This document shows positions 1 through 64,000 of a DNA stretch of 64,000 nt, one piece after another (position 1 is the first letter of the stretch; each line of letters opens with the position of its first letter). The stretch comes from Eremomyces bilateralis CBS 781.70 (Eukaryota). A model generated the notes under the pieces. The model made no database searches. It saw only the letters and a list, made by a program, of their open reading frames with translations, and was not told the origin of the DNA. A program made the translations under genes and the position numbers. The stretch is taken from assembly GCA_010015585.1 (NCBI GenBank), contig ML975149.1. The stretch is one strand, 5' to 3'.

Positions 1-1276
1 AAAGACCGACAATATAGTCGAAGATTGGGATGCCCGAGGCGATTAGGAAGCTGATGATGGAGAGCCCCAATGTACAGGCCACCCAAACTCCCCAATGAAC
101 GAAGGTGCCCCTCTGTAGATGGTCTGTGTTTCGGAGAAACCGAACGAACATGTACTTCGCAGCAACGTGGACGTACAACGACGCACTGATTAAAAGTCCG
201 AACAAACCGACACCGAAAGCCACCTTTTTCAGAACAGGTCCGGCACTGCCCAGAGACGGCGACGCGACCCATTTGCCACACCACCGATATACGACCAGGC
301 TAAAAGCCAGGTATGAGGATGCGATGAAGCTCATACATACCGCCAAAGCCTTGTTGAAGTCCTTAGGCCGCTTCATTTCCGAAACGACCGGAAGGAAAGC
401 CGGTGCCGCTGCGCTGGTGCTGAAGATCGTAGCCGCTGCGGTGATGCCGGCAGCGAAGGTAGGATGTGCGACGGTGTAGTACCCTAACTCAAAGTCTCCC
501 GTCTCTGGTGCAGCTGCAGGGCGGTCCAGAGTCGTCACTCCAACACTATTGATTCGTTAGGACCAGTGGTCATCTCTCCATATTGCTTGAGCCGTTCACT
601 TACACAACGATGAAGATCGCAATGAATATAGAGATGAATCCGGCCCAGGTAAGCCATGCAAACTTCTCGAACTTGCGCACACTCGCAAAGGCTGCGATAG
701 CAATTGTAGCAACGACTGAAAAGTAGTTGGTACAGATGGCATGGTTCGAAAGTGCGTTGAGTGCGACGGACACACCCAAGACTCCGGTGGAAGCGGAGAT
801 AACGAACGACAGGAGGAAGATAGCCCCGATGATCTCTCTGAAAACTTTACCGCCGATGAGCTGAGCCATGTCTGCAACGCTGTGGCATCCAGGATGACTG
901 TTTCTAAACCGACCCAGCAAGAATCCACTGTAGGAATTCAATGACACAAATCCTAGGATACAAATGGCACCGGGAGCTGCACCGAGAGTGTACAGGGCAG
1001 CCGGAATGCTCAAGACACCAGTTGCGAAGATTACTGCGAGAAGACGTTAGCACCTATTTCCTTGTAGCGGCAGCATAGGAATCCACTCGACGTCTATCAC
1101 TCACGCTTTATAAATATCATTGCTGTGTGAATCCATGAGACCGTCCGAAAATCGACGACTCCCTCGACCTTCTTGAACACTTCGAAATTGTCTGTAGAGG
1201 CCTCATCTTTGTCGACTCCCTCACGACTTTCCATCATATCAGGCCTCATAACGATGGAATGCTTCTCATCTGACAT
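1..1276 (-). CDS. Neutral amino-acid permease (Aa_trans / Mtr-like); 3' end runs off the window; at least 2 introns
   Basis: ATG at 1276 (MSDEKH...VDFRTVSWIHTAMIF), then exon with SIPAALYTLGAAPG...FRNSHPGCHSVADMA...LNALSNHAICT and many hydrophobic helices, typical of fungal Mtr-type permeases. Confidence 0.85.
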
Positions 1277-2030
1277 ATTGGTAGGAAACAGATGGAAATA
1301 CAAGTAGCAATACTGATAAACGAACCGCTCAGGGCAAGTGGGCCCACCCCATGCGCTTTATACTTCTGGGCCTAATTAACCAGACTAGATGCATGTTGCT
1401 GGGAGGCGCTGTGCCTGGTCGATCCCGATTCCGAGGATAGAGTATTCGAGGGTGGGTGGAGTTTGGAGGCGCTTGGAGGCTCCCTTGGGCCAATTTGGGG
1501 TATGTTGGAGTCGGTTGCTCGGTTTGGAGTAGGTCTGGGGTAGGTCAAGGGTATGATACCGGCAGGAGGGCTCTCTATATTACCGAGCACCGTGATCGCG
1601 GAAATGCGGAGTCCCCACACTCTATGTTCAATCTCGGCGCAAGCGCACCGTTTAGCGCGGACATACTGACAAGTGAGAACTGAGTACTCCGTACTGAACC
1701 CCGTAACTTCGGGGTCCCCACACTCTGTTGACGCAAGCGCGGACATAGATGTACTATGTACGGGGGTCCAAGGTCAGGCCTGGGCTATCTTAGCAGCACT
1801 GACTGGCGCTCACTAATTACCATAGTATGCGAACAACACATCTAGAATACCATATGCCAAACTCCACTCCTGTTGCACCCATACTGCAGCACCGCTACCA
1901 ATGTGACTAGACGCAGATTGAGTCCGGGAGAGGTTCAGCACCAAGATGTACAAATTACAATATGCATATGCCTATGCAATGCTATTTCGAGATCTCGTGA
2001 TAAAGTTCATACTTACAACCGCCTCTCTCT

Positions 2031-3089
2031 TTACTTCTTTGCAAGCATTGCACCAGGAGCAGCGGGCATAAGCGCTCCCGGCGGAGGAGGATTCCGCTTC
2101 TTGAATTCGTCCGACATCTGCTCCATGGTGACAAACTCGACACCCTCGTGTTTCTTGAAGTGCTCAATGAGTCTGTTATTGCGATGGAGATGTCAGATTG
2201 CACGAATATTTTGTTGGGTTCTCTGCTACTGAAAGAATCACGTACCTCTCATGCATAGCGATGACGTGGGGCCGACCTGACACATCGGGGTGAATCGATA
2301 TTGGGAAGATGAATTCATCGTACTCGCGGTAGAAATAGTCAAAGTGATCTCGCCAAATATCTTCGACGTCTCGAGCATTGACGAAGCCGTGGCTGTTGGG
2401 CGAGGCTTTGATGAACATCATTGGGGGCAGATCATCGATGTACCAGTTCCCAGGAATCTCGACTAGGCCAGTCTCCTGCCCTTTAACCAGCGGCTTCATC
2501 CATTCCTCGGCCTTCTTGGAATAGTCAATCTTAGTCCAAGTGTCTCCAGTGCGAAGATAATATGCCTGGCAGTCATGATGGCTCAAGCTATGATCGTACT
2601 CGATGCCATATGAGAGTAGTAGCTCCGCTCCCTCTTTGCTTGTTTCCCACCTAAAGAAGTCTGGTCAGTGGCTGCGTGTACGGCAGGGGACCGGGACAAG
2701 ACGCACCACGGCGCTACGCTTCCTCGGGGAGGCTTTCCGGCAAACTCCGTCAGCATTCGATATGTCTTATCCAGCACTGTTCTCTGCTGTTCGATGGTCA
2801 TGTCCTGGGGGTTCTCATGGCTATATCCATGGAGTCCAATCTCATGGCCGGCGTCTCGAACCGCAGCCATCTCCTCCGGAAAAGTCTCCAAACTGTGCCC
2901 AGGTATGAACCACGTAGTCAGAATGTTATACTTGGCAAACATCCTAAGCAGACGCTCGGTGCCCACCGTCCCGGCAAAGATTCCTCGACTTATGTCGTTT
3001 GTGCTGTCCTCTCCGCCGTACGAGCCCAGCCATCCCGCCACCGCATCAACATCGACACCGTAAGAAATGAGAACTCGCTTCTTGCCCAT
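2031..3089 (-). CDS. Polysaccharide deacetylase family (CE4, HpPgdA/PuuE-like), predicted cytosolic; 2 introns
   Basis: [28 protein letters not shown]...[11 protein letters not shown]...RGSVAPWWE...WYIDDLPP...IHPDVSGRP metal-binding motifs; no signal peptide; TAA at 2031-2033. Confidence 0.9.
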
Positions 3090-4142
3090 TGCAATTTTCT
3101 GGTTCAATACAGCTGAGACAATAAATTCTGAGGAAGAAGACTTAAAGCAATCGGTATTCAGACCGGCCCAAACGGCAGATCAGGGGAGCTGTAGATATAT
3201 TTGCGACGCCGAACACTCCACGGAGGCCCCGCAGCAGCTGGAGATAGCAGATCCCTCCACCTCGTCATTGGTATGGCACTACTAGCAGGTCAGCAGGTGA
3301 TGGTCGATTCGCATCGGCCCGAATAATGAGTGCAGGACAATCAGATCTCCTGTCACTTGTTAGTTATCACTTATTAGTCAGGCCAGTGGCCTTACACGTG
3401 GTTAGGCTTATTATCCCCTACCCCAATGCGACTCCAACTCCTCGTAAGGTCCCCGCGTTACCCTTGCCGAGTACCGACACCTGTCATGGCAGTTTGATCG
3501 ATCCCTGTCCGCGAAAGGGGCCGCGCTTGTCTGCATGATTGGGTGCCTGGGTGGAGTGGCAGGGACTGAAGTTTGGCGCGAAACCATGAACGTCCCCTGT
3601 CTCCTGGCCTCATTGCATTGGGGGTCCTGACTCCTGAGCTGATGAAGAGTATGCAAATTCATAATTGGTAGTTGCTCCCGAAACGTACCGGTAATAGGAA
3701 TGTAAGAATTATTATTGCACGCCGATTTGCTTGGCGCAATGTTCTAAAGGTATCTACAGCCTGAAAATACTTCTTATCTAATTGAAGTTAATAGTTGGGG
3801 TCGTTTGGAGAGGATCTTGTGGGGATCTCCAAATCTGAGGCGGCCGCTAGGTGCGGAAAGAAAGAGCGTTAACGTACCCAGTCAGCACTCAGCAGGATCT
3901 CAATTATTTTGAGATACTATTGTCTATTGAGATACTGCGGTGAGGCTAAAATAACACCATCCTATCGAACATCGTGTTGATAGCCTCTTCGAATTCCCGC
4001 AAGATCCCCTGAGTAATCATTCACCACGTTCAGCAGCAAAGCGCCGATGACTATAGAGGTCATCTTTTATTTCCAGCTCCACCATTCGTAGGCTGGAAAA
4101 TCGAGACGTCGGCCTATTGACCACGCACACATTCGACAGACC

Positions 4143-5886
4143 ATGTCAGTCTTCTTCGATTCTCCCTTAGAGTAGGTGAAGACAAGATTAAAATCTACAG
4201 AGTTTGAATGCTTACCCTACGTAGCCCTAGTCTAATAGCGATTGAAGAGCCTAAATTGCTTCTTGAATCGATTAGCATCACTGATGGCATAACTCTGGAA
4301 GAGTCTGGAGACTACCGCCAGCTGTTAGCGGGCGTTCATGATTGTGCAGAGAAGATCCTTCGACTGCCAGACTACCAATGCTCCTCCGACTCGCCAGCAT
4401 ATCCTCGAGGGAACATTCATCGTCCGACTGATGAGGAAAATGTCCTCGGACATGCCTGGGCCCACAGGTTCCACATCAGAGGCAACCCAAGCGGTGGCCC
4501 GCTGAAGGGAAAGACCGTCTGTCTGAAGGATTGCATCGCAGTCGCGGGAGTGCCGCAGTTCTTTGGAACCGACGCCTTTGCTCCATGGACTCCGAAAAGG
4601 GACGCCGCCGTTGTCACGCGGGCATTGGACGCTGGTGCAGAGGTAGTCGGCACTGCTACATGCGAGAACTTTTGCAATTCGACTTCGTCCTTCACAAGCG
4701 CGCAGGGCGTCGTAGAGAATCCCTTTGCAGAAGGCTATTCTTCTGGCGGCAGCACCTCCGGCGGCGCAGCCTTGGTCGGGGCAGGCCATGTTCACATTGC
4801 AATCGGCGCCGACCAAGGTGGGAGTATCAGAATTCCAGCGGCATTCTGTGGTTGTACGTCATGGCTGTCGATTGACGTAGAGACCTTTGGCTAACGACGA
4901 TGCCAGGTGTTGGACTAAAACCGACGCATGGCTTGGTTCCCTACACCGGCGTCACTAGCGGCGATGCGATCAATGATCATGTCGGACCGATCGCGAGGAC
5001 CGTGTTGGAAGTAGCATCATGCTTGGATGCGCTTAGTGGACAGGACAGGCTGGATGACCGTACCCTCGGAGCGCCCCCTCGCGGCTCGACCTCCTTTGCC
5101 AAGTCTCTGCGCCCTGCGTTGAGCAGCACTGCAGGCTTTAGGGTTGGGATACTGGTAGAGGGATTTGAGCACCAGCTGGTTGATCCCGCAATCAAGGACC
5201 TCGTCTTGCGCGCTGCACGCAGGTTCGAGACGCTCGGAGCGATCGTCGAGCAGGTCTCGGTACCATGTCATATGGAGGGACCGGCTGTTTGGACGATTCA
5301 GCAACGCATCTCAGGAGCCCTGAACCTTTTGGGGCTTCAGCACGGCCGAAGGGGTTTGTATCCGACAGAATTTGAAGAAGCGCGCCTCCCTTGGACCAAT
5401 GCCAGCTTCCAACGGCTGTTTCCTACAACAAAGAATACGATGATCAACGGACTGTACCTTGCGAAGAACTTCCCTGGTCTCTATCCAAAGACCCTTAACC
5501 TAGCGCAACAGCTGAAAGACTCGTATGAGAAACTTTTTGAGACGTACGATGTTGTTGTCATGCCCACGGTGCCTTGCATCGTGCCGAAGCATGTGGACTG
5601 GAGACAAGGAGAATCGCCACTGAAGGCTTTGAAGCCGAGCGTGGGCCTTACCATCAACACTGCAATCTTCAACATTACGGGACATCCGGCCATGACCATT
5701 CCCGTCGGCTTCTTGCCCGCAAAGGACGACCATACAATCCAGCTGCCTGTTGGGATGCAATTGGTGGGTGGACTGTGGCAGGAGCAAAAGATTCTTGATG
5801 CCGGCCATGCATGGCAATCCACGTTTGACTGGATGAATTTCAATGCTGAGGATGCCCCGATTCAGAGACCACCGACGAGGCTTTGA
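4143..5886 (+). CDS. Amidase signature (AS) family amidase; 2 introns (4172-4224, about 4855-4906)
   Basis: LKDCIAVAG (catalytic Lys), [37 protein letters not shown] (Ser-cisSer-Lys triad); predicted splice junctions restore the frame. Confidence 0.92.
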
Positions 5887-6454
5887 TTGCTGCCCGGTAG
5901 CATCCTGTCAACTGTCGACTGTCGAGGCTGCAACTGCGCGTGAATATTGATAGTTAGCGCGTCGCTTATGTAGCACACTCAATACTAATGAACATAGACG
6001 TGTTCTATCCCAGAATTGCTGCTAATTCGGGTCAGACTTAGGGAGGATGGTGTTGAGCTACAGTAGGCTGAATGAAGAATTGAGTGACAAGAATTGAAGA
6101 TGTTTACAGCGGTTTGTCACATGGCACTCCGGGTGTGCGGGTGGCGTTTGCGTCTTCTGCCCCCATCCTTGATCGTTCAGGCGTTAAGTAATCATTGTAT
6201 TAAGTTAACTAACTAGAATGTTTCCTCTCGTTAGGTAGTTTCCATATTCCATAGTTACTCTAAAATAACCTCTTACCTTGGCTTTTCCGCGGAACGTCAG
6301 ATGCATTATTAGTTCAACCTATTGTTTTGATACTAGAGCTGCTAGGATTTGGGGTGATTTGGCTGTCCTGTACCAGTTGCAGCACTTAATTGACAACCCG
6401 AGCACATCCAACTTCAGCGAAGTGCCTGATGCATACCTCTAGTCGAGACATGCG

Positions 6455-9086
6455 ATGATGCGAAACACTTGCAGCTACTGCCAACGTCACTTCAAGCGTG
6501 CAGAACACCTAACGAGGCATCTTAGAATACGTCAGTAAATCACCCCATGGAGACGCCACATTCACTCCAATCAACATTATTCTCTCCCATCTCTGCCAGC
6601 CCCCTGATGTGTCTCTGCAGATACCAAGGAACGACCGTTTAGATGCGGTTGTGGAGCCACCTTCTCTCGCCGTGACCTCCTTACTCGGCACTGGCGAATC
6701 TCTAAACATGGCGACGATGAAGTATCACCACCTGAATACGCCCGGCGTGGACCAGCGGTCGACTCCCCCGTCAACGACGGGCTTCCTGCAGAAGATGGGT
6801 TCCTCGCGCAGGCGCATTCCCTGGATATTCCAACTGGGGCCGTCATCGATAGTAAGCTTGATACGAGCATCGTCAGCCTGGTCGTGGCTGACTGTAGGCA
6901 TGGCAAAAAGACCATCATGATGATGGTCTCGAAGTCTTCTTGGAGTTTCTAAACTTTATGGACGGCGTGGGCCTTCCTGCCCATTGGTCTCCTACCCGTG
7001 GCCTTGATTTGGATGCCGCTGGCAGCGTTCGCGACTCCGAAGGCCCGGATGCGCTCGATGCCAATGGCATTGGTACTCCTTTTAGTACCTGGCTGCCCTC
7101 CGCTCCTGCCGAGAATGAAGCAAGCTGCGCTATTCCGTTGAGAGGTACGTTTAATAGAAACCGCTTCTCCCACGACTTTGCCCTAGGTTCTTCTTTTGCC
7201 CAGGAGACTCTGAACCTTGGACGGCAGAGGGAATGCGCCAAGACCTATGCTGAAATCTATACGGGCTAGATTCTGTCGATTCTGACACGAGCGGGCGGAC
7301 GTATGTCGTCACCGAAGCTGAGCGGAGCTTACTGTTCTTGTCTCTTGAGACTTTTCGGTCATCTATTCCGGATTTTAAGCTGCCATCTCGCCACGCCCTT
7401 ACGCGATACCTAATTTCATTCTTCGAAGGGTTCCATTCACACCTCCTATTCATTCACGAACCTACCTTCAAACCATCAGGCACGCCCCTGGAGCTCACGC
7501 TGGCCATGTGCTCAGCTGGCGCGCAGTATTGCTTTGAAAGGAGAGTTGCAGAACAACTATTTCATGCAGCAAATGCAATCGTCTTTGCGAGGTTGAGATA
7601 CGAAGAAACGAGCTTTGGGCCGCAGATTCGTTCCTTGATCCGCCTGCACAATTCATCTCTAAGAGAAGATGTGCCATCTGCACGACGTGGCGACCCGTGG
7701 GCTCCGCTTGACACCATCAAGACTCTACTAATCTTGGTTGGATACGCGACCTGGGAAGTCGTCGGCTTGCTCCAGCAATCATTTGCCCTTCGACAGTTGC
7801 TCGTTCATTGCCTTCGCGACATTGGTCTTGCGGAGGAGAGTCACCAGCCCACGAGCCCTGGCTCAAACGGTTTAACATGGGAACAGTGGATAGAGAAAGA
7901 ATCTGCGCGACGCTCTAAGCTGATTGCATTCTGCTACGTAAACGTGCATAGCATAGCTTACGATGTTCACCCAATGCTCTGGTGTAGCGAGCTGCACTTG
8001 CGACTGCCATGCTCTACCGACCGATGGCAAGCTCGAAGTGCCTCTCAATGGGCGAATCTCGAGCGTCAAGATGATAAGGACCAGATGCTCTTTCAGGAAG
8101 CCTTATCGCTCCTGTTGTACAGCACGGATGAAGCGATTACGATACAGCCGAATCCAAGTCCCCTTGGGAACTACGTTTTGCTGCATGCGCTCTTGCAGCG
8201 AATCCACATTGTTCGCGAGCTGTCACTCCACGCTAGCTGTGGGGCGGCAACCATGCCTGCTCCTGAGCTTCAGATTATTGGGTGAGTTAATAAACATGCC
8301 CCCAGCAGATTATGAGCCTATGAAGGCTAATGGGTTAAGACGCGGCCTGCGCTGCTGGACTTTAATGTGGCAACAAGCTCCAGAATCGGGATTAAACCCA
8401 AACAACAAGAGCGGCCCTGTGCCATTCACATCCAGTGCGCTCCTTGGAATCGCCTACGTCCGGTTGGCGCTGAATATTGGGCCGTTCCGTCACCTCGAAC
8501 TTCGCGATCCGAGTTCAATTGCCCTGGGATTAACTCGACTACCCAACATCGAGCGCAACGATAGCCTATTCTCCGCCCTGCTTTATTCCACTCACGCTCT
8601 CAGTGTCCCTGTAAGACTAGGTATAGATCGAGTAGCGCGAAGCCAGGCATTCTTCTGGAGCGTGCAACACGCTCTCTCGGGGTTTGAATGCGCAGTCTTT
8701 CTCGCCAAGTGGCTTTGTTCCTTGCACACTCCCTCTCAAAACCACACCGCAATCCGTAAGTCACACTGGCACCTTGTCGGCGATTCTACATCTGAAAGGC
8801 ACAATGCCTAACTACAACATGGTTTGCAGTATTCGAGGATCGAATTTTACTCTGGATCCGCCGCATTGTGGAAGAAGCTTACGCCGTGGTCGACTTTGAC
8901 GAACCCGACCTTGAAGTGCCGACTGATCCCTTCTCTCTCGGGCTTGTTGTCCTGATGATCTGGTCTCGATTCTTTCAAGGCAACACTCAGTGGCCATTCA
9001 TTGTGATCCTCGGAAAGAGTCTGCAAAAACATGGCGAATCTCTTCAAGAGCGGAGACAGTTTGAGGGTCAAAGCCTTCTTCAATGA
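6455..9086 (+). CDS. C2H2 zinc-finger (Adr1/AmdX-like) + fungal-specific transcription factor domain protein; multi-intron
   Basis: MMRNTCSYCQRHFKRAEHLTRHLRI/HTKERPFRCGCGATFSRRDLLTRH across the 6532-6620 intron; Fungal_trans domain FFEGFHSHLLFIHEPTF...WIEKESARRSKL...LRLPC. Confidence 0.88.
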
Positions 9087-9435
9087 CTTTTCTGACCCAC
9101 CCGCTGAAGGAAGTCCCATAGATTTACTCCGGCCTACAAACACGCCTAGTCACTCTCACATCCGATCCAACAGCACCACTCCGCTCTCTGCCCTCTCGCA
9201 CAACGCCTAAAATTATGTGGTCCGCAGAAAAACCGCATATCCTTGTGGAACGCCAGAAGAATAAAACCGCCAACGTGCATCTGAAGCCGCGCCTCATATC
9301 CATAGATATCAAGCCCCACTAGGCAGGGCGCATATAATCACCTCTCACATACGATAGAATACGAAGATACGCAATGCCGATTCAAGCTTCTGTTTCGGAT
9401 ATCGAAGAGAAGAAGATGTTAATTTCTCGACGCTT

Positions 9436-10455
9436 CTACGTGACGTGCAAACCTCCGGTAATGAGCATCTCACTACCAGTCATGTACGCACTGGCGTCGC
9501 TTAGCAGGTAAACCGCAGCCCCTTTCAAGTCGGTACGGTCCCCCATCCGCTTCATGGCTGGTGCGTTTACAAATACCTCGCCTACATCCTTCCTTTGCTC
9601 AAGAAGGGCCATACTCATATCCGTCAAGATGTATCTACTGACGATTAGCGACTATGGGTCAACGGTTATACCGGAAAGAGGACTTGCCCTGGGGAGATAC
9701 TATTCACCCTTACACCCATACTTGCCAGCTCAGACCCCAGCTGATGCGTCAGACCGAGGACAGCCCCCTTGCTCGAAGAATAATCGCTCGTCAGCTGGAG
9801 TTTGGGGGCTTCATGTGCCGAGACAGAGGCAATATGGACAACCGATCCAGCGCCTGACGTTAGAGCCGAACTTCGCCTCCCCTGCTTCACCATCTGCCTC
9901 ACAGCCAACTGAGTTGCAAAGTAGGTGCCGAAGACATTGATCTTGAAGGTGCGCTCCACGTCTCTCGGATCTCGATCCAAGAAGGCCTGGTCGGGGCATA
10001 CGCCTGCCGCTGTGATCCTGAAAGCATGGTCAGCTTACTGTTTTCGTGAGACCTAAGATCCCATACAGGCCGTCTATTCGTCCAAAATCCTTGACAATCT
10101 TATCAAAGGTTGCCTGCAGTTTCTCATAATCGGTCACATCTGCTCTGAAAAAGGCAGACAGGTTAGCATGACCTCGGGGACCATAGCTTACTGGCCTTTT
10201 TGAGACGTACTGATAGAACTCAGCCTTGCATATTTCTTGCAGTTTCTTGTAATGCTCGTGGGGTTGCGGCGCCGCATCGAGGATCGCAACCGATCCCCCA
10301 GCTTCTGCAACGGCAAACCCAAGAGCTAGGCCAATTCCCCGAGCACCGCCCGTGATTACGACAACACGGTCTTTCAGAGAGAAGAGGTCGAAAACAGGGT
10401 TGTGGAGATATGAATCTGGGTTTGTTGGAACAGTAGTTTCAGATTTGGCCGCCAT
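9436..10455 (-). CDS. Short-chain dehydrogenase/reductase (polyol/sugar reductase-like); 3 introns
   Basis: [32 protein letters not shown] catalytic motif, [21 protein letters not shown]. Confidence 0.9.
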
Positions 10456-11109
10456 TTCGATCGCCTGTGACTTGCGGATGAGACCCCCGTTTCCTTGAGA
10501 GATGACACTACTTGAGAGAGAGGAAGGCCGCGATGGCTAATTTAATGACACCGGAAATGGTGTGGGAAAACTGCACGAAGAACCTCCCAAAACAGATTAA
10601 AACAAGTGCAACCACCAACAAGTCCTTAGCTTATATACAGCCCATCTTCCGCCGCTTTTCGCTAATATACGGCCTACCCCAGCAAATGCCCCAGTCATTG
10701 GTACACCAGACACGACCAAAATTACCCCAAAAGGGATTCACGTGTACATGATGATTGGGGAATAGGGAAGCAGAAGTGTGGGGGGACTGAGGAGGTACGT
10801 AGCTGGTCCAGCGCAGCAGCGGGTATGTTGCGGGGTCGATGCGGGGCTGCCCCCGAACAGAAGGCCTGAACGGAGGCCCCTCCTGAACCCTGATGCCCCG
10901 CCTCTGAAGTATGAACGGGAGCCCCTCTTGGGGTCCTGGTGCAGGAGACTGGGATGAGTCGCTGGGCCTGATGTCCGGGCTTGCAGCGCTGCTTGATGCA
11001 GATGCTTCGGTCGTGTTTAAATTCAATCTGGGACAGGAAAACAATAAGTGGCCTGGTCGAATATGTTCTAGAAACAAGCCAGAAGACTCAAATATTGACG
11101 TTGGCAAGC

Positions 11110-12105
11110 ATGGAGCCACAATCATCGGTCCTCAAGAAGTTCTCGCTCCATAACAGATCTATTGTCATTACGGGTGCTGGCCGAGGGTTGGGCTTGAGTT
11201 TCGCGAGGGCATTGGCAGAACTCGGTGCGAATATCATAGCTATTGATGTTCATGATAAACCAGATGAAGAGTTCCACGATCTCTTGAGTTATGGGGTGAA
11301 AACAGTATATTACAAGTGAGTTCGGTGCGGTTTGCTACCAGTGTTTCGCGACTTGTCCTTACCATGTCTAGGTGCGATGTTCGAGACCCTGCAACGCTGA
11401 AGGCGACCATCGGAGAGGCAGCAAATAAATTCGGATCCATCAATGGCTGGTATATCGCACACCCCATAGTCGTCTCCAAACATAATCTGAGTGACAAAGC
11501 ATCGCAGCAGCAGCTATTATGACAGACAAACCATTCATGGAACACACCGTAGACGACATGAACGCTTCGTTCGCCGTCAATGTAAGTCCTCCTTTCAGCA
11601 ATGAGATGATCTTTCTTATTGACTAGTGGGCAGGTGAACGGAATGCTCTCGACGGTACAAATCTGCGCCGAACATATGATTAAGCAAAAATCTGGAGGCA
11701 CCGTCATCTGTATATCCTCGACGGCAGGACACAAGGCGGTATTTCCTCAAACTGCGACAGCATACGTCTGCTCCAAACATGCGGTTCTTGGTTTGGTTCG
11801 ACAGGCTGCTGCAGAGCTGGCACAGCATAACATTCGCGTGAACAGTATCAGCCCTGGGTACGCTGCATCCATCTCCGGGGAAACTTCAGCGCTAACACTG
11901 AAGTAGGCCATTTTTAACGAAGATGTTGCGATCAGTGATAGCGGGCGACCCTGCGCTAGAGGAGTATTTCTCCGAGGGCAATGCAATGAAACGACTGGCG
12001 GTGCCAGAGGAGCTGGACGGAGCAGTCGGGTACTTGATGAGCGATGCTAGCAGTTTTGTGACGGGCAATAATTTCAATATCGATGGCGGATCTGGCTGCC
12101 ATTGA
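11110..12105 (+). CDS. Short-chain dehydrogenase/reductase (sorbose/xylulose reductase-like); about 4 introns
   Basis: [46 protein letters not shown]. Confidence 0.9.
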
Positions 12106-12487
12106 GAGCTGAATACTATTGTTCGCCATAACCGCTCTGGAAAACGTTCAGTTGGAGTTTTATGTCCTAATCAGTCTCCAAATTCCAATCGATCCCCCGC
12201 TAATTACCCGCATGCGGCTTTGTCATGTGCTGTGTCTACTGTATATTAGCAATGTCTGACTTGAGGAGAAACACTAACGGTGGGTGGTAGTTAGCCTTGA
12301 TTACTTTGGGCCAATTGACTTCTACGTATCCAGGTGATTGCTGAAATTGCCTCTCCCGCAGACGTAATTAATGTGCTCCATCGAATAGACAACACAACTC
12401 GGTGCTACAAATACCAGCTCACGGAATGACTGAGAGACAAACTCTCGCCGTAGAAGGGTATACTCCAACTCTAAAAGAATTCCTTCC

Positions 12488-15148
12488 ATGCCAGCAGCAC
12501 CGGTATGGACTTTTCCATTCGCTCCTTCAGGCCAACACTGATCACAAGTGGCGATAGGAAGAGCCTGCCCGCAAAGCATTCCACTGTGATATATGTGGGG
12601 TGAAATTGACGCTCCAGACGCATCTCCAGCGGCACCGACAACTTCATTCACGGTACTTCTCCTATGCTTCACTCGATCCATTACTGATTTTCTTGACAGT
12701 GGAGCTGGTCGAACAGAGGGCTTCCTATGTAAACCATGCGGTAAGCTTTTCAACGGAAAAGACATACTTTTGCATCATGGCCGACTGGTTCACGGCATCA
12801 CCCTACCGAATGGACGAAAAACTTCGTGCCAGAATTGCATTTGACAGAAGCTAAAGTGTTCACGTTCACCGCCTTGCGATTCTTGCGTCACTAGAGGCAC
12901 GGAATGCATTCTCCAGGATCTATCGAGCAATGCCAATTCGAATGCGACAGACTGCTCATTTTTCAAAAAGGACCCGAAACGCTGCATCTGCTCTATCCAG
13001 CAGCTCACCAACGACCCACTACAGTCCAGAATGCTCCGCCCAAGTGTCCATATCTTCATCCCGACCGTCTGGAGATGATCGAAGCATCGATACCCAACCA
13101 CCGGAGCTCCCTCTCAATAACATCCAGCACCTACCTCCAAATCTAACGAGACTGAACAGAGGCTTATATGCTCTCAGTCTTCCTCCTGAATTGCCACCAC
13201 CCAGAGACATTCATCAGCCTAAGCCAGCACGAATCAACTTGCTAGACAATAGCACCTTGATAAACCAATTAGGCGATCCAAGAAGCATATCTGACTTGGC
13301 TGTTGCCAACCTCGACTGGGACCCTTATGCTCCCCGGGGAATAGATTGTCTTGGAGTTGACTAGCAGTGCTTTTCGTTCCCACCCGAAAAGCTTGCTCAA
13401 CAGACCTTTTTTGGCCAGTTGATGGATATACCAACAGCAACAGCTTTCGCGGAAGCTGCGCGCTTCGGTTCCACAGACTGTTCTCCGTTGCCATAGTTTT
13501 CAGGCTCCGCCGTTCCTTCGTCCCCTGTGAACAGACATGACATGGTGAATAACCCAACAGTTCATGGGCGAGGACTTAGTCAGTGCTCTTCGATTGCAAG
13601 TACAACACTCGCGAGCAGTATCAGCAGCGTTCTCTCCCAACCGTATCTGCCGTCAGACATCGATTCACCAGAGCATAGCGCCGCAGTTCACCATCTCAAA
13701 AAAATGGTCACAGTTTACTTTGCGGACTTCTATCGTGGGTTACCAGTCATGCTTCAACCGATATGGGACATTGCAAAATATCCCACAAACCTCGTAGCTG
13801 CCCTAGTACGTCTTGGGTCTACAAAGTGCCATAGGAAGAAGGGGCTGGACGCGGAGTCAAGCATGCTGGCCGAGATATGTTTTCAGCATTTTAACGAAGC
13901 GGTATGCTCCACCAACTTTGCGTGCTACCTAGACTCTTACTGACTGGAGTGGACTCACAGTATGCACGCGCACCTGCCGATTATCAGAATATGGAGTTAG
14001 CAGCCGCATCCTTGTATCAGCAAGTGTACTACTTGGGTGTCGCCGTTCCGTCCCTCCATGAGAGCGCCGACAAACTTCCGCATTTGCATGGCATCAGTGG
14101 CGGGCGGCTGAGATTGCAAAGACACTCGCGTGGAGTGTTTTCAAATATGACAACAGTCTCTCGACTCTGACGACGAGGCGAGGCGTCGTGGGCTTGCAAG
14201 AACTTCCGGACAGACTGCCTTTTGATGAGGGCCTTTGGGAGGCGCAGTCTGCCGTGGCATGGGTGTCAATGGCATCCTTAACGGAACATTCGCTCCAGGG
14301 AGCTCGTTTTCGGCCGCTTCTTCGTGAAATCTTGAATGGAAAAGTGATTTCGGACAATGTGCCATCATAGTGGAAGCGCTGTTGCGCCCAAACCATGGCT
14401 CGACTATTCTGGAATCTAAAGGAGATGGACGACTCTATCCTAAACCTTTACGCCCTGAATTCGTTCACTGACTCTCAGAAACCTCTCAGAAAGTACCTGT
14501 TTCAGAGTCCGAAATTGCTGCATGATTCTACCGTAAGACCATCCCGACCTCAGGACCTTGTTCATGTCAAGTAAGTATTGAAACTGTGACTAGATCGACT
14601 GGTACCTAACACTATCTGCACAACGTGCCTTGTTTATCATAATGCGAACTTGTACAGCCAACGAGAGATGAGGAAAATGATTGTGCTCATCTGCCAGAAC
14701 AGAACTAGCGCAAACGATACGGAGTTTAATATGGCAAAGACCAGGCTGCAAATTGTACTCGCTAGTGATCCTGTCCATGCGAGACTCGTATACCACGCGG
14801 CATCCATCATGGCAATTTCTAGAGTGCACAGTCAACACCCCATGCGAGATAACGAGGGATTTTGACGCTTATGCATATGTTATTGCATTTGTCAAATTCG
14901 GCTCAGGAAAGAGGAAGACACCTGTCAATCCTAGCACTCCCGTTATGGCCAGCGGCACTTTTGCCAATGAAGCCAGCGAAAGTGAAGGTTCCGTCAGGCT
15001 CGACCGTATTCCTTGGTCTCGTACAGCCGCGCAGAATAATGCAGTTGAAATCTGGATCAGCAATAATTGTGGCTATCCTTCCATTGATGATGCATACGAC
15101 ATCTACGAAGCAGGCGGCTATGCAAAACTCAAGACCATTGCCCTTTAG
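12488..15148 (+). pseudogene. Disrupted transcription factor with 2x C2H2 + Zn2Cys6 + fungal TF domain (Cmr1/Pig1-type architecture)
   Basis: FHCDICGVKLTLQTHLQRHRQLH; FLCKPCGKLFNGKDILLHHGRLVH; CQNCI*QKLKCSRSPPCDSCVTRGTEC with an in-frame TGA at 12842-12844; further in-frame TAGs at 12555-12557 and 14368-14370. Confidence 0.8.
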
Positions 15149-15951
15149 GCTATAGAGAGCTTGAGCGTGTGGGATTTATCACGTAGATTCTACAGCACTC
15201 TAGATAATTTAAACTAACTTAGGTTGGATAAGTTAACTAGTTAGTTAGTGCTAAGTTAACTGATAACTAGTCACTACTGCTTTGAATGATGTATTCTCGG
15301 ATACGAAATCTTTGCTCATATGCCGTCACTGGACACCATCTTGTTAGAGCCGTCGATGACCCAATGGTGCGAAGTCCGACCTGGACGAAGTGGATGAAAA
15401 TGTACGGGTGGCCTTCGGCTACTGGCCTCCAAATGTCTTGCCCGCCTTATTGATACGCTCCCTCTGTCGTCTTTGCTCTCGAAGCTTCTTGACTTGATGA
15501 CTATAAACCTGGTGGCTGCATGCGTTTGTTTTCGCTCTCATTTCTAACATATGACGCGCACCCAAAGATACGGTGTATGCTAGACAGGGATATGGAGATA
15601 GAGTTGGATCCAAGTATGCATGTGCGGGGGGGGGAAATAGCGCCGGAGAACCCGCAGTATGATTTTGCAGCTCCGAGAGGGAACTCCGGCGTGGTCTCCG
15701 TCTCCACATCCCCCAGAAAGACAGCAACGTGCCCCGCAACCCCCCATCCTGTCTCCACGCACATGGCCGTTGTTTCTTGTGCTGCTAGAGTAGAATCTCA
15801 CAGTTGCGGGGCTAAAGAAAGAGAAGGACGTGTCTATTTGCCTATAAATGGCGTTGGGTAGAGTCGTGGTGGGCGATCGCCGTCATCATATCCCCCGCAA
15901 CATCCACAAGACAGTCCATCAACCTGAAGCCAGTTGACCAACAACATCAAG

Positions 15952-17024
15952 ATGCCGTGCGAAGATGTTGAGTTCAAGACGCAAGACGGTCTGACCTTGC
16001 GAGGGTTGTTTTACACCCCAGCAACTGCCTCCAAAGGGGCCAAGCTCCCTTGCATTGTGATGAGCAATGGCTTTGGCGCGATAAAAGAGATGGGCATATT
16101 GCCTTTCGCCGAGCGGTTTCCGGCTGAGCTTCCCGTCACGGTGCTGCTTTACGACAATCGAAATCTTGGTGCGAGTGATGGAGAACCTCGACAGGAGGTC
16201 ATTCCTGCTCATCAAATCGCCGACTACAGCGACGCAATCACCTATGCTCAGCTGCGACCGGACGTTGATGAGAAGAAGATCGCAGTCTGGGGCACGAGCT
16301 ACAGTGCCGCTCACGTTCTCACGGTTGCAGCCGTTGATCGCAGAGTGAAGGCGGTGATCAGCCAGGTATGCAGGATTCTATCCAAGTCCGGAACACAGCT
16401 AATTGATATGCATCAGTTCCCTGTCACAGATGGATGGACCAATTTCCATCGGATGACCAGAAACGATTTGGTGAAGAACATGGAGGCCCTGTTTGAGAAG
16501 GGTGAGTCGTTTTCAAATCATCGGTCCAGTAGGACAATCTCTGACAAGAAATAGATCGCCAAGGACGCGCCAGAGGTGAACCGGCAATTACGATCAAGAA
16601 TGTATCCAACCAACCCGACAAGGAACTTTGCAATCTTCCGACTCCAGATAGCTACGAATATGTAACTTCATGGATGAAGAAGTACCCCGCAGTAAGGAAC
16701 GAAATCACAGTCTCGAGGTGAGTAACCTAAAAATCGAGTTCACAAGCGTTCTACTGATGCAAGTATTTCAGCATCGAAGCCTTCCGAGCATACAATGCGT
16801 CCGGCTACATCCATCACATCTCTCCCACGCCATTGCTTATGTGCGTCGCGGACAAGGATGAGCTCACACCTACCGATATTGCCATCGAATCCTACTCGCG
16901 TGCACGGGAGCCCAAGGACATCTATATCTTCCCAGGTGGTCATTACGACGGTTATTATGGAGAAACATTCGAGAAGGTCATCGCTTACCAGATTGGGTTC
17001 TGGAAGAAGCATTTTCTGGTGTAA
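15952..17024 (+). CDS. Alpha/beta hydrolase (FrsA/S15-like serine hydrolase or thioesterase); 3 introns
   Basis: DVEFKTQDGLTLRG, VLLYDNRNLGASDGEPRQE, nucleophile elbow WGTSYS, acid ADKD, catalytic His GGHY. Confidence 0.85.
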
Positions 17025-18198
17025 TGCGAGTGACGGTTCTAAATGCCTGTGGTGAGAAATGTGTATCAAACAACTCGAATTCTTACTGTAGACCAATATT
17101 TTCAGTGCATCCAGTGTATCCAGTGTGATCTCAGCTTCTACTTTTGGGTACTCCCTACACACCACGCATGTCCAAGGCTCTCCACCGATCCCTCGGGCTA
17201 ACACTAAGCATCCTCTACCATATTCTCATTGCACTTGGAATGTTATACGTGAATCTTTTCCTTCGATATGGTATGCAGAGGGCTCTTCGAAAATTCAGTC
17301 ATCGTTTCCCTATCATCTCGTTGGTAGTCCAACATATTAGCGAGATTCAGAGGACCGTGGACAGCTATAGCTCGATACCCTTCAACGTCACGGCACCATT
17401 GTTTGGAATACTGAATTGTATGTGCTTTGAAGGTCAGAGCCGTGAACCTGAAGAGACTGACAGGGGTCTGTAGAAAGCTGCAGAGTGTGCCTGGCCAAAA
17501 TTAGATCAGTGCTGCCACTACCGGCCCCGTGGCCCATGTCGAGTACCTTCAGTCAGTTCAGTAGGAGGTTTCACTTCGCATCGTGTCTTTGCGATCAGTG
17601 ATATTGAACCGACCGATCAGAACGCAAAATTCTTGATATTAGGAGGTAAATCGATTAAATCCGGATGGTCCTGCGCGTACACGTAGGGTATTCTACACGT
17701 ACACGCACCCAGTTTCTACGCGTACACGCACCCAATTACTAGACGTACACGTAGCCAAAAATGGTTAGCCTACTAATTTCTGTGACCACCAACTCGCTCA
17801 ACGTGCAACTGCAGAACTCGCGGAAATGGTGATATAGAAGTACTAGATATCAACTGTCAGAGATCAGAATGTCTCTGTTTTTCGGGGACCTCCAGTTTCC
17901 TACCCGTGACCCCATATTCCTAACTATGACAACGCATCATGCATCCCGCGATGTTACCAGCCCCTCACTCTTTGCTTTTTCGCTCGTCTTGAGCAAGCCA
18001 AGGTCTCTAGGGCCATGAAATGTATACAGAACTTAAATATGGGCGTATTCCCGCAGGTTTTATGCTCATCAGGATCAAGGTCAATCTATCTACGCTCTTT
18101 TGGAATCTAACGGTGTTTTCCCACTGTATCGCTGCACTAATCACCTGATTGAGCGAAACCGCCATTTATCTCACATCAACGCCAATCTTGTTCCGACT

Positions 18199-20686
18199 AT
18201 GGCTCTCCGCCCAACTAATTCGTTGGGCCTAGTCCCGTATCTCGATTCGTCAGATTTTGATGGAAATGAGGAGGGAAGTGAGGAGGAAAGTGAGGCTGGA
18301 GATAGTGATATGGAGGAGAGCTTTGCGACTGCAGACGAGGAGATTAGCGATGAGGTCGACCAAGATATAGAGGACTTACCTAACTCCTTCTTCAACGACT
18401 TCCTAAATACGATACAGGAGGACTATATCAATCTTTCCGCCCCACCGGTCCAGCCTGATCAAGGGTGGAAAGATATCGACGATGCCTACCAATATCTCCT
18501 CCAATACGCGCGTGATCGGCATTTCGGTATCCGTAGAGGTAAGACCTTTACGGATAAGAACTGGGATGAGAAGGATCGTACCTGGTTCGAGTGCGATCGG
18601 TCCGGAAAGCCTCCAAAAATCCCGTCCTTAATCCGCAAGACTGGAAGTTCGAAAACCGGCTGTGGATGGGTGGTTAAGACCAAACTCGACCGTAATACGC
18701 GGCGTTGGGTTATTCATACCATGGTTCTCGAGCATAACCATAGCATTGTCTCCTCGGCATCAGCTCACCGCAGCCACCGTAAATTGACTGTGGAACAGAA
18801 GCAGGAAATTGACAAGATGACAATGGCTGGATGTACGCCAAAACAGATCTATAACGCCATCCTATCCGGCACAGATTTGATCAGGAGAGATATATATAAT
18901 CGACGCGACTTTTTGAAGCTCCACCGCTTGAAAGGACAGTCCTATATTCAAGCACTTCTCCGGGAACTTAGCACGCGAACCGACCTAATCACCGGCCACC
19001 AATATGACCCAGAAACGAGGCGGATCACTCACCTTTTCTTCGCTCACCGGCGGTCCTTGGAAGTACTCCAAAACCAACATGATGTCTTGATCTTGGATTG
19101 TACGTACAAGACTAATAAGTACAAGATGCCTCTCTTCCATGCCGTTGGAGCAACGGCATCAAAGACAAACTTTGATATCGCGTTCGCCTTTATGAAGGGA
19201 GAGACCGAAGACGACTATATTTGGGTATTAAGTCAGCTCAAAAGTGCTATAGGTATACTTCTTCCACGCCTAATACTCACGGATAGCGAGGACGCCTTGA
19301 TCAATGCACTCGAGCTCGTTTTCGCCGGGATTCCGTGCCATCTATGTAATTGGCATATCTTTATGAATGTTAATACCAATCTCACGCGAAAGTTCGTACT
19401 TCCAAGACATCTTGATATCTTATATCCGACAAAGGCGCAAAGGGAGGACATGTCACAGGAAAATTACCTTAGCTATATCTGCCCTTCTACTAGCCTCCTA
19501 GTAGGGGCGTCCCTTTTTGGGGATTTAGCTTAGTTGGTTACATTTGACAGGACATGAGGAAGCTCCGTGCTCAATTTCTGAAAGATTTCAAGAAGGTAAG
19601 TGGCTCTAAAACCGCGGAGATCAAAGTGAGATCGAGCTATGAGATACGTACGTTGATATCTCTGGAAATGGCTATTTTGGAGACTCCGCGGTCCTAACAC
19701 ATACTTTGAGTTCGGGAATTTTGCTAACTATACGCTCACAGGTCGCTTACGCGAAAACTCCTAATGACTTCGATTCTGCGTACAATAAGCTCAAAGACGC
19801 CCACCACGACCAACAACCCACTTTCGACTATATTGACCGATATGTCCTTCCTAAACGTGAGCGATTCGCCGCGGCGTGGACCGACCAACGAATCAATTGG
19901 GGGATACGGTCGACACAGGGAGGAGAGAGCGCTCACGGCGTGATCAAGCAGCACGTTACAGAAGCAAATGGAGATTTGATGAATGTGACTACTCTGATAC
20001 TCCAGGCGGTCGTACAGAATGCCAATGAGTCTATTGCCGCCAACGATACGGCCTCTATTAGGACTTTAACGCGGTGGAGATGTAATTCAGTCATCTCTGA
20101 CGACCTCCTCGACAAGGTCTCCAAACCGGCCTTGAATTACCTGATGGAGCAGACTCAATTAGCTCGCGCGACTCTCCTTACCCGCCCTATACCTCTCCAG
20201 CCTTGTACAGGGACTTTTGCTAAATCGAAGGGCCTACCGTGCTCCCATACTATTAGCGAGAACCTCCGGCGGAATAGAGACTGGCAGATTCCCCTTTCCT
20301 TGATTGATGAGCACTGGCTATATTTCAGGAAGCCTGTCTTCGGTCCTGCACAGGATCCATTCCGCCATCTTCGAGAGCCTGCAATTCCTATCTCTCAGCG
20401 GACCGTTCGCCAGCCAGAGCTACAGGGCGTTGTCTTGGTCTCTCCATCTGGTGAACTCCAAGCCGCAGCCTCGCAGTCTACGACTACACCGCATGGCACG
20501 TCCTCTCATCGCGAAGAGGTTGGATTTGAAACCGCAGATCGAGAGGCTAATCGTGCTCCACGCCCACAGCCTATACCAAGGCAAAGGCGTGCGAGGGGAG
20601 CAAATCAAAGGCGTGGTACGGGAGCGACTCGCGGAGCGATCCAAAGGACCTCAGATGGTGGAGTTTTTATGACTCTCGACTTATGA
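18199..20686 (+). pseudogene. MULE transposase (FAR1/WRKY-like zinc finger, DDE domain, SWIM finger), interrupted by a 99-bp insertion; intron 19596-19741
   Basis: CDRSG...KTGCGW...LEHNH; LILDCTYKTNKYKMPL; LTDSEDAL; CHLCNWHI; GESAHGVIK; CTGTFAKSKGLPCSH. Confidence 0.9.
19451..19549. mobile_element. 99-bp TG...CA insertion (solo-LTR-like or miniature element) with 5-bp TSD
   Basis: Begins TGTCA, ends TGACA, flanked by GGACA (19446-19450 and 19550-19554); removing it plus one TSD restores the transposase frame REDMRKLRAQFLKDFKK. Confidence 0.85.
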
Positions 20687-21236
20687 TATATCTTTTATAC
20701 TACACGTTCATTTCTCTATTATATATCTATCTCTACATCACCATTTCCGCGAGTTCTGCAGTTGCACGTTGAGCGAGTTGGTGGTCACAGAAATGAGTAG
20801 GCTAACCATTTTTGGCTACGTGTACGTCTAGTAATTGGGTGCGTGTACGTGTAGAAACTGGGTGCGTGTACGTGTAGAATACCCTACGTGTACGCGCAGG
20901 ACCATCCATTAAATCCCATTTCGGCCTCGGTGTTCCCAAAATTTAGACCCCGACGCTCGGGAAAAGAGCCGAAGTTTAGGGTACCGAGCCTTTTGACCGG
21001 GTTTTCTGGCCTACTGTCCAAGCCAGGGACCGAAACTCCAAATGAACAAGATATTAATGACATTTCATGTGGGGGGACTTCCCCGGCGTCGGGCTTGATG
21101 CTATCTTTCTATTACAAAAATGCGATTCTTTGCACCAAAATACCTCAGTATTTGGCTTTGATCTAATGGCGGGAAACAGCCAGACGTCTGTAGATATTCA
21201 CGAAGGTTTCAAGACTTACTCGTCGCGTTCAGGTTA

Positions 21237-22556
21237 CTACGAAGAATCCTCCAATCCAAAACTCTTGAAAATAGCTGCATTATGCTCGCCCACCGCTGGC
21301 ACCGGGTCCATACGCGCTCTCAAGCTGTCTTCTGTTCCATGTGACGGGACACCCGGCGGAATTAGAGCTGGAACACGGCCGATCGGAGTGTCCACCTCCG
21401 TCCAGCGGCCTCGTTCACGAAGCTGTGGATGATCCCATACTCCTTGCATGTCGTTCACGTTAGCATTGGCGATGCCCGCGCTGTCCAGCTGCGCGACCGC
21501 TTCTGCGGCTGTCAACTTCGAGAATGCGTCATAAATGATGTCTCGTAGTTCGGTGCGGTTCTCTGTGCGCTGGGAGTTGTTGCAGAAACGAGGGTCCTTG
21601 ACGAGGTCGGCATTGTCGAGTAGTTGGACGCAGAACGTAGTCCATTCTCGTTCGTTCTGGATTCCGAGCATGACAGATTGGCCATCACCTGTTTCGAATG
21701 GACCGTATGGGTATATAGCTGCGTGGGAGGCGCCGGCGGGCGTCGGGCCAGGAGCCTTCTTGTGCGTATAGTACATGGGAAAGCCCATCCATTCCACCAT
21801 GCTCTCAAGCATAGAGATATCAATCTTACAACCCTGACCCGTTTTCTGGCGTTGCAAAATCGCGGCTAGGATGTTGGTGTACGCATACATGCCAGCTGCA
21901 ATATCCGCAATGGAGATGCCGACCTTTGCTGGCTCGCTCCCCGTTCCGGTGACAGAAAGCATGCCCGACTCGCTCTGAATGAGTAGGTCATAAGCTTTCT
22001 TGGTACGGTACGGGCCATCCTGCCCGTACCCGGAAATGTCGCATACGATCAACTTTGGGTTTTCGGCTCGTAGAGCTTCGTAGGAAAGTCCCATTCGCGC
22101 CGTCGCACCAGGAGCCAGATTTTGAACCAAGACATCCGCTTGTCCCAGGAGTTTCTTCAACATTCCCAGCTCTTTAGGTTTTTTCAGGTCGAGCGCTAAA
22201 CTCTCCTTGGATCGATTCGTCCACACAAAATGAGAGGCCAGCCCATCCACTCGCGTATCATAGTCCCGTGCGAAATCGCCCACTCCGGGACGCTCAACTT
22301 TGATCACTCGTGCTCCCATGTCCGCCAGTTGTCTAGTGCAATATGGTGCTGCAATTGCTTGCTCGATACTAACGACTATTACACCCTCTAGAGGACGAGA
22401 GGCGCTCGACGGCTGCGATGAGTTGCTTCTTGGATGGCATGTAGATGTAAAGTGCTGAAGTCGAGTGGCGTAGCCCAGCATAGGCATTGCGGGTTGATAT
22501 GCTCTTGCCTTGCCGAAAAATGTGCGCATAGCGGCAACATTCCAGGGAACGTTCAT
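21237..22556 (-). CDS. ictA: Family III CoA-transferase (CaiB/BaiF), itaconyl-CoA transferase IctA-like, probably mitochondrial; start codon uncertain (22556, 22529 or 22487)
   Basis: PLEGVIVVSIEQAIAAPYCTRQLADMGARVIKVERPGVGDFARDYDTRVDGLASHFVWTNRSKESLALDLK; GISIADIAAG (catalytic Asp); closely resembles Aspergillus IctA as I recall it; Arg/Ser/Thr-rich presequence. Confidence 0.8.
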   Translation of the reverse strand: MNVPWNVAAMRTFFGKARAYQPAMPMLGYATRLQHFTSTCHPRSNSSQPSSASRPLEGVIVVSIEQAIAAPYCTRQLADMGARVIKVERPGVGDFARDYDTRVDGLASHFVWTNRSKESLALDLKKPKELGMLKKLLGQADVLVQNLAPGATARMGLSYEALRAENPKLIVCDISGYGQDGPYRTKKAYDLLIQSESGMLSVTGTGSEPAKVGISIADIAAGMYAYTNILAAILQRQKTGQGCKIDISMLESMVEWMGFPMYYTHKKAPGPTPAGASHAAIYPYGPFETGDGQSVMLGIQNEREWTTFCVQLLDNADLVKDPRFCNNSQRTENRTELRDIIYDAFSKLTAAEAVAQLDSAGIANANVNDMQGVWDHPQLRERGRWTEVDTPIGRVPALIPPGVPSHGTEDSLRARMDPVPAVGEHNAAIFKSFGLEDSS

Positions 22557-23282
22557 ATCTTCGACTTCTGAAGAGTCGGAGCCAGCGGCACTGGATGAGG
22601 CTGCACAACAGGTCAAAGGATTCCGGAAATGGTTTCAAACTGGAAGATAATTCTATGGCCGAAGATGGTTGGTATTGACTTCAGAGTATTGTTTCGTGAT
22701 GCCTGCGACACATAACATCGGGTTCCTAACCAAATACTATAAGGCTTTCGACCAGACTGGGATAATATATGACTGTGCACTCTGGCTGTATGGAGACTGT
22801 GGAGTAAATTACGATCGTTAGGCTCGGAATCTTCTGAAATGCAATTTCGGATAGACGACCCGGATCCCGCAGGCAGCCGAATTGAAGGCATACAGCCGAG
22901 CGAGCCTCCGATATGGTTCTCGCTCGCTCCTCAATCGTAACCGCATGTCAGGCATATCGGCTACCCTCGGCTATTGATATAGTGTCAGTCAACGTCAGCG
23001 GAGAGCTAGGGGGGCGGTCTTCGGAAGAGGAACGCAAGGAAGGCAGGAGTCTCGGGTTCACTAGTAAGCAGGCTATTCATCCATCATAGATTGAGACAAT
23101 GCAACGTGTATTTGCGCTTTCGGAAAGCACATTGGACTGGGCCGTGGGTGTTCACCCTGGGGATATCAAGGAAAATGAACTAGGCAGAGACGCTTAGAAC
23201 TTAGACGGCAAGATGATCAACGATCCCGTAATCAAGGCTGTACGGGGCTTGATGGGCCAAGCAAAGGCATGTGAAATCGATA

Positions 23283-23686
23283 ACGTATTCCACAAGCGAG
23301 CGGCGCATACAAGCGAGCGGCGCACCCCCTTTTACTAACAAATTCGGTTTCAATATCTCAACAACCACTGAATAATATAACCTGAAAACTTGGAATTATG
23401 CTTTCCTAGTCATTCCTAGCTTCATATTAAAATATCAGAGCACTAGCTTGTATAGATATCGAGATACCTACTTCTTGACAAGATTTATGGGCCAAACCTC
23501 TATATCTTTATAAATGTTCGTGCCAGAGCTCTGAAAATTCAATAGTAAGCTAGGAATGACTAGAAAAGTATGATTCCAAGTTTTCAGGTTATATTATTCA
23601 GTGGTTGTTGAGATATTGAAACCGAATTTGTTAGTAAAAGGGGGTGCGCCGCTCGCTTGTATGCGCCGCTCGCTTGTGGAATACGT
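23283..23686. mobile_element. Non-autonomous pogo/Fot1-type (Tc1-mariner) MITE, 404-bp near-palindrome
   Basis: TA TSD (23281-82 and 23687-88); ACGT termini; first 114 bp perfectly inverted, imperfect to about 165 bp and beyond; internal direct repeat ACAAGCGAGCGGCGCA x2 in each TIR. Confidence 0.93.
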
Positions 23687-24217
23687 TATACATAAGTTCT
23701 ATGAGAGATGGAAGGAATGATAGCTTCCCAGGAAACCAAATTCTTGGTCTGCACGTGCAGGGAAGTCTCCCAGCCAAACACACTCATGATCAGGTTACCG
23801 TTGGATGCTCTTGTATCATGTATGCTCTTACTACGTGCCTTCAAGCTCGATTGCTACATCAATTGATGGTTATGTGGAAGAAAAGTCCAGGGGTTAACAA
23901 TTTAACATGAACAGGATGTGGCGGTATGGACATGCTCCGACTAGCGCACGCGAGTGGGTTTGGCCATCATCCATTCTCCGTCTCCCCTACACAGTATACA
24001 CACCCCCCTCTTCGGGACAATGCGATAATACTGGATCTTTCTTGTCGGCTGCTACTATTCACAGATCTGCGAAGGTTAGGACACGTATCTTTGCCCTTTA
24101 GTCACCGTCGACATTGAAGCATGCGCTTGCTGCATGCTCAGTAAACCCGGATATCTTGTAGAAGCCTCCGACTGCACCCAGATGTAACCAAAGCGAAATC
24201 ATTCGTTGTTCAGCAGC

Positions 24218-26761
24218 ATGCCTCCAGAAAGTGCTGACACCGCGCCATCCCTGCGACGGCGGCGCGCGAAAATGGCATGTAAAACATGCAACTCGCGCCG
24301 GGTGCGCTGCAATGTCCTCGAAATGAGACCTTGCGCCAACTGCGCAGCAGCTGATATCGCCTGCGAGCTACTACCTTCCAGGAGAGGAAAGTGGGTGCAA
24401 GAGAAGTTCGCGGATATGAATCTAGACTCACCTTGACCTACCTATAGATACCAACGGAAGAAACCCCAGAATACATCACCATCTGTCGCCCGATCTTCCC
24501 GATCTGAAGCCCTTTCACCGAGTAGCCCACAGCCTCAGTTCTCACCTAGCGTGGGCGCGGCCGGGCTTCCGAGTATTGAGCAACGGCATTCAGTTGCCTC
24601 CCACACCGGTATCCCTTCTCCACAGGCCTCTCCACAGGCCGGCGGAATACAAACACATGACGTCGGACCGCAAGCCAACGCGTCGGAGGTCGCCCAGGCG
24701 CAAGCCGCCGAAACGCATATCGTTCAAACGCAAACTACCGAAACGCAGGCCATGGACAGGACCTTGTTCTTTGGCGAGTCAAACTTCTTAACCTGTGTTG
24801 CCGGCGAACGATTCGGCTTGCCGCAGCCCTCCAGTGTGTCCACACAACCAAAGAACAGACTCTCCTACCCGATTTCGGATGCCATCAACCTCAAGGCTTC
24901 AAAAATGTACGCGGCCAGGAATCCCCAAATAAGCTCCTTGAGACACGAATATCTGCGCAGCGAGGGAGCTTTCACTTATCCCGAGCTACAAGATAGCTTA
25001 CAAGTGCTACGAGCATATTTCCGCTGGTTTCATCCATGTTTTCCAATTCTCGACAGGTCCGAGATAGCGGGGATGGTCAAAAGTGGTGAGATATCTCCAC
25101 TGCTGTACCAGGCTATCCTGTTCGTTGGAACCAGCTATTGCGACGAGGAGACTGTTCACCGTATGGGTTTTAGAGATCGCCCCGAGGCGAAAGCCAAGCT
25201 CTATAATCGGGCCAGGCTCTTGTTTGATGCCGATTGGGAGTCGAATAAGGTGGCAGTTCTCCAATCTTTGTTCTTAATGAGCTTCTGGCGAGCTGGGCCC
25301 CTCAACGAGAAGAATTCCAGATACTGGCTTGGAGCAGCAATTGGCCTTGCTCAGACTCGCGGGTTTCATAGAGCGTAAGTTTTCGTGTGGAGCCGGTTCC
25401 CGGATATCTGTTAAGAATAAGCTGCAGGGCACAAAGTACCACAGTAGGGGCAAAGCAAGCTAAAATGCGGAGACGGATATGGTGGTCCATCTATGTATAT
25501 CTCTCAACCCTCTGCATACACCTCCGGCTAACACCTTCCCCAAGGTCCGAGACCGCCAATCTTCAGCATCACTAGGCTTGCCAAGCCGAATACGAGATGA
25601 AGACTGTGATGTTCAAATGCTCAGTCCTTTGGATCTCGAGGAAGAGGAGCCCGAGGGATCCGCCTCGGATATCTTTGGCAATAACGAACCTGGCCATATT
25701 CTGTATGCCCTAGAGATGGCCAAATTGGCCAAGTTGCGTACGTGTGATGGTATTTGCCGACTCCAACACAACGATTTAACATTTGAGGACAGTCGGGAAG
25801 ATCATAACCAACCAATTCACCCCTGGCGACAGCTACCTTGATAAAGACGAAAGATCGAGACTTTCCGAGGCGCTGGTACTGTGGAAGTCCGAGTTGCCAG
25901 AAAACATGCGTGAATGCAACTCCGAAAGTAGACCTGGCATGATCTGGACCTACTTGCTCCATCTAGCATACAAGTTAGTTCCCCCTCCCCAAAACAGCCA
26001 TGCTAATGACGACATGAAGTAACCTACATATCTACCTTCACCGACGAGCATATGTCAGACCTCTCAACGAGGGTGACACGCAGGCTGGTCAAGTCGCTCT
26101 TCAAGCGGCGCGCCGGATTACTAGAATCGTCGAAGACATGTTGTCGCAAGACTTGGTGAGGTTTGGTCAACTGCACGTGTAAGTAGCGGAGTATCCCGAG
26201 ATATTATGAGGAGAATCTAACCATCTGACTAGAATCACAAGTCTATTCGCCTCCCTTTGCATCCACACCATCAGTCTCCAGCGATCCAAGGACACCACGC
26301 GGAGGCTGGCAGAGCACCGAGCTCAAATGTGCCTGCTCGGTCTAAAAGAGATCCAGAAGTACTGGGAGGTCAACAACCTCGTCCTCGAATTATTCTTCCA
26401 GTACTTGGATGAATCAACGGCGAAGAGGCTTCGTGCATCGGAATTAGAACCCGTATCCGAAGCCGTGCCGGAAAATAATCCCGCACTCCAACCAGTTCCA
26501 AGTCAGCAATCCTTAGGACCGAACTCGTCACTCGACGAAGTAGCCGTATCGCCACTTGACCATGCTGGCCTACCTCATAACCAAGAGTTATCACTAGGCA
26601 CGCATCCTGCATTCAGTGAGGATACACTATTCCTCGATATGCCACAAAACCTGTATCAAAATAGCACGGCAGATCCGTATGCGTTTTTAATGGATTCGCA
26701 AACACCCATAAATGATGGACTCGATATGCAGGGCTTGCAGTTTCTTCAGCGCTGTCTTTGA
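24218..26761 (+). CDS. Zn2Cys6 binuclear cluster transcription factor with Fungal_trans domain; multi-intron
   Basis: ACKTCNSRRVRCNVLEMRPCANCAAADIAC; YFRWFHPCFPILDR; RRRIWWSIY-VRDRQSSASLGLPSRIRDEDCDV. Confidence 0.92.
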
Positions 26762-27230
26762 GACGACTGGCAGTACTCGACACACTGGAATGGAATTTTG
26801 CATGGAGCGGCAATGGTGTGGTCAACCTTGGAAGCAACTGGAGCCACCATTACTGCCGCAGCCTTGCGCCCGAACTCGAGTAGGATAGAAGCGAGCATTG
26901 GGTTTCTACCGTTCATTGCGAAGCATTGAAATGCTTACAACTTCAGTTGGATTACCAAGTACCGCCGTCACGTGCCAAGAAACCGAGTCAAATTGGCTAC
27001 TCGTTCTGGTTTTGGTGGTGGAATTCGACCTCCGGGCACTGGTGCAAGGTCCGGCTCGATCACCAGCATGTGCCAAGAGGCCGAGTCGAGTCGGCTATAA
27101 GCCCAAGGCTCTGATGCATATATCCGGCTGTACGTACCGAAGGACATTACACTGTACGACTTATCGTTTATAATTGTCCATGTTTCGCCTTTCAACAAAG
27201 GATCGACTTTTTCAATCTCACCAAGTTATT

Positions 27231-28577
27231 ATGTTTTCACCGACGGCGAGAAGTCTTTTGCGGCTAGGCCACTCCCAACTCTCCTCATGGCGATCTCTCC
27301 AGTCCCTTCCGGCCGGTGCTTGCCGCATGTTTTCAATTCTGACATCTCACAGGCACCTCATGGAGACCACAGGCTTCACTGAAACCCAATTGACGGTCCG
27401 GGAAGCCGTTTCACAAGTTTGCTCTCAGTTCCCCAACACCTACTGGCAGGAACGTGACCAAACGGAGCAAGATCCTAAAGAATTCCATGCTGCCCTAGCA
27501 CAGGACGGGTGGCTTGGCGTAGCACTCCCGGAGGCGCTTGGCGGATCAGGATTGGGGATCTCGGAGGCGACGCTCATGATGCAAACCATCGCCGAGAGTG
27601 GTGCAGGCATGGCCGGCGCACAAGCCATTCACGCCAATGTCTACGCAACGCAGCCGTTGGCGAAGTTTGGTACCAAGAGTCAAGTGGAGGGTACAATACC
27701 CAACATCATATCGGGTGAATGGCGCGTTTGTTTTGGAGTGACGGAACCGAATGCCGGCCTGGACACGTTGCGGTTATCCACCACGGCAACCAAACTGACC
27801 GATGGCTCCTATCGCATCGACGGGCAAAAGATCTGGATCACATGTGCTCAGGTGGCTTCGAAAATGATTCTTTTGGCAAGAACCACCCCACTAAACGAGG
27901 TCAAGAAACCCAGTGAGGGACTATCTCTGTTCTGTATCGATCTGGACCGCGATCAGCCGGGCCTAGACATGCGCAAGATTAAGAAGCTTGGGGGAAGAGC
28001 CGTCGATGCGAACGAGGTGTTCTTCGAGAACTACGTTGTTCCCGAGAATGCGCTGATCGGGCAAGAGGGGCAGGGTTTCAAAGTTATTCTACACGGGATG
28101 AATGCAGAACGATGCCTTCTCGCTGGCGAGGCGCTTGGTCTTGGCTACGCAGCGATCAACAAAGCTGCTCAATATGCTCGCGAACGCGTCGTCTTCCGAC
28201 GCCCCATCGGGCAGAACCAGGGCATTGCACACCCGTTGGCCGACGCATACATGAAACTCGAGGCCGCCAAGCACGCGACTTACCACGCCGCCAGACTCTA
28301 CGACGAGAGCGGGAAGCAGTTGGATGGCCATGGCAGCGGCATAACTCAAGAGTCGGTGGGCGTGGCGTGCAATTCCGCCAAATATATGGCGGCTGAAGCC
28401 GCATTCAATGCCTGCGAGAACGCAGTTCTCACGCATGGGGGAATGGGATATGCAGCAGAATATGATGTCGAACGGTGGTTCAGGGAGAGCCTCGTTCCGC
28501 GAATCGCGCCGGTGAGCCGCGAGATGATCCTCAACTATATCAGTGAGAAGGTGTTGCGGTTGCCGCGGAGTTATTAG
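27231..28577 (+). CDS. Acyl-CoA dehydrogenase, intronless, predicted mitochondrial presequence
   Basis: CFGVTEPNAGLDT, GQKIWIT, GMNAERCLLA, RVVFRRPIGQNQGIAHPLAD, HGGMGYAAEYDVERWFRE. Confidence 0.93.
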   Translation: MFSPTARSLLRLGHSQLSSWRSLQSLPAGACRMFSILTSHRHLMETTGFTETQLTVREAVSQVCSQFPNTYWQERDQTEQDPKEFHAALAQDGWLGVALPEALGGSGLGISEATLMMQTIAESGAGMAGAQAIHANVYATQPLAKFGTKSQVEGTIPNIISGEWRVCFGVTEPNAGLDTLRLSTTATKLTDGSYRIDGQKIWITCAQVASKMILLARTTPLNEVKKPSEGLSLFCIDLDRDQPGLDMRKIKKLGGRAVDANEVFFENYVVPENALIGQEGQGFKVILHGMNAERCLLAGEALGLGYAAINKAAQYARERVVFRRPIGQNQGIAHPLADAYMKLEAAKHATYHAARLYDESGKQLDGHGSGITQESVGVACNSAKYMAAEAAFNACENAVLTHGGMGYAAEYDVERWFRESLVPRIAPVSREMILNYISEKVLRLPRSY

Positions 28578-28656
28578 CAAATCTAGCGTGTTAGTAGGTA
28601 CTCTCTGTGCGTCATCTAATGTGGCTCAGCTGAAAGAGCTATTGAATTAATGTTGA

Positions 28657-30158
28657 GATGGAACAATCACCATTTCTTCGACACGATATAACCGCCCCGA
28701 CCTCTATTTCCAACGGCACGATAACGGCGAGGCCTTCTACCCGTTCGATCATATTCTCCCCGCTTCAATCTCCTTGAATGTGCTGCGCGAGGTCCTGGTT
28801 TTGGCAACCGATATCCACTGTCTTGCTTGTAAATGCCTGGATGAGTTTCTTCGACGGACGCGACAGCTGAAGCCGTATACATTACTGAAACCAGTGACAT
28901 TAAGCCGAACCGGGAATGAGTGTCTGCGCCAAGCGGACGAGGCATGGCATCAAGCCGAGAGGTACGAGCCCGTCGATGTTGGTCCGCCATCGTGGGTGGA
29001 ACTGGAACGCCTGACATGGGCGCTCTGGCGATGGCAGTTGCTCTCCATCGGGCGAGAAGATCCGGGTGATCCGTTGTCTTTACAACAGCTCTCTTCGGGC
29101 AAATCTAAACCAATCCACTCGGACGAGTTCCTCTCTGCAGTTCAGGATTGCCTCGCGGACCTTTACGAACGGTCGGCATCCAACTCGGCGGGAGATCACC
29201 GACAAGATCAATTCAACCACTTGCCATTCGTGCGGCCCATGCCTGAAAAAGCGGTTCAAGACCTTCCCCAGCCTGAGAAGGACGGACACTGGTCATACAA
29301 TTATCCTCGAGTGGCGTTCTGCGGCGGACAATATACGTTCAATGATATGTCGATGTCACCTGATTCACCACTACAGAAGACTACCTTTGGCCCTTATCGA
29401 CGCTTGGGCTTCGGGATCTGGGATCATAAAAGGCTTCATGCATTGGGTATGGTAAGAATCCCCCAGATATCCGAGTCTTACACTGCACACTTGGATTCCA
29501 TCCACAGTGGATATGGTCCGAACCGCGACCAGGTTTGGTTTTCTTGGCTGAGCATCATCCCAAAAGAGGAATTGTATGCGCTGGAAAACCTTACCGCCTA
29601 TGGCTGGCCCTGTTTGTAAACGATGAGGTGGATTGGTATACGCGTCTCGTTTACCGGCAGTACGGTCTCCGTCTGACACGAGAAAAACGATTCATGTTGC
29701 CTCCGAATAAATTTGAGGCTATCAAAGTCACCTACCGAGAGCTTTTCCTCAAGGTAGGAGTGCGCGCCGTCCATGACGCGGCGGTCACGGGAGAGCTCTT
29801 TGAACTGGCGCAACGGCATTTGAAAATCGAGGAGTGGATGCAGTTTGTGATGTCGAATAAACCGTTACGTCCAGCATACATCCGCCAAATGAGACGCGAG
29901 ATTAGAGAGCGTGAGTTGAGAGTCAATCTCAACTTGAATAGGGCGTTTTATGCTCCTATCATTGATCCATCGGTCCATGATCACCGTATATCCAGATCAA
30001 GAGTGAACACACCATCAGTGGAAAAGTACAAAGATACAGTGTATGATTTTAAGGACAAGTCTCCCAATCACGAATGCGGAAGCATGAGTTACGCAGCAGG
30101 TGTCAAACCCGCTTTCCGCACCCCCATATCTAGGAACACGCCCGCTGCAAACCAGTAG
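28657..30158 (+). pseudogene. 5'-truncated or frameshifted fungal hypothetical protein gene
   Basis: Long open frames 28657-29619 (PPSWVELERLTWALWRWQL, FGPYRRLGFGIWDHKRL) and 29535-30158, with no plausible ATG or promoter; abuts the ACAD stop codon. Confidence 0.45.
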
Positions 30159-30230
30159 TAATCATGAGAATCATAACGCCATGATCCCAAATGCAATCAC
30201 CACCGCTTCCTTCCTTCCATCCTTCCTTCC

Positions 30231-31986
30231 TTAATAGCTCCGTCCGAAGTTCACCCACTTCTTCGCGAACCGCCCGCACTCGGGGTTGATACAGCGCGTC
30301 TCCCCCTCGATGATGCCCGCGGGCTGCTCGAACGGGATGCACAGGCTCTTCGCGCCCATGCTCGGCGCCTTGGAGTCCTCGGGCGCGCCGTCCATCTCCT
30401 TGCGCGTGCTAAGGTCTTTGATCGTGTCCTCGCAATCGGGCTGCAGGCAGTGCGGGACGATGTTGACGTTTTTGTTGTTCAGACTGGGGACGAAGTCGTC
30501 CCAATTAGTCAACTGCTTGCGGTGCGCTTTGTACTGCGCGTCGATGCAGTTGTACATGTCTTTTTGGATGGTCTCGAGGAGGGCCGGGACGGAGGTGGCG
30601 AGGTCGGCGAGGGGGAGCTCGCCTTTGCCGTCTTTTTCTTGGTCGCGGCGCGAGGTGGTGGCGACGCCCTTAGCGAGGTCTTTGGGGCCGATCTCGAGCC
30701 GCAGCGGGACGCCCTTGAGTTCCCAGTCGTTGAATTTGTAGCCGGGGGAGTAACCCTCGCGCAGGTCCAACTCGACGCGCACGCCGGCGGATCGCAGCGA
30801 CGCGGCGACCTTGCGCGTCTCGCCGTACATGGTAGCGCGGTCCTCGTCCGAGGTCTTCGCGGTGATTCCGACGGGGACGATGACGACCTGGATTTCGGCG
30901 ACACGGGGGGGGATGACGAGGCCCTTGTTGTCGCTGTGGACCAAGACCATGACGCCGATGGACCGGGTGCTCAGGCCCCAGGAGTTCTGCCAGACGTGGA
31001 TGGGCGGCTTCCTCTCGCCATCGGCGCCCTTCGCGGAGGGATCCTCGACGGTGATGTTGAACATCTTGCTGAAGTGCTGGCCGAGGCAGTGAGATGTGCC
31101 GGCTTGAATCCCGCGTCCGGTCGCGGGGATATAGCCTTCGATGGTGGTCGTGTAATGCGCGCCGGGGAATTGCTCGGCCAAGGTTTTCCGGCCCTTGATG
31201 ACGGGGACGGCGAGCAGTTCCTCGTAGATGCCGGCGTAGTGGTCGAGGATCTCCAGCACCTCGCGGTCCGCCGCCTCCTCGGTCAAGTGTGCCGTGTGTC
31301 CTTCCTGCCACAGGAACTCTCGCGATCGGATGAAAGGCATGGGATGTTTGAACTCCCACCGGACCACGCTGTTCCACTGGTTCAGCTTCAGTGGGAGGTC
31401 GCGATGAGACTGGATTTTCTTCGCGAAGTAGCCGTACATGGCCGTTTCGGATGTCGGGCGCACGGCGACTTTTTTATCGAGCTTGCTTTTCCCACTGCTC
31501 AACCTGTTAGCAACCGATGGGATTTTCGCGATGGGTGACTCACCCTTCCGTGACCCAAGCGACCTCAGCCGCAAACCCTTCCACGTGGTCCTTCTCTCGC
31601 TGCAGGTTGTCTTCAGAGATGAACAAGGGGAAGTAGCAATTGCGCACGCCCATCGCCTTGATCTTCAGGTTGAACCATGCCTGTATCGACTCCCAGACGG
31701 CGTATGAGGCGGGTTCGAGGATGTAGCAGCCGGACACGTCGTAGTAGGAGATCATGTTGCCTTTCGTGAGGACTTGCGAATACCACTCGCCAAGATCGAC
31801 CTCCTTCGCGGTATCGATCCCGATGAGCGCAGCGCCCTCCATCTTCTTGGACTGCTGCTTGGGCTTCTGCTTGGGTTTGGCAGACAGGTCCTTGGGCGGC
31901 TTTGGGCCCTTTTTGTTGGGTTTGGTGCGGTCGGCGACATCCTTGGTGTTTTCCTTGGAGATTTCCTTGGAGATCGCGTCTGCCAT
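30231..31986 (-). CDS. Cytoplasmic prolyl-tRNA synthetase (eukaryote/archaeal type); intron about 31495-31543
   Basis: EKDHVEGFAAEVAWVT, AVRPTSET, QWNSVVRWEFK, FIRSREFLWQEGHT, QAGTSHCLGQHFSKMF, WQNSWGLSTR, C-terminal FGRSY. Confidence 0.96.
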
Positions 31987-32209
31987 ACCTAACTAGTGGT
32001 TCTTTGTCTTCGGGATATCCAGCGAGATATCGAGAGAGAGAAGGCTTCCTTTGCGATATTAGAGAAATTCCGTGGCGATCCCTGGTGGGGCAAAGATAAT
32101 TCTGAACACTCACCTGGACTTGGAGATAAGAAGACTGGAGAGTGAATGAATGGGATGAGCGAGAGACCAGGACACAGAGTGCAATGCCTAGGAACCGTGT
32201 CCAGACCTC

Positions 32210-32216
32210 TGAGTCA
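32210..32216. promoter_or_regulatory. Gcn4/CpcA response element TGACTCA in the divergent ProRS/CCT1 promoter
   Basis: Exact TGAGTCA 224 bp upstream of the ProRS ATG; aaRS genes are established Gcn4/CpcA targets. Confidence 0.5.
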
Positions 32217-32532
32217 CTCTCAACTCACAGTGCGAAATCTTGTTGTGAGTTGTGAAGAAGTCCGAGTCGCCTGCAGCTTCCATTTAATCTGTTATCAAGA
32301 GGGTCGCACCTGACCAAATCCCTTCGACCAATTCGTCGCCAAGACGCCAACACGGCAAATGGTGGTGGGGCGCTGGCCAGACCTCCAGTCCGGTCACGGG
32401 GTTTTTCCGAACGCCGACAAGAATTTCTCGTCCAGGGTTAAGGCATCACCGATTAGCACAGTACAGTGCAGTGCAGCTTCGCGTTAAGCTCCATTCACCG
32501 CGTATCAAGCTCTTTCTTTAATCCAACCAAAC

Positions 32533-34440
32533 ATGTCCGCCATATTCGAGGCTCCCCGGAATGCCGGAACACTATGTAAGTCATCAAAAAAAAGCGACGG
32601 TTTTGTATGGCGTATACTGACCTTGGGGGCTAGTCCTGGGTGGTACCAAGATCAGTGGACAGGACATCCGAGACCAGAACGTCCAAGCGACGCAAGCCAT
32701 TGCAAATGTGGTCAAATCGTCATTCGGCCCGTCCGGGTTGGATAAGATGATGGTGGATGATATTGGAGAGGTGACCGTGACCAACGACGGGGCTACCATC
32801 CTCAGCCTCCTCGACATCGAACACCCTGCCGGCAAGATATTAGTCGAGCTGGCCCACCAGCAAGACCGGGAAGTCGGAGATGGGACCACCTCCGTCGTGC
32901 TGATTGCGGCGGAGCTGTTGAAACGGGCGAACGAGCTCATGAAGAACCGAATACATCCTACAACCATCATCACCGGATACCGGCTGGCATTGAGGGAAGC
33001 GGTACGATTCATGTCGGAGAACATCAGCATCAAGGTCGAGAACCTAGGCCGTGACTCGCTCGTTAACATTGCCAAAACCTCCATGTCCAGCAAAATCATC
33101 GGCTCCGACTCCGATTTCTTCGCCAACATGGTGGTCGACGCCATGCAAGCCGTGCGGACCAACGCCGCCAAGAACGAGGTCAAATACCCCGTCAAGGCCG
33201 TCAACATCCTCAAATCCCACGGCCAGTCCGCCACCGAATCCCTCCTCGTCAAGGGCTACGCTCTCAACTGCACCGTCGCCTCGCAGGCCATGAAGACCCG
33301 CATCCCCGACGCCCGCATCGCCTGTCTCGACATGAACTTGCAGAAGGAGCGCATGAAGCTCGGCGTGCAGATCACCGTCGACGACCCGCAGCAGCTCGAG
33401 AAGATCCGTGAGCGCGAGTCTGGCATCGTGCTGGAGCGCGTCGAGATGATCCTCAAGTCCGGCGCCAACGTGGTCATGACCACTAAGGGCATCGACGACA
33501 TGTGCATGAAGCTGTTCATCGAGCGCGGCGCCATGGCCGTCCGCCGATGCAAGAAGGAGGACCTACGGAGAATCGCGAAGGCCACCGGCGCCACCCTGGT
33601 GAGCTCGCTGTCCGACCTGAACGGCGACGAGAAGTTCGACGCCAGCGCCCTGGGCATGGCCGAGGAAGTCGTGCAGGAGCGCATCTCCGACGACGAGTGC
33701 ATCCTGGTCAAGGGCACCAAGACCCATCCCTCCGCCTCCATCATCCTGCGCGGACCCAACGAGTACGCCCTCGACGAGATGGAGCGCTCCGTGCACGACG
33801 CCCTGTCCGCCGTCAAGCGCACCCTAGAAAGCGGCCGCATCGTCCCCGGCGGCGGCGCCACCGAGACGGCCCTCCACATCTACCTCGAAGAATGGGCCCG
33901 CTCCGTCGTAAGTCCCCCCTACCGCATAAACACTACATAAACACTATATAAACACCCCACATCAACATCGTGTCCTTATCAACGCTAACCTACACCTCCC
34001 AGGGCTCCCGCGAACAACTCCCCATCGCCACCTTCGCCACCGCCCTCCTCGCCGTTCCCCACACCCTCGCCATCAACGCCGCCCTCGACTCCTCCGAGCT
34101 CGTCTCCCAGCTCCGCTCGCGCCACGCCCTCTCTCAACGCACCGCCGACGCCGCCCCCGTCCCCGCCGCCGCCCAACAAGCCGCCCGCGACGCCGGCGCC
34201 GCCGCCACCGCCGAGGAAAAACTCCTCGCGAAGAAGAAGAACTACAAGTACTACGGCCTCGATCTGAGCACGGGCCGGGTCGCCGATATGGTGAAGTTGG
34301 GGGTGATGGAGCCGAGCATGAGTAAGGTGAAGCAGTTGAAGAGCGCCGTGGAGGCGTGCGTGGCCATCATGCGGATCGATACGTTGATTAAGTTGGATCC
34401 GGAGCAGCGCGGCGAGGAGGACGATGGACATGGGCATTAA
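32533..34440 (+). CDS. TCP1: T-complex protein 1 subunit alpha (CCT1); 2 introns
   Basis: [71 protein letters not shown]. Confidence 0.97.
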
Positions 34441-34848
34441 ACGGAAAAAAGGATGCGGGAATTGGCGTTTTTCAGAGGGATGGGATGAGCATCTGTAGAT
34501 AGATACCAATCGATCGCGACGGCACGGCTCGCTTCCTTGGCATCGACGAATGGGCGAGTTGATAGTCTCCCGCCACGAGGCGAAAGTGAGACGGATCAAA
34601 AGCATGGAATCGTGCTTGCGCTAATTAAGGATAGTCGGATATCATACAAGAATTGAAATCCTGTCGTGGATCAAGACGTTTTCCAGCGAAGGCGTTGCAT
34701 AAGACATATCCTCGTGTCGTGTCTCGTGTCCCTTCCATGAGAGCCTGTAGCCCCGAGAATCGCTTGAGCCCTCATAACCGTTCCCCAGATCAAACAGTGC
34801 AAAGAAAAGCCTCCAGCCCAACCTAATGCGACAAGACCCAACCCACCA

Positions 34849-37800
34849 TCACCCCCTCAACTGCGCCCTCAACCCCCCCACCTCCCTCTTCAACCTCGCA
34901 TTCTCCCGCTTCAACCGCCCCGCATCCTCCGCCAACTCCTCCCTCCGTCTTCCCGCCTCCTTCGCCGCGTTCCCGCTCCCCTTCTGACACTCCTTCAGCA
35001 CCCGCTCCAACTCCTCGTTGAACTTGCCGTACAGCGCCTCGTTCTCCGCCGTCGCGTCGCGGTAGAGCTGGTCGAGGTGCTTGACTCGCGCTTCCGAGAC
35101 TTGGAGGCTGGAGTGGTAGTCGTTGGAAAGGGTCGCGAGGGCTTGTTGGATGGGGGTGGTGACGGCGCGGATGCGGGACTCGAGGGTGGCGATGCGGGTT
35201 TCGAGTTGCTTGAGGGCGGGGTTGATTGGACCGCTCGCATTTGGGATGCTGTTGGACGGTATGGACTGTCCATTGGAGGCGCCAGGTGCCGCGTTTCGCT
35301 TGACTCGCACGCTTCCGCCGGTGGGCCCGAGCGACTGCATCTCCTGCGAAATCTTATCCAGCTCCGTTTGCAACGCGGACTCGGTGTCACGCAGCGATTT
35401 CTGCTCGCTCTGAAGCCGTTCCCGCAGTTTGCTGGGGCTCTGCATCTTGAGTCTCTTGGTCGGGCTGCCCGTGGACGAAGGTGTCACAGGGGCAACGCCT
35501 TCGGACTTGCGGGGCGAGGAAGACGTGGTAGATACGAAAGACGAATTAGCGGTGCCGACATTGTGATCTTTCTCGGAAATAGGTGGGTGTTTGGCGATGT
35601 TGCCGGAGGTGGGCCGTTCGACCAATCCACCGTTCGGAACGCTGTGGCCACGGGAATGAGAACTACTGCTCAATCCGTATCGTGGGATGTTGGAGATGCT
35701 GTCCGTGCGGCGTTTGGCAGGGCTGTTGTTGGAGTCCTCGCTCTTCGCGCTGAGTGGACGAGGGCCTTTGGATGGACGGGGCAGTCCAGTGGGAGACAAC
35801 GGGTTGTTCTCCTTCTTTGGGCTGGCCGACCGACTGGGAGAGCCTGCACGAAGTGGACTCACTGCCCGAAGTGGGCTCCCGGCTCGAAGGGGCGAACCGC
35901 CACGTGAACTGACCAAAGGAATGGCGCTGGTTTTGAGAGGCGCAGGTACGCGAGGAGGTGAGGATAGGAGATCGTCATCCCATGATGGAGTGTGGTGGCC
36001 AGTTTCCACGTGTAGAGCGCGGAGATCGCTAAGACTGCTGCGGCGCTTCTTACGCGGAGGTGGTACGGTAGGTGTGGTCGAAACATTTTCCCCAATGGTG
36101 CTGAGCGGAGTGGAGCTTCCAGTGCCTTCGAAGGGGAATGCACCAAGCACCGTGGGTCGATCTCTAGAGACAGGACGTCTTGTGGCTAGGTCAAGTGTGA
36201 GAGAAGCGGCTACGTCGGTGGATTTGGACCGACTGAGACCAAAGTTGGTGTGAGCCTTGGACAATGATGAAGGTTGGCTTGATGTGTGGCCATGCTGGGG
36301 CCCCGTAGGATGATCATGAGACGATCCCTTCGTCTTGCTCAAGGATCTCCAGACAGACCCAAATCCAGATGACTCGTGATGATCGTCTTTGGATTTGCTG
36401 TTCTCCCTCGTCAAGCCGAATCCAAACCGTTTCCTGAGGCTGGTATTGCTCGTGAGGCTTCCAGTGTTCTTCGCCATATTTCTCGTCTCCGATGACACGG
36501 AGCTAGTCAGTGACGGGTGCGCACCACCGGACGAGACGGGACGCGCATCTCCAAAGAGTGCCTCCATATCTTCGATCAAGCGGTCAATGATATGCATGTA
36601 ATCATGCGGATTCCCATGAGACACAAGCACATCGGTAAAAGCAGCCGTGAGGATTCCCCGATCCGAGTCGTTACCAGTCCCATCCAGCAGCTCGGCAAGG
36701 AGTTTTATCATGGCCCTGAACGCTCGCTGGTTCTGCGGCGCCATGTCATTGAAGAGTTTCTTGAATAAAGTCTCGAAATTCCCTGCATACGTCCCAGGTC
36801 GCTCCATCCCGATCTGGATCTCCACCCAGTTTTGCTGAGGAACAACAGGACCCATCGCATCGCGCCATGCCATCTTCACAAACTTCTCGAACGCGGCGAA
36901 GAGCACGTCGACGGAGACTTGAGCGGCAAGCTGATGGTTCGCAGGATCGTCGAGAAGTGCGTTGTAGAGTTCATTGACGGCGAGCTCCGATGCAACGGCT
37001 CGATTCTGCAGAACGCGACCGACAACGTTACCTTTCCTCGAGTGAATCGCAAGGATGTAGCTGGAGAGAGTCTCCTCCAGCCTTGACAGCGAGTCTTCTG
37101 GACCAGCAGGGAACTTGATCCCCACCGTCGCCTTGGACGAGGCATCTGTTGGCGCCATATCCTTCGATCCAGGGCGGGACGACATATTTGAAGAGGAAGA
37201 ACCGGGAGGCAATGGCATTTTCGGAATGTCGCTCATATTCAGCGACGGCGTCGGCCGATGCTTTTTGGGGCTGGTCTCTCTACTGATGGCACCACCGAAA
37301 AGGGCAGAGAGTGCCTTCACCGGCGACGGGGCGCGAGGCTTGTCTTTAGCCGCATCGTCGTCGAGATCGGCGCTGCGGATTTTGAGCGACTGTAGGATGT
37401 GTTGATTCCGGAGTAACAGCGGGAGAGTCAGCGCCGGATTGCGGATCTGGGCTCGGAACTGATGCAGGTTGGACACTGATGGACCCATGGTCAATTACTG
37501 TCTGCATGAACATAAGGCTGGCAACGATAAGGAAGCCGAGAAGCGCGGCTTGCCAAAAGACGATGTAATAGGTGAAGAGCTCGCTGCCCGGCATTGTGAA
37601 GCCGAAGTTGTGGGGAGTGGATAATGTACGTGATAGAAATATGAGAGTTGTTGTCGTAGATGGGATGAGTGGGAAGTGAAAGGGAGATGAGTGACATAGA
37701 AGAGAGCACTTACCTCTTTTAACCAAAACAGGCATCAATTCACCTGCCTTCAAATGATCTCGACTCCCTTCGCTCCTTCCCGCGCCCTGCACCTCCAAGC

Positions 37801-39976
37801 GATAGAACCCCTCTTCCCCTTCTCCCATCACCGTCAAAGACACAAGCACATCCACCCCTTCGTCACCAGGATGCACCTTCAACGTCCCATGCTTGCTAGG
37901 ATCTATCACCACCTTCACCGTCGCAGGCGGCCCTCGACCGTTCTGAAACTCCACATTGGAGTCTTCGAAGACCGCAGAGAATACCTGGAGGTCGGCGGTG
38001 GATGTCGACCGCACTTCCCATTGCTGGGACTCTCGCTCTTTCTCGGTAAATCGGGATTCGACCCGGGCTCGGGTGATCTCCTCGAGCAGCCGGGTAGCTT
38101 TGCCTTCGTAGCTTCCGGTGAGTTGGTAGATGAGGACGTTGGAGCTGTGGTGAGAATAGCGGTCCGATGAGCCGGGGAGATTCGGGGTGCTGGGTTTGGA
38201 GGAGGGAGGGTGGGAGGAATTCAAGATGTGGATCCGCTTGCCGTCGTTCATCTCGGTGATGTCGATAGAGTGGAGTGGGTAGAGCCGCAAGAAGTCTAAT
38301 TGCAGGCCAGAGGCTTCCGGTGGTTCGGGGATCATGACTCCTGGATTGTCGAGTTTCGTCTTCAAGCTATTCGCCGTCATCACCCCTCTTGAGCGTTTTC
38401 GAAGTGCGACAATGCAGTCCGTAAAGAGAAGTAGAATTCCCGGGTGAGCCTTCAGTCCCAGTTCGGATCTGTAGGGTGGTGCCAGGCTTATGACATCCAC
38501 CGCTGTAATGAACCGGCCCTTGATCGGCAGATCCAGGGGGACATGGTTGGCCGACTTCCGTAGCTCTTCTAGCGTTTGGTTGAGTCCGATCGACGCGCTC
38601 TCTCTCGAGCAGATTTCAGAAATGATGTCTCGTGCTTTCAGAAAGTGGCGGACGGCAGAATGCTTGACGGGGAGTTGCTTGATGATGTTGTCGATGTACA
38701 ACGTGTAGCGAGGAAGCCGCTGGACCGGCTCGATGAGCATCGACATCATCCGCTGTTCGCCGTGGTCATGGATGCGCTTCGAGAAGCTTGACCCCGTCGC
38801 CTTCATGAAGACTTTTAGATGTTGAGTGAAGTTGGCGTGCGCCGCAATGTAGTTAGGGTAACATTCGGAGAATTTCGGGAACCACTCGACCATGCACTTC
38901 GCGACATCAAGGGCTCCGGTGACATCCCTCTCTTTCGGCTGGGTGGTACCAGAACAGTATGGGGCTAGGTCATCGAGCGTCTCCTGAATGTCCTGGATCG
39001 CGTCGTTCTCTGTATCCTCCAAGAGTTTCCGCATCGCGTTCAAGTAGCCGGAATTCATTTCGACGATCTTGTCAAGACTCGGGGGGAAGAGTCCTTCCAA
39101 CGCCTGTTCGCCAGGAGAGGTGCTCTCCGGAGACTTTCCTCGTGCCCGCTGACGGAAGTCCTCAGCCACGCTGTGGAGAAGGTCCCACGTCTTGCTCACG
39201 TAGCTTTCTTCGGTGTCGAGCAATTCGCACATTTCTCTGCGAAGATTCTCCTTCTGTCTGCGCGAGAAGGCGAGGCTGCGATCGAGGCCGGGTTTCGACG
39301 GCGCGCGTCGCAGCTTGGAGGTGGGAAGAAATGCCGCTTCGCCGAACAGGGGGACGAGCTGCGCATATTGGCCGAAGCGCTCATTGAGAATATCTTCATC
39401 GGTGAGGTCGAGGGATTCTCTTGTATTCATACCCACTTCCTTCATGGAGTCCGGAGGCATCACGACATCCATATCGATCCAACTTAAGGTCTGCTCGGCG
39501 AGCGCTTGTCTCACATCCTTGATCACGTCCTCTACATTATCCACCTTGATCATCCTCGCCGCTAGAATCGCGGCATGATTCTCGCTGAAGAGTCGGGGCG
39601 CGGACGGGAGTCGACCGATCGGATTGGGGAGGGATTGCCATGCGTGCTTTACACCATCGGGCAGTTCGGCGAAGTATTTAAAGAGCGAGAAGGCCAAGCC
39701 GCGACATATCTCGTCGCCCTGTTCCTCGCGAGGAAGACAGTGGACAGCAGCGTAGAACGGGCTACTGGGAGAGATGGCGAGTCGGGGGTAGGAAACCAGG
39801 CCAGCAGGCGTGAAAACATGGCTTTGGATTCGTGATGCGGCGGCGTTGGCGGTGGTGGTTGCGGAGGTGCCGTAGAAGATGATGATGGGAGATCTCGAGA
39901 GCAGCTCGTCGACCACGTAGAACACAGCGAGGTTCTCTGACGAGAGAGTTGGTGGTGGAGGCGTGATGACCACCAT
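34849..39976 (-). CDS. BUD3: Large Rho guanine nucleotide exchange factor (DH domain, C-terminal coiled coil), Bud3/Gef2-like; one intron about 37476-37711
   Basis: LRREMCELLDTEESYVSK, MLIEPVQRLPRYTLYIDNI (DH domain), Ser/Pro-rich middle region, coiled coil ENEALYGKFNEEL...LKREVGGLRAQLRG; Bud3 orthology inferred from architecture only. Confidence 0.75.
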
Positions 39977-40609
39977 CGTGATGGTGTTCGGTGGATCACG
40001 TCTCAGTGTGGTTCCAAATGAGTGAGAAGGGAAAGCAAGAAGATTCAACTCCAGTCAACCTTCAATTGCATTTTCGACGGCGTCAACCGAACGGAACGAG
40101 CGTGTCTACCGTAACGAACGAGATCTTGAATGAAAGGAACGACTCGTGATGGCGGTTGCTGTGAGGCGGTAAATGTAAACAAAGCCCGGGAACTGTTGAG
40201 GATATAATGGAACCACGGCAGGAGAAGTTGGCCTGTTCGACGGCGGCGAAGCGGAACAGGCGCGCTGCAGTGGAATGGTGTAACGGGAGACTGCAGGAGT
40301 GGTTAATAAACGCGGTTTCAGGCTGATGCTGTAGTTAGTGATCACAGAAGGAAGAGATTGAAAACACCTAGTGGAGAAGTGTAAACAATGCGGCAATTAG
40401 CGTTGTCGGGATAATAATAATAGTAGGCGAGAAGCTAAAACCTCCAACCACCAATCCGATGAATGCTGCTAAAGTCCAAAAGTCCATTGAATCGGAGCTA
40501 AGCTAAATCATTATTCGATTTCTTCAATGATTGGCTTTCTTATACTATGTCGCGCAAGTTAAGCAAGCTTAAACCCTGACAGCTGTCGTGGAACCAATTC
40601 GTCGCTGTT

Positions 40610-40626
40610 TCGCGTGTTGACGCGTC
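40610..40626. promoter_or_regulatory. MCB-like cell-cycle boxes (TCGCGT, ACGCGT) between the RhoGEF gene and DCC1
   Basis: ACGCGT at 40620-40625 plus an adjacent CGCGT, about 135 bp upstream of the DCC1 ATG. Confidence 0.5.
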
Positions 40627-40759
40627 AAAAATAGTATCACCACCGATGATCAAACCGACCACCGGCCCTGACTAGCCAACATCTGTATCACGACCTTCAC
40701 TGTAGACAGAATCAACCGTTGCAACTCGGAATACATACCTTCGAAGTTCGAATCTCAAC

Positions 40760-41910
40760 ATGAGTGCCACATCCAAGAGCATCCCGCTTTCACTAGCCCA
40801 TGAACAACAAGGCTTCCGGCTTCTCGAGCTCCCAGACGAACTCGTCGACCTGCTCAAGAAGCCGAACCCCCCAATGTAATCACCCTTAGAACCCCTTCTC
40901 TTCTCCATCATACAAACAAACAGTACTAACCCCTCCAAGCCTCCAACTCAAATCCGCTGCCCCCAACCCCTCCCAAAAAACCTCCACCATCAACGGTCCC
41001 CCCGCTGTCCTCTGCACCCCCTCCCAAACCTACCACGTCCGCCAACTCCAAACCTCCAACTCCATCCACCTCACTCTCCCTCACCCCACTACCGATAAAC
41101 ACGCCGCTCCCACCACCGAACTCCTCGCCCTCGCCACCTGCTCCTCCACCGTCGAACTCCTCCCTGCCCCCTCCGCCGCCCTCCCCGCCCTCTGCGCCCT
41201 CCTTCCCATCTGGTCCGCCCTCCTCCCCTCCGATGCGCCCCTCGCCGACGATTTACGCGCCACCCTGCCCGACCAAGCGCATGTCTTCGCCCGCGTACCG
41301 TTCTCGCAGGGAGAGTGCCTAGATGCGTGGAGGGAGCTCGGGGCGTTCGAGTGGCGGGGCGGGGTGTTTCGCGCGTCGATGGAGGATCGGGTGCGGTTGT
41401 GGGGCGCGGTGGTAGATGCGTGTGTGATTGAGGGGTTTGTGTTGGGGGAGATGTTTCAGGTGGGGGAGCTGTGGGCGTTGGTGGAGGAGGTGGGGGTGCC
41501 GAGGGGGATGCTGGAGGGGTTGATAGGGCAGCTGGCGCCGATGGGGGAGGAGGGGATGGATGAGTGGGGGGTGGTGGATGAGCGGCGGGCGGTAAGGTGG
41601 GTGGGTGCGGCGTTGTTGGAGACGCTGGCGAGGGATCAGAGGGTGGATAGGATGAAGTTCCTGGAGCAGTGGAAGGAAAAGTTGCCGGAGAAATGGACGA
41701 AGTCGGTTGATATTGAGTTGCTGAAGGTAATCCTTCCCATGGTTTTACGAACTATTGCAGCGCTAACGTGAATCGTAGGATATCTCGACAAGCCCGACAC
41801 CATCGACCATCTCGTTCAAAGATCCAAATACCCCGGCAGCGGAAGCGGCTGAAGGGAAACCCGGCAAGCGGAAGTGGCATGAGAGATTCGCTGCCATGCG
41901 AAAACGATGA
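40760..41910 (+). CDS. DCC1: Sister chromatid cohesion protein Dcc1 (Ctf18-RFC subunit); 2 introns
   Basis: QGFRLLELPDELVDLL, AVLCTPSQTYHVRQLQTSNSIHL, FLEQWKEKLPEKW, C-terminal KRKWHERFA. Confidence 0.88.
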
Positions 41911-42301
41911 AGTTTACGATCCCAATCATGAGAATTTGTGTCAGCCATCATGTCTAATTAAGACTAGCTATGTGAATACGTAGACGACATGCCAATTCGG
42001 GCTATCCGGGTATGATACAGATATTCTATAGATATACTACCTAGTCTATGCTATCAGACAAAGCTATTGTGAGCGAAGCAATGTAAGTACGTACTATGAT
42101 GATACCTGACCGCAACGAAAACCAAGACCGAGATGCTATCAATGCAGCCATGTGCTAACTCCTTGCTGCCATCAGCATCCAGTCTTTACGAGAACAACTC
42201 CAAACTCAATCTTCGTCCATCCTATTTCCAACATTCAAAGCAGTCCCATCTCTTCCAACCTTCGATTCCCACGAACGAAATGAATCTCGTGACCCTATGA
42301 C

Positions 42302-43330
42302 CTATCGTATTCCAACCCCCGACCCCCGCAGTGAAATCTCCATCTGATCATCCCCGAAGTCGAATCCAGAACTTGTCTGAGAGAAATCGTGGGCGCCATC
42401 GGGAGCCACAGCAGCTGCACCAGCGTCATTATAATCAAGAGAAAGCAGAAGAATCTCCTCGAACAATCTCTGGTGCGCGATACTCGGGCTCGGATATGGT
42501 CTATTGTCCATGGCCAAGCAACGGGGATAAATGGGTTTATCCGGCGGCAGGAAGTATTCCAAGTGAATATCTTCGTCATTGCACTCGTAGGTGTTCAAGG
42601 CTGCCTGGATCCTCACGGGTGAGTGATGCTGCTGTTGTAGAACTGGGTGGCGAGATCGTCGAGTTGAAGTGGGAGACGACGGGTGCGTATTCGTCAGGGA
42701 AAAGAGAACATGAGGAAGATTCTTCTTCTCCCAGTGTGCCCCTTGCGGTTTCATTTGCGATGAGATGTTCTTGCTCGGTCTCAACTGTGGTGTTGATTTC
42801 TTGGCCAGTGGCCTCAATGTTGACTATAGTGGAGGGACTATCTACGGTGGATGTCGCCTCATTAAGTGCTATTGGTGGTCTCTAATACTATGTTAGCTAT
42901 TTATCAGTCATTGTAAAGGAGATTGGCGCCACCATCATACTGTTTAATTCGTTCTTCGTTATTGTCCCTCTTCCTCCTGTATGGGGGATGTTGACTTTTC
43001 TTCTTCGATTCCGATCAGATCAGTGATGCCGGGTTCTCCCGTCTGGATGAGCCACTGGTTCTCAGGGGGCTCTGACACAGTCCACATGCCCAATGATAGA
43101 GATGTCATTTTCGGTATGGAGGAAACGAGTAGAGTAGGCTTTGATGCAAGTAGCTTGAAACCAGTTTTCAGTGTGTTCAGAGCGTACATCGATGTTCCTG
43201 TAAGTTGATAGAGGAGAGAAGTTGATAATAGGTGAGGAAATGTCAACATGTTCAGTGAGACCCGCTTCATATTCACCCCCTACCCCGTTCCTAACACCAT
43301 GGGCAAGACATGTTTTAACCATTTGCAAAG
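42302..43330 (-). pseudogene. Frameshifted orphan gene, paralogue A
   Basis: Acidic low-complexity N-terminus; C-terminal domain IQAALNTYEC...LEYFLPPDKPIYPRCLAMDNRPYPSPSIAH, reached only through frameshifts. Confidence 0.5.
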
Positions 43331-43956
43331 AAGAGCTGCGCATACAATTACAAATATACGCCTACGAAGCTTATTCATTGTTTTGCTAGAATTGTTGTCG
43401 CTATGGAGTACTGAAAAAATTAATTCGACGAGAATCTATTCATTTGCGCATATTTGTATACCTCCGCTATAGCACTTAGTATCTACCAACTGGCGGTGGC
43501 TAGGTACATCAATATATAATGCTCGATTTGAGTACGTAGTAAGAGTGATGAAATCTAGAAACCAAAGTTGCTCAGTTTTCTGTTTACGACCACCGTTCCG
43601 GAGAGTGTTGCGTTATATGGGGGATATGAGGCGCCTTAGACGCCGATTCTACTGACAACTGGTCGTCTAAGGCACCCCCTCAAATTTATAAACTCGAATA
43701 TTAAAATTACAGTAATCCGGTCTATCGGTGGTGTCATTGTATCGTAATTGTTCGCCAGACCGGGCTGGAGAGCAAATCTCAGCGGTGGACTGCTGATGTC
43801 TACGACTGCAAGGGGGTGGCGGTGGCTGTGCACCTCCACTCGGTGTGTTCCAAGTGCCTTGAACTGTTTAATCGGACGTCAACCACCGTGGCTCTGTTGA
43901 ACGGCTCATGCAATGTAACATAAAAGAATTATAGGAATACACGAATAATTGACGAG

Positions 43957-45022
43957 TTATGCTAATTGGATATATCCGTTACGTACAGCTTTGTAAATAT
44001 ATAGAGACTGAGCGGTGAGCGCAGGCTCATCATCAGAGGAAATGTCTTCGAACTTGTAAGTCGAATCATTATCGTCGAGGCCACTCGTGGAACAGAGTCC
44101 AGAGGGATGTCCCGTGATATGTGATGAGAGTTGGAACACTGGCCGCAAGTCCTCATGGGACTTCGATGGACTTGGGCAGAGATTGTCTACGGCGGAGAAA
44201 CATGGATATCTGGGAGTATCTTCTGGGAGGGAGTAGGAGAGATATAACTCATAGCCGTTTCTGTAGCAGTGTATCCGCAATGCACGTTCAATTGCTACAG
44301 TGCGAGCAATATTGCCGCTGCAGAAGGCACCCTCAAGTTCTTTGAGTTTATAGGTTGACCAGGTAGCAGTGTAGGCGTCTCCATCCACCCAGACGTTGTA
44401 ATCATCTGGGTTTGGTGAACTATCCCCACGAAGAAAGTCAGAGCAGCCACGAATATTTGGAAGGAACTTACTTCCCTCTGAGGTGTCGACATATCTTGGA
44501 GGTCAGTGGCATCAGGATCCTCTAGCCCTGCCTCGGTATTATCAGCTAGAGAAGAAACCTCAAGCTCAGAAGCAATAGAGACCTGGATGTTAGTGACATC
44601 AGGACGTTCTAACTCCGCCTTGGTGTCCTCAGCTGGAAAATAGGTCTTAGGCTCAGAAGCAATAGAGCCCACATTTTGGAGAGTCATCTCAATAGGGATC
44701 GTAGCTTTATCAGTGATGGAACCATCTGCTGCGACGGTTGTAACCTGGGTATAGAAGGGAGATCCCCCTAACTCACTATCTCATTCATCGAGACCACATC
44801 AGCATCTTGGAGATATAGCCCATCATGGTTCTCTATTTGCTCGTTAGCGAGTGCCAGTATCAAGTCATTTAGCATGCTACTTGCCTTCTCGCTCTGCTTC
44901 TTCTGGAATTAGAAGCTCGAGTTCGTCCTCTTCGTCTCCGTATGCATTGAAGATAAGCGCTTTGCTTTCTCTGTCCAATCCTCATGGGATGCCGCAGCTG
45001 TAGACGAAAATAATGAGGACAT
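43957..45022 (-). pseudogene. Orphan gene with premature stop, paralogue B
   Basis: ATG 45022, in-frame TAA 44909-44911, introns about 44745-44777 and 44406-44471, acidic repeats, C-terminal IERALRIHC...LSYSLPEDTPRYPCFSAVDNLCPSPSKSH. Confidence 0.5.
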
Positions 45023-47514
45023 AATGGATGATTTCAGTGGTAGCTGTTGTGTAAAGTCTGTGTTCAGTGAGAGCAAAACGAGTATTGCCAAGCGTTGACA
45101 ATGTGGGCTATACTTTTATTAAGGAAATATTTAATGGACATGAGAGATGTAAACACAGAATAAGAGGTGGATGAGAGGAGCCATCAGGAAGTGTAGAGGC
45201 CCGATTCCTTCACATGTCCACACCACAGGAGCAGACTTCGAACCATGATGAAAACAAAACAACCCGATCCTCTATCGAAGGCTCCATCAATGTGTTTACC
45301 TGACCAAATTATAACGCAACACTAGCAATGCTCACTAGCTCGTTGACAACCTACATCATTTCCCCCTCTATATCCACGCGAGTGTCGATTACCATAGTCA
45401 CGTGCCTATTTCTTCGCAATGGGAGTAAGGTGAAGTTTCCGCAATTTCTCGACTCCATTGTGGCGTTCGTCGCATTCCTCTTTTCAGGTGTTCTTCAGTG
45501 CCCCTGCTAGCAACTGAATGGTGAATCATGATCATATACAGCAGATACTAGGGCCCAAGGTTGCTAACGAACGCGCCAGAGCATCTTAGTTTTGCAAGTG
45601 ACCAGAGACCAATTGGTGCCACTGTTCAAGGCTCCTGTTTGCCCTACTATTTCAGGACATTCAACCAGTGCAATTGGTGGCATATTGAACCTAAAACTCG
45701 TGGCCAGTTGGGACACTGACTTGCCCAGCAGCGATCTAAGATTTGTCCGGTTGAAGCGATATTGATTCATCGGATACCCTCACCCAAGAAATCGATTGGC
45801 CAGCCAGCCATCCCAAGCGACCCCTACAAGCGTACACTGGGATGCGAATTGGTTCGGATTCGAGATAATCGATGATACATTGATATGTTGCATTCCGAAG
45901 CCTGGGAATCCCGAATCTCTCGGCGATCCGGAACCTGGAGAATGCACCTATTAGGTATATAAGACGACCTTCTAACCAATATAACCACTGACAGTGACTG
46001 ATAGCTAGTCTTCGGGTTCGGCCGAGGGTGGTACCACTGCTACAACCGAAAGTGTTGAAACACTGGCGTCTTATGGAGACCGGGGAGTTGTTAAAACTAT
46101 AAGCCCATGAATTTATGGCTGCAGAGACGAACAAATGCAAGGGACTCCTTGAATGGATGCAAAAACTGCCCCGAAAGACTATATATAAACTTCAATATAA
46201 ATGGTCTCTTCGAAAACGCAAGGCGATGAGGACTCGGAACAAACAATACTAAGACTAAAACAGAGCATTATACACCCAGAAACGCGGCTTCAAATAGAGT
46301 TAGGTACAATAAATCAACTCCGAAAAACAGTGATATAGTAATCTTCGAACATCTTTTCATATACAGGAGTCTAGCTCACAATATTCGTCAAAAGGAAATT
46401 GGGGTGTATATCAGAAGCATTGTGAGTTATAGTCCAATTGAACATGCTTAAAGCAAAAATAAGACGAAAATATGGCAAAGGTTTGATAATGCACCCATGA
46501 AGAACTTTTCTGCAGTCTGATTAAAGAGTCATTAATAGGGAATTCACATCCAGCCCACGGAGGAATTGCACCGACCTACTTATGATACCCAGGTCTAGCA
46601 ATTAACCCCTGATTATGAAATCAATCAAGCGCAACGCAAATTGCAGTCAGGTTCTTCACCAGGAACTTTCAGGGAACCTCACAACCTCTCGGTCAAAATA
46701 TAGCCGCATGGCAGCCATGTCAGTCTACCAAATCGCTTATGGCACTTGAAGCCTGTGTCATCAGCATACGACCATCCCGTTCGAAATCATTCTTCAAGAT
46801 AGGCTGTTACTATCGATGCCATATCCTGGCCGCCACAGGAGATATTCATCGCAAGGATAACAACGGAACTGAGTCAACGATGCTAGTTGCCTCGGACTCA
46901 CTATGGGTGACCCCCTCTGCTGGGTGTTTGCTCCTGGGGTTCTCGATTATGGAGGTTCCATGGCACTTCGGGTAGAAGGTTTAGGGTTAGCGTCTTCCAG
47001 GAGCAAAGAAGAGACAAAATTCACAGCGGCTGGTATCATAGGCAATCAAGGAACTGAGTCATTTGAATGATATGCTGAACTGTGCCTCAAAGCTAGTTCG
47101 GAATAGGATATGAACTGAACGACAAGCTCGTATCGCAGCTTTGGATTGCACCAGCGCAAAGAGAGTCGAGATGGCATTATGACAGTTGTCAATTTTTACA
47201 GCCTAAGCCTCTAAATATCTGGAATCATATCTTCGGTTATTTCACATTTTAGAAATAGCGATATCGGGCAGAACATCTTCCTAGTCATTATCGAAGGAGG
47301 TTTATTTAAGCTCACGAGAGATAAAAGTGGAGTGGCTCTGCCCCTCCGACCCTGGCCGCGGTTGGTGTATCGTGAATCATCACGCAATCTCCCACCAACA
47401 TCCCCCGCTTGACCTGAACAGTGCATGACGAGCAATTAGATATTCCACTGGTTTCCTTATCTCGGACCGCTTTGACAAGTTTGACATAAATATCGAAACG
47501 TTCCTCCAATTCGT

Positions 47515-48682
47515 ATGACCGCTTTCATTCCCACGCTCCCTTCCCTTTCGTCAACAGTCTTCCAGCGTCTCCTCCGAACCGGAGCTATAAATAGAGGTCC
47601 ATCAGGAGTCCACCAAGCGTTATCGTCGCTGTTTCTCTCACAAAGAGCAAGGATGTCATCTTCAATGGCAAACCGTCTCAAGGGGAAGACGGTTTTGATA
47701 ACGGGGGCCTCATCGGGTATCGGTCGGAGCACGGCATACGAGTTTGCTCGGACGGCGGCGTCGGACCTGAAATTGATTCTCACTGCGAGGCGACTTGAGA
47801 CACTGCAGGAAATAGCTGCAGACATTGAGAAGAACATCGGGAAAGGCGTCAAGGTTTACCCGCTTAAGCTCGATGTCAGCAACGTCCAGGAGATCCAGGG
47901 CTTCGTGGAGAAGTTGCCTCAGGAATTCAAGGAGATCGATGTCTTGGTGAACAATGCGTACGTTCCTATTGCGGGTAGTAACAACGATCATCGCTGATAT
48001 TTCTCATGTAGTGGCTTAGTCAAAGGCGTGGCGAAGGCGCCAGAGATCAACCCTTTGGACATCAATACCATGATATCGACCAATGTCACAGGATTGATCG
48101 CGATGACCCAAGCCGTTCTCCCCATCTTCCTGAAGCGTCCGAACGGTGGCGCGGGCGATATTATCAACGTGGGCAGCATCGCCGGCCGAGAACCGTATCA
48201 GGGCGGCAGCATCTACTGCGCGACGAAGGCCGCTGTGCGGAGCTTTACGGATTCCCTCCGGAGAGAGATGATTTCCACGCGGGTGCGAGTGATCGAGGTG
48301 GATCCAGGCCAGGTTGAGACAGTGGGTCTTCCGGATCGCGATGGCAGTCTGTTACTGACTTTCGCCGCAGGAATTCTCGGTGGTTCGATTCTATGGGGAT
48401 AAAGAAAAGGCCGATGCCGTTTACGCGTAAGTCATCCGAATTGATCAATCACAAGAGGCTTCAACTGACATCTCCAAGTGGTTGCGATCCACTTACCCCG
48501 GATGACATTGCAGAAGTCATCGTTTTTACCGCTGGGCGGAGGGAGAACGTCGTGATTGCAGACACTTTGATCTTCCCACAACACCAAGTAAGTCCATTTC
48601 ATCTAGAGGCGGATTGCAGGAACTCTCAAGGGGGCTGACCGAGTGGAAGGCGGCGGCAAGCGTGATGCACCGCAAGGCATGA
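47515..48682 (+). CDS. NADP-dependent 3-hydroxy acid dehydrogenase, YdfG/YMR226C-like SDR; about 4 introns; second ATG at 47652
   Basis: RLKGKTVLITGASSGIGRSTA, EFKEIDVLVNNAGL, GSIAGREPYQGGSIYCATKAAV, EVDPGQVETEFSVVRFYGDKEKA, PLTPDDIAE. Confidence 0.92.
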
Positions 48683-49922
48683 TGTGCTAATGTAAATCAC
48701 AGGCTGGCGCCGGAGGAGCGATGTATAAAAAGCCCACGTAAGGATAGAACTACACTTAGAATACCCGCTGTTGCACAAGGAGACGCCCGAACCAAGATGT
48801 AAATATTCAGTTGCGAATCGTGCCATGATGATCTCAATAATCTACTTCCTCATCTCTGCTGTTCCATGTATGAGCCGAGCCCTGTTCTGTTTTTCTGTCG
48901 TTATATCGTACAACCTGACGTCATCGCTTATTTCTAGCCTTTCCTCCGCAATTCGTCTTCCTCCTCCTCGCGAAGCGATTGATCGATTTGGGCACCTCGG
49001 CTCGGTTCGTTCCCATGGGCCCGAGCCTACAACGGTTTATCAGCGGAAATATCCATGAACTCAGGGGCGGGACGTACCGGAAGCGTCGAATTCATCTGTG
49101 TCCGCTCGGAGTCTAGGTCCTTGGGAGCTTTCTCACCCTTACGCTGTCCATAACTTAGCATGCTGGTTGTACCAGGTTGGATCGATTTGATCATACCGCA
49201 TCTTCGCGGGCCATGCGATTGGAAATTGATCGTTCGGCATCTGGCGTTATGTGAGCGGTGAGTCCTCGGTTGGCGTCCGTGGTACAAGCTCACTTGAATC
49301 ATTTTTGAGGTTGCTGTTTGGCTTCCATTCATGGTAGCGGGCGGCGTCCCGAATCTCACTGTTTTTGTAGTTTCGCTATGTCCAAGGTTAGATACCTCAA
49401 TTGAGCTGTCAACAGATGGCTATAAGGGAGACGGACCTGATCGCCAGCTTCATACACGGTCCTGTCCCCAACTTTGGAGTTGCCGCTCATATTGGGTAGG
49501 ATGTATTTGAGTATTCCGATTTTTTGTAATTTGACCAGACTTTTAACCTGCTAGTTGACGTGTAAAAATTTGAAGAATGGAATGGGATAGCAGAGGGGAT
49601 AGTATTAATATGAGTTCTTTGAACATCCTATATGGAATTCTGCTATGACGTAGCTATGATTCACTATTAGGTAGCCATATTAGACGATCGAATCGTGACA
49701 GTAATACACCAGACGATACCTGTACGGTCATAATAATTCTTGAGGTATTCCTCGATATCCGTATTGACCAACAACTGCATTGGTCGCGTGTGGGTAACAC
49801 GAGATATCTGCCGCGGCTCTCCCAAGTCGGCGATTGCAAAAGGTTGCAACGCCATCATACCTTATATACAGGCGGCAAGCAAGCGCCAAATGCCGTACCA
49901 AACCAAGCTTTACCGCCATCTA

Positions 49923-50930
49923 TTAGGCCTGTGGACTTAGATACTCGCCCATCGCCTTCACCGCGGGTTCAAACTTGTCCGCTTCAAGGAGTATCAAATG
50001 CCCGCTGGGCTTCACGCCCATCTCCTGAAACGCGCGTTTCGAATCCGACGCGCCCTCGTCATCAGCCTTCGAATAGTCAAACCACCCGGACCCAATCGCG
50101 TGCTTCTGCAACACCTCATCTTCTGGATGGAAGTAGAACACCCCGCCGCCGGAGCTGTTTGCGCCCTTTGGCCCCTTCTTTTTCTTGGCGGGTCGAGAGT
50201 CGTCCGCGTCGAGTTTGGACGCGACCTCAATGTATGTCTTGGAGAAAACGAGGTAGTGGGTAAATCGGTATGGCTCCTTGTCTTCGATAGCCCAGGTGAT
50301 CTCTTCTTGGAGCATGGTGTACATCGGTGGGACGATTTCGTGGGGCATGTTGATGAATCGCTCCGTAAGTATCAGACCGACTTCGGCGGATGAGGAGGGG
50401 TCGAGTAAGCTCTTCAAGGCCGATAGTGAGGGTTGCGATGCCGCTTTTGTGAGTATATATTGGATGAGGGTTTGCACAGCGGGATTCGACTGTCGTCTTT
50501 GGTCAGTCCATGCCGACTTGCTGGTGCTACATTTTCCCAGATACAGGGAATTAACGGGACCATACCGCATGCTGGCGAAGATTTATGACGCTCAGAAAAG
50601 CGAATGGGTCTGATTCATTCCCATCCACCTTCACGGTTGACCCTAACGTCGGCTGGCTGAGGATCAGGTCGACCAAAGCGGACAGCTCGAAGAGCTGACT
50701 GTCGGCGTCGAATAGTTGTCGGAGGAGCGATTTGAGGCCGTGGAAATCAACTGCAGGCTGCGGATCAAACCACTCGAAATCCACATCTAACATGTCGAAA
50801 TCCTGTTGAATGATGGTCAGGACCCCTCCAAAAATCATGGTGGGCAAATGCTCACTTCGTCGCTGTCTCCAGATGCGTCGCCATTTCCGGCTCGGTCTGA
50901 ATGTTTCGATATATCTTTTCGTTTCGACAT
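49923..50930 (-). CDS. BCP1: Bcp1/BCCIP family protein (60S export, Mss4 export); 2 introns
   Basis: DVDFEWFDPQPAVDFHGLKSLLRQLF, GLILTERFINMPHEIVPPMY, YFHPEDE. Confidence 0.93.
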
Positions 50931-51377
50931 CTTGGGTGGTGTGGTGAAATTAGGCGGTGGAATTTCAATCGTCTTGTCGAAGTACTTGGACTTGAGGACC
51001 TAATTCGAATTGAAGCTCTTTCATCTTTGAAAATTTGCGCACAGACCATGTATATAGAAGTTGAGTGGTGGGCTGAGGCGATGGCCGAGGGTAGTTAGGC
51101 AATCCATCCATCTATTCATACATGGGCCATTGGAAACTACTGTATTGATATCTTCGAGAATGGATAAGAATAATAGTAGTCACGACCGCGCGAGATGTCA
51201 GTGGAAAAGTGTATATTTTGTACAACTCTCTCCGTGCTACACGGGGCATGAAGAAACGCTAGAGTTACACTGGAGTCTACCGACAGCCCAAATGCCAAAG
51301 CCGCTGTTCTATCAAGTTTAATCGTACCGAGACCATCTCCGACGTGGAGTCGATCGTTCTCCCAATTTTGATCGGCT

Positions 51378-52266
51378 TCAACCAATGCTGAGCTTGTCTT
51401 CTTCCGGGAAGCTGTATTCGGGGATCTCAAGGTTGAGAGGGGCGGGTCCTTTGCGAGCACGACCGGAGATGTCATAATGCGATCCGTGGCATGGGCAGAA
51501 CCAGCCACCGAAGTCTCCAGCCTCACCGATTGGGACACATCCCAAATGTGTGCATACACCTGTAGGAAATGTAAGTCTCGTTCTTCACACCGTGACTCGA
51601 CATCTTAACATACCGACCATAACCAACCATTCAGGCTTCTGTACACGGTCTGAATCGGGTTGGGGGTCACGCAACGACTCCCATGCCACGCCCTCGGCCT
51701 CTTTGATTTCGTCTGCTGTTCGGTGGCGGATGAACACCGGCTTGCCTCGCCATTTGATGATGACCTGTGCCATGTGTTTAGCGATGTACGCATATTATAA
51801 TAGCGAGTCGTTGGAACCAACGTTTTTGCCCTCGGGTAATGCGGCAAGATCCACCTCGACCTTGGCCATAGCCAGAACGTCGGCGGATGCGGACATGTTG
51901 ACTAGGAAATCTGTTGCGTGGCCGTCAGTAAATGGTCTCTAATCATCCGTTCCAATCCATCGTACCATTCACGGTAGACTTTGCTCCCATCGCCGTGAGC
52001 GCGCCCATCGATCCGACCATGAAGTACGAGAACACCTTGTTCCCGCCCTCGCTCGATTTACTCCGGTACTTCGAGAAATCAGGGATCTTCGTCGTATGAT
52101 CATGCTGGTTCCCGACGCCGCGGAAAGGGCTGTCGAAGGATGAGGTTCCCGATGCCTGGGAGACGTTTCGCTTTTGAAGGGCGGTGCAGCCGGCTCGCGA
52201 GATGGTCAATTGACGAGCCGCGCAGGCGCGAGCCAGTGTCGATGTGGTCTTGGTGAGTGCCGGCAT
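51378..52266 (-). CDS. RIP1: Cytochrome bc1 Rieske iron-sulfur subunit; 3 introns
   Basis: [48 protein letters not shown]; mitochondrial presequence. Confidence 0.97.
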
Positions 52267-52419
52267 CTTGGTGAGAGGTGTGAAACCACCCTGATGGAGA
52301 TAGGCAATGGATCGCAAGTCGTGCAGGTTGGATGCAATGGAAACACTCACGATCAAGAGAGCAAGTCGTGGACTTTGAAGCTAGACTTTGCCAAGACGTA
52401 AAGAATCGGCACGATGCTG

Positions 52420-52429
52420 ATTGGCCAAT
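52420..52429. promoter_or_regulatory. Back-to-back CCAAT boxes (ATTGGCCAAT) upstream of RIP1
   Basis: Palindromic double CCAAT about 155 bp upstream of the ATG; HAP/CBC control of respiratory genes is established. Confidence 0.45.
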
Positions 52430-53101
52430 TATGGCTAGAGATATTAGAGTCACGTGTTGGTGATCTCAACCCGATCTTCCAACTTGGTCATTCAATTGTC
52501 CATTGTCTTAAGTCTTAACACATGCATCCGTTTGTTGAACGAAAACAATTCCACTGCCGATTCCTTATGACTGACTTATCGGAGATATAGGCAATAGTAT
52601 ACTACGAGTATAGGTAGTGGCTCAGCACAATTAGTGATGGTCGCTGCTTCAAATGGATGCTGGATTCTGTATGCTGGCAGCTGGATGTTTTGATGATCAT
52701 GACGCCGTCGGTCTCTACTCGTCTGAAACTGCAATATATTCATAAATACTCCGCTTCATTGTCAAATTCAACGACGACAGATGTGGTTCAAGAGGAGTCG
52801 GCTGGCCCAGTCCGTTCCTCGGTGTCCCGGACGGCCCAGGATTTTCCGCGGCTTGGAATGTGAGAGTTGTCTTGCGATTTTCTTTGTATGAACCTGTCTG
52901 TCAAGATCCATCGTTTATTCCGTGCTCTCAATCATCCCAATCATCTTTCTCCCCTTTCCTTCGCAAGCCCAGACTCATGTATTCCGACCAAAGGCACTCT
53001 TTTCTATGCCACTCAATTTGTTTCCGTTACTTGTTGCAGTGAAGACGACGTGGCTGTTTCGTGATATCACTGTCATTCGTACCTAGGTCCAAACGGACAC
53101 T

Positions 53102-53925
53102 ATGGCTGACGAGGAACCTGCCGGGGAGATCCAGCTGGCTCTTGCTACGGAGGTGAGTAGAACTTTTCCTAGTATCCTCCTTTATCTAACTCCTTTTAGC
53201 ACCAAACTACTATCCGTGGTGAACCCAGGACTGTGGAAGCTGTTGTGATAATTAGGGGGGATGTCGACACGTCCAAGTATGAGGGGAAGGAGAATACCTC
53301 CGTTGTCCGAGAGACAAAGGGGAATGATGATATGGAACTTGACCATCAAATCGGAGACAATGATGGCGACAACGATGACGGCAACCAAGGTACAGCGAGG
53401 AAAAATCCGAAACGACTTACCATCACGGAGCACGAAGGCGATATTTTCCACGAAGCTCCCGACAATACAGTGCTCGTGCACGCTTGCAACTGCCAAGGCT
53501 ATTGGGGCAGAGGAATTGCATCAGATTTTGCGGGTCGATACCCGCAGGCCAATTTATCCCATCAACAACATTGCTATTCTTTAAAGGACAAGAAAGGACT
53601 TCTCGGGACTGCTCAGCTCATTCCACCCATGGATGGCACCCCTAGGCATTACGTTGCCTGCTTGTACACCAGCGTCCGTACTGGCACCCGTAAGAGCCCG
53701 CCCGAAGTTGTTCTCCAAGCTACGGGGACTGCGATGATAGACCTATTGAGACAAATCAATCAGGAGAAGCAAATTAGCGGCATCAGGGTCTGTCGTATCA
53801 ATTCTGGATTGTTTACTGTGCCTTGGGACGACACGTTTGCTGTGCTCCAGGCATTGGAATGTGAGGATGACTGGCAACATACCGCAATCGAACTATGGAG
53901 CCTGCCGACAGAAAAGGGAAAGTGA
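53102..53925 (+). CDS. POA1: Macrodomain protein, Poa1-like ADP-ribose-1''-phosphate phosphatase; 1 intron
   Basis: EHEGDIFHEAPDNTVLVHACNCQGYWGRGIASDFAGRYP, YVACLYTS, CRINSGLFTVPW. Confidence 0.8.
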
Positions 53926-54313
53926 AAGGGGGTCTAAGGAAACAGAACAACTGTTGGGGAGTTTGTGGGTATCGAAACTCGGATAGCACGCATAATGGTT
54001 CGGTGGCGTTGCATCAGGTATGGTTTTGGCCATCCGAACACATTAGCTTCGTGGTTCAGCAAATTCACGCCTTGCCGTGACCGTCGAAGCACACTGAATG
54101 GTATTAATAGTCTGCGAAACAATATCAGACGCGTACCAACATGTTCAAGGTTACTTGGATCTCGGAACAGTGATATTTAGTGTCTCACATGCTAACTTCA
54201 CGGAGAAATGGTTGCTGCAGTATAAAATCGTTGGGTATCATTCAAACATCATGATCTCGGTATGAGCACTAGGGGGAAAAGCAAGCCCTAGCCATCCACC
54301 AGTATTTCCAATC

Positions 54314-55036
54314 CTATCCTTTGCCCTCCGTCCCAGGATACGGCGCTTGACCATTCTCAAAGACCCAGCTCAACGGTCTCCGATCTCCGTTAACCGCATC
54401 CGTGGTATTAGCCTCGTCTTGTAATTGCTGCGTAGGCTCGTCCACGTCCATCTGGTCATCCGCCGGCTCCGTCTCATCATCATGGACATCATAAGAGGTG
54501 CTCTTAGAACCGTTCTCCTTTGATGTGGTCGGTTGAGCATCTCCATTCTGTGCTGCCATTGCTGATTTGGGCCACGTTTCTGATAGCTTCGGCGCTTCGA
54601 CGGTCTTGAATTGCTTGTATGTCACAGTTCGAGGGGCCACGTCCACCAAGAACTCCAGGTTGTCTATTCGCGCAATCGCGTTGGCTATGCAGTGAAGTCA
54701 GCATCGGCCGCTCGGTACAGGCCGGACGATAACCTACCAACATCACGGTATTGGATGTGCCTTCTCGGTTTCTTCTCCGCTTTGGCGAAGTCGTATGCTT
54801 TCTCGGAAAGGTATTGGACAAACATCTCGGTCGCAACGGCGATGCCGAAGGCGGCATTATTCGAGCATTTTTGGGTGTCCTCGTCCGCGTGGATGATCTT
54901 CTTCACTCGCGTTACTATGCAAGGTCAGTTTCTCCGCTGTATGCGCTAACTCGTTACTGTCCTGCGACTTACATGGCATGTTCACGGTCCCGGTACACTC
55001 CTTAGGAGGAGCTATGGGGGTATTGTTGTAAGGCAT
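54314..55036 (-). CDS. Histone-fold CBF/NF-Y family protein (DNA polymerase epsilon Dpb3/Dls1/CHRAC15-like); 2 introns
   Basis: MPYNNTPIAPP...RVKKIIHADEDTQKCSNNAAFGIAVATEMFVQYL...RRHIQYRDVANAIARIDNLEFLVDVAP. Confidence 0.85.
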
Positions 55037-55601
55037 TGTGCCCTGGGGATTTCACCGTGGACAATAATCTCGCTGTGGTATTGTCTCCCGGAGAGGTAGG
55101 GTATGTTGATATCGGAGAGTCGAGCCTTGAAATTGTACGCACACGGATGGTCATGTACAACGGCGAAGTCGAATATATAGTTTGAAATGGGTTCCTTGAT
55201 GTATGGCACGCGGTACGACACGTAACTCGCGTCAAACTGAGGAATCAAGGAGAACAAGAGTTGTGTTTTGCATGTTTCAATCCTCACATACAGGTCGCGG
55301 GGACATCACTCCTCAGACGCAGCTGGCAAAACTGCGGCTAAACCTAGTTAGGAGGTAGCTTGGACTTGACGTATCACGAATTCACGATCGACCGTATAGT
55401 TATAACTACTGCCTGGTTGCGCTGGGAGAACTACATCACCCATAAACGTCTTTGCTGTTTCTAGCGTCCTGTTACTTTGGCAAATGTGTCTCTCCCTCCC
55501 CGAAGCTGACAGCTGGCGTATTACACCCACAGCATCAGAGAACCCCGAACAAGCCGTTATCAGTTGGTGTCAACCACGCTCTCCGCAATCCCCAGAATGA
55601 G

Positions 55602-58318
55602 ATGAGCTCCAGACAGCGCGCACCGAACCTTGCGCGAACTCCCTCTTCCGGCTCCTTACCGTCTCTGACCCGCCGATGGTCCGGCATATCTACCTCCGAG
55701 CTTGGCCAGAATGCTGATGAAGCTCGCGCCGCCCATACCATCCAGGAGGAGATCGCGGAGATCAAGCGCTACGAGGACTTCAGTACCATCGACTGGGTCC
55801 AGGATGCGGCGCGCGAAACGCTGCGGCGGAGAGCAAGGAAGCAGGGACGGCCGGGCACATACGGACGGAGCTTTGGAGTGCGGTTGAAAGGTCAGCTGCA
55901 GGAGTCGTACAATGCGGGTCAGGCGTGGCTGGTGGTCAGTCTGATCGGAGCGGCCATCGGCCTGAATGCGGCGTTTCTCAACATCGTCACAGAGTGGCTG
56001 TCCGATATCAAACTCGGATACTGCACGACGGCTTTCTACCTCAATGAGAACTTCTGCTGTTGGGGGGCGGAGAACGGTTGCGATGAATGGCATCGATGGA
56101 CAGGAATATGGCCGACCGACTACCTGCTTTACATTGTATTTGCGACGCTATTTGCTTTTACCTCTGCACGGCTTGTTAAGTCGTTCGCCCCCTATGCTGC
56201 TGGTTCGGGTATATCCGAGATCAAGTGCATTATTGCCGGATTCGTTATGAAAGGTTTCCTGGGATTTTGGACTCTTCTGATTAAGTCAATCAGCCTTCCT
56301 TTGGCTATCGCTGCGGGCCTCTCGGTTGGAAAAGAAGGACCGAGCGTTCATTTTGCCGTCTGTACGGGGAATGTGATATCGAGGTTCTTCAACAAGTACA
56401 AGCAAAATGCGTCGAAGACGCGTGAGATCCTCAGCGCTTCTGCTGCTGCTGGCGTAGGAGTGGCCTTTGGCAGCCCCATAGGCGGCGTGCTTTTCTCTCT
56501 CGAGGTGAGTGACTCTTAGCTCTTATCAATTCCATTGCTGACCATGACGAAGGAAATGTCCAGTTACTTCCCTCTGAAGACAATGTGGCGGAGTTATTTC
56601 TGTGCTTTAGTAGCAACCGCTGTCTTGGCTGTAAGCGCAATGAAGGCACAATAGTGGCTAATGCTAATCCATCTCAGGCAATGAACCCTTTCCGAACCGG
56701 TCAACTGGTCATGTTCACGGTCAAGTACGACCGCGATTGGCACTTTTTCGAGGTGTTCTTCTACATTATCATCGGTATCTTTGGTGGTCTATACGGCGCT
56801 TTCGTGATCAAGTGGAATCTCCGAGTTCAAGCATTTCGTAAGAAGTACTTGGTCAACTATCCTATCCTGGAAGCCACCATATTGGCCGCGTTTACGGCAC
56901 TGGTGTGCTATCCAAACATGTTCCTTCGAATCGACATGACCGAGAGCATGGAGATACTCTTTCGGGAGTGTGAAGGGCACGATTACGAGGGGCTTTGCGA
57001 GTATGTGCCCTGATGCATGAGAAGAGTTGAACTGACCAATCCAGGGCGAGTAACCGATGGCGAATGATACTTTCCCTTGCCATTTCAACTGCACTGCGAA
57101 CATGCCTTGTCATCATCTCGTACGGCTGCAAAGTTCCTGCTGGCATCTTTGTTCCGTCGATGGCAATTGGTGCGTCATTTGGCCGAATGATCGGCATCAT
57201 GGTCCAGGCGCTTCACGAAGCTTTCCCAGACGCAAGACTCTTTGCTGCCTGCCAGCCAGATGTGCCTTGCATCACCCCGGGCACATATGCGTTTCTCGGT
57301 GCCGGAGCAGCGCTAAGTGGCATCATGCACATCACAGTGTCGGTTGTCGTGATTATGTTCGAACTGACCGGCGCTTTAACTTACATTCTTCCGACCATGG
57401 TTGGTAATTCCTGACCACTACGATGACTTGGGTGCTAATCTTTGGTAGATTGTAGTTGGTATCACGAAAGCCGTCGGCGAGCGATTCGGGCATGGAGGGA
57501 TCGCGGACCGAATGATCTGGTTCAGCGGTATGCCGTACCTGGACAACAAGGAAGAACATACATTCGGAGTGCCGGTCACCAAAGTGATGACCACAGACCT
57601 TACCGTGCTCCCGGCTACCGGCGTCGAATTCAAAGAGTTGGAATCCATCATGACGGCGAACCAATATCAGGGGTTTCCTATCGTCGAAGATCTCAATCAC
57701 AAAGTGCTAATTGGCTACATCGGCCGTACCGAGCTCCGTTATGCCATGGAACGAGCGAGACGGGATCAAACAATCTCTCCACGTGCGAAGTGTTATTTCA
57801 CCCCTTCTGCCGTCCGAAACCCAACAACTCCATCGTCCTCCACCCCTGCCATAACCTTCGATAACCTGCAAGCGACCGCTAGCCAAATGGCGGTCGACTT
57901 CAGCCGCTTCATCGACCCTACCCCCCTCACCGCACACCCTCGACTATCCCTCGAGACAGTCATGGAGCTCTTCAAGAAGATGGGCCCCCGAGTCATTCTG
58001 GTCGAGCATCGTGGGCGATTGATGGGGTTGGTGACGGTGAAAGACTGTCTGAAATATCAGTTCAAGGTCGAGGCCCAGGAGAACCCACGAGACGACTCTT
58101 CGGTTGCAGAAACCCAAGAGAGGATATGGTTGGTCTTCCAGAAAGTTGGATCGTGGGTCTCTAGCAGATTTGGTGGACTGGGTGGACGGATACGTCCGTT
58201 CGGCAGTAACAGGGGTGCTCATTATGATCCATTAGTTGAACGTCCGTCTCACGAAGGAAGTGAATTGGTATCCGAAACCGAGCATGAGCTTATGTCTAGA
58301 GATAGTTCTGAACCATAG
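55602..58318 (+). CDS. CLC family chloride channel or Cl-/H+ antiporter (Gef1-like) with CBS domains; about 4 introns
   Basis: [55 protein letters not shown], two CBS repeats. Confidence 0.95.
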
Positions 58319-58407
58319 ATTTCTAACTAATGCTATTTTCCTTCTAATTCCGGCTGCATTTGGTCGTCTATTCATTATTCAATTTGGACATCTGCGGTCA
58401 CGTGCTC

Positions 58408-58413
58408 ACGCGT
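58408..58413. promoter_or_regulatory. MCB box ACGCGT upstream of MLH1
   Basis: Exact ACGCGT about 160 bp upstream of the ATG, with a further CGCG nearby. Confidence 0.45.
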
Positions 58414-58568
58414 TGGTTTGAAATCTTGGCGCGACTCGTCGACTTCATGACGTTCTCTTAGGACGAGGTAATAAATCCATCTAACTTGAAACAATGCGAT
58501 GACTTTAAGATTTTGATAAGAACATTCCATAATATCCACAAGGTTCGGTCTCGAGATCCTCCGCGAAT

Positions 58569-60839
58569 ATGGAGAGTCAGGGTGAGCCCGCTGCGTCTCC
58601 ACGAGGCACGAAACGAAAGGCTTCAGACGACCTTCCGCGTGGCTCCCGAAAGATCCAGCCGCTAGCTCAAGACGTAATAAACAAGATTGCCGCGGGGGAG
58701 ATCATCGTCGCCCCTGTCCACGCGCTCAAAGAATTGATCGAGAACTCCGTTGATGCGGGAGCGACTCAGCTGGAAGTGGTTGTGAAAGACGGCGGGCTGA
58801 AGCTGCTGCAGATCACTGACAATGGACATGGTATAGATGTATGTATATAAGCCCCCTTACAGTTGATGCAGCTTTCTCAGTGATCTCGGCAGAAAGACGA
58901 TCTATCATTGTTATGCGAGCGATTCACCACGTCCAAGCTCAAAGCGTTTGAAGACCTCCAGTCAATCGAGACTTATGGCTTCCGCGGTGAGGCTCTCGCG
59001 AGCATCAGCCATATTGCTCATTTGACCGTTGTTACCCGAACTGCCGAATCGAGTTGTGCTTGGCGAGCCCAATATGCCGACGGTAAACTGGTTCCTCCCA
59101 AGCCCGGCCAAAGTGCAGAACCCAAGTCCCAAGCAGGACGGCAAGGCACCCAGATCACGGTAGAAGATCTGTTTTACAGCATCCCCACCCGCCGGAGGGC
59201 GTTCCGTTCTCACAGCGAAGAATATGCGAAGATCATCGATATGGTGGGCCGTCATGCCATTCACTGTGCTCATGTGGGATTTTCCTGTAAGAAGCACGGA
59301 GAGAGCGCACGGAGTCTGCAGATTCCGGTCAACGCTAGTACGGTTGATCGCATACGGGCGGTTCATGGAACGCAAATTGCGAACGAAGTGGTGCACTGGA
59401 CGACATCGAATGAACGCTGGGGCTTCAAAGCCGACGCCTGGGTGAGCAATGCGAACTACAGCGTCAAGAAGACCATACTATTACTCTTCATCAACCATCG
59501 AGCGGTGGAGAGTTCCGCGATCAAGAAAGCCATCGATGCAACGTATGCGACATTCCTTCCCAAAGGCGGCCATCCATTCGTGTATTTGAGCTTGGAAATC
59601 GAGCCGAATCGCGTCGACGTCAATGTTCATCCGACGAAACGCGAAGTCAATTTCTTGAACGAAGATGAGATCATCGAAGCGATCTGCGATGAAATCAGGT
59701 CGGAATTGGCGAAAGTCGATACCAGTCGAACGTTCCTTACCCAGACATTACTACCCGGCTCGCGTCTCGATACCCCAGCACGGTCCGCGAAAAAATCCGG
59801 CCAGCCGTCTCCAGATATCCCCTCCATCGGCGGCGCGCCAAAATTCACTCCCAAAACGCCCGCTCAGCGCCCGTATGAGAACAACCTCGTTCGCACGGAT
59901 GCAAAAAGCCGGAAGATTACCACGATGTTCACTCCTACGCATATTGGAGAGGCCGGGAGCAGTCATCAAGCGTCCAGGGCACCGCCAGACGAAATGGAAT
60001 ACGAGCGTACTGATAGGGAGTATACTTCTTGCAAGCTGGTTTCCATCCGAGACCTCCGACAAGAGGTCCGAGAGGCGATGCACAATGAGCTCACCGACGT
60101 GTTCAGTGAGCTTATCTTCATTGGTGTGGTTGATATCCGACGACGGATTGCTGCGATCCAATCCGGGGTCAAGTTGTTCCTTGTCGACTACGGCATGGTG
60201 TCGAACGAGTACTTCTACCAAGTCGGACTCACCGATTTCATGAATTTCGGCCGTCTTCGTTTGGATCCGCCACTGAATCTTCGAGAGCTGTTGGAGATCG
60301 GGGCGGCGTATGAACGAGAGCAGTCGCAGACCATCCAAGATGAAGACAGCATGGATCAAGGCGAGGAAATTGACTGGGATGAGGTCGTCGAAACAGTGAT
60401 GCAGCAACTCATCGCGCGTCGAGAGATGCTCACGGAGTATCTCATGATTGACATCTCGGAAGATGGGGAACTCGGAAGTTTGCCTCTCCTTGTTAAAGGA
60501 TACACTCCCTCCATGGCCAAGTTACCGACATTCCTCCTTCGCTTAGGTCCTCACGTCGACTGGACGGATGAAAAGCAGTGTTTCCAGACTTTCCTAACCG
60601 AGCTTGCTAGTTTCTATACACCAGAGGCACTCCCTTCAGCTCCTGATCCAGTGGACAGCGCTCAAGTTCAGATGGAGGATGCGGAAATTGTAGGGAGAAG
60701 GAATGAGTTGGCGAAGGCAGTGGAACATGTTCTGTTTCCGGCGTTCCGTGGTCGGATCGTTGCGACGAAGGGACTGCTCAAAGGGGTCGTCGAGATCGCT
60801 AATCTGAAAGGGTTGTATCGTGTCTTTGAGAGATGCTAG
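58569..60839 (+). CDS. MLH1: DNA mismatch repair protein Mlh1; 1 intron
   Basis: [54 protein letters not shown]-terminal LYRVFERC. Confidence 0.98.
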
Positions 60840-61281
60840 GTTGCTCGACCGTCTGTCGGCTGACGAAGATGAAGCGGTTATGAAAGATGAAAGATTAATG
60901 GGAACAGATAGGCTTTCACTAAATACTTTGTAAATAATAGTGAATATGGATGGCATCAACTGACTTTCATCATTTTCCGAGAGAGTGTGGGTATTGCATT
61001 CACCCATTTCACGCATGTGCTATCAGTGCATATTCGTGTGGGATTTCAGTCTAACAACGCAAAAATGTTTGAAAGATTCGGTACCTGAACCATCATGACT
61101 CTCGGCGTAACCGACACTGCGACATGATGCCTACTCTTAAAACTTTCGCTAGCCAATTTCCTCCTCTTCTCATTTCTACCGAGATACGCAGACGGCAACA
61201 TAGCAGTCTCTAATACACACGCTCACAAAACCAACTCAGAAAACCGATAATCGCCGCCGCTCGACCGACGACCATCCTATC

Positions 61282-62114
61282 ATGTCTTCCTCGCCTCGAT
61301 CGTCCATCTCCTCCGCCTGCGACTCTACTAGCTCTTTCCGATCAGTCCCCGACTGGATGTCTGCTGGACTCTCCGAAGGGTGCATCGAGAGCCTCTCGGG
61401 CAGCAGTGGATGCCTGAGTAGATCTTACTCTTTCGATCTCGCAAGTGATGGCAGGCCAGTGCCACCGCTGCGCTCAGCAGCCATGGTTTCGGAAATGTTA
61501 GAGTTGAATAGTAACCCCTGGGAGTCGGCTGTCATTGCGGGACGTGGCACTGGTGGAGGGATAGAGGGTGCTGAGTGTTACCACCGTCAAAGCGAAGGTA
61601 GCTATGGTGGGCCAGGCGCGAACCAGTGGGCAAATGCGGATGCCGATATCGAAGAATGGGAATGCATCCCCAGTGGCGGATATCTTCCGACAGTCAGAGA
61701 ACAACCTTTCGGCTCGAGACACCTGGTTGTACGTGGTAGGATCATCACCTGAACCTCCATGCTAACAGTCAGTGTTAGCAAATCAAATCCTTCGGTCGAC
61801 TCATGGTTTCCAATGCACGAAATCCCACCCATCGACAACGACTCTTTTCAGCCGGCCGTGCTGTGCTTCAACATCCTTTGACCACCGCTGCGCAGGAAAC
61901 CGCATCTCGTGCAATCCAGGCCATGACCGACGCGAGCAGACTCCCCGTGTTTCCAATTCGATTTCGGCGCAGACATTCCGTGCTGCATTGTACCCGCATC
62001 GAAAACCCATCGCTTCGGAGTCTTTGTCGGCACTGTCGGGATGAGGAAGTGATCAGGGGAATACTGGAGGATGACAGTGGGTTTGCAACTGTAGGAAGAA
62101 GGGAAGTGTGTTGA
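61282..62114 (+). CDS. Hypothetical protein; structure of the 3' exon uncertain
   Basis: 156-aa ORF with an ATG in good context (CATCATG-like) and a probable GTACGT...CTAAC...CAG intron near 61749-61792; no family recognised. Confidence 0.35.
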
Positions 62115-62571
62115 TGGGATAAGAGAACGGTACGATATGGAAATGGTTTCCGTTGTTACGCTACTGGTCTAAATACATGGGGAATGCTGCTTCATGGTCA
62201 CTACAACCATAGAACGCTGGGCCATACCAACTAACGTGTCTGGTTGAAGCAGGTCCACGGGAGTCTGTTTCTCTCAAGAGATCGACAAAAAGCAAGATCC
62301 AGTGAGTGGGCATCAATTTTTGGTGTTCAAAAAAAGTTGTTACCTTAAAAATCCAAAGGAATTTATTCTAATCGAGATATTCGAAGTGGAAAATAGCGGT
62401 TGATATTATGATGTCGACCCCGAAGTCTCCCCTTATCCTCCGCGCTAACTGCTGGTGGTAAAGCGCCATGTTCATACAGTCTATGCCCCTGCCGCCAGAA
62501 TGCTTCGAATATCAACAAGCAACTCAACCTCTGTGCTACTTTCCAATTGCACCTTTAGCAGAATATAAGCC

Positions 62572-63253
62572 ATGATATTACGAACCGTTGCAATATCCCT
62601 CCTATCATGGGCCGCGCTCTCTTGTTGCGCAGCAGCACACGGAGGTCATGATCAAGCTCCTCTTCCCCCAGGTACGGATTGGGCAACACGGCATATGTCT
62701 GGTACGTCGTAACCTTCGAAATATAGCGCTGTGAGGATCCACCACTAATGAATCGTCACCTACTAAAGAGGAGCATCACATGAACGGCTTCGACGCCGCC
62801 GTCTTCTTCCACCTTCACGACTACGACAACACCGGCTCCTGGTCCCCGGACGATATCCGCCGCACCTACGGCCTCTTTGACCAATCGACCCGCAACATCC
62901 CCGAGACACGCAAGGCGCAGATCGCACAGAAAGTCCTCGAGCTGTACGATTTCAACCACGACGGCCTGATCTCCAAAGCGGAGTACCTCGCCGCCACGGG
63001 CAACGGCGTGACGCTGCCGGACTTTGGGACAGGGCCAGGCCATCACGGTGACTCGGAGTACGAGTACGAGATCCACCATTTCGAGAAATATCACGGCGAC
63101 GACGCGAAGGAGGAGGATTTGGTTCATCCGGAGGATATCGAACATTTCAAGGAGCATGATAAGCTGGATGCGGAGAACGCGGCGTGGGAGAAGCGGGAGC
63201 GGTTGGGGATCATGGAGGAGAATATCCCCCAGAAGTTCCGACGGAGGTCATGA
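62572..63253 (+). CDS. SSP120: Secretory-pathway EF-hand protein, Ssp120-like; 1 intron
   Basis: Signal peptide MILRTVAISLLSWAALSCCAAA, DWATRHM-EEHHM, EF-hands DYDNTGSWSPDD and DFNHDGLISKAE, GPGHHGDSEYEYEIHHFEKYH. Confidence 0.88.
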
Positions 63254-63396
63254 TTGATGAAGGCATGTTCTTGGTTTTTGTTCTAGAAATGATATGGACA
63301 TACCGGCTACCGTAATCACGAGGCATTCAATTTGTTGTGGGATAGCTCCGTAATACTCATTCCCAACTTAGCTATCCCGACATTGGGAAACTCAAC

Positions 63397-63834
63397 CTAA
63401 GCGGTCTTCGGCGGTCGAATCGTATCCTGATCCAACCCTTCCTCTCCTGGCGGCACATCAACCTCCGCTCCCTTCCCCCCATACCTCCCAATATCATCAG
63501 CATGGTGATCCGTTCTATGCTTCTCCGCTCGATCATGACCCTTTGCCGCCGGGTTGTTCGGATCAAAGTGCATCCTCTTGCTCTCCACCTGTACGGGGAG
63601 ACGGTCTCCCGTGCCTGTGACTACTTCTCCCGTCGTTCCGAGGTCTCTGTTTCGTCGCGGGATGTCCTCCGGGTTGTCGGCCCCGTCGCCGTGGTAGGCT
63701 CGGTGATTGGGATCTTGATCGGGACGGGGAACGGAGGAAATGGTGCGTGGTACGCTGGCATCGTCGGGGATGGTGGTGCCGGTTGGGGCCATGTCTTCGA
63801 GGCGGCCCCCTCTGTATGCGTTTCGGGCTGACAT
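63397..63834 (-). CDS. Small hydrophilic hypothetical protein (stress or conidiation-type)
   Basis: 145-aa Gly/Asp/Arg-rich ORF with CATCATG start, CT-rich leader and coding-like GC bias. Confidence 0.6.
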   Translation of the reverse strand: MSARNAYRGGRLEDMAPTGTTIPDDASVPRTISSVPRPDQDPNHRAYHGDGADNPEDIPRRNRDLGTTGEVVTGTGDRLPVQVESKRMHFDPNNPAAKGHDRAEKHRTDHHADDIGRYGGKGAEVDVPPGEEGLDQDTIRPPKTA

Positions 63835-64000
63835 GATGAGAAGGGCGTTGTGATCAGTGAGAACTCGATTCGGTTTGCTGTGAGAAGAAGAAATCTAGAG
63901 TGTAAGTGTTGTGTGAGTAGACGAAGTTAGCAGTAGATATGAGAGGACTAATATGGTATTCATGATTCCAGGCGTTCAGACGTCATTGAGAGTCAGACTC

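What the first reader, a model, noticed from the sequence alone, without database searches (positions are those of the whole stretch)
21237..28577. Candidate fungal itaconate/methylsuccinate catabolic cluster: IctA-like CoA-transferase + own Zn2Cys6 regulator + acyl-CoA dehydrogenase
Seen: three adjacent genes; the CoA-transferase is divergent from a Zn2Cys6 TF, which is followed by an intronless ACAD, and both enzymes carry mitochondrial-type presequences. Known: Aspergillus IctA activates itaconate to itaconyl-CoA, and the Pseudomonas aeruginosa itaconate operon carries an acyl-CoA dehydrogenase alongside ict/ich/ccl. Inference: this cluster activates a branched C5 dicarboxylate (methylsuccinate or itaconate) and oxidises methylsuccinyl-CoA towards mesaconyl-CoA under a dedicated regulator. 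I do not know of such a regulator plus ACAD module characterised in fungi. The hydratase (IchA) and lyase (CclA) genes are not in this window.
Basis: partly seen in the sequence, partly recalled or inferred. Interest (0 to 1): 0.72.

Follow-up and report, generated by a model that had tools for sequence, protein, structure and literature searches.

The report
Fungal itaconate CoA-transferase, regulator, dehydrogenase cluster
Three neighbouring fungal genes (an itaconate-activating CoA-transferase, a zinc-cluster regulator and a mitochondrial acyl-CoA dehydrogenase) stay together in distantly related moulds and probably form a regulated module for breaking down itaconate-type C5 dicarboxylic acids.

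Summary
In detail: CoA-transferase (21237-22556, -), Zn2Cys6 factor (24218-26761, +, spliced) and intronless ACAD (27180-28577, +), all covered by RNA contigs.

- **CoA-transferase.** It is 71% identical to the named A. terreus itaconyl-CoA transferase ATEG_06299 and falls in its clade, nested among bacterial Ict.
- **Regulator.** It is the ortholog of A. niger An07g00750, which lies beside ictA. In published data that gene rises from 0.5 to 28 FPKM in itaconate-producing strains.
- **Synteny.** Consecutive accessions and locus tags show regulator+ictA in Aspergillus and Penicillium. They show regulator+ACAD in Fusarium and Diaporthe. All three occur together in Colletotrichum and in a rearranged metagenome locus with unrelated flanks.
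- **ACAD.** It is not an ortholog of the bacterial itaconate-operon methylsuccinyl-CoA dehydrogenase. Identity is 43%, and it belongs to a sister clade whose bacterial members pair with other CoA-transferases. It shares that enzyme's isovaleryl-CoA-dehydrogenase-type catalytic glutamate.

Verdict: a real, conserved module for branched C5-dicarboxylate catabolism. The regulator link is well supported. The ACAD substrate, most likely methylsuccinyl-C4-CoA, is inferred only.

The parts
21237..22556 (-). ictA orthologue: family III CoA-transferase, 439 aa, intronless. It has a basic N-terminal extension of about 54 residues (putative mitochondrial presequence).
   Evidence: Pfam PF02515, E 2.5e-109. 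71% identity to A. terreus ATEG_06299, named itaconyl-CoA transferase. 64% identity to a P. aeruginosa PA0882-type Ict. Placed in the IctA clade. An RNA contig covers 21147-23310 without joints. N-terminal composition.
22557..24217 (.). Divergent intergenic region between the CoA-transferase and the regulator. It holds a foldback inverted repeat (23280-23466 / 23503-23689).
   Evidence: Inverted repeat with 187-nt arms, 90% complementary. It is a single copy in the window. The RNA contigs end at 23310 and start at 23875.
24218..26761 (+). Zn2Cys6 / fungal_trans transcription factor, 739 aa as annotated, 7 exons. It is the orthologue of A. niger An07g00750.
   Evidence: P0277 is 100% identical and carries PF00172 + PF04082. 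Exon map. RNA joints at 24390/24448, 25374/25428, 25494/25545, 25737/25793 and 26178/26233. The A. niger orthologue cluster holds ANI_1_1430064.
26762..27233 (.). Region between the regulator's stop codon and the probable ACAD start. The regulator's RNA contig runs to 27130.
27180..28577 (+). Mitochondrial-type acyl-CoA dehydrogenase, ORF of 465 codons, intronless. The probable start is M19 at 27234 (447 aa).
   Evidence: Pfam PF02771, PF02770 and PF00441. 84-86% identity to fungal orthologues. 43% identity to a PA0879-type Mcd. 50-55% identity to another proteobacterial ACAD group. Tree. Presequence comparison.
28107..28109 (+). Codon of Glu310, the putative catalytic base on helix G (isovaleryl-CoA dehydrogenase type).
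   Evidence: Glu in 58 of 58 rows of the superclade. It falls at position 254 of 1ivh and 261 of 8w0t by equal-length HMMER ranges. That these are the catalytic residues is recalled. PMC5798300 states that the IVD base lies on helix G.
28509..28511 (+). Codon of Pro444, standing where canonical ACADs have the catalytic Glu.
   Evidence: The window's 'IAPVS' aligns with 'IYEGT' of 5lnx and 'IGEGT' of 1ws9. Pro in 58 of 58 rows of the superclade.
22835..22842 (+). 8-mer TGAAATGC, 279 bp upstream of the CoA-transferase start (weak lead for a shared cis element).
   Evidence: There are only two copies in the 64 kb window, against 2.8 expected. The 8-mer is also in the 223-bp ACAD/CoA-transferase spacer of L056. 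My own rough estimate is about 0.07 shared 8-mers by chance.
26927..26934 (+). Second copy of TGAAATGC, 307 bp upstream of the probable ACAD start.

Best explanation
This is a conserved Pezizomycotina gene module for the mitochondrial catabolism of branched C5 dicarboxylates (itaconate and its reduced form, methylsuccinate). The proposed steps are:

1. The Zn2Cys6 factor responds, directly or indirectly, to itaconate-type acids. It activates its neighbours and probably the unlinked ichA. This step is inferred.
2. IctA transfers CoA from succinyl-CoA to itaconate. By analogy with bacterial Ict, it also transfers CoA to methylsuccinate, giving the C4-CoA esters. The family and orthology are shown; the activity is taken from the literature on the orthologue.
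3. The ACAD oxidises the saturated ester methylsuccinyl-C4-CoA to mesaconyl-C4-CoA and passes electrons to ETF. It uses a helix-G glutamate, as isovaleryl-CoA dehydrogenase does, which leaves room for a substituent on C3. This step is inferred.
4. IchA and CclA are encoded elsewhere. They convert itaconyl- and mesaconyl-C4-CoA to (S)-citramalyl-CoA and then to acetyl-CoA plus pyruvate. This is the published pathway.

Functionally this mirrors the bacterial five-gene itaconate/methylsuccinate cluster. It is built with a different type of regulator and an ACAD from a sister lineage.
For: **IctA orthology**
- 71% identity to ATEG_06299. Its 90% cluster also holds a record named 'itaconyl-CoA transferase [A. 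terreus]'.
- The fungal clade (99*) is nested in the Ict clade (100*) that holds the P. aeruginosa and Burkholderia itaconate-cluster enzymes.

**Regulator**
- Its A. niger orthologue cluster contains ANI_1_1430064 = An07g00750, the gene next to ictA An07g00760.
- The Hossain 2019 table lists it as 'Fungal transcription factor', rising 0.52 -> 11.4 -> 19.0 -> 28.2 FPKM in step with ictA and ichA.

**Synteny: regulator + CoA-transferase**
- Consecutive accessions in A. luchuensis, A. tubingensis, A. neoniger, A. vadensis, A. eucalypticola, A. ibericus and A. costaricaensis.
- Adjacent locus tags in three Penicillium species.

**Synteny: regulator + ACAD**
- Adjacent tags in Fusarium oligoseptatum and Diaporthe amygdali.
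- Fused gene models carrying both domain sets: P0300, P0313, P0322, P0336.

**Synteny: all three genes**
- All three are consecutive in Colletotrichum sp. SAR11_59 and SAR 10_75. In C. fructicola they carry tags g13675, g13677 and g13678.
- In Xylaria acuta and X. flabelliformis the CoA-transferase and ACAD lie 5-6 accessions apart on one contig.
- L056, a fungal metagenome contig, has the ACAD and CoA-transferase head to head with a 223-bp spacer, then the regulator. The flanking genes are unrelated to the window's.

**Bacterial precedent**
- Of 79 metagenome loci with an Ict 59-67% identical to the window protein, 42 carry a PA0879-type ACAD upstream. That is 22 of the 45 with at least 3 kb of upstream sequence.
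- That ACAD is a proven (RS)-methylsuccinyl-C4-CoA dehydrogenase. Ict is active on methylsuccinate (PMC12290011, sections 12 and 14 read).

**ACAD**
- It lies in the same 99* superclade as PA0879-type Mcd.
- It shares Glu on helix G and Pro at the canonical Glu position (58 of 58 rows).

**Location and expression**
- Both enzymes have basic, acid-poor N-terminal extensions.
- All three genes are covered by RNA contigs.
Against: - The ACAD is not inside the characterised Mcd clade. It is sister (98*) to proteobacterial ACADs of unknown substrate. Their partner CoA-transferases are only 27-30% identical to IctA and fall far outside the Ict clade.
- No NCBIfam equivalog is reached. Best scores are 250 against a cut-off of 750 for the CoA-transferase and 220 against 640 for the ACAD.
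- Itaconate breakdown itself needs no ACAD.
- In the published A. niger lists, no gene annotated as an acyl-CoA dehydrogenase is among those induced at least four-fold. Many entries there are only 'hypothetical protein'.
- 0 of the best 120 ACAD relatives are from Aspergillus or Penicillium, against 49 of the best 120 CoA-transferase relatives. The ACAD may therefore be absent or more divergent where IctA is best studied.
- In Xylogone the three genes lie on three contigs.
- No convincing shared promoter motif was found. CCTCGG is not enriched and the shared 8-mer is marginal.
- Induction by itaconate or methylsuccinate in this organism was not tested.
- The single RNA contig of the regulator keeps one annotated intron. 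If that were the main form, it would truncate the protein.
Confidence: 0.55

Rival explanations
1. The module and the regulator are as described, but the ACAD acts on a different IctA product. Candidates are another 2- or 3-substituted succinyl- or glutaryl-type CoA ester, such as ethylsuccinyl-, 2-methylglutaryl- or a hydroxylated itaconate-derived ester. The cluster would then widen the substrate range beyond itaconate and methylsuccinate.
For: - The ACAD groups with bacterial ACADs of unknown substrate.
- Their operons hold TTT-type solute-binding proteins, cupins, MaoC or crotonase hydratases and, in one case, SDR plus a thiolase-like protein.
- An HpcH-type lyase lies near the Hyphomicrobiaceae pair.
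- The helix-G Glu only indicates room for a substituent on C3.
Against: - The only partner conserved next to the ACAD in fungi is the Ict-type transferase.
- The characterised bacterial relatives of that transferase prefer itaconate and methylsuccinate.
- The only characterised member of the ACAD superclade is a methylsuccinyl-C4-CoA dehydrogenase.
Confidence: 0.2
2. The ACAD does not carry out net oxidation in this pathway. It acts on itaconyl-CoA itself, for example as a 3-enoyl to 2-enoyl isomerase (itaconyl-C4-CoA to mesaconyl-C4-CoA). That would help or replace the isomerase half-reaction of IchA and remove toxic itaconyl-CoA.
For: - Itaconyl-C4-CoA is a beta,gamma-unsaturated thioester.
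- Some ACAD-fold enzymes are known to catalyse such double-bond shifts through their catalytic Glu (recalled, not tested here).
- The tight head-to-head arrangement with ictA in L056 (223 bp) fits an enzyme that takes the IctA product directly.
Against: - No evidence from any call points to isomerase activity.
- Bacterial Ich already performs the isomerisation.
- The sister enzyme Mcd is a true dehydrogenase.
Confidence: 0.08
3. The cluster is not specific for itaconate-type acids. The transferase would be a general succinyl-CoA:dicarboxylate CoA-transferase like mammalian SUGCT. The factor would be a CTF1/Far-like regulator of short-chain acid catabolism. The ACAD would serve a general short or branched acyl-CoA oxidation route. 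Itaconate would be only one accidental substrate and inducer.
For: - The closest solved structure is human SUGCT (232 bits).
- The best NCBIfam model is succinate-glutarate CoA-transferase, though far below its cut-off.
- Source annotations call the factor's orthologues 'cutinase transcription factor 1 alpha'.
- The ACAD is conserved at 75-86% identity across Ascomycota and some Basidiomycota, as expected of a housekeeping enzyme.
Against: - The transferase is nested in the bacterial Ict clade, whose genes sit in itaconate clusters.
- Deleting ictA in A. niger stopped itaconate bioconversion (passages of PMC6320622).
- The regulator's orthologue is nearly silent (0.5 FPKM) without itaconate production and is induced with it.
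- The Far-type CCTCGG motif is not enriched here.
Confidence: 0.12
4. The three genes are neighbours by chance and share no function.
For: In Xylogone the three orthologues lie on different contigs.
Against: - Pairs or the full trio recur in Dothideomycetes, Sordariomycetes and Eurotiomycetes.
- The gene orders differ and the flanks are unrelated.
Confidence: 0.03

Closest known systems
Aspergillus terreus / A. niger IctA (ATEG_06299, An07g00760), itaconyl-CoA transferase of the IctA-IchA-CclA pathway
   Same: - Family III CoA-transferase with 71% identity and a place in the same starred clade.
- It has an N-terminal extension of mitochondrial type.
- The same Zn2Cys6 gene lies next to it.
   Different: - In Aspergillus the published pathway genes are described as unclustered. 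No ACAD or regulator has been assigned to the pathway.
- Here, and in Colletotrichum, Xylaria and L056, an ACAD is linked as well.
Pseudomonas aeruginosa / Cupriavidus necator itaconate-methylsuccinate cluster (Ich-Mcd-[VOC]-Msi-Ict-Ccl with a LysR regulator, ItcR)
   Same: - An Ict-type transferase (64% identity) is linked to an ACAD of the same superclade and to a dedicated, divergently placed regulator.
- The logic is the same: acid to CoA ester, then to mesaconyl-C4-CoA.
   Different: - The regulator is Zn2Cys6, not LysR.
- The ACAD belongs to a sister clade (43% identity).
- There is no MmgE/PrpD isomerase, hydratase or lyase in the window.
- The proteins carry mitochondrial-type extensions.
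Proteobacterial 'CoA transferase + ACAD (+ cupin, TTT binding protein, enoyl-CoA hydratase)' operons of unknown substrate (Roseomonas, Comamonas, Cupriavidus, Hyphomicrobiaceae)
   Same: - These hold the closest prokaryotic relatives of the ACAD (50-55% identity, sister in the tree).
- They show the same Glu/Pro active-site pattern.
   Different: - Their partner transferases are only 27-30% identical to IctA and lie outside the Ict clade.
- Their function is unknown.
Isovaleryl-CoA dehydrogenase (IVD) and long-chain ACAD
   Same: The catalytic Glu sits on helix G rather than in the J-K loop. Position equivalence comes from HMMER ranges and the principle from PMC5798300.
   Different: - Similarity is only about 150 bits.
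- They belong to a different clade and act on monocarboxylic substrates.
Human SUGCT (succinyl-CoA:glutarate CoA-transferase)
   Same: It is the closest solved structure of the transferase (9br7, E 1.5e-67). It is also mitochondrial and belongs to family III.
   Different: It is much more distant than bacterial Ict, and its physiological substrates differ.

Membership tests
Family III CoA-transferases (CaiB/BaiF, PF02515) | Full-length match to the family profile above the gathering score | tested here: met
   366 bits against a cut-off of 23.3, profile positions 1-366 of 366.
Fungal IctA (itaconyl-CoA transferase) orthologue group | Groups with the characterised A. terreus ATEG_06299 and A. 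niger protein to the exclusion of other family III transferases | tested here: met
   Fungal clade of 14 rows at 99*, including P0122 (ATEG_06299) and P0129 (A. niger). 71% identity.
Fungal IctA (itaconyl-CoA transferase) orthologue group | Same conserved neighbour as A. niger ictA (the Zn2Cys6 gene An07g00750) | tested here: met
   The window regulator's A. niger orthologue cluster holds ANI_1_1430064. Consecutive accessions with the transferase occur in seven section Nigri species.
Fungal IctA (itaconyl-CoA transferase) orthologue group | Succinyl-CoA:itaconate CoA-transferase activity | not testable with these tools
   This needs an enzyme assay. The primary paper (Chen 2016) is not held.
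Bacterial (RS)-methylsuccinyl-C4-CoA dehydrogenase (Mcd, PA0879 type) | Falls inside the clade of itaconate-cluster ACADs | tested here: not met
   43% identity. The tree places the fungal ACADs with another proteobacterial group (98*). Mcd-type rows form a separate 98* clade within a shared 99* superclade (quick search, SH-aLRT support only).
Bacterial (RS)-methylsuccinyl-C4-CoA dehydrogenase (Mcd, PA0879 type) | Encoded next to an Ict-type CoA-transferase | tested here: met
   Seen in the window, in L056 (223-bp spacer), in Colletotrichum and in Xylaria. In bacteria, 42 of 79 loci.
Bacterial (RS)-methylsuccinyl-C4-CoA dehydrogenase (Mcd, PA0879 type) | Active-site layout: Glu on helix G, no Glu at the canonical J-K loop position | tested here: met
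   E310 and P444 in the window. The same pair occurs in all 58 superclade rows, including L050. The feature is shared by the whole superclade, so it does not discriminate within it.
Bacterial (RS)-methylsuccinyl-C4-CoA dehydrogenase (Mcd, PA0879 type) | Oxidises methylsuccinyl-C4-CoA to mesaconyl-C4-CoA | not testable with these tools
   This needs an enzyme assay.
NCBIfam equivalogs (succinate-glutarate CoA-transferase, succinyl-CoA:mesaconate CoA-transferase, acryloyl-CoA reductase AcrC, glutaryl-CoA dehydrogenase Acd) | Score at or above the curated cut-off | tested here: not met
   Scores against cut-offs: 250 / 750, 209 / 700, 220 / 640 and 174 / 470.
Zn2Cys6 fungal transcription factors | Zn(2)-C6 DNA-binding domain plus the fungal-specific TF middle domain | tested here: met
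   PF00172 + PF04082 on P0277. PF04082 on exon 2. The Cys pattern is visible in exon 1.
CTF1 / FarA-FarB fatty-acid regulators | Target promoters enriched in CCTCGG (motif recalled) | tested here: not met
   36 sites in the window against 37.4 expected. One lies in the divergent promoter and none upstream of the ACAD. The name 'cutinase transcription factor 1' on orthologues is only a source annotation. Direct comparison with CTF1 or FarA was not done.
Mitochondrial matrix proteins | Cleavable basic, acid-poor N-terminal presequence | tested here: inconclusive
   Composition and a conserved '...FS.T.SRRLMETTG' junction in the ACAD orthologues fit a presequence. No predictor or experiment was used, and the 5' end of the ACAD mRNA is ambiguous.

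The most novel reading that the evidence does not exclude
- The Zn2Cys6 factor would be the first eukaryotic transcriptional sensor for itaconate-type acids, conserved across Pezizomycotina.
- The linked ACAD would be a eukaryotic methylsuccinyl-C4-CoA dehydrogenase, recruited independently from a bacterial lineage other than Mcd.
- Fungi would thus have assembled by convergence the same itaconate-plus-methylsuccinate pathway as soil bacteria. The ACAD would be kept in many saprotrophs and plant-associated fungi but possibly lost in Aspergillus and Penicillium.
Probability: 0.35. Interest if true: 0.7.

Novelty: new variant of a known kind. Interest (0 to 1): 0.58.

Why it matters
- **Relevance of itaconate.** It is an industrial platform chemical made by fungi, an antimicrobial and an immunometabolite.
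- **What is missing.** Fungal degradation is known only as three unlinked enzymes. No regulator is known, and no route for the reduced form, methylsuccinate.
- **The regulator.** A conserved regulator next to ictA gives a direct engineering target, because switching off itaconate re-consumption in production strains becomes possible. It also gives an entry point to how eukaryotic cells sense itaconate.
- **The ACAD.** The linked ACAD suggests that many fungi, like soil bacteria, also use methylsuccinate. It provides a candidate eukaryotic enzyme for that step.
- **Evolution.** It would be a clean example of the same pathway logic built from a non-orthologous regulator and a paralogous dehydrogenase.

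Tried and rejected
- **Whole genome of the window.** None is held. Whether ichA and cclA occur elsewhere in this genome could not be checked.
- **Earlier findings of the scan.** Three look-ups (place/relatives, sequence, words) returned nothing.
- **Metagenome scan with the CoA-transferase.** It returned 79 bacterial-type loci and only one fungal locus, L056. Broad fungal synteny therefore had to be read from accession order, locus tags and contig lengths.
- **Far-type motif CCTCGG.** It is not enriched.
- **k-mer sharing between the window promoters and the L056 spacer.** It gave only one 8-mer (TGAAATGC). My own rough estimate is about 0.07 shared by chance, so it is kept only as a lead.
- **Bacterial promoter/terminator scan.** It is not meaningful for a eukaryote and was ignored.
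- **ESM Atlas search with the ACAD.** It gave only generic bacterial ACAD clusters.
- **Carboxylate-binding residues.** I tried to map the ACAD onto the equivalents of Arg87 of GDH and Arg252/376/421 of PdMCD. This was not possible because those alignments are not printed and no model coordinates are returned. It was dropped.
- **Chen 2016 (A. terreus IctA biochemistry).** The paper is not held. It is known here only through Hossain 2019 passages and the database name.
- **RNA runs.** The listing had no holder on record as RNA. The one run listed proved to hold spliced contigs when laid. Its depths are per contig and were not used to rank genes.
- **Joint 27129/27353.** It rests on a 29-letter side and is treated only as a hint.
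- **Pfam scan of L011.** A stop codon lies inside the matched ACAD stretch, so that row was left out.
- **Not used.** Structure prediction, fold search and complex prediction would not discriminate between the rival explanations.

Full report
**What is in the sequence**

The window is fungal DNA. The regulator encoded at the centre of the finding is 100% identical to a protein that a public source names from Eremomyces bilateralis CBS 781.70, a Dothideomycete.

- **CoA-transferase.** A 439-codon ORF on the minus strand (21237-22556) matches the family III CoA-transferase profile over its whole length.
- **Regulator.** A seven-exon gene on the plus strand (24218-26761) encodes a 739-residue protein with a Zn2Cys6 domain and the fungal transcription-factor middle domain.
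- **ACAD.** An uninterrupted 465-codon ORF (27180-28577) has the three acyl-CoA dehydrogenase domains.

Contigs of one public run skip five GT..AG introns of the regulator. They cover the transferase (21147-23310) and the ACAD body (27353-28800) without joints. These are therefore spliced RNA, and all three genes are transcribed in at least one condition.

Both enzymes have N-terminal extensions over their bacterial homologues. The extensions are rich in Arg, Lys, Ser and Thr and nearly free of acidic residues. The same holds for all 13 ACAD and 10 transferase orthologues that I inspected. The ACAD orthologues also share a conserved '...FS.T.SRRLMETTG' junction. This fits mitochondrial presequences, but I ran no predictor. 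Comparison with orthologues favours M19 (27234) as the ACAD start.

The rest of the window holds a MULE transposase on the left and housekeeping genes on the right (prolyl-tRNA synthetase, a CCT chaperonin subunit, Bud3, Dcc1, Mlh1). No MaoC-type hydratase or HpcH-type lyase was found among 63 of the 69 kept ORFs of at least 110 codons in the window. (69 of 143 such ORFs were kept after removing overlaps. The six left out lie in the cluster or the MULE element and were scanned.)

**The CoA-transferase is an IctA orthologue**

- It is 71% identical to A. terreus ATEG_06299. The 90% cluster of that protein also holds a record named 'itaconyl-CoA transferase [Aspergillus terreus]'.
- Passages of Hossain et al. 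2019 (PMC6320622) state that ATEG_06299 and A. niger An07g00760 are IctA. They also state that deleting ictA in A. niger stopped itaconate bioconversion. The primary biochemical paper is not held.
- The protein is also 62-65% identical to bacterial CaiB/BaiF proteins. One of these lies in the P. aeruginosa cluster MaoC - ACAD - VOC - MmgE/PrpD - CoA-transferase - CoA ester lyase, which is the itaconate cluster. A Burkholderia version has the same core.
- In a maximum-likelihood tree of 47 rows, the window protein sits in a fungal clade of 14 rows (99*) with ATEG_06299 and the A. niger protein. This clade is nested in a 100*-supported clade of 29 Ict-type rows (quick search, SH-aLRT support only).

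**The regulator is the itaconate-co-induced neighbour of ictA in A. niger**

The best A. niger relatives of the window regulator form a 90% cluster. That cluster contains 'hypothetical protein ANI_1_1430064 [A. niger CBS 513.88]'.

In Hossain et al., ANI_1_1430064 is An07g00750, the gene beside ictA (An07g00760 = ANI_1_1432064). Their table lists it as 'Fungal transcription factor'. Its expression rises from 0.52 FPKM in the parent to 11.4, 19.0 and 28.2 FPKM in strains making more and more itaconate. This parallels ictA (13 -> 376) and ichA (7 -> 233).

The paper does not discuss this gene. The locus tag occurs in no other paper of the searched library. Searches combining itaconate, ictA and transcription-factor terms found no characterisation.

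**The three genes are co-conserved**

No fungal genome collection was available.

*Regulator next to the transferase*
- A. luchuensis, A. tubingensis, A. neoniger, A. vadensis, A. eucalypticola, A. ibericus and A. costaricaensis have consecutive accessions.
- Penicillium paradoxum (N7457_007638/39), P. fimorum (N7463_010946/47) and P. alfredii (NUU61_007547/48) have adjacent locus tags.

*Regulator next to the ACAD*
- Fusarium oligoseptatum (CEP52_002476/77) and Diaporthe amygdali (J7T55_007114/15) have adjacent tags.
- Four gene models fuse the regulator's domains with ACAD domains (P0300, P0313, P0322, P0336).

*All three genes*
- Colletotrichum sp. SAR11_59 (KAI8313483, -84, -85) and SAR 10_75 (KAI8184129, -30, -31) carry all three consecutively. 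C. fructicola has them at tags g13675, g13677 and g13678.
- In Xylaria acuta and X. flabelliformis the transferase and ACAD are 5-6 accessions apart on one contig.

*Direct DNA evidence: L056*
- L056 is a stretch of a 689-kb metagenome contig. Its transferase is sister to a Penicillium protein (100*), and its regulator is 56-57% identical to the Penicillium ictA-neighbour factors.
- There the ACAD (80% identical, one intron) and the transferase are head to head with only 223 bp between start codons. The regulator follows, convergent.
- The genes flanking the trio in L056 are an MFS transporter, an SGL-like protein, a pyridine-nucleotide oxidoreductase, a sugar transporter and a DyP peroxidase. 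They are unrelated to the window's flanks. The trio therefore travels as a unit and in different gene orders.

*Counter-example*
- In Xylogone sp. PMI_703 the three orthologues lie on three contigs.

**The ACAD is a relative of the bacterial itaconate-operon ACAD, not its orthologue**

Gonner et al. 2025 (PMC12290011, sections 12 and 14 read) showed three things:
- PA0879 and its C. necator homologue are (RS)-methylsuccinyl-C4-CoA dehydrogenases (Mcd).
- Ict also activates methylsuccinate.
- The five-gene cluster is as much a methylsuccinate cluster as an itaconate cluster.

The window ACAD is 43% identical over its full length to a PA0879-type protein and 42% to the Burkholderia one. This is far closer than to any solved ACAD (best 190 bits).

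Its closest prokaryotic relatives, at 50-55% identity, are different:
- They come from Hyphomicrobiaceae, Phenylobacterium, Roseomonas, Comamonas, Cupriavidus, Sphingobium and roseobacters.
- They sit directly beside a family III CoA-transferase that is only 27-30% identical to IctA.
- They often lie with a cupin, a TTT-type binding protein and enoyl-CoA hydratases. In the one Hyphomicrobiaceae-type locus whose neighbours I scanned (L007), an HpcH-type lyase lies nearby.

In a tree of 77 rows (quick search), the fungal ACADs (15 rows, 100*) are sister to this group (98*). Mcd-type rows form their own 98* clade, which groups with Chloroflexota, Rhodospirillales and haloarchaeal proteins. All of these share a 99* superclade of 58 rows. 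No NCBIfam equivalog is reached.

The bacterial precedent for the linkage is strong. Of 79 bacterial-type metagenome loci holding an Ict 59-67% identical to the window protein, 42 carry a PA0879-type ACAD (at least 70% identical to it) upstream on the same strand. That is 22 of the 45 loci with at least 3 kb of upstream sequence, and 20 of the 34 shorter ones.

**Active-site layout**

- In all 58 rows of the superclade, the position of the canonical ACAD catalytic glutamate is a proline. In the window this is P444: 'IAPVS' aligns with 'IYEGT' of 5lnx and 'IGEGT' of 1ws9.
- In the same 58 rows a glutamate stands on helix G (window E310, 'NAERC').
- Across the alignment the two glutamates are mutually exclusive. 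62 rows have only the helix-G Glu, 11 have only the canonical Glu, and 4 have neither.
- By equal-length HMMER ranges, E310 corresponds to position 254 of isovaleryl-CoA dehydrogenase 1ivh and to position 261 of long-chain ACAD 8w0t. That these are the catalytic bases of those enzymes is recalled.
- PMC5798300 (passages) states that in IVD a helix-G glutamate replaces the canonical one, and that this widens the pocket for a beta-branched substrate.

Methylsuccinyl-C4-CoA is beta-branched, with both methyl and carboxylate on C3. The layout therefore fits this substrate. It is shared by the whole superclade, however, so it cannot separate methylsuccinyl-CoA from other 3-substituted substrates.

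**Most likely mechanism**

The regulator responds to itaconate-type acids. It switches on ictA and the ACAD, and probably the unlinked ichA. IctA makes itaconyl- and methylsuccinyl-C4-CoA from succinyl-CoA. The ACAD oxidises the saturated ester to mesaconyl-C4-CoA. IchA and CclA then yield acetyl-CoA and pyruvate.

- Shown here: family membership, IctA orthology, the conserved linkage, the orthology of the regulator to the co-induced A. niger gene, and transcription of all three genes.
- Inferred: the ligand and targets of the regulator, the mitochondrial location, and above all the ACAD substrate.

**Evidence against this reading**

- Itaconate breakdown itself needs no ACAD.
- No gene annotated as an acyl-CoA dehydrogenase is in the A. 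niger lists of genes induced at least four-fold. The annotation there is poor, and ichA itself is listed as 'hypothetical protein'.
- None of the best 120 ACAD relatives is from Aspergillus or Penicillium, against 49 of the best 120 transferase relatives. The ACAD may be missing or more divergent in most Aspergillaceae, although the Penicillium-like L056 has it. This would parallel the bacterial split between three-gene (itaconate only) and five-gene (plus methylsuccinate) clusters.
- No convincing shared cis element emerged. CCTCGG is at chance level. The 8-mer TGAAATGC occurs only twice in 64 kb, 279 and 307 bp upstream of the two enzyme genes, and once in the L056 spacer. It was found post hoc, and I estimate about 0.07 such 8-mers by chance.

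**Novelty**

- Already known: IctA, the three-enzyme fungal pathway and the bacterial itaconate/methylsuccinate cluster.
- Not in print in the searched library: a fungal regulator for this pathway, and any fungal ACAD tied to it.

The finding is best classed as a new variant of a known kind. It is the fungal counterpart of the bacterial extended cluster, built from an Ict orthologue, an ACAD from a sister lineage and a Zn2Cys6 regulator in place of a LysR one. Supplements of the bioRxiv preprints and the Chen 2016 paper could not be seen and might bear on this.

Noticed in passing
window 23280-23689: A foldback inverted repeat with 187-nt arms (90% complementary, 36-nt loop) and tandem 16-mers in each arm. 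It lies in the divergent promoter between the transferase and the regulator. It is a single copy in the window. The RNA contigs stop at 23310 and resume at 23875, and one loose end lies at 23688. It may be a MITE-like insert, or the contig breaks may be assembly breaks caused by the repeat.
   Followed up: partly
window 18199-20686: A MULE/FAR1-type transposase ORF (444 aa) lies immediately left of the cluster. It is followed by a 235-aa ORF with no family match. Together they look like a Mutator-like element.
   Followed up: no
window 25974-26019: The single RNA contig of the regulator keeps this annotated 46-nt GT..AG intron while skipping the other five. If kept, the reading frame stops at 26022 and gives 529 instead of about 740 residues. 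The contig also uses an acceptor at 26233, whereas the annotated model uses about 26243. This may be intron retention or a choice made by the assembler.
   Followed up: partly
window 27101-27382: The 5' end of the ACAD mRNA is ambiguous. The high-depth contig begins at 27353. Upstream there are a low-depth unspliced contig and a joint 27129/27353 (GT..AG, but only 29 letters on one side). That joint would remove all three candidate start codons of the presequence and leave M61, near the mature N-terminus, as the first in-frame AUG. This hints at a possible isoform without a presequence.
   Followed up: partly
L054 (Cupriavidus oxalaticus plasmid), 3418-9459: An operon encodes a thiolase-like lipid-transfer protein, an SDR, a CoA transferase, an ACAD (51% identical to the window's), a MaoC dehydratase and a crotonase. 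From memory, this layout resembles the benzylsuccinate beta-oxidation (bbs) genes. It suggests that the ACAD superclade may be dedicated to substituted succinyl-CoA esters.
   Followed up: no
L009 and L010 (haloarchaeal contigs), about 6450-9185: Haloarchaea carry an ACAD of the same superclade (44-45% identity). It lies divergently adjacent to a family III CoA-transferase that is 39% identical to the fungal IctA. This is another independent ACAD plus transferase pairing, of unknown substrate.
   Followed up: no
window 7254-8282: A second fungal-specific transcription-factor domain gene lies about 13 kb left of the cluster. It sits near an amidase, a polysaccharide deacetylase and SDR fragments. 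It appears unrelated to the finding.
   Followed up: no
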